Origin: Candidatus Zixiibacteriota bacterium | GTDB lineage: Bacteria > Zixibacteria > MSB-5A5 > UBA10806 > 4484-95 | Direction: 5' to 3' | DNA: 26,922 bases | Assembly (NCBI GenBank): GCA_029932605.1 | Contig: JAOZPT010000032.1 | Location: forward strand, 1-26,922 | In this document: positions 1 to 26,922 of the stretch, one piece after another | How the letters are laid out: each line of letters starts with the position of its first letter | Position numbering within the stretch: the stretch's first letter is position 1 | Translations under genes and position numbers: made by a program | The notes under the pieces: generated by a model | Seen by the model: only the letters and a program-made list of their open reading frames with translations | The model's database searches: none | Told to the model about the DNA's origin: nothing

Positions 1-14
1 TTTAGAAAAAATAA

Positions 15-489
15 TTATCTTAAGTAAATTACTTTTATGGAAGTTATCAAGTGTTGCTCCATAATACAGGCAAAATAAATCCCTGAAGAGACCTTATTGC
101 CTGAGTTGTCCGTAGCATCCCATATTATTTGTAAGGATCTCTCTTTTATTTTTTTTAATAGGTAAGCTTTTCACTAGCTCCCCTAACAGATTATATATTT
201 CTATAATTACTTCTCTGTCAGTGTTTAACGTCCTGTTATAGATTATTGTCGTGGAGGAATTGAAGGGATTTGGATAACAATATAAAATGTTATCATCCCC
301 TGGAAGTAGCTCCTCAGATTCATCACCGGGAATATCAGTTTGAAATATTGAATAAATAAACACCTTACTTCTCAGGGTATCGGCAGCGTATCTGATAGCC
401 AAATCATCAACGCCGTCAGCGTTTATATCACCTATAACAGGATTATATAATTTACGCGATTGACAATAATCGATCGTTCCGTGACTTAA
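15..489 (-). pseudogene. Remnant of a secreted FG-GAP repeat protein with a C-terminal FlgD-Ig/T9SS-type sorting domain; 5'-truncated and frameshifted
   Basis: The frame upstream of ORF 94..402 reads GDINADGVDDLAI (FG-GAP motif) but is closed by TAG at 490-492 with no ATG. YPNPFNSSTTI...IEIYNLLGELVKSL continues in another frame as QIIWDATDNSGNKVSSGIYF...KVIYLR* (stop 15-17). The shift lies near the T8 tract at 149-156. Confidence 0.8.
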
Positions 490-513
490 CTATTTCAAGC
501 TATTTGTCGAGTT

Positions 514-1863
514 TTAATTAGATCTGTCCTGCTCCTTCATTTGTTGCTGTGCTATTTTTTTTAGTTGTTCGATATCTTCGGTAAAAATAGGTCCCAATTC
601 GGTTTTATGCTCGAACTGTTCAGCCCATGTCAGCATCTTAAATGCCTCCGAAGCTCGTTTCGATTCCAGGAGCGCTTTGCAGTAAGATAAGGCTAGGTCG
701 GTTATATTCGCCACTATGCGATTTGAAGATGAGATCCGAACAGAACTATAGTCCTTTGCACTCACAAATGGCCCTGTAAAATCGTCAGGATTTATGCCCG
801 CAAGGCTTGTGCGTATCATTGAAGTATCCAGAGGGCTCTTTGACGGTTCCGGTAGCCATAAATGGAATGCCCCCGCCAGCTTGAGATGGTCCTGGGTGTC
901 TTCAGCGAAACTCAAATCGCCCACGGTGACTGCTATGGCAATTGGATTGTCGAGGGTTCCACTCTGGCGCATTTTCAACCAACCCTTCATAATCTGGTTA
1001 GCTACAGTTATCACATTACCGTTCTCATCCTGATATGCTCTAAGGCTGTCTAATTGACTATCTGCGACAGGGAGCTGTATATCGTATTTATCTCGAACGA
1101 ATCTCGCATACCATGGAGTGTTAAGAAGCGAGTAATTAACAACGGCAACATCCGGTCGATAACTCTCGACCTCTTGAACAGCTACTGCAGGATAGGTATC
1201 CATATCCCCGTTTGTCAGGAGAATCGCTTTTTGCGGAACGTAGCGCAACATCCAGCGATTATAGGAAAGGACTGCCGGTGTCAGGAATCCGGTTTTTATA
1301 AGGGAGCTTAACGCCTTCTTCTCCAGGTTTTTATCTCCCCTGTATATCGACTCGGTCCAGATTGCGAGCCAAACATTACCATCAGTGGAATCACATGCAA
1401 TGGCTCTGAGCAAATGAGACCAGGTGCTATCTTTGTTTGCTTTCTCCCAGGAACTATACATTGGATTGAATATATAAGCCAGCACTGTATGGGCAAAGCA
1501 GTGGCATGAGTCAATCTCAATAGCTTTTTTAGCCGTAGCAAATGCTGTATCGGTTTGCCTAAGGCGACGATAAGTCTCGGCCAACCAGGTGTAAACATCG
1601 GGATCATTTTTATCCTGCTCGGCAGCGCTCTCAAAGAGAGAACATGCTTCCTCGAGTTTGTTTTGACGATAGAATTCAAGTCCCTTGTCAAAATCAGAAG
1701 ACGGTTTCTTAGCACAGCTGAGTATGATGAAAATACAAAACATAAAAACAAAAACACTCATTATGTGTTTACTATCAACTCTCTGTTTTGAAGTAAAAAA
1801 GATACTTCGCCCTACCTTACCAACCTTCGAGGTTAGTACAAATAACAAGTTAAGATACACCAT
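514..1863 (-). CDS. TPR-repeat lipoprotein with a DUF2723/TMEM260-like soluble domain
   Basis: ATG with AAAGGA RBS 7 nt upstream; hydrophobic stretch ending in lipobox-like ILSC; TPR-like helices (GLEFYRQNKLEEA, YTWLAETYRRL, AKKAIEID); motif AILLTNGDMDTYP...RPDVAVVNYSLLNTPWY resembles the DUF2723 NGDNDTFP block. Confidence 0.7.
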   Translation of the reverse strand: MVYLNLLFVLTSKVGKVGRSIFFTSKQRVDSKHIMSVFVFMFCIFIILSCAKKPSSDFDKGLEFYRQNKLEEACSLFESAAEQDKNDPDVYTWLAETYRRLRQTDTAFATAKKAIEIDSCHCFAHTVLAYIFNPMYSSWEKANKDSTWSHLLRAIACDSTDGNVWLAIWTESIYRGDKNLEKKALSSLIKTGFLTPAVLSYNRWMLRYVPQKAILLTNGDMDTYPAVAVQEVESYRPDVAVVNYSLLNTPWYARFVRDKYDIQLPVADSQLDSLRAYQDENGNVITVANQIMKGWLKMRQSGTLDNPIAIAVTVGDLSFAEDTQDHLKLAGAFHLWLPEPSKSPLDTSMIRTSLAGINPDDFTGPFVSAKDYSSVRISSSNRIVANITDLALSYCKALLESKRASEAFKMLTWAEQFEHKTELGPIFTEDIEQLKKIAQQQMKEQDRSN

Positions 1864-2084
1864 TTCGTAATCCTTTCAGCTTTAACCTAATTTTATCAAA
1901 AAAATACAAGTAATTTTGTTCAATCCCAAAATATATCACTTTAGACGTTGTTTGAAAGTAAAATAATTACCATATCATTAAAAACCCAATCAGCATCACT
2001 TATAAAAATTTAAGCAATGCTTTCCACAAAAGCAAGTTATATCCCACCTTGATCTTGAATGAACAAGTTGAAAACTATTTATGT

Positions 2085-2601
2085 AGTTGCTCCTGAAAAA
2101 CGGGTTAATTCATTTGCTTTAAGTGGAGGATCTCTACTGACAGTATTTTTGTGGTTTACTCATTTTCAAAAGAGAATAGCTTTGAACCCATTGAGTTTAA
2201 CTTGGTTTCGCCAGAGGATACTTTTACAGAGCAGGGACAGTCAGAATAAGGTTTACAGTGTATTTGAGCCGCATGTTTATCGTGTGTCTAAAGGGAAATC
2301 ATCCAAGAAGTATGAGTTTGGCAGCAATGAGCATGATTCAAAGACTATAGGACCTACCCTGGCTAACATGAAGGAGCTAACAGACGGTATGCCATCCTAT
2401 ACGGTTGCTGACAAAGGAATTATTGGCGATGTAATCAATCCCAAGTTAGCGGTAATGGGCTGGAATCTGAAGAAGCTTATGAAAGAGCTTCTTTTTGCCC
2501 TGAAAAATCTTGGCCTGCGATTGAAAATCTTGCTAAAATTCCAATCGCCAAGATCCTTCGTACTTGCAAAAACTTGAAATAAGACTTTTTCAGTGGCAAC
2601 T
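2085..2601 (+). mobile_element. Internally deleted IS5-family element (MITE-like, ~517 bp)
   Basis: Terminal inverted repeats AGTTGCTCCTGAAAAA (2085-2100) and TTTTTCAGTGGCAACT (2586-2601), 14/16 match. They enclose IS5 transposase fragments KVYSVFEPHVYRVSKGKSSKKYEFG, HDSKT, ADKG and GDVINPKLAVMGWNLKKL. Confidence 0.8.
2200..2577 (+). pseudogene. IS5-family transposase fragment
   Basis: C-terminal transposase motifs sit next to each other with the intervening segments missing; no N-terminal half. The 5' boundary is approximate. Confidence 0.75.
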
Positions 2602-2636
2602 GAGCAGATTTAAAATTAAGGTAATTATAAAAATGT

Positions 2637-2666
2637 AAAAAAAGCGACGATATTATCGCCGCTTTT
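2637..2666 (-). terminator. Rho-independent terminator of the mfd...DUF2914 run
   Basis: Minus strand AAAAGCGGCGATA-A-TATCGTCGC-TTTTTTT: stem with one G-U pair then a U7 tract, about 35 nt after the DUF2914 stop. Confidence 0.75.
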
Positions 2667-2700
2667 GTTGTTGGCTTTCCCGGGTTGAAGGAATTTGACT

Positions 2701-3162
2701 TTATTCGACTTCAAACTCGGTTGAGGCCAGTAAATTACCATCAGCATCGATAACCTCAACCTTCCAATCGCCTTTCCACTCAGGCATCATCGTTTTATAC
2801 GACCAAGTACGCATACGTGGGTATTTGACATCGAGGGCAACCCGAGCCTTTTCATCACCACCATAATACCAAACATGCTCAACAATTGTGGGCTCCTCAC
2901 AACCAGTTATCAAACTCCAACAGTATATCCTCTCGGTATCTGAGGAAAAAGTAACAGCCTCACCCTGAACCTCTCTTTCCTCGATTCCCACACCGCAAGC
3001 AATCCTCTCGACCTTAAGATCGGTTGAAGGTGCCTTTGAAACCTCCTCTGCTGGAGCCTCCTTTACTTGTTTACCAGTATCCCCAGTTTGGGCATAGGCA
3101 ACCGGTATCGTAAGCATTACAGCCAGAATACCTAATAAAAACATCTTCGTCAGTCTCCTCAT
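2701..3162 (-). CDS. DUF2914 domain secreted protein
   Basis: AAGGAGG RBS 8 nt before the ATG at 3162; signal peptide ending AYA-Q; IYCWS...VEHVWY...RTWSYK...GDWKVEV matches the DUF2914 pattern. Confidence 0.8.
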   Translation of the reverse strand: MRRLTKMFLLGILAVMLTIPVAYAQTGDTGKQVKEAPAEEVSKAPSTDLKVERIACGVGIEEREVQGEAVTFSSDTERIYCWSLITGCEEPTIVEHVWYYGGDEKARVALDVKYPRMRTWSYKTMMPEWKGDWKVEVIDADGNLLASTEFEVE

Positions 3163-3179
3163 AATCATTTCCTCCTTGA

Positions 3180-3914
3180 TCAATCTTGTGATTTATTTAA
3201 ATCCAACGGCCTTAAATTGACCTGTGACGACCAGGCTCGTTTTGATTGGCTCAATAAATACATAATTGTATCAGCGATATCCTCGGGAAGTAAAATCCCT
3301 GGCTTGGAGTTTATACGTTTTCGAGGATCGCCTCCCCCGAAATGTGTGGCAGTGGAACCGGGCATTATAATAGATACTTTGACACCATAACTCCTTAACT
3401 CCTGTCCAAGGCTTTCGGAAAAACCTAAAAGGCCATATTTTGAAGCGCAGTAGGTTGCCATACCGGCAATTGGCGTAGTGGAAGCTCCTGAGCCGATGTT
3501 TATGATATAACCTGAGCCCTGTGATATCATAGCCCTGCCAATAATTTTACTTAAGATAAATACCGAACGAAGGTTGATATTCATCATCGATTCGTAATCC
3601 GAAAGTTCCAGGTCAACCACATCTTTAGTGACACCAATACCAGCATTGTTTACCAGGATATCTAAACTGTCATAATGTTTCAAAGAATTTTCTGCAAGCC
3701 TAAACACCTCATCACTTTTGTTGAAATCTGCCTTTTCAATGATTACCCGAGGAAATTCCCGATGTAATCCATCCAACCTTTGAGCATCTGATCCACATGC
3801 TACTACTTTGATGCCGGCCTCTACGAACGATTTTACAATAGCCTTGCCAATTCCGCCAGTAGCACCCGTAACAAGCGCTCTTTTATTATCAAGATTTTTT
3901 ATCAGCGATTTCAA
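3180..3914 (-). CDS. Classical short-chain dehydrogenase/reductase
   Basis: TGATGGIG, NNAG and catalytic YCASK motifs. Probable TTG start at 3914; the ORF-track extension to 3995 lies deep inside hflX. Confidence 0.88.
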   Translation of the reverse strand: MKSLIKNLDNKRALVTGATGGIGKAIVKSFVEAGIKVVACGSDAQRLDGLHREFPRVIIEKADFNKSDEVFRLAENSLKHYDSLDILVNNAGIGVTKDVVDLELSDYESMMNINLRSVFILSKIIGRAMISQGSGYIINIGSGASTTPIAGMATYCASKYGLLGFSESLGQELRSYGVKVSIIMPGSTATHFGGGDPRKRINSKPGILLPEDIADTIMYLLSQSKRAWSSQVNLRPLDLNKSQD

Positions 3915-5184
3915 CCTTCGCCCCCGCCCTCTCCAATTTCGGGATTTCATACTTAAGAAGTTTTCCTTTAAAGATAAAGTCGCTATTCTCGACACGACTA
4001 GAATAAATCTGCATTATTTTAGATATTAGAGCAACCGCTTCAGTATAAAATTGTGGCAAAACAACAAGCACCTCCGCATAAAGGTCATCACAGGCGTCAC
4101 TAAGAGATTTTAACAGCATGGTAATACCCTCATCAGTCTTAGCCGAAACGAAATGGCATCCAGGATACTTCGCCATCATGTTGAGCCGCAAATTGTTATT
4201 ATTAACAAGGTCGATTTTATTGAATACTATTAGACGTTTCAACTCCCCAGCTCCGATGTCTTCCAAAACCTTGTTGACGGTGGAGATTTTTTCATCAATA
4301 TCATGGGCGGAGAAATCCACCACATGTATGAGCATATCAGCCGTGCTGGCTTCTTTGAGAGTGGAGCGAAATGAGGCAACCAGGTTAATCGGCAATTTCC
4401 TTATAAAACCAACCGTATCAGTTAATAGATACTCTACCTTTCCACCAGCATGGACTCGCCGTGTCGTGGAATCGAGTGTAGCAAAAAAACGTGGGGCCAC
4501 AAGAGCCCGTTGACCGGAGATTTTATTGAATAAACTCGACTTACCAGCATTAGTATAACCAACCAGACAAAAATTTATCTTATCAATACGGCCCTTCCTT
4601 TGTATCTCCCGATCTACATCGATTTTCTTTAACGATTTCTTCAACTCGGCGATTTTTTTCTGTATAAGGCGGCGGTCGGTTTCAAGCTGGGTTTCACCGG
4701 GTCCTCTGGTGCCGATTGCCGCCTCCTGGCGTTCGAGATGCGTCCAGTGGCCAGAGAGCCTGGGTAAAAGATATTCCAGTTGAGCCAGTTCAACCTGAGT
4801 TTTTGCCTCGCGAGTACGGGCATGCCGGGCAAATATATCTAAGATTAAAGCAGGGCGGTCGATCACTGCAATATCGATGAACTCTTCAAGTTTTTCCTGC
4901 TGCGAGGGACTAAGCTCACCATCATAAATTACCAACTTGGCTTTAGTCTGATTACACAACTGTTTTATCTCTTGAAGTTTTCCCTCACCGAATACATACC
5001 CTGGCCGGAAACGTTCTCTTGCCTGGGTAATGGTAGCTACAACCTCACCTCCTGCTGAACGGCTCAAAGCGGCCAGTTCATTAAGAGATTCAATAACCGA
5101 ATCTGTACTCTGACCGGGTAATTTTAATGCAGCAAGGACAATCCGGTCCTTTCTCCCCCTATCTATTAAAAATCCTTTCCTCAA
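3889..5184 (-). CDS. hflX: Ribosome-splitting GTPase HflX
   Basis: LILDIFARHARTREAKTQVELAQLEYLLPRL, GPGETQLETDRR, G1 GYTNAGKSS, FATLDSTTR, DTVG, NKID, SAK. The TTG start overlaps the upstream stop (TTGA). Confidence 0.96.
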   Translation of the reverse strand: MRKGFLIDRGRKDRIVLAALKLPGQSTDSVIESLNELAALSRSAGGEVVATITQARERFRPGYVFGEGKLQEIKQLCNQTKAKLVIYDGELSPSQQEKLEEFIDIAVIDRPALILDIFARHARTREAKTQVELAQLEYLLPRLSGHWTHLERQEAAIGTRGPGETQLETDRRLIQKKIAELKKSLKKIDVDREIQRKGRIDKINFCLVGYTNAGKSSLFNKISGQRALVAPRFFATLDSTTRRVHAGGKVEYLLTDTVGFIRKLPINLVASFRSTLKEASTADMLIHVVDFSAHDIDEKISTVNKVLEDIGAGELKRLIVFNKIDLVNNNNLRLNMMAKYPGCHFVSAKTDEGITMLLKSLSDACDDLYAEVLVVLPQFYTEAVALISKIMQIYSSRVENSDFIFKGKLLKYEIPKLERAGAKVEIADKKS

Positions 5185-5447
5185 ATCAGTTCCTTTTTGT
5201 GCTCCTCAAGAAGTTCATACAGATTGACGGCCTCGGACTTTTTCATGTTCTTATATGGAAAGGCCAATACTCTTATTTTTTTATAAAACCTCGGTATATC
5301 AACCTCAATAATATCTCCGATTTTTACGGATAAGGCAGGTTTCGATCGTCCACCATTTAAGTAAACCATTCCCTCATCAATAGCGGTTTTCACCAATGAT
5401 CTGCTTTTAAGGATCCTTGCAGCCGAAAGATAAATATCAAGACGCAT
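5181..5447 (-). CDS. S4 RNA-binding domain protein (Hsp15/RqcP-YabO family)
   Basis: MRLDIYL...KSRS...G.VYLNG...KPA..VKIGDII S4 signature; 88 aa. Confidence 0.88.
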   Translation of the reverse strand: MRLDIYLSAARILKSRSLVKTAIDEGMVYLNGGRSKPALSVKIGDIIEVDIPRFYKKIRVLAFPYKNMKKSEAVNLYELLEEHKKELI

Positions 5448-5453
5448 AAGGTC

Positions 5454-6749
5454 TTAAAGCTTTACCTCGATATAATATTTCTCTCTTGTCTGTTTAAGCC
5501 ATTCGTTAAGCTCTTTTTGAGTTTTATATCGCTTGGCTATCTCCTCTATATCGTTGTAATCCTCGGTAAAATCCAGAGGCCGTGATGTCTTTTTCTCCAG
5601 AACCTTTAAGATATGATAACCATAACGGCTTAATACAGGTTGGGAAAATTCACCTGGTTGAATATCTTTTATAACTCTTTTGAACTCTGGAAAAAGCTCA
5701 TCAGAGGCGAACCAACCAATATCACCGTTGTTGCCAGCAGAGTTTTCATCATCAGAGTATTTGGCTGCAAGCTCCCCAAAATCAGAACCCTCCAGTAAGA
5801 GATTGTAAACAGAGTCAACTAAAATCTCCGCCCGCTTAATATCATCAGAAGATGGCTTAAAACTGACAAGAATATGGCTGGCTTTAACCTTATTACCCTT
5901 CTTGTTAGTAACCTTTATAATATGAAAACCAAACTGAGTCTCAACAACATCTGATATCTGACCGGGCTGTAAAGAAAAAGCAGCTTTATCAAACTCAGGC
6001 ACCATCTCCCCACGGCCAAACCATCCTAGATCTCCACCGTTTTTTGCACTCGGGTCATCAGAATAGGCCTTTGCCAGCAGGTTGAAATCCTCACCGGACA
6101 TGGCTTTATTACGAAGTTTCTGAGCATACTCTCTTAACGAGTCGCGCGTCGCCTGACCCGGTGTGGTGGATATCAGGATATGGGCAAGATGTACTCCGGC
6201 TGGCCTCTGGGGAAGGCTATCTTTATAGGTGTTATAAAACTCCTTCACCTCGCCCGATGAAATAACAACCTTAGATAACTGCCTCTGCAAAAACATCTCC
6301 TTGTAAAGTTGATTTCTTACCTCATCCCTATAGCGACTGCGCAGTTCCTTATAGGTTAGTCCCTCAGCTGTCAACTGTTCCTGAAACGCTTCTTCCGATG
6401 GGAATTGCTCCTTGATCTTTGAAATATGATCGGTCAAAGCCTCTTCAACATCATGGTTGGTGACTTTAATGGCTGTATCCTTCTCGGCCTCGATTAAAAG
6501 TAGCTTTTCATCTATCATCTGTTGAAGAATTTCATGTCTTAAACTATCCGCCAAAACCGAATCGGCTAAGTCAATGTTAGTATTCATTACCGCAAGCTTT
6601 AGCTGTGATTGAACCTCAGAAACCAAAATAATCCGGTTGTCAACAACAGCAGCAACACCATCAAGAAATTCCTGTGCGGATCCAGTTAACGACCAAATAC
6701 ATACAAAACCTAAAACAATAAGAATTTTTATGAATCTTCTAATATTCAT
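5454..6749 (-). CDS. surA: SurA-like periplasmic chaperone / parvulin PPIase
   Basis: Signal peptide; DGVAAVVDNRIILVSEV SurA N-domain; two parvulin domains (AHILI...SDDPSAKNGGDLGWF...FGFHII and SHILV...YSDD...GDIGWF...YGYHIL). Confidence 0.85.
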   Translation of the reverse strand: MNIRRFIKILIVLGFVCIWSLTGSAQEFLDGVAAVVDNRIILVSEVQSQLKLAVMNTNIDLADSVLADSLRHEILQQMIDEKLLLIEAEKDTAIKVTNHDVEEALTDHISKIKEQFPSEEAFQEQLTAEGLTYKELRSRYRDEVRNQLYKEMFLQRQLSKVVISSGEVKEFYNTYKDSLPQRPAGVHLAHILISTTPGQATRDSLREYAQKLRNKAMSGEDFNLLAKAYSDDPSAKNGGDLGWFGRGEMVPEFDKAAFSLQPGQISDVVETQFGFHIIKVTNKKGNKVKASHILVSFKPSSDDIKRAEILVDSVYNLLLEGSDFGELAAKYSDDENSAGNNGDIGWFASDELFPEFKRVIKDIQPGEFSQPVLSRYGYHILKVLEKKTSRPLDFTEDYNDIEEIAKRYKTQKELNEWLKQTREKYYIEVKL

Positions 6750-7569
6750 CTAAAGAATACTTCCTGATATTGGCCGAACCTTTCAGTCGATTAATAAGCT
6801 CGTTGTAGCTTGCCTGCCATTTTTCGTTAGTAATCATTTCAATGATATCCTGTTTGACTTCCTCTTTGGAAGAAACTGTCCCGGGAGCTGTTCGACCCCT
6901 TAACAAAAATATATGATAAAATCCGCTTTTAGACCTTACCGGCGATGTGAACTGACCGACCTCGATTTTATCAATGGCTCTAATCATATCCTCCTCAATC
7001 GCCGAAACCGGTAGAAGACCTATGTCTCCACCATTTTCCCTTGTGGTTATGTCCTCGGAAAAATCAGCAGCCAAAACAGCGAAAGAATCACCACTCTTCA
7101 AACGTTTGTAAACAGCATTAGCCGCGCCCTCAGAGTTAAGAACAATATGGCTCAAGTTCAACATCTCCTCATCGCTTTTAAACATATCTTTACGACTATT
7201 ATAAAGAGAGTCAATCTCTCTCTGGTCAACCTCTATCTTACTATAAACAGCCAAATCAACATATCGGCCAGCGATAATCTCCTTTCGTTTCTGCTCCAGA
7301 ATATTTTTTACCATCTTTTCCTTGTCTATGTTATGTTTCAAAGCCTCCTTATATAACAGCTCGGTTTCAATCCAGGCATCAATGGCCTGTGACAATTGCT
7401 TTTTAGTAATCGAATCTTGAACCTTCTGTGGAAATTGATCCATAAGGAATTCGTAAGTGAGTTTTGTGCCATCAACCTCGGCAATAACCCTACCTTCTTG
7501 CTGGGCGTTGGAACATCCTGCCAAAAAAAGCAAGATAATTACAAATGTCACGGAAAATCTATAACTCAT
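6739..7569 (-). CDS. Parvulin (PpiC-type) peptidyl-prolyl isomerase lipoprotein
   Basis: Lipobox LAGC; SHIVL...SFAVLAADFSED...GGDIG...GFYHI parvulin domain. Confidence 0.88.
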   Translation of the reverse strand: MSYRFSVTFVIILLFLAGCSNAQQEGRVIAEVDGTKLTYEFLMDQFPQKVQDSITKKQLSQAIDAWIETELLYKEALKHNIDKEKMVKNILEQKRKEIIAGRYVDLAVYSKIEVDQREIDSLYNSRKDMFKSDEEMLNLSHIVLNSEGAANAVYKRLKSGDSFAVLAADFSEDITTRENGGDIGLLPVSAIEEDMIRAIDKIEVGQFTSPVRSKSGFYHIFLLRGRTAPGTVSSKEEVKQDIIEMITNEKWQASYNELINRLKGSANIRKYSLDEY

Positions 7570-9247
7570 CTTTAAGCTTTCCTGTTTTGAGGGTTGCCTT
7601 TACCAAATCCAAATCTATAAAATGGTCAACCTTCTTTTTACGTTCATCTAACCACCTTCTCATGTTATCCAACTTCTTTTTTCCCATAAGATTTACCCTG
7701 ACCCGGTTCTCGACCTCGGAAAGCTTTTTTTGCTGCTTCGGTTTTTTACCGGTTACCTTGAACACGGCATACTCCGAGCCAATCCTCACCGGCCCACCGA
7801 TCTCTCCAATCTTCATTTTTATAGCCTGATTGTAAATTATCGAGTTGTCACGTGGCCCAATAAAGCCGAGGTCACCCCCTTTTTCAGCATAACCCGGCCG
7901 GATTGTTTTTCTAGCCAGCTTGGAAAAAGATACACCGTCATGAAGCTGGCCAAGTATCTGCTTGGCTTCATCTTCAGTCTTTACAAGAACTTCCGAAACC
8001 CTGACCTTTGCCGGTTCCACAAACATATCTTTTCTTTTATCGTAAAATTCTCTTACCTCCTCATCGCTAATGGTCACACCAGCCTGTATGTATTGGCTCT
8101 CCATCATCCGATAAATAAAACCATTACGCGCATCCTCATACTTGCGTAAATACTCAGGACTCTTTTCGAGACCTATTTGCTTCGCATATATATACATCAT
8201 CCTTGGCATAAACACATTGTCAATTATGTTATCAATAAATACCCTGTTCATTAAATCATAACCCGGGGAAGAGGACTTGTCCTTTATTGATTTTACAAAT
8301 TCTTCTACCGTTAAGGTTAACCCGTCTGCCCTTACCAGTGGCTTCTGAGCCTCGTCTGGAGTGAAATCCTCAATTGATATATACTTGCCCGAGGGTTGTT
8401 CACTGTTTTTAAGAACCTCCCTCAAGTGGGCGGCTTTTTCCCGAAGCATCTCAAGTGTTTCATCGATCATTTTATAATGTAGTTTCTTTTTTACCTTTTC
8501 TTTAAGTTCATCAGATAACTTCTGCCTTTGAAACCAGGTGGAAAATCTCCTGTATATTTTTTTATTCTGTTCGAAATCCATTGAGTCGTGTTTTATCCGT
8601 TCGCTAACTTTGATTATATGCCAGCCGTAAAGTGTTTCCACCGGTCTGGATATCTCGCCGGGTTTTAAATTAAAAGCAACCTCATCAAACTCTTTAACCA
8701 TATTACCAATTCGAATATAACCAAGTTCACCGCCTTTATCTCGGGTTACCGAATCTTCAGAACATTGTTTCGCAAGTTCAGAGAAGGAATCAGGGGCCTT
8801 CATAATAACCTGATAGAGGCTGTCAGCTAATTTTTTCCTCTTAACCAGAATATGCGAGGCTTTAATTTCACCTCCATACTGTTCCCAGAATTTATGTACC
8901 CGGTCTTCAGAATAATCCAATTGGTCGGTAATATTTTTCTTGTATAAAATTTCCAGCAATATCCGCATCTGTTGAGCCGAATCAACCTCAACAGAATCGG
9001 CCAACCCTATCTCTAAACCGGCATCGGCGATTAACATTTTATCAAGCTGTTGCTCCAAAAATTTTTCCTTCCTGTCAAACTCGTCTTGTGGTCCCTTGAA
9101 ATTCGCCTTAGAAAAAACTGATTCAAGGTCGCTTACTGTAAGAGAAAGCTTACCGGCTTTAAGAACAATCCGGTCATCAACCTTTGGTTTGGATGAACAG
9201 CCAAACAAAAAAGACGCCAATACTAACACCAATGCTATTTTTTTCAT
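7559..9247 (-). CDS. Two-domain parvulin PPIase lipoprotein
   Basis: AAGGAG RBS; lipobox LFGC; ASHILV...GGELG...YGWHII and a second, more degenerate domain VSEVLV...GGDLGFI. Confidence 0.88.
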   Translation of the reverse strand: MKKIALVLVLASFLFGCSSKPKVDDRIVLKAGKLSLTVSDLESVFSKANFKGPQDEFDRKEKFLEQQLDKMLIADAGLEIGLADSVEVDSAQQMRILLEILYKKNITDQLDYSEDRVHKFWEQYGGEIKASHILVKRKKLADSLYQVIMKAPDSFSELAKQCSEDSVTRDKGGELGYIRIGNMVKEFDEVAFNLKPGEISRPVETLYGWHIIKVSERIKHDSMDFEQNKKIYRRFSTWFQRQKLSDELKEKVKKKLHYKMIDETLEMLREKAAHLREVLKNSEQPSGKYISIEDFTPDEAQKPLVRADGLTLTVEEFVKSIKDKSSSPGYDLMNRVFIDNIIDNVFMPRMMYIYAKQIGLEKSPEYLRKYEDARNGFIYRMMESQYIQAGVTISDEEVREFYDKRKDMFVEPAKVRVSEVLVKTEDEAKQILGQLHDGVSFSKLARKTIRPGYAEKGGDLGFIGPRDNSIIYNQAIKMKIGEIGGPVRIGSEYAVFKVTGKKPKQQKKLSEVENRVRVNLMGKKKLDNMRRWLDERKKKVDHFIDLDLVKATLKTGKLKDEL

Positions 9248-9302
9248 TTATAATATCTCCTTGATTTCAACCAATCACCAAAACATCCGCTACAATAATA
9301 TC

Positions 9303-12300
9303 TCAGTCAACCATCTTACGCAATATATTTTTAACCTGTCTTGCCCTGTCATTACCATCTTTTATTTTTATTGTGATCTGAAGATTAAAGTTTCGACCAG
9401 TTTTAAAATCCAGTCTTTCAGGAACATTTGAAACCCAGCGTTCTATCGTCTTTCTATTTATACTCTTGTTACTGGAAAATTCAAGTGTAAGTTTATCTTT
9501 TTTAAGCTGTAAAGCAGATAAACCTATTTTTTTCCCCAGAAGCCTTATCATTGCTATTTGAGCCAAATTATCGACAGACTCCGGGGGTAAGCCAAAACGG
9601 TCAACAAGCTCCTCCACAAGCTCATTAACGGCTTTTTGACTTTCCGCTCCAGCAAAACGACGGTATATATCCACACGCTGGCTGTTGTCGGGTATGTAAT
9701 TTTCTGGCAGAAACAGATCAAGGTCGGTTGTTATATCAACATCAGCTTTAAGGTATTCCGATGGTGTGCCTTTGAATTGTGCTACAGCCTCCTCCAGGAG
9801 TTTGACATAAAGATCGAATCCCACTTCCTCGATGAATCCGTGTTGTTGAGGCCCCAGAAGGTTGCCGGCACCCCTTATTTCAAGGTCTCTTAAAGCCAAA
9901 TGAAAACCCGACCCGAGTTCTGTGAACTCTTCAATGGCCTTAAGCCTTTTCCTCGCCTGACGGGTGAGAAGCTTCAACGGAGGTATCAGAAGGTAAGCAT
10001 AAGCCCTGTAATGTGACCGTCCAACACGTCCTCTCAACTGGTAAAGCTGAGCCAGACCAAGTTTATCGGCACGAACGATGATAATAGTGTTAACCGATGG
10101 TATGTCCAGACCAGACTCAATGATAGTGGTGGATAACAGCACCATATATTTACGATTGAGAAAATCATTCATAACACTTTCCAGCTCCCTCTCCGGCATT
10201 TGGCCATGAGCCACTCCAATCTTTACCAGCGGCATTAGTTCTTTGAGATATCTATAGAATGCCCAGATCGATTGTACCCTGTTATGGACTATAAAAACCT
10301 GACCACCACGATCAAGTTCGCGTTCTACTGCCTCGACTATAATCTGGTCGGAAAAATTTGCCACCCGGGTGGTGATAGGAAGTCTATCCTTGGGCGGAGT
10401 ATTGATAACAGACATATCCCTTACATCTATTAAGGACATTTGTAGGGTTCTTGGAATAGGAGTGGCCGTAAGGGTTAAAACATCAACCTGGGTTTTAAGC
10501 TTTTTTATTTTTTCTTTATGCCCAACACCAAATCGATGTTCCTCATCAATTATCAATAGCCCTAGTTCCTTGAAACAGACACTTTTCTGCAGAAGCTTAT
10601 GGGTTCCGATAACGATATCGGTCGAACCGTCGGCCAGCCCTTTCCTTATTCGTTTTGACTGTCCGGGAGTGCAAAAACGAGAATACATCTCAATTTTTAC
10701 CGGAAACTGAGAAAGTCTTTCCTTAAAAGTTAACAGATGTTGAGCAGCAAGGATGGTTGTCGGGACCAAAACTGCTACTTGCTTATACGATTCGACCGCC
10801 TTAAGAGCCGCCCTGATAGCCAGCTCGGTTTTACCATAACCGACATCACCACAAATAAGCCTTTCCATTGGTATCGATTTTTCCATATCGGCCTTTATCT
10901 CATCCATTGCTTTCAGCTGGCCAGGGGTTTCCTGGAACTCAAAAGAAGCTTCAAGTTGATGGATCCAATCTGTATCAGGTTTGAACGCAAAACCTGGATA
11001 AGCCTGACGTTTGGCATACAGCTCAACCAGTTCTCCTGCCATGGCCATTAGGGCCTTTTTTGTCCGGGCTTTAACTCTCTCCCAGGTTCCCGTACCAAGT
11101 TTCGAAAGACGCGGATCGCCATCCTTGCCGGCAAATTTCTGAACCCGGTTGAACTGTTCAATCGGGACATAAAGTTTGTCATTACCAAGATACAGCAGGG
11201 CCAGGCAATCACGTTTGCGCCCATCGACAACCAGAGTCTCCAACCCCAGGAATTTACCAATCCCGTAATCGATATGAACAACAAAATCGCCCGGATTGAG
11301 ACTGGTATATGAGGATAATGCTACCCCCTCGCGGAAGCGTTTGATATAGTGCCTTTTTCTAAAGCGAGTGAACATCTGATTGCCAACCAAAAACCATTGT
11401 TTTAATTCAGTGATGGCAAAACCTGATGATAATCGTGCAACATGTAAACCGATTGGAAAATGCAAATCATCGATCAATTCACCGATTCGCTCTTTCTGGG
11501 ATGGTCCCTCGCATAAAATGTTCAATTTATAACCCTGTTGATACAACTCCGCTAAGCGGCCTTTTACAAAAGACATGTTAGAGCTGAAATACTCCTGCGC
11601 CCGCGTATGAAAAACAACGTCGGACCGCTCATCATCATAAGAAACCGTGAGGTTGACAACCCTAAATCTCTCCAGCTCGAGATCGAACATATGTCTATCC
11701 AGATATATCCTCTCAGGTTTTGCAAACAAACGATACGATTCATCGGATTTTTCGTAAAGGGATTTATACCTTTTCTGTGCCGTTTCGAACACACTCTCAG
11801 CCTGCCCATCACATAAACCCGGTTCATCTACAAAAACCAATGTTTGCTGAGATAGATGTTCAAATAGGTTAGCCATATTTACGCCCATGTTGGGCCAGAT
11901 AAATTCAAGGCCATCATAATCGCCATTGTCACCCAGAGTGATATAAAGCGCCTGTGCCTGTGCTTCGTCAAGAGTGTGCGCATACCTTTCGATAATGTCA
12001 TCATTAAAGATTATCTCTCTCCGAGGTAGTATAACCGTAGATTCTACCTGTGAGGTTGACCGCTGGGTAAGCACAGAGAAATGTCTTATCGACTCTATAA
12101 CATCACCAAAAAACTCAATCCGAACCGGATCCTCATCTTTGGGGGCAAAAAAGTCAATTATTCCACCCCTGACCGAGTATTCACCCAACATCTCTGTCAT
12201 CGGAGAACGTTGGTAATTAAGTCGTTCCAGCAAAGCTATCAATTTTTCACGATCAAGCTCTTTTCCTCTCTCGAGCCGAAGGCTGTATTCGCTCAGGTCT

Positions 12301-12710
12301 CGCTTGGGGATCGTTTTCTCAAGAATCGCCTCTACTGGTGCAATAATTACCATTGGCTGACCACAACTTAGGTTATAAAGAGCTAAAAGTCTTTGCCCTA
12401 CTATCTCCATATGGGGTGCTCTTATCTCATATGGTGAGATGCCTAAGGCAGGGAATAAATAAACCAAGCCATCACCTAGAAACGCCTTAAGGTCATCAGC
12501 CATCCTCTCCGCGGTTTCAGACTCTGTGGATATAACCAGCATCGGCCTTAACAACTTCCTGAAAACATGAGCCACAACCATAGCTTTAGATGAGGCTGAC
12601 AGGCCACCTATGTTCACCTGTTTTTTCCCATCAGAAAGGCAATTGTCAAGCTTTCCTACAGGATTGAGAGACTCGATTTCTTTTAAAAGTTTCTGTAAAA
12701 TCATAAACAC
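9303..12710 (-). CDS. mfd: Transcription-repair coupling factor
   Basis: UvrB-like N-region, CarD-like RID (GDFVVHIDYGIG), helicase motifs GDVGYGKT, DEEH, TATPIPRT, QLRGRVGR, TRG motif RDLEIRGAGNLLG, TRCF C-domain. Start is GTG 12710 or ATG 12704. Confidence 0.98.
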   Translation of the reverse strand: MFMILQKLLKEIESLNPVGKLDNCLSDGKKQVNIGGLSASSKAMVVAHVFRKLLRPMLVISTESETAERMADDLKAFLGDGLVYLFPALGISPYEIRAPHMEIVGQRLLALYNLSCGQPMVIIAPVEAILEKTIPKRDLSEYSLRLERGKELDREKLIALLERLNYQRSPMTEMLGEYSVRGGIIDFFAPKDEDPVRIEFFGDVIESIRHFSVLTQRSTSQVESTVILPRREIIFNDDIIERYAHTLDEAQAQALYITLGDNGDYDGLEFIWPNMGVNMANLFEHLSQQTLVFVDEPGLCDGQAESVFETAQKRYKSLYEKSDESYRLFAKPERIYLDRHMFDLELERFRVVNLTVSYDDERSDVVFHTRAQEYFSSNMSFVKGRLAELYQQGYKLNILCEGPSQKERIGELIDDLHFPIGLHVARLSSGFAITELKQWFLVGNQMFTRFRKRHYIKRFREGVALSSYTSLNPGDFVVHIDYGIGKFLGLETLVVDGRKRDCLALLYLGNDKLYVPIEQFNRVQKFAGKDGDPRLSKLGTGTWERVKARTKKALMAMAGELVELYAKRQAYPGFAFKPDTDWIHQLEASFEFQETPGQLKAMDEIKADMEKSIPMERLICGDVGYGKTELAIRAALKAVESYKQVAVLVPTTILAAQHLLTFKERLSQFPVKIEMYSRFCTPGQSKRIRKGLADGSTDIVIGTHKLLQKSVCFKELGLLIIDEEHRFGVGHKEKIKKLKTQVDVLTLTATPIPRTLQMSLIDVRDMSVINTPPKDRLPITTRVANFSDQIIVEAVERELDRGGQVFIVHNRVQSIWAFYRYLKELMPLVKIGVAHGQMPERELESVMNDFLNRKYMVLLSTTIIESGLDIPSVNTIIIVRADKLGLAQLYQLRGRVGRSHYRAYAYLLIPPLKLLTRQARKRLKAIEEFTELGSGFHLALRDLEIRGAGNLLGPQQHGFIEEVGFDLYVKLLEEAVAQFKGTPSEYLKADVDITTDLDLFLPENYIPDNSQRVDIYRRFAGAESQKAVNELVEELVDRFGLPPESVDNLAQIAMIRLLGKKIGLSALQLKKDKLTLEFSSNKSINRKTIERWVSNVPERLDFKTGRNFNLQITIKIKDGNDRARQVKNILRKMVD

Positions 12711-12740
12711 AAAAACCCCGCTCCCTTTTGTGGGGCGGGT
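12711..12740 (-). terminator. Rho-independent terminator closing the polyamine/methyltransferase operon
   Basis: Minus strand ACCCGCCCC-ACAAAA-GGGAGCGGGG-TTTTTGTGTTT: GC-rich stem with one bulge plus a U tract, 20 nt after the stop at 12761. Confidence 0.7.
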
Positions 12741-12760
12741 GTATCATCCAACAAACTTTT

Positions 12761-13498
12761 TCAGTCTTTTTTCCTCGCTACAAGTATCATTCTTGGTGAA
12801 TTGGCCAGATATAAAGAGCCATCAAAATCACCATAAACATCGGTCAGAACCAAACCAACCTTATCGAACATATCAAGCATTTCAGTCAACGTATAAAGCC
12901 TGAAAGAAGACTCAAGCCGCCGCTTCTTACCGCCATCGACTATCAGTTGATGATCTATCTCCAGCCGCGATTTGAAAAAGTCAAAAAACCTTTCCTCGAG
13001 AATAACAGTGCCGTTTTCTATACTCCATCTTTTTGGCTGAAGAGAATGGATAATATTATCCCGGTTAATCGTGTCGATTAAAAATTGCCCGTCCGGTTTT
13101 AATGATTCAACCACTCCTTGTAACACCTTAATATCCTCAGATTCAGAATCAAAAAGGCCAAAGGCAGTAAATAGGTTTATTACGGCATCAAACTCGTTAA
13201 AGTGCTGAATATCTCTCATATCCCGTTGTTCAAGCTTGAGATTCACTTTCAATGAAACGGCTTTCTCATGGGCTTTTCTTAAAAACTTTTCAGATAAGTC
13301 CAGGCCGGTGACATCATAACCCTTTTTCGCTAACACCACCGAATGCCGGCCAAAACCACAACATAAATCGAGGATTTTAGCCGGTGGCTCAATCTGGAGC
13401 ATTCGTAGGATACCATCAACCTCCAAGGGAGCAGACTTCTCGGTATGCCAATATAGCTTCAGGTAGTCATCGTTAAAATATTTATCCCACCACGGCAC
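12761..13498 (-). CDS. Class I SAM-dependent methyltransferase (MT3)
   Basis: Motif I ILDLCCGFGRH, GLDLS, DMRD, FDAVINLFTAFG, LKPDGQFLID; GTG start after AGGAG. Confidence 0.9.
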   Translation of the reverse strand: MPWWDKYFNDDYLKLYWHTEKSAPLEVDGILRMLQIEPPAKILDLCCGFGRHSVVLAKKGYDVTGLDLSEKFLRKAHEKAVSLKVNLKLEQRDMRDIQHFNEFDAVINLFTAFGLFDSESEDIKVLQGVVESLKPDGQFLIDTINRDNIIHSLQPKRWSIENGTVILEERFFDFFKSRLEIDHQLIVDGGKKRRLESSFRLYTLTEMLDMFDKVGLVLTDVYGDFDGSLYLANSPRMILVARKKD

Positions 13499-13500
13499 TT

Positions 13501-14367
13501 TTATTCTCCTAAGAATCCTTTGGCAATTATTTTATAAGCCAGCTTGGCAGCAGTAAAATCAGCATATGTCAAACCGATTCGTGGTGATAGTTCAACTATA
13601 TCGCCGCCGACAATTCTTTTCTTTAAAGCGGTTGCATTAATAATCGACATCATCTCCTCCCAGTTTAATCCCCCCGGCTCGGGAGTACCCACAGCCGGCA
13701 TTACCGAGGGGTCGAAGCTATCAAGGTCAACTGTGATATAAACATTTTCGGATAAATTTGCTATGATTTTTTCAAAAATATCAGGGTTTTTTCTATATTC
13801 CGATATCTTAATTATCCTGTCTGAATATTTTCTTTCATTGTCATCATTGCTGAAACTTCTTACCCCCACTGTTATAAACGGCGCCATTTCAGCCACCCTG
13901 GCCATGACGCAAGCATGGGAAAACCTGCTACCCTGATACGAATCCCGAAGATCCGTATGGGCATCGATATGCAATACGGACAAATTATTGTACTTTTCTT
14001 TATGCCCCTTTACCAGAGCAATTGTTATGGAATGTTCGCCCCCTAAAGATAAAAGAAATTTGCCATCATCAAGAATTTTCATGCTTTTTTTATAAATAAT
14101 ATCCTGCATCTCTTTCGGGCTTGAGACAACCTGTTCGATCTCAGGAAGAGTGGCGATGCCGACTGATGAGGGGTCAAGTTCGAGAGTTTCATCATAAGTC
14201 TCAAGATGACGGGAGGCTGAGATAATAGCCTGCGGGCCGTTACGGGCACCCGGCTCATAAGTGAGGGTTAGCTCATAAGGTATCGGCAGGATAGCCACCC
14301 CGGCTTTGTGATAATCAGCCAGCTCATTAGACAAACCAAGGAAATTAAAAGAAACTGAATCGTACAT
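13501..14367 (-). CDS. speB: Agmatinase (ureohydrolase)
   Basis: GGEHS, HIDAHTD, SHA, DLDSFDPS, GTPEPGG and DIVE metal-binding/ureohydrolase motifs; in an operon with arginine decarboxylase. Confidence 0.93.
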   Translation of the reverse strand: MYDSVSFNFLGLSNELADYHKAGVAILPIPYELTLTYEPGARNGPQAIISASRHLETYDETLELDPSSVGIATLPEIEQVVSSPKEMQDIIYKKSMKILDDGKFLLSLGGEHSITIALVKGHKEKYNNLSVLHIDAHTDLRDSYQGSRFSHACVMARVAEMAPFITVGVRSFSNDDNERKYSDRIIKISEYRKNPDIFEKIIANLSENVYITVDLDSFDPSVMPAVGTPEPGGLNWEEMMSIINATALKKRIVGGDIVELSPRIGLTYADFTAAKLAYKIIAKGFLGE

Positions 14368-14368
14368 A

Positions 14369-15112
14369 TCAACTTACCACAAAAAACCACCGAGAAGCAT
14401 TCTCTATTGGTTCATCAGGGTCAAACGATGAAACCGAGATATTCCCAAACCCCGCTTTAGTTAAAGATTCGGCAACTTTATCCAAAGGGTAAGAGCGTTC
14501 ATAAATTTTTTGCAGAAAATGTTTATAGGTCGTTTTCCCCGATGAATCTCCGCTACTTACATTAACGAAACCCTCGATTGTAATTTCGGCTAAGGTTCTT
14601 TCAGGAAAATAAAAACCGTTTATTATCAAAGTATAGCCGGGTTTTCTTCTTATCTCAACCAATTCCCAGCCTGCCAATCCCTCCGGACTCAACATATCAA
14701 AAATAAAGAATCCTCTCTCCCTAAGGTGAATCCTGGCGGTTTTAAACATTTTGCATAGAGCGGCAATACTACCGAGGTGATTAACACTGTCGAAAAAACT
14801 GACCACTATATTGAAACGCCTTTTAAGCCTTACCGAAGTCATATCACCATGAATAAACTTAACGCCTTTGTTTTTTCCTCGAGCCTGCTTCAACATCCGC
14901 CGGGACATATCAACACCTACGAATCGAAGTTTTGTCTTACGCAACCTGTATTCAAGCTCACCGGTGCCGCAGGCTAAATCAAGTATAGTTTCATCACCTT
15001 TACCACGAAAACGGACAAAATTTTTCAATCGCTGGGCGCAGATTTTGGAAAACCGGCTCCAGCCCAATAAATCATAATAACAAGCGAAATCGCCATAAAC
15101 ATTGGTTTTCAT
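14369..15112 (-). CDS. Class I SAM-dependent methyltransferase (MT2)
   Basis: YGDFACYYD, ILDLACGTGEL, GVDMSRRML, GDM, FDSVNH, GFFIFD; ATGA overlap with the upstream gene. Confidence 0.9.
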   Translation of the reverse strand: MKTNVYGDFACYYDLLGWSRFSKICAQRLKNFVRFRGKGDETILDLACGTGELEYRLRKTKLRFVGVDMSRRMLKQARGKNKGVKFIHGDMTSVRLKRRFNIVVSFFDSVNHLGSIAALCKMFKTARIHLRERGFFIFDMLSPEGLAGWELVEIRRKPGYTLIINGFYFPERTLAEITIEGFVNVSSGDSSGKTTYKHFLQKIYERSYPLDKVAESLTKAGFGNISVSSFDPDEPIENASRWFFVVS

Positions 15113-15846
15113 TTATGTGCCACTACGAAAATCCGACCACACTGCGCCACAGGTTTTTCCTGGTGAAAGCTGGACATGGTTATTTTTAAAAAGCCGGCCT
15201 TTTTTAATAAACGGCGGACAGTGGAATTCGGATAACCCTTCTGATAGAAAACATCATAGAGACGGTTGTAGCATTTTCCTTTTGATTTCACAAAAGCCTC
15301 GATAAACATATAAGCTTTGTGATTTCCATCATCATATCCCCCATTTCGGATTATAAGATAATCCTTGCGTGAATTAACAAACTGGATAGACCAGTTTCTT
15401 AGGCCTGTTATCGTGTTCATATCGAATACGAATAAACCATTTTTATAAAGACAACGATAAACGTTTTTAAATGTTGCCAGTAACTCATCTCCCTTCATAA
15501 TATGATTTAAGGAATCGAAACTGCAAGTCGCAATATGAAATTTAGGTTTTAACGAAAATGTTCTTAAATCTTTGTTATAGAATTTTAACTTCGGATTTTT
15601 TTGACGTGCGATAATCAACATATCTCTACTAATGTCCAGGCCACAGGATTTGAATCCGTTTTTATTCAGAAGCCTGCAAAGCTCACCAGTGCCACAGGCT
15701 AAATCTATAATTTTTAAATAAGGTTTTGGGACACGATGGCTCTGCATATATTTTTTGAAAAAAGGTAAGGCTTTCAACAGGAAAGCTTTGGCAAACTCAT
15801 TGAAGCCAAGTTTGTCGTAATACTTAGCTAAACTTGAATACATCAT
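15109..15846 (-). CDS. Class I SAM-dependent methyltransferase (MT1), paralog of MT2
   Basis: YSSLAKYYD, IIDLACGTGEL, GLDISRDML, FDSLNH, GLFVFDMNT; ATGA overlap with the DHS-like gene. Confidence 0.9.
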   Translation of the reverse strand: MMYSSLAKYYDKLGFNEFAKAFLLKALPFFKKYMQSHRVPKPYLKIIDLACGTGELCRLLNKNGFKSCGLDISRDMLIIARQKNPKLKFYNKDLRTFSLKPKFHIATCSFDSLNHIMKGDELLATFKNVYRCLYKNGLFVFDMNTITGLRNWSIQFVNSRKDYLIIRNGGYDDGNHKAYMFIEAFVKSKGKCYNRLYDVFYQKGYPNSTVRRLLKKAGFLKITMSSFHQEKPVAQCGRIFVVAHK

Positions 15847-16871
15847 TTTGCTAATTTTATACGAGGTCCCATCTCAAATTCCGGAATATACTTACGTTTT
15901 TTATTTTTCCGCTTTGTGGCTAAGGCGCTGACGAGGATGGGTAGAGATATGGTGGAATCTGAAAAAACCGTCACCGTAGTGGACTCTTTAGCTATTTTGC
16001 CCCAGGACTTCGCCTCTGAGAATGTACAACCCGAAAGCCCGCCCCAGTGGGGTGCATCGGTGGTAATCTGAATAGCATAGTAATGCCCCTGATTTTCAGA
16101 TTCGGGACTCTTGGTATAGACCACCTCAGATTGCTGGATGAAATTTTTAGGTGAGCCGCCACCTATATATATTACACCTGACCTAGGAGAGTTTTCGGTT
16201 ATATAAGATGATTCATAAACATCCCCTATGACATCAAACTTGAAATAGTTATCCGGTTCATATTTTTTATTTGCCAGAGAGATCCCTATGGATGAATCTG
16301 CGATAGCAGGTATGTAGATCGGTATATTTTGTCGATAGGCGGCTGACACAATACAATCGGTTATCCCCTCCGAGTTCATTTTATCACCAAGTATGTTCAG
16401 GTATTCGCGGGTTGTAATGGAACGACCGGGATTGAAACCATAAGACAGCTTATCCAACCAGTCATCAGTGTTACGAAACTCATCCTCTGAAAGAAGGGTA
16501 TCGTAAACTCTATCGAGGTTATTTTTTTTAAGTTGCGAGTCATCGGTTTCTGGATACCACTTCCAATGATGGAATCCCCGGGCCTCGTGTATGTCATGGA
16601 ATATATTGGCTCCGGTGGAGACAAGGCAATCGATATAGCGGTTTTCAATAAGGTATATCACTATAAGCCTCATGCCAGCGGCCGACATCGCACCCGCAAA
16701 CCCAAAAAATATAAGACATCTATCATCTAACATTTTATCCCAGATATCTAAAGCAATAGATAGGTTTCTACCCTGGAAAGAACAATTCCCCATCTTCTCA
16801 AGAACATCTAAAACCGAGCTATCAGGGTTTATTTTAAACGGTATAACGGGATGTTTCCTGAACTCATCCAT
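15843..16871 (-). CDS. Deoxyhypusine synthase-like protein (probable homospermidine / aminobutylagmatine synthase, SpeY-like)
   Basis: FQGRNL, GAMSAAG, VSTGAN, RVYD, PAIADSSIG, GGGSPKNF, and GGLSGCTFSEAKSWGK with the catalytic Lys. Confidence 0.92.
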   Translation of the reverse strand: MDEFRKHPVIPFKINPDSSVLDVLEKMGNCSFQGRNLSIALDIWDKMLDDRCLIFFGFAGAMSAAGMRLIVIYLIENRYIDCLVSTGANIFHDIHEARGFHHWKWYPETDDSQLKKNNLDRVYDTLLSEDEFRNTDDWLDKLSYGFNPGRSITTREYLNILGDKMNSEGITDCIVSAAYRQNIPIYIPAIADSSIGISLANKKYEPDNYFKFDVIGDVYESSYITENSPRSGVIYIGGGSPKNFIQQSEVVYTKSPESENQGHYYAIQITTDAPHWGGLSGCTFSEAKSWGKIAKESTTVTVFSDSTISLPILVSALATKRKNKKRKYIPEFEMGPRIKLAK

Positions 16872-16872
16872 A

Positions 16873-17424
16873 TCAATTACAAAGGAAAATAGCTGCTGCT
16901 ACAACCGTAGTCCACAAACCTTTCTTATTTCCCCGGGATGATTGGGTAATATTGGTTGTGCGTACTATCTTACCAGAAATCTTATATATTTCTTTTTTCT
17001 CATCATACGATTTATCAACATCAAACTCTATCCCAAGCGTAGAAGCTAACATGCCTGCCGCTAAATCCTCGGCATAGTCACCTGATATGCGCTCTGTCTG
17101 GCCGAAAGCAGAATGTTCGGAAAGATAACCATACTGGGAACGGTCATTGGGAATTGCCAGGCCCACCGAGGCCGATATCAAGCGGTTGGGCTCGTTAGTC
17201 TCATTGCGTTTCATCACGCAATAGACGATTTGGCCTGGCTGTAGTTGTTTTAACCCCTGCTTTTTGGAAATCAACCTGCAGTTGGGGGGAAAAATCGAAG
17301 AGACATGGACCAAATTAACACCAGCGATACCTGCCGAGCGAAGAGCCAGCTCATACGAAGAAAGTTTCTCCTTATCCACGCCAACCCCTTTTGTAAGGAA
17401 AAGTTTATTGGGTATTATCAACAT
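16873..17424 (-). CDS. pdaD: Pyruvoyl-dependent arginine decarboxylase
   Basis: FLTKGVG, SSYELALRSAGI, NLVHVSSIFPP (Ser-Ser autocleavage site), GYLSEH, WTTVVAAA; RBS GAGGTGG. Confidence 0.93.
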   Translation of the reverse strand: MLIIPNKLFLTKGVGVDKEKLSSYELALRSAGIAGVNLVHVSSIFPPNCRLISKKQGLKQLQPGQIVYCVMKRNETNEPNRLISASVGLAIPNDRSQYGYLSEHSAFGQTERISGDYAEDLAAGMLASTLGIEFDVDKSYDEKKEIYKISGKIVRTTNITQSSRGNKKGLWTTVVAAAIFLCN

Positions 17425-17461
17425 TTTCCCACCTCATTCGTTAAGGTAAAATATAAAAAAG

Positions 17462-17490
17462 ATAATAAAAAAAAACAGGTTTTTATGCAA
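17462..17490 (-). promoter_or_regulatory. Putative sigma70 promoter of the polyamine/methyltransferase operon
   Basis: Minus strand TTGCAT (17490-17485), 17 nt spacer, TATTAT (17467-17462), ending 37 nt upstream of the pdaD ATG. Confidence 0.55.
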
Positions 17491-17545
17491 GTTAAAGCTT
17501 TTAAATAATGCAGAAATTCAAAACTAATATATGAAACGAACCGAA

Positions 17546-19687
17546 TTACTCATAAAGAATGATATCCTCGCTGGCGCTAGCAGTCTCATTCGAAACCAGG
17601 TCCAATATATCAATTGTTATCCTGTATCTACCTCTTTTAAGGCTGGATAGGTCGAGAGTTAGAAGTCTGTTTTCATAAGTCAACACACCACTTCCATCAT
17701 AAACGGTCATAACCTCTTCAACCGTCTTATAGCCTCCAATAAGCCTACCGATAAGTTTCGGCTTTTCAAGGCGAGATATAATCTGTTTGATCCGATAATG
17801 AGTCCTGTTATCATTATCTTTTTTTAAATTATAAAATTCAAAATACACAACCACCGGTTCGGCTACGAAATAGCGATTGTCAAGGTTTGTGAAAAACTGA
17901 ATACTTTTCCGGCTAATGCGCATCCCATCTACTGGTAATCTTGCCATGCGACCAAGAACCAGCTCTGATATAGCCACTTTATCAACGTAGAAATTGCGCA
18001 AGCCTACTATCGTTTTTGATCTGCCGATATGACCATTATGCGGATTAGCAACGGCCATGGACAAGTATACTGAATCAGGATAGGCTTCAAGCGTAAAGTT
18101 ATGGCTTACAGCCAGCTTCATGTTGTCGACCTGACTGGAGGATATTTTCACAACCCGGGAGAACGATACTGAATCGAGAAGCGACCAATTACCATCGTGA
18201 ACAACTGCCCTTATATCGAAATCACCTATAGCAATATCGCCATCTTTTCTGAATGTTATCTCGCTATAAGGAACATTATAAAAAATCTCCATATCGGTTT
18301 TACCATGGTTGCCCTTAAACTGCTTGACCATATAAGCAAAATTCAATTCGGGTATGTCGCTCTTAAAATCGTATTTCTGAGCAACAGCCCTAACAAGCCG
18401 ATCAGCTACCAATGACATATCAACAAGTGTATCGCCCTTCTCAACCACAGTAGCTGTATAAGGAAAATCAAAATTGCCGTTATGGAAAGTGTCCTCGAAT
18501 TGCAGGGTGAAAGTTTTCCCATGTATCACATAATCCCATTCCCAAGTCAATACCAAGTTATCATTGATGAAGTATCTTTTCTCGTCGGGTATTCCGTAAC
18601 GTATTAGCATCTCGCCACGTTTAGTATTTTTACCCCTTACTTGTTTTTCCGGGATGGAGAATGTTAAGTCTGCATAAACCTGTCTTGCGTAATGCTCAAG
18701 TTTTCTTTCATTCTCGGAAGTGGTCGGGTCAGGGTCCAGCTCACCCCAGAGCCTGGCAACCTTTAATCTGCGTTGATAACTACTCAAAGACCTCAGATCG
18801 TTGTATTCGGTGGGTGAAACAATGAACTGAATATCGTTGAAATCGGCCAGGGCATTCCGGTTCATAAGAGCCATTGCCGAATCGAAATCTGCCGAGGCAT
18901 CACGAAACGCCTTAAGTCGTACATTGCAAAGACCGCGAATAAGGTAAATCTGGCGGGCAAGTTTATCCGGTGGCCCGAGCATCAAAGCGGTATCAGCTTT
19001 GGTAAGAGCCCGGTTAAATAGATTAAGTTGAATTAAAATCTTTGCCTGGTCGTAGTAGTCCTGAGAGTTATTCCTGACGGAAGCCGCCATTGCGGCATGT
19101 TCTAACGAACGATTAAAATAACCCCTGTCATCATACCTCAAACCCATCTCCTCGTATATCCCTGCAATATGCCGATGAGCCTGCACATATTGTGGATCAA
19201 GCTCGACAACTTTTTTAAACTGTCTTAACGCATTACCGGAAAAACCCTGTTTCTTATAAGTCAAACCAAGCGAATAATGATATTCGGGATTATCAGGATT
19301 TTCCTTGATCGCCTGTTTCAAGCTTACTACTGAAAGGCGACGGGAGATAATAGTACCTTTCTTGCGATAAATCTCGCCCAGTAAAAAGTGCGACTTTGAA
19401 TGGTGGCGATTGGCAGAAAGATTTATTTTTAATAACTTTTCAGCCTCCCGGTAATCACCCTCTACAAAAAGCGACTCGGCAAGTTCAAAATTTCTTTCTA
19501 AAAAATCCGATCTGGTACCAGACTCAGGTTTTAAGCTACAACCTGAAATCACAAAACCAACTATAAAGGACACAATAAGCGAAAAGACAGGTAAATATTT
19601 CCGTTTTACACTGCAATGACAGCTCGTAAAGAAATATGATAACAACTTCCCATGCAAAATATGGATTTCCCCATCTTTACAAACCAA
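17546..19687 (-). CDS. TPR + GWxTD domain lipoprotein (start codon uncertain)
   Basis: Lipobox-like ISGC; several TPRs; LWGELDPDPTTSENERKLEHYARQVYAD...GKNTKRGEMLIRYGIPD matches the GWxTD block in degenerate form; C-terminal Ig-like domain. Confidence 0.8.
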   Translation of the reverse strand: MVCKDGEIHILHGKLLSYFFTSCHCSVKRKYLPVFSLIVSFIVGFVISGCSLKPESGTRSDFLERNFELAESLFVEGDYREAEKLLKINLSANRHHSKSHFLLGEIYRKKGTIISRRLSVVSLKQAIKENPDNPEYHYSLGLTYKKQGFSGNALRQFKKVVELDPQYVQAHRHIAGIYEEMGLRYDDRGYFNRSLEHAAMAASVRNNSQDYYDQAKILIQLNLFNRALTKADTALMLGPPDKLARQIYLIRGLCNVRLKAFRDASADFDSAMALMNRNALADFNDIQFIVSPTEYNDLRSLSSYQRRLKVARLWGELDPDPTTSENERKLEHYARQVYADLTFSIPEKQVRGKNTKRGEMLIRYGIPDEKRYFINDNLVLTWEWDYVIHGKTFTLQFEDTFHNGNFDFPYTATVVEKGDTLVDMSLVADRLVRAVAQKYDFKSDIPELNFAYMVKQFKGNHGKTDMEIFYNVPYSEITFRKDGDIAIGDFDIRAVVHDGNWSLLDSVSFSRVVKISSSQVDNMKLAVSHNFTLEAYPDSVYLSMAVANPHNGHIGRSKTIVGLRNFYVDKVAISELVLGRMARLPVDGMRISRKSIQFFTNLDNRYFVAEPVVVYFEFYNLKKDNDNRTHYRIKQIISRLEKPKLIGRLIGGYKTVEEVMTVYDGSGVLTYENRLLTLDLSSLKRGRYRITIDILDLVSNETASASEDIILYE

Positions 19688-19759
19688 GCTTGATATCGAG
19701 GACCTGACCGCTAAGGACTAACTCCTATCGAAGTTATTGTTGATAACATCATTAAGGTT

Positions 19760-20107
19760 TTATCTCTTTTTTAAGTCAATACCATAGTTAGCCGCCTGGC
19801 GGTTTACAATTTCTAACTTATCCATACCGATTTTAATAAGAGATAGCAAAATCGACTTTATCTTCTCCTTTATCTGCTCTCTTTCATTTATAACGCGCAC
19901 CGAAAGTAAATTATCGAATTCGGGATCATCCATCAGACTTCTCACCTCTTCCCGTTCTCTCCCAATGCCAACTTTCTCAGCCTGCCGTCGCGTATCCTCT
20001 ATTTTCTCGGTCAATTCCGCTTCCTTTTTCGCCAAATCACCCAGCTCGTTTAAAAGCTCCAGCTGTTCCTTTGACAGGTTCTTTATCGTTTCCGGTGTAA
20101 GTTTCAT
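19760..20107 (-). CDS. Hypothetical small coiled-coil protein
   Basis: GGGAG RBS before the ATG at 20107; helical, E/K/R-rich sequence; co-oriented with neighbours. Confidence 0.7.
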   Translation of the reverse strand: MKLTPETIKNLSKEQLELLNELGDLAKKEAELTEKIEDTRRQAEKVGIGREREEVRSLMDDPEFDNLLSVRVINEREQIKEKIKSILLSLIKIGMDKLEIVNRQAANYGIDLKKR

Positions 20108-20223
20108 ATTCACTCCCGTAGAAATTTATTTGCGAATATTAACGTGACCATCACCAATAATAACTCGGGCATATTCATATTATTTATTATATAAAATCAT
20201 TGATATTATGTTTTCAATTCTTT

Positions 20224-22431
20224 TCATCTTCCTTTAACCACCACCAAGGTCATATCATCCATTTCCGCTGATTTTGAGGCGAATTGGCGAACATTCTTAA
20301 TGAGGTGACCACATATAAATTGAGCGGACCTGGACCGCACCTCTCTGGCGGTCTCTATAAGCCTTTGCTCACCGTATTCCTCCTCATGCTCGTTCATAGC
20401 CTCTGAGAGACCATCGGTATATATAATTAGAATATCATTTTTACGCAATCTAAGTTTAGATGTTTTATATTTAACCCCCTTAAATGCTCCAAGTATAAGA
20501 CCACCCTCCTTAAGGTATTCAACATCGTCATTTTCCCTTATTACAAACGGGATATTATGACCGGCATTACAGAAACAAAGAGAACCCGTATGGCAATTAA
20601 GTTCACCGTAAAACATGGTCACGAATTTATCAGGCGAGGTCGAGTTCACGAGAAGCTCGTTTATCCATGAAAACATAGCTTCAATAGGAGGGCATTTTTG
20701 TCCCTCGCTCTGAAGAACCGCCTGAAGGCGTGCCATAAGCAGAGCCGCTGGCACCCCCTTGCCCGAAACATCAGCCACCACGATACCCGTAGATTTATCA
20801 GATACATTTATAAAATCATAATAATCTCCTCCTACCTGGTGTGAGGGATAATTGAAGGCTGCGAACTCATAGTTCTCATAAACCGGCAAAGCTTGTGGTA
20901 AAAGATTTTGTTGAATTTGCCTGGCAACTGCCAGCTCTTCCTCAAGGCGCTGTTTAGCTAATGACTCGAGATAAAGTTGAATATTATTAAGGGATACTAC
21001 AACCTGGTTAGCCACCACAGATAACAGCGTTAGATCCTCATAAGTGTACCTGAAACCAGCTATTTTCTGCGATAAAAAGAATGCTCCAACCAATTCCCCC
21101 TTGTCGACAAGCGGGACAACAAGGTAGCCTCCAAGCTCAACGAGCCGTCCTCCAAGGTAACCCTCTCGGGTAAGACCTCTAAAACTATCCAAAAATACAG
21201 GTTTCTGCTTATCGACAAGCTGGTCGTGAATCTCTTTTTCAATTTTATATTCACGCAAATCACCACTAAACCTATAAAAGTCACTCCCCTCCTGCCGTAA
21301 AGCAAAATGAGTTCTCTCTATAAACATCTCCCGGCTTAGAGTATCCCCAACGATAGTGGTCAGGCGATTAATATCGAAAACGGTTATCAACTGTTTTGAA
21401 AATTCCTCCATTAGATGGCGATAATCACTTCGACTTCTTATGAAAATCCTTCGCACGAAATCATCAACCTGATTGTAAATTGGTTGAAAAAACAAAAGCA
21501 GTATTATAACAACAAGAACATCCAGTATCCGCGCCCCATATCCAAAAGTCGATGTGAAAAGCGACGAAAGCTGAGTTATAACCAGTAAATAACCGCCAAC
21601 TACTATGGCTGTGGTTACGGTATAAACAAGCCCCTGGCGTGCAATCAGCCCAATATCCAAAAACCTGAACTTTATTATTGCCCAGGCTATCGACCCCGGT
21701 CCAACAACAAGAGCGGTTAATATCATAACCTCTCTCAAACCATAGGAAAGCCTTATCGATAAAATAGTAGGAATTATAAAAGCCACCACATACAAACCAA
21801 CCGCTACCACGACACCAGCAATCACCACCTTAACCTGGGTTTTAAGCGCTGGATTGACAACACTCGAAAATCCCAAAGCTAAAAAATAGACAGATAACAA
21901 AACATAAGCGAAATTGATAAGCGAAAAAAACTTTGTATGAAATGTAAGTAAATATCCCAAAAAGGAGGTAAATAATTTTAAAAGTGCTTCGATATAAGCT
22001 AAGATCCAACCTATAACCGGCAAAGAAGTGTCAAAACTTAAAATGCCCATAATCGTATCCGGGTCATTTAAAGCAACGACCAGAACGATGTGAAATAAAT
22101 GGGGGATGAAAGCAACCTGGAGTAACCTTTTGTGCCTTTTGTAAAATGGCAACATCTCCGGGAATACTGTTGAAAACAAAAGCAGGGATGGGAAAAATAG
22201 CTCCCAGACATAAAAAATGTTTCGCACCGATTCCGATAAGGCGGAAGAATCTAATATAACCGATTTGTTTATAGCGACAATGAAAGGGGCAAGGCCAGCA
22301 AAAAAAAGCATGGCCGCAACCACCTTGTTTTGAACAGACTTCACATTTTCCCGAAGGATAATACCGGCGATAAGAAATAAAACTAAGGCGGAAACAAAGT
22401 AAATAAGAGATATTAAGAAATCGAGACCCAT
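20224..22431 (-). CDS. Membrane-bound PP2C (SpoIIE/RsbU-type) phosphatase with a multi-TM sensor and a GAF domain
   Basis: About 9-10 hydrophobic helices in the first ~320 aa; GAF-like region (LVVPLVDKGELVG); LEEELAVARQIQQNLLP, VGGDYYD, ADVSGKG, NAGH, YTDG and DDMT PP2C motifs. Confidence 0.93.
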   Translation of the reverse strand: MGLDFLISLIYFVSALVLFLIAGIILRENVKSVQNKVVAAMLFFAGLAPFIVAINKSVILDSSALSESVRNIFYVWELFFPSLLLFSTVFPEMLPFYKRHKRLLQVAFIPHLFHIVLVVALNDPDTIMGILSFDTSLPVIGWILAYIEALLKLFTSFLGYLLTFHTKFFSLINFAYVLLSVYFLALGFSSVVNPALKTQVKVVIAGVVVAVGLYVVAFIIPTILSIRLSYGLREVMILTALVVGPGSIAWAIIKFRFLDIGLIARQGLVYTVTTAIVVGGYLLVITQLSSLFTSTFGYGARILDVLVVIILLLFFQPIYNQVDDFVRRIFIRSRSDYRHLMEEFSKQLITVFDINRLTTIVGDTLSREMFIERTHFALRQEGSDFYRFSGDLREYKIEKEIHDQLVDKQKPVFLDSFRGLTREGYLGGRLVELGGYLVVPLVDKGELVGAFFLSQKIAGFRYTYEDLTLLSVVANQVVVSLNNIQLYLESLAKQRLEEELAVARQIQQNLLPQALPVYENYEFAAFNYPSHQVGGDYYDFINVSDKSTGIVVADVSGKGVPAALLMARLQAVLQSEGQKCPPIEAMFSWINELLVNSTSPDKFVTMFYGELNCHTGSLCFCNAGHNIPFVIRENDDVEYLKEGGLILGAFKGVKYKTSKLRLRKNDILIIYTDGLSEAMNEHEEEYGEQRLIETAREVRSRSAQFICGHLIKNVRQFASKSAEMDDMTLVVVKGR

Positions 22432-22458
22432 CAGGTTCCCTACCGGTTTGCCTGGATG

Positions 22459-22884
22459 TTAACCTTTTATTCTCTTCTTTATTACAACCCTGGTGCCAGT
22501 ACTCGTGAAATTGAAATCAACAGAATCCATAAGCGAACGAACTATAAAAATCCCTCTGCCAACTCGTTTTAAAATATTCGATTTTTCTACGGGATTAGGG
22601 ATGGAATCGGAATCGAAACCTCTTCCTTGGTCCGTAATGACAACTTCAACTTCATCCTTACGAATATCGATTTTAACCGTAACTTTCTTGTTAACATCAC
22701 CACTGTTCCCATGAAAAATCGCATTGTCTACAATCTCAGAAACAGAAATCGCTACATCCGCCTTGACAGATTTTGACACTCCAGCCTTGTCTAACTTCTT
22801 CTCAACAAACTCATCAACCGTGGCAATATAAACGGCGTCAGAGGGGATTACTATAACATTTCCTGAAATCTCAGGTTTGTTCAT
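22459..22884 (-). CDS. Anti-sigma factor / serine kinase, RsbW family
   Basis: SEIVDNAIFHGN, ITDQGRGFD and GRGIFIVRSLMD GHKL motifs. Confidence 0.92.
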   Translation of the reverse strand: MNKPEISGNVIVIPSDAVYIATVDEFVEKKLDKAGVSKSVKADVAISVSEIVDNAIFHGNSGDVNKKVTVKIDIRKDEVEVVITDQGRGFDSDSIPNPVEKSNILKRVGRGIFIVRSLMDSVDFNFTSTGTRVVIKKRIKG

Positions 22885-23003
22885 TCGATTCCCCAGAGGG
22901 TAAAAAGGTTAAGACAATCCATAATAAAAAAATCTGTTGACATCACCAAGGCATAATCTCTCAACAAATCTATACAACGCAGACCAATTTGAATCTGCTA
23001 TTT

Positions 23004-23342
23004 TTACTTGAAACTTTTTATCGCCTGATCGATAGTATCGTAGTTATCAAATACGGTTATAAGTCTGGTAATTGTCAACAAAGATTCGATTCTATCCGTT
23101 ATACAGGCAAGCTTAAGATCACCACCATTATTCCTTAATGTCGTCAACCCGGAAATTAATATTCCCAGACCAGTAGAGTTCATCAATTCCACTTTGGCAA
23201 GGTTAATAACAACCTTTTTTTGATCCTGCCGAATAAAATCATGAAGCTTATCATGAAAAACGGTTGCATCCGGCCCACCCATTATCTTGCCTTTGGGTTC
23301 AAGTACTATTACGCCGTCTATTTCCTTATAGGTTAGTTTCAT
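23004..23342 (-). CDS. STAS domain anti-anti-sigma factor, RsbV/SpoIIAA family
   Basis: VVINLAKVELMNSTGLGILI with the phospho-acceptor Ser; LLTITRL; AAGGAG RBS. Confidence 0.92.
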   Translation of the reverse strand: MKLTYKEIDGVIVLEPKGKIMGGPDATVFHDKLHDFIRQDQKKVVINLAKVELMNSTGLGILISGLTTLRNNGGDLKLACITDRIESLLTITRLITVFDNYDTIDQAIKSFK

Positions 23343-23495
23343 TCGTCGCGCTCCTTTTTTAAGACAACATTTTATTTTACCTTACAGCAAAAAACCAAAC
23401 ATTGAGGAAAATATACAATCTTTTATCAGATCGGTAACTTTTAGTAAGTTTGGAAAAAAATAGTAACATGGAATAAAATACACAAATACATATCC

Positions 23496-23521
23496 AAAAA
23501 AATAATAGCCATGACGGCTAT
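23496..23521 (-). terminator. Possible Rho-independent terminator
   Basis: Minus strand ATAGCC-GTCAT-GGCTAT followed by TA and a T7 run, 40 nt downstream of the 23561 stop; the stem is weak. Confidence 0.45.
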
Positions 23522-23560
23522 AAAATTTAATAAGAAATAGATTGGGCATAAAAAAGCCCT

Positions 23561-23959
23561 TTATCTAAATAAGGCTTTTATCTTGCCCCATGTATCAAGC
23601 CTTACGCTGAGTGAGTTCAATGTAAGGTCGATCCTCATCCTACCGGCAGAGGCGGCAAAAGATGGATTGGCCATGGTGCCATTTACCATTATCTCAATAA
23701 CATCTCCTTCCACCCAACCTTCCTTTTCCGGTGTATCAGGATCATCTTTAACTATAATAAGAGAATACTGGCCGCCCACAGTAAGGCAAGAAGCCATTTC
23801 CTGGTTATCAATATACGCCACCACCGGTATATTATCAGCCGCCGGTTCACCCTTGATAGAGATAGAACCATACGGTTCACATGCGGTACCTAAAAGCTGA
23901 CCATAAGAAATAACAGTGACCAATAATACTATAATAACCGATTGAACAACTATTCTCAT
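23561..23959 (-). CDS. Secreted hypothetical protein with a C-terminal TWGxIK motif
   Basis: N-terminal signal peptide; beta-rich domain (PYGSISIKG...VVAYID...GQYSL...GWVEGDVI); ends VRLDTWGKIKALFR. Confidence 0.8.
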   Translation of the reverse strand: MRIVVQSVIIVLLVTVISYGQLLGTACEPYGSISIKGEPAADNIPVVAYIDNQEMASCLTVGGQYSLIIVKDDPDTPEKEGWVEGDVIEIMVNGTMANPSFAASAGRMRIDLTLNSLSVRLDTWGKIKALFR

Positions 23960-24003
23960 TTTACCGCCACAAACCTCAATTAAATCTACTCACCCAAGCG
24001 GTG

Positions 24004-24032
24004 AAATTAACTTATTTAGATTTTCGTGTCAA
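24004..24032 (-). promoter_or_regulatory. Putative sigma70 promoter
   Basis: Minus strand TTGACA (24032-24027), 17 nt, TAATTT, upstream of the 23959 ATG. Confidence 0.45.
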
Positions 24033-24156
24033 GTAAAAATATCGACTTGCCTTAAAAAGCATGACCGCATCATTTTTTATTTAACATTTCTGTTTTATTT
24101 TTGTTCCCGTAATACGTCTCAAAAAGAGTCTCTTTAATATATTGATATTTTTACCA

Positions 24157-24798
24157 TTAAGACCGGTTGGTCAGGGCAAATGACAGGTGTTCTAACTCAA
24201 TACACATATTCTGGTTGCGTAGGATTACATCACTTGGAACTTTCAGGTTAATAGGAGCAAAATTCAATATCGCCTTAATACCCGCTTCTATAACCTCAGC
24301 ACAAACGGCTTGAGCAGCAGTGGCTGGCACAGCTATTATCACCATATCGATCTTCTCGTTAGCCACAAGTTTCTTGAAATCCCTGATATCCGAGACCATG
24401 ATACCCTTGTGGTTTGAACCTATTTTTCTCTGGTCGTTGTCAAAAATCAGCTTGATATTAAACCCCTGTTTGGCGAACTCCTTGTAGGAGACTAAAGCGG
24501 AGCCAATATTCCCCACTCCTATCAAGGCTACATTCCATAAAGAATTTAAACCCAGTATGCCAGCTATTTTTTGCTTGAGCTCGGTAACAGGATACCCCAA
24601 TCCCCGTGTACCAAAACTTCCAAAAAAAGACAAGTCCTTGCGAACCTGGGCAGGTGTAAGTTTCTCTCTTTTGGCAAGCTCTTTGGAGGAAATCGTCGTA
24701 TAACTTTCATTTTCTAAAGCAACCAATGCCCGATAATAAATCGAAAGCCGATGAACCGTTGACTCCGATATCTTTTTACTTATCGATTTTGCTTTCAT
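24157..24798 (-). CDS. rex: Redox-sensing transcriptional repressor Rex
   Basis: TVHRLSIYYR, ISSKELA, QVRKDLSFFGSFGTRGLGY, IGVGNIGSAL, AILNFAP. Confidence 0.97.
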   Translation of the reverse strand: MKAKSISKKISESTVHRLSIYYRALVALENESYTTISSKELAKREKLTPAQVRKDLSFFGSFGTRGLGYPVTELKQKIAGILGLNSLWNVALIGVGNIGSALVSYKEFAKQGFNIKLIFDNDQRKIGSNHKGIMVSDIRDFKKLVANEKIDMVIIAVPATAAQAVCAEVIEAGIKAILNFAPINLKVPSDVILRNQNMCIELEHLSFALTNRS

Positions 24799-24817
24799 TA
24801 TTATCTATTTAGACTCC

Positions 24818-24835
24818 TTGTGAACTGATTCACAA
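24818..24835. promoter_or_regulatory. Rex operator
   Basis: Perfect palindrome TTGTGAA-CTGA-TTCACAA matching the Rex consensus TTGTGAA-N4-TTCACAA, directly upstream of rex. Confidence 0.9.
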
Positions 24836-24844
24836 AATCAATTA

Positions 24845-24873
24845 AAAATAAATTTCCTCATTCTTGATGTCAA
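24845..24873 (-). promoter_or_regulatory. Putative rex promoter
   Basis: Minus strand TTGACA (24873-24868), 17 nt, TATTTT (24850-24845); the predicted start site abuts the Rex box. Confidence 0.6.
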
Positions 24874-25203
24874 GAGGAAATTGGCCACAATATCAAATTT
24901 TTAGCCACATCCTGTAGTCGTTTGAGGATTTCACGATATTATATCCGATTAACATTTAGCCTTATTGAGGAATTAAAATTGCATCCGAGCATAAAGGCAA
25001 TCTAACCTTGTCAATCACAGTCATTCAGGTATTTCAGAAGATTTTATTAAAACATAAACCCCATGTTTCGATTTTAATTGAATTGTATATCACCCTTTTA
25101 TAAATTCCACTATCATGATACGGTTTAAAGCATGATTCTTGAAGGTGTTGTTTTAAATGATGAAAAATTAATTTTTAGATAACGTTTACCAAGGAGACAA
25201 ACG

Positions 25204-26322
25204 ATGGCTAAATACAAAATAGCCTGGTTGCCCGGTGATGGTGTGGGTAACGATGTTATGGAGGCAGCCCGTATAATACTCGATAGAATCGAACTCGATG
25301 CCGATTACATCCACGGCGATGTTGGCTGGGAATTCTGGTGTAAAGAAGGTGACCCGCTTCCACAGCGCACTATTGACCTCCTAAACAACACCGATTGCGC
25401 CATGTTTGGAGCTATCACCTCCAAGCCAAAGCAGGAGGCTGAAGCTGAACTGAACGCTGAACTTAAAGGTAAAGGGCTTGTTTATTCCAGTCCGATCGTT
25501 AGAATGCGGCAATTATTAAACCTGAGAACAAACCTTCGACCATGCAAGGCTTACAAGGGTAATCCTCTAAATTACCGGGATGATATCGACATCACCGTCT
25601 TTCGGGAAAACACCGAGGATTTATACTCAGGAGTGGAGTTTTTCCCAACTCCCGCAGAATTCCGCCAGCTCACTGAAAAGCTTCATCCCAAAATGAAACG
25701 TTTCTCACAAACTCCATCCGACCAGATGGCTATATCTCTTCGCATAGTCACAACAAAAGCCTGCCAAAACATAATCACCGATGCCTTTGAGTATGCCGAA
25801 AAGTATGGCAAGAAATCGGTAACGGTGGTAGAAAAACCCAACGTCATACGCGAGACTTCCGGGCTTTTCGTGCGCACCGCTCGCGAAGTGGCAAAAAATT
25901 ACCCCGGCATCAAGCTATGGGAGACAAATATCGATGCTATGTGTATGTGGCTTGTGAAAAACCCGCAGGATTACTCAGTGCTGGTGACCTCAAACATGTT
26001 CGGCGATATTATTTCCGACCTGTCCGCCCAGCTTGTCGGTGGGCTGGGGTTCGCCTGCAGTGGCAATATCGGTGATGACTACGCTGTTTTCGAACCAACC
26101 CACGGTTCAGCGCCAAAGTATGCCGGTAAATATAAAGTCAACCCTATCGCCATGTTGTTATCGACTAAGATGATGCTTGATTATTTAGGTGAAACCGATA
26201 AGGCAACCGCTTTAGAGAATGCCATCGCCGATGTCATTGCCGAGGGTAAAATCCGCACCTACGATATGGGCGGCAATAATACCACGCTCGAGGTCGCAGA
26301 GGCGGTAGCGGGCAGGTTATAA
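25204..26322 (+). CDS. Isocitrate/isopropylmalate/homoisocitrate dehydrogenase family enzyme
   Basis: LPGDGVG, RENTEDLY, KPNV, NMFGDIISD, FEPTHGSAPKYAG, NPIAM; AAGGAG RBS. Confidence 0.93.
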   Translation: MAKYKIAWLPGDGVGNDVMEAARIILDRIELDADYIHGDVGWEFWCKEGDPLPQRTIDLLNNTDCAMFGAITSKPKQEAEAELNAELKGKGLVYSSPIVRMRQLLNLRTNLRPCKAYKGNPLNYRDDIDITVFRENTEDLYSGVEFFPTPAEFRQLTEKLHPKMKRFSQTPSDQMAISLRIVTTKACQNIITDAFEYAEKYGKKSVTVVEKPNVIRETSGLFVRTAREVAKNYPGIKLWETNIDAMCMWLVKNPQDYSVLVTSNMFGDIISDLSAQLVGGLGFACSGNIGDDYAVFEPTHGSAPKYAGKYKVNPIAMLLSTKMMLDYLGETDKATALENAIADVIAEGKIRTYDMGGNNTTLEVAEAVAGRL

Positions 26323-26399
26323 AAGGTTTGGTTTAAAAAGCAGGTCAAGTTCCCTAATGAATCTGCCAGAATAAGTAGCGGCTAATAAACAAAGAATTT

Positions 26400-26921
26400 T
26401 CAAGATGAAATACCACCGCCTCCGCCCTCATTTGTTTTCCCACTTTTCCATCCTGTTCTTCCTTCAATTGAAATACTATTAGGCGCATTTAATATTTTTC
26501 TATCTAACTTGCAAACGTTGCTAAAAATACAATATTTATCATCGTTAAAAACCAATCTGTCCTGTGGGATAAGACTTTCTAATTTTTTCTCGGTTACAGA
26601 TTTTTCTGGGGGACAGGAGCGTTTATTAGGACGGCAGGCTATCTTCCCAAGTCTAAAGATAAGATAATCCATTGATGCTGGAGTTGGTGGTCTATGATTA
26701 TTTGAAATATTACCCCATTGTTCCCAGACTTTACGCCATGCTTCGCGGTTCAACTTGTCAACCAAAGAATACTGATAACAAAATACATCCAAGAAACTGG
26801 CAAGTAACGGAATACGAAATTGGAGAATCCCTGTTCTTAAAGCAACTCTCATTGTATTCTTGTCACTCATTACATCTAATTTGGAAATGTTCTCTTTATA
26901 TTCCCATACTCCCAAATCAGC
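26400..26921 (-). CDS. Partial gene (3' end), possible HhH-GPD/EndoIII-like protein with an Fe-S cluster loop
   Basis: Frame is open to the window edge; DVMSDKNTMRVALRTG and MDYLIFRLGKIACRPNKRSC...CIFSNVC resemble the HhH-GPD C-terminal region. Confidence 0.5.
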   Translation of the reverse strand, partial: ADLGVWEYKENISKLDVMSDKNTMRVALRTGILQFRIPLLASFLDVFCYQYSLVDKLNREAWRKVWEQWGNISNNHRPPTPASMDYLIFRLGKIACRPNKRSCPPEKSVTEKKLESLIPQDRLVFNDDKYCIFSNVCKLDRKILNAPNSISIEGRTGWKSGKTNEGGGGGISS

Positions 26922-26922
26922 A

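Follow-up and report, generated by a model that had tools for sequence, protein, structure and literature searches.

Genes and flanking elements of the locus

Six minus-strand open reading frames occupy positions 12,761..17,424 of the window (the whole 26,922-nucleotide stretch of DNA analyzed here), in the order pdaD, a DHS homologue, MT1, MT2, speB, and MT3 (Table 1). The junctions from pdaD to MT3 are 1, −4, −4, 1, and 2 bp, exactly as given in the original prediction, where the two overlaps were noted as ATGA. The six genes are presumably co-transcribed. They had been described as a self-contained operon bracketed by a promoter and a terminator; this is questionable, since they stand at the front of a long series of same-strand genes that continues through the next gene, which from its sequence and length we take to be mfd, encoding the transcription-repair coupling factor.

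The proposed sigma70-like promoter, TTGCAT-N17-TATTAT, is visible in the sequence; however, its −35 box fits at only 3 of 6 positions. Because the promoter scan did not call it, and found 23 sites where 16.9 ± 4.1 were expected, we regard it as unproven. The hairpin and T5 run at the proposed terminator are real: they were kept in 10/10 valid aligned rows, and were also found in G021, a genome without polyamine genes. Taken alone, however, the hairpin is weak (z −1.64; 13 of 200 shuffles fold equally well), and the terminator scan made no call there. The T-run extends right up to the mfd GTG (12710), 6 nt ahead of an ATG, and thus leaves no space after the hairpin for a separate mfd promoter.

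Table 1 Features of the six-gene block and its flanks
Feature	Position	Strand	Basis
Possible sigma70-like promoter, unproven	17462..17490	-	By eye in sequence
pdaD, pyruvoyl-dependent arginine decarboxylase, 183 aa	16873..17424	-	PF01862 202 bits; TIGR00286 above cut-off
DHS homologue, likely SpeY-type diagmatine (G44G) synthase, 342 aa	15843..16871	-	PF01916 304 bits
MT1, class I SAM methyltransferase, rare MT2 paralogue, 245 aa	15109..15846	-	Methyltransf_25
MT2, class I SAM methyltransferase, uncharacterized family, 247 aa	14369..15112	-	Methyltransf_25
speB, agmatinase-family ureohydrolase, likely diagmatine ureohydrolase, 288 aa	13501..14367	-	PF00491; TIGR01230 244 bits, above cut-off
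MT3, NmbA-related class I SAM methyltransferase, 245 aa	12761..13498	-	Methyltransf_25; PDB 9RI2
GC hairpin + T5, leaky terminator or mfd leader element	12711..12740	-	Conserved in alignment
mfd (presumed), constant downstream neighbor	9303..12710	-	Sequence and length

The polyamine genes

The family matches in Table 1 bear out the assignment of pdaD, the DHS homologue, and speB as a polyamine core, and the expected motifs are present. PdaD has HVSS at residue 40, presumably its self-cleavage site. The lysine of the W-G-K motif in the DHS homologue, K292, is invariant in 10/10 aligned sequences, and by analogy with human DHS we take K292 in S/TWGK to be the active-site lysine. SpeB has GGEH, DAHTD, and DLDSFDP. 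A search of the whole genome gave no match to speD (PF02675), extending to the genome the absence of a SAM decarboxylase claimed for the window, and none to speE (PF01564), nspC, or an AAT-fold decarboxylase; the single full-length AR-fold match is LysA-like. Agmatine is therefore the likely DHS substrate.

In the published SpeY route, arginine is converted to agmatine, two agmatines are coupled first to give diagmatine (G44G), and diagmatine yields homospermidine; both the chemistry and the pylADC+speY+speB cluster have been described, for example pylADC-speY-speB of Caldilinea aerophila (PMC13625781). Agmatine was not a substrate of the SpeY-associated SpeB enzymes tested in that study, and the route is therefore not expected to pass through putrescine (PMC13625781). 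The three genes here likely match this route and not the putrescine route. Homospermidine thus stands as the likely product; the step from agmatine to putrescine by agmatinase, which the original prediction placed before it, does not fit. Like the clusters of C. aerophila and of the Thermus thermophilus caldomycin route (PMC13625781, PMC10981699), the locus groups the same three enzyme families, with a pyruvoyl arginine decarboxylase; its DHS lysine and ureohydrolase metal motifs are intact, and the genome has no match to a spermidine synthase or other spermidine supply. It differs from them in the score of its DHS homologue, which misses the cut-off of the curated SpeY model, in the methyltransferase genes that lie among the three, and in its position at the front of a series of genes leading into mfd. 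The main text of the SpeY paper contains no occurrence of "methyl" (PMC13625781).

By analogy, PdaD would convert arginine to agmatine, the DHS homologue, with NAD+ and Lys292, would join two agmatines into diagmatine, and SpeB would remove both guanidino groups to leave unmethylated homospermidine; each of these enzymatic steps is predicted.

The three methyltransferases

Motif I is DLACGTG, DLACGTG, and DLCCGFG in the three methyltransferases, and none has GGxDG or a PF01564 match, which places them outside the spermidine synthase/putrescine N-methyltransferase family. Together with an N-methyltransferase-rich fold, this upholds the claim that they transfer methyl and not aminopropyl groups. 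Plant putrescine N-methyltransferase, whose reaction a methylated-polyamine pathway would resemble, derived from spermidine synthase and differs from all three in these features. Matches to the NCBIfam glycine/sarcosine N-methyltransferase and daptide-type methyltransferase models reached at best 59 and 70 bits, below the cut-offs of 350 and 175. The closest characterized folds include the amine N-methyltransferases NmbA, CcbJ, CypM, and TylM1, and MT1–3 are predicted to be small-molecule N-methyltransferases with a four-strand cap.

MT1 is 36% identical to MT2 and belongs to a small family (7 proteins at E≤1e-40, itself included). Its GC content is 0.36, compared with 0.41–0.44 in the neighboring genes, and in the genome G004 only a C-terminal remnant of it is present. 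MT2 has D-S-x-N-H after strand 4; its nearest folds are the uncharacterized 1Y8C and 3D2L, followed by PsmD-type C-methyltransferases and TylM1. Although MT1 and MT2 share the fold of Bacillota 1Y8C/3D2L, the TylM1/DesVI sugar N,N-dimethyltransferases, and the PsmD-type enzymes (TM 0.79–0.86), and the DSLN motif with 3D2L, identity is only 18–25% and no substrate can be transferred. We take the 1Y8C/3D2L family to be YqeM; a literature search for YqeM with methyltransferase found no paper. Because MT1 and MT2 are basic in this genome (net charge +26 and +14), an RNA-binding role was considered for the MT2 family and rejected, since the family does not share this charge (median +4, range −7 to +26). 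A metagenome scan with MT2 yielded one 100% copy, on a contig of 1.9 kb, and otherwise a single weak match, and ESM Atlas searches with MT2 and MT3 returned only generic class I methyltransferase clusters.

The best PDB match to MT3 was 9RI2 (E 3.7e-33, residues 2–242 of 245), well ahead of the next (118 vs. 68 bits; 192 vs. 123 with a profile), and 9RI2 was also its top Foldseek match, at 28% identity. This structure is NmbA (CT1040), the bacillithiol N-methyltransferase (PMC12719100, PMC6282198). MT3 passes the filter published for NmbA orthologues (E<1e-20, coverage >80%, and identity >25% to CT1040; PMC12719100), having about 79 identities in 241 positions by eye (~33%); the filter is nevertheless loose, since the MT3 homologue set comprises 4,649 clusters at E≤1e-30. 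The two proteins share superfamily, cap fold, and the motifs GRH, F(T/S)xFG, RxY, and SPRM, at ~28–33% identity. In contrast, MT3 lacks YxHR[DN] and KKxI...ExV, signatures that we derived from the 9RI2 alignment, and falls apart from a clade of signature-bearing NmbA-like proteins, ranking 138th of 201 by distance in FastTree trees where P0377 (174 bits to 9RI2) stood proxy for CtNmbA, itself absent from the tree. E169 and the clade-specific E180, both in cap strands, occupy sites that are mostly K in NmbA-like proteins, and the MT3 family is acidic (median net charge −5.5); the two glutamates are candidate residues that would suit a cationic acceptor. The TM-score of MT3 was 0.70 to 9RI2 and 0.81–0.83 to 3D2L or 1WZN; the NmbA crystal cap differs from that of its own AlphaFold model (PMC12719100).

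Gene order in relatives and the role of the methyltransferases

The six-gene layout with three methyltransferases was seen only in this genome. The order pdaD-(speY)-(MT2)-speB-MT3-mfd is old in this phylum, likely Zixibacteria. Of 20 loci in four additional families, 19 had an MT3-family gene after speB, 17 of them directly, and in 17 of the 20 mfd lay downstream of MT3; at loci without MT3, mfd came directly after speB. The speB-MT3 adjacency occurs in families f1, f2, f4, f8, f12, and f18; in f10 a related gene is present. G166 and G184 have DHS-pdaD-MT2-speB-MT3-mfd. In G024 and G033, pdaD-MT2-speB has been relocated from mfd as a unit; where the locus is split (these two and G025), MT3 remained with mfd. 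pdaD is present in 45/47 genomes with an MT3 orthologue and in 41/47 with an MT2 orthologue, vs. 88/201 overall, counts in which related genomes are not independent. Co-localization of MT2 and MT3 with pdaD/speB thus extends over several families and is strong inside part of the phylum, but does not exceed the link to mfd; none of 36 distant pdaD loci outside the phylum carried either family. Both were missing from 21 of the 88 pdaD-positive genomes, and 19 of 20 further pdaD loci had no methyltransferase of these families. MT2 orthologues (47/201 genomes, E≤1e-30) also occur in a non-polyamine operon across three families: 18 of 20 further MT2 loci had no polyamine gene nearby, and 16 of these adjoined ctpA, in most cases together with cdd and deoC. 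Linked and unlinked copies share Y6, Y13, D14, W18, D108, N111, H112, D139, and W149. None of 20 paralogous MT3-like genes in relatives was beside a polyamine gene, and in 16 longer MT3-family representatives no partner domain was found in Pfam at E≤1e-10, hence no fusion to speB, DHS, or pdaD among them.

The four genomes of genus g7 (G011, G013, G017, and G021; 90–96% complete, two single-contig) have no pdaD, speB, PF01916, PF01276, or nspC match and no potA above cut-off. The three examined for speD had none, and PF01564 gave one weak match within a long open reading frame. Two saccharopine-dehydrogenase-like proteins tested match lysine-catabolic enzymes and not HSS, and neither a CASDH/HSS route nor AAT-fold decarboxylases were found. 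MT2-MT3-mfd is nevertheless in place (cut by a contig end in G017), an arrangement that takes two separate deletions, both sparing MT2; no convincing pdaD or speB remnant was detected. dN/dS in g7 was 0.04–0.16 for MT2 (6 pairs, 3 near saturation) and 0.04–0.06 for MT3 (3 pairs), like the 0.13–0.16 and 0.05–0.07 of g8, which has the pathway. In a dedicated methylated-polyamine pathway the methyltransferases should be lost or relaxed along with the polyamine genes; this was not so in g7, the one well-supported lineage of decoupling, a second (g16; G028, G155) concerning MT2 only. g7 may import polyamines by a transporter other than PotA, for example an APC-type one.

Because these relatives keep two methyltransferases intact without polyamine genes, the enzymes likely act on something else. 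We consider it probable that the locus is an ordinary SpeY-type homospermidine module whose three methyltransferases are passengers of an inherited gene-order block and methylate small non-polyamine acceptors: the speB–mfd junction would have received MT3, MT2 would have entered after pdaD/speY and ahead of speB, and MT1 would be a rare additional MT2-family gene. The dedicated three-step methylation originally predicted is not supported, given the single occurrence of its layout, the g7 data, the MT2 orthologues elsewhere, and the polyamine loci without methyltransferases. N-methylation of homospermidine, diagmatine, or agmatine by MT3 and/or MT2, with a further step by MT1, is possible but rather unlikely. 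The tight interleaved junctions, the recurrent speB-MT3 adjacency, the movement of MT2 with pdaD-speB, the co-occurrence with pdaD, the amine N-methyltransferase folds, and the candidate pocket glutamates of MT3 argue for it. Selection in g7, MT2 copies with the same core residues in the ctpA/cdd/deoC context, the pdaD-positive genomes with neither gene, the lack of linkage outside the phylum, and the basic charge of MT1 and MT2 here (though not of their family) argue against it. Were it so, a large part of Zixibacteria might, at the same low likelihood, make N-methylated homospermidine or diagmatine, with MT3 completing the SpeY pathway and further methyl groups coming from MT2 and MT1; in MT3, a relative of NmbA, acidic residues would then perhaps have replaced the basic ones that bind bacillithiol.

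For MT3 alone, a special case of the passenger role is that it is a diverged NmbA making N-methyl-bacillithiol, which we judge unlikely. Its sole characterized close relative methylates bacillithiol, a predicted product of this genome, where bshC-bshA-bshB1 lie in one block, all above cut-off; MT3 is also the genome's best match to three NmbA-signature proteins, and bshC in 4/4 g7 genomes would explain its retention there. Apart from the missing signatures, separate clade, loose filter, and lower TM-score, the K-to-E changes at 169 and 180 disfavor a dicarboxylate substrate, and G008 (97% complete, 240 contigs) keeps MT3 intact with no bshC match and no bshA above cut-off. Since its putative pocket has changed relative to NmbA, the acceptor is more likely another small amine. 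It is quite improbable that the DHS homologue is not a SpeY at all, speB being an ordinary agmatinase that makes putrescine, and the DHS homologue using putrescine or modifying a protein lysine. Its best NCBIfam model is PRK00805 (381 bits, cut-off 434) and not the SpeY model NF002699 (250 bits, cut-off 500), to which a Rickettsiales DHS-pdaD-speB copy scores 581; the genome has a second DHS-like gene (C53:32110-33000), and in most f1 and f2 relatives the pdaD-speB block has no DHS gene, a distant DHS homologue (24–33%) at another site being all that these genomes have. However, all bacterial DHS homologues assayed in PMC13625781 produced G44G, no spermidine route was found in the genome, and in a 41-genome set pdaD and speB occupy the identical 33 genomes, with a DHS homologue in all 33 and in one of the 8 pdaD-negative ones. 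The low score weakens membership in the SpeY model and leaves the likely chemistry standing.

If the passenger explanation is correct, the SpeY/diagmatine route, only recently defined, would reach an uncultured phylum and a clade of DHS homologues that score under the curated SpeY cut-off; the locus would also draw attention to two methyltransferase families that are conserved and under selection but have no assigned substrate. If the methyltransferases do act on polyamines, their genes would be the first to be linked to a methylated triamine in bacteria, and a bacterial polyamine N-methyltransferase would have evolved independently of the plant putrescine enzyme. A literature search, with subscription journals mostly outside its coverage, found no bacterial polyamine N-methyltransferase pathway, and one pairing Zixibacteria with polyamine or bacillithiol gave no paper naming Zixibacteria among the best 20 of 1,904 and the best 15 of 86 matches. 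MT3 also shows that the published NmbA orthologue filter (PMC12719100) admits proteins without the NmbA basic residues.

Gene assignments and flanking signals

All six open reading frames are encoded on the minus strand, and the gaps and overlaps that join them (1, −4, −4, 1, and 2 bp) are just as the original prediction described. Pfam and NCBIfam assigned them to a pyruvoyl arginine decarboxylase (PdaD), a deoxyhypusine synthase (DHS) homologue, three class I SAM methyltransferases (MT1, MT2, and MT3), and an agmatinase-family ureohydrolase (SpeB). The HVSS of PdaD, the SWGK with K292 of the DHS homologue, and the GGEH, DAHTD, and DLDSFDP of SpeB are all intact. As had also been claimed, all three methyltransferases contain DLxCGxG and none contains GGxDG. 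The source genome (G000; 2.53 Mb, 99.96% complete) is likely that of a zixibacterium; the named homologues heading the MT2 and MT3 match lists are from Zixibacteria.

The two signals thought to bracket a self-contained operon fared less well. The promoter is readable by eye, but a promoter scan made no call there, and promoter-like sites were not enriched (23 vs. 16.9 ± 4.1 expected). The hairpin and T-run of the terminator are kept among relatives, but the structure folds weakly alone (z −1.64). Because its T-run touches the mfd start, we favor a leader element of mfd or a leaky terminator over a signal that closes a self-contained operon, and it may be an attenuator or translation-control element for mfd. 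Hairpin and T-run on the mfd start were found at relatives' loci in families f1 and f2 (L031, L069, L071, L072, L074, L076, L077, L079, and L084). The hairpin is also present in G021, a genome without polyamine genes; none was seen in G029. The sole purine-rich, Shine–Dalgarno-like stretch before the mfd start sits within this hairpin and T-run.

Coordinates of features in the window, in other contigs of its genome (C), and in fetched loci of other genomes (L)
Feature	Location	Strand	Remarks
pdaD	window 16873-17424	-	
DHS homologue	window 15843-16871	-	
MT1	window 15109-15846	-	low GC (0.36)
MT2	window 14369-15112	-	
speB	window 13501-14367	-	
MT3	window 12761-13498	-	
GC hairpin plus T-run	window 12711-12740	-	kept in 10/10 valid aligned rows, families f1 and f2
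Three tandem genes after mfd, presumably SurA/PpiC-like foldases	window 5454-9247	-	conserved together with mfd across the class
Upstream block, which we take to encode a TPR/GWxTD-type protein, a PP2C-like phosphatase with a membrane N-terminus, and an anti-sigma-factor-like protein	window 17546-22884	-	also holds a 117-aa ORF without Pfam match; whole block conserved in f1/f2
Second, distant DHS-like gene	G000:C53:32110-33000 (L045:8036-9010)	+ (L045)	24-28%; best NCBIfam model PRK00770, 112 bits; WGK lysine present
bshC-bshA-bshB1, complete block	G000:C68:96786-100163		all three over cut-off
DHS in two pieces (genome G110)	L234:5294-6340		single contig; between pdaD and speB
MT3-family genes preceding mfd, family f10	L094:7926-8711, L242:5199-5978, L243:4846-5664		branch separately from MT3
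UbiE-like methyltransferase, Promethearchaeota	L157:3922-4869, L158:3910-4857, L160:2213-3157		315 aa, with insertion; unrelated to MT1-3

A putative SpeY-type route to homospermidine

According to PMC13625781, diverse bacterial DHS homologues (SpeY) join two agmatines to form diagmatine (G44G), both SpeY-associated SpeB enzymes assayed hydrolyzed G44G and not agmatine, and Caldilinea has a pyruvoyl ADC-speY-speB cluster. Searches of the whole G000 genome for speD, speE, nspC, and AAT-fold decarboxylases found none of them, and the sole full-length AR-fold match was LysA-like. Among 41 related genomes, pdaD and speB were found in an identical set of 33, and DHS in those 33 plus G023 (69% complete). 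Together, the SpeY chemistry, the lack of spermidine-route matches in G000, and this co-occurrence suggest homospermidine, formed via diagmatine, as the likely product of pdaD, DHS, and speB. The original prediction would thus stand as to homospermidine, but given the SpeB specificity in that source, putrescine is not an expected intermediate. Because the DHS homologue scored below cut-off with the NCBIfam models for SpeY (250 bits; cut-off 500) and PRK00805 (381 bits; cut-off 434), its activity as SpeY is one we infer from sequence. Very probably, the cluster belongs with the SpeY clusters for homospermidine as a further example.

No polyamine gene was seen beside the second DHS-like gene of G000, whose type is the sole DHS in most f1 relatives. 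In all five f2 loci fetched (L040–L044), the DHS homologue is the first gene in a series with glycosyltransferases and a flippase-like gene (GlcNAc-phosphatidylglycerol synthase-like, with a score below cut-off). The split DHS of G110, where speB and MT3 are whole, may be either real decay or an assembly error.

Gene order and its exceptions

Fourteen genomes of f1/f2, together with G034, have the order pdaD-MT2-speB-MT3-mfd; in G016 it is spread over two contigs. MT2 was missing from the G002 and G006 loci; G004 has DHS, a C-terminal MT1 remnant (~60 residues), MT2, speB, and MT3; G029 reads pdaD-DHS-speB-MT3-mfd; and G038 and G036 (the latter from match coordinates) have pdaD-DHS-speB-mfd without any methyltransferase. 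Among the loci examined, the full six-gene layout was met in G000 only. From a 201-genome sample, 20 further MT3-family loci were taken from families f8, f10, f12, and f18 (the 18 best new matches plus two f10 matches). The MT3-family gene had speB upstream in 19 of these, directly so in 17; pdaD was present in 18, DHS in 9 (one in two pieces), mfd downstream in 17, and MT2 in none. G166 and G184 have the order DHS-pdaD-MT2-speB-MT3-mfd.

Of the 47 genomes that carry an MT3 orthologue (E ≤ 1e-50), 45 have pdaD; for MT2 orthologues (E ≤ 1e-30) the figure is 41/47, vs. 88/201 of all genomes sampled, counts in which the genomes are kin and the pdaD-free families f9 (0/73) and f16 (0/21) may equal one event. 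The predicted co-localization is therefore real in part of the phylum, but MT2 and MT3 families were found at 0/36 distant pdaD loci, many on short contigs; DHS or speB was shown at 23 of these. Neither gene occurred in 21 of the 88 pdaD-positive genomes, and 19/20 pdaD loci picked from genomes without a known linked methyltransferase had none of these families.

Genus g7 (G011, G013, G017, and G021; 90–96% complete, two genomes single-contig) speaks against a functional link. All four genomes lacked any pdaD, speB, or DHS family match, PF01276, and nspC or potA over cut-off (best match UgpC-like); in the three tested, speD was absent and PF01564 gave a single weak match at most. Two g7 saccharopine-dehydrogenase-like proteins resemble lysine-catabolic enzymes. 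MT2-MT3-mfd is still at the same position, so two deletions are needed, both sparing MT2. The dN/dS values in g7 were 0.04–0.16 for MT2 and 0.04–0.06 for MT3, the same as in the pathway-bearing genus g8 and similar to those of mfd in g7 (0.08–0.12). This retention in the purifying range without pdaD, speB, and DHS argues against a functional link, as do the MT2 copies in a ctpA/cdd/deoC setting, the position of MT3 at split loci, and the pdaD loci free of these families. MT2 is also present without pdaD in G028 and G155. At the split loci of G024, G033, and G025, MT3 remained with mfd; MT2 did travel with pdaD-speB in G024 and G033.

Candidate roles of the methyltransferases

MT1 and MT2 are 36% identical and are nearest to the uncharacterized 1Y8C and 3D2L, followed by C- and N-methyltransferases at ≤25% identity; a substrate cannot be transferred from these relatives. 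The methyltransferase structure models are confident (pLDDT 89 and 93). MT1 has 7 homologues at E ≤ 1e-40, itself included, and a net charge of +26 (top 2% of 454 G000 ORFs of 200–300 aa); it branches beside polyamine-linked MT2 copies with moderate support. All MT2 orthologues fall into a single clade (support 0.99), in which a polyamine-context branch and a ctpA/cdd/deoC-context branch share the same core residues. Of 20 further MT2 loci, fetched from 23 new matches at E ≤ 1e-30, 18 belong to the latter branch and showed no polyamine gene.

The best solved relative of MT3, by sequence (E 3.7e-33) and as top Foldseek match, is 9RI2, the bacillithiol N-methyltransferase NmbA (PMC12719100). MT3 passes the loose orthologue filter of that paper, within a family of 4,649 clusters at E ≤ 1e-30. 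Since bshC occurs in 38 of the 41 related genomes, bacillithiol is likely a common thiol of this phylum; the best literature matches listed included none linking it to Zixibacteria. That MT3 is a diverged NmbA is nevertheless quite unlikely. In the tree, NmbA-signature proteins group separately (support 1.0), a long way from the clade of 26 that contains MT3 (support 0.96); MT3 has E169 and the clade-specific E180 where those proteins mostly have lysine; and G008 keeps MT3, although bshC gave no match there and bshA none above cut-off. On these three grounds we regard MT3 as NmbA-related and do not class it as NmbA.

The acidic changes leave a cationic acceptor possible, polyamines included. 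Production of a methylated polyamine by this block, which the pdaD co-occurrence would favor, is rather unlikely beside the g7 genomes and the distant pdaD loci. The literature matches listed for methylated homospermidine, methylagmatine, or polyamine N-methyltransferases included no bacterial pathway, in a search with most subscription journals outside its coverage, and "methyl" has no occurrence in the main text of the SpeY paper (PMC13625781). Probably, the two conserved methyltransferases and the rare one, interleaved with the polyamine genes, are passengers in a long-established gene arrangement, pdaD-speY-speB-mfd.

Two f10 genes of the 20-locus MT3 set branch apart from the MT3 clade. 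Two of the three f10 genes preceding mfd have an Arg-rich N-terminus nearer that of NmbA, and the L094 gene scores 130 bits to 9RI2. In three Promethearchaeota loci, the Asgard UbiE-like gene adjoins a divergent DHS/pdaD pair in two arrangements, possibly an independent methyltransferase–polyamine link.
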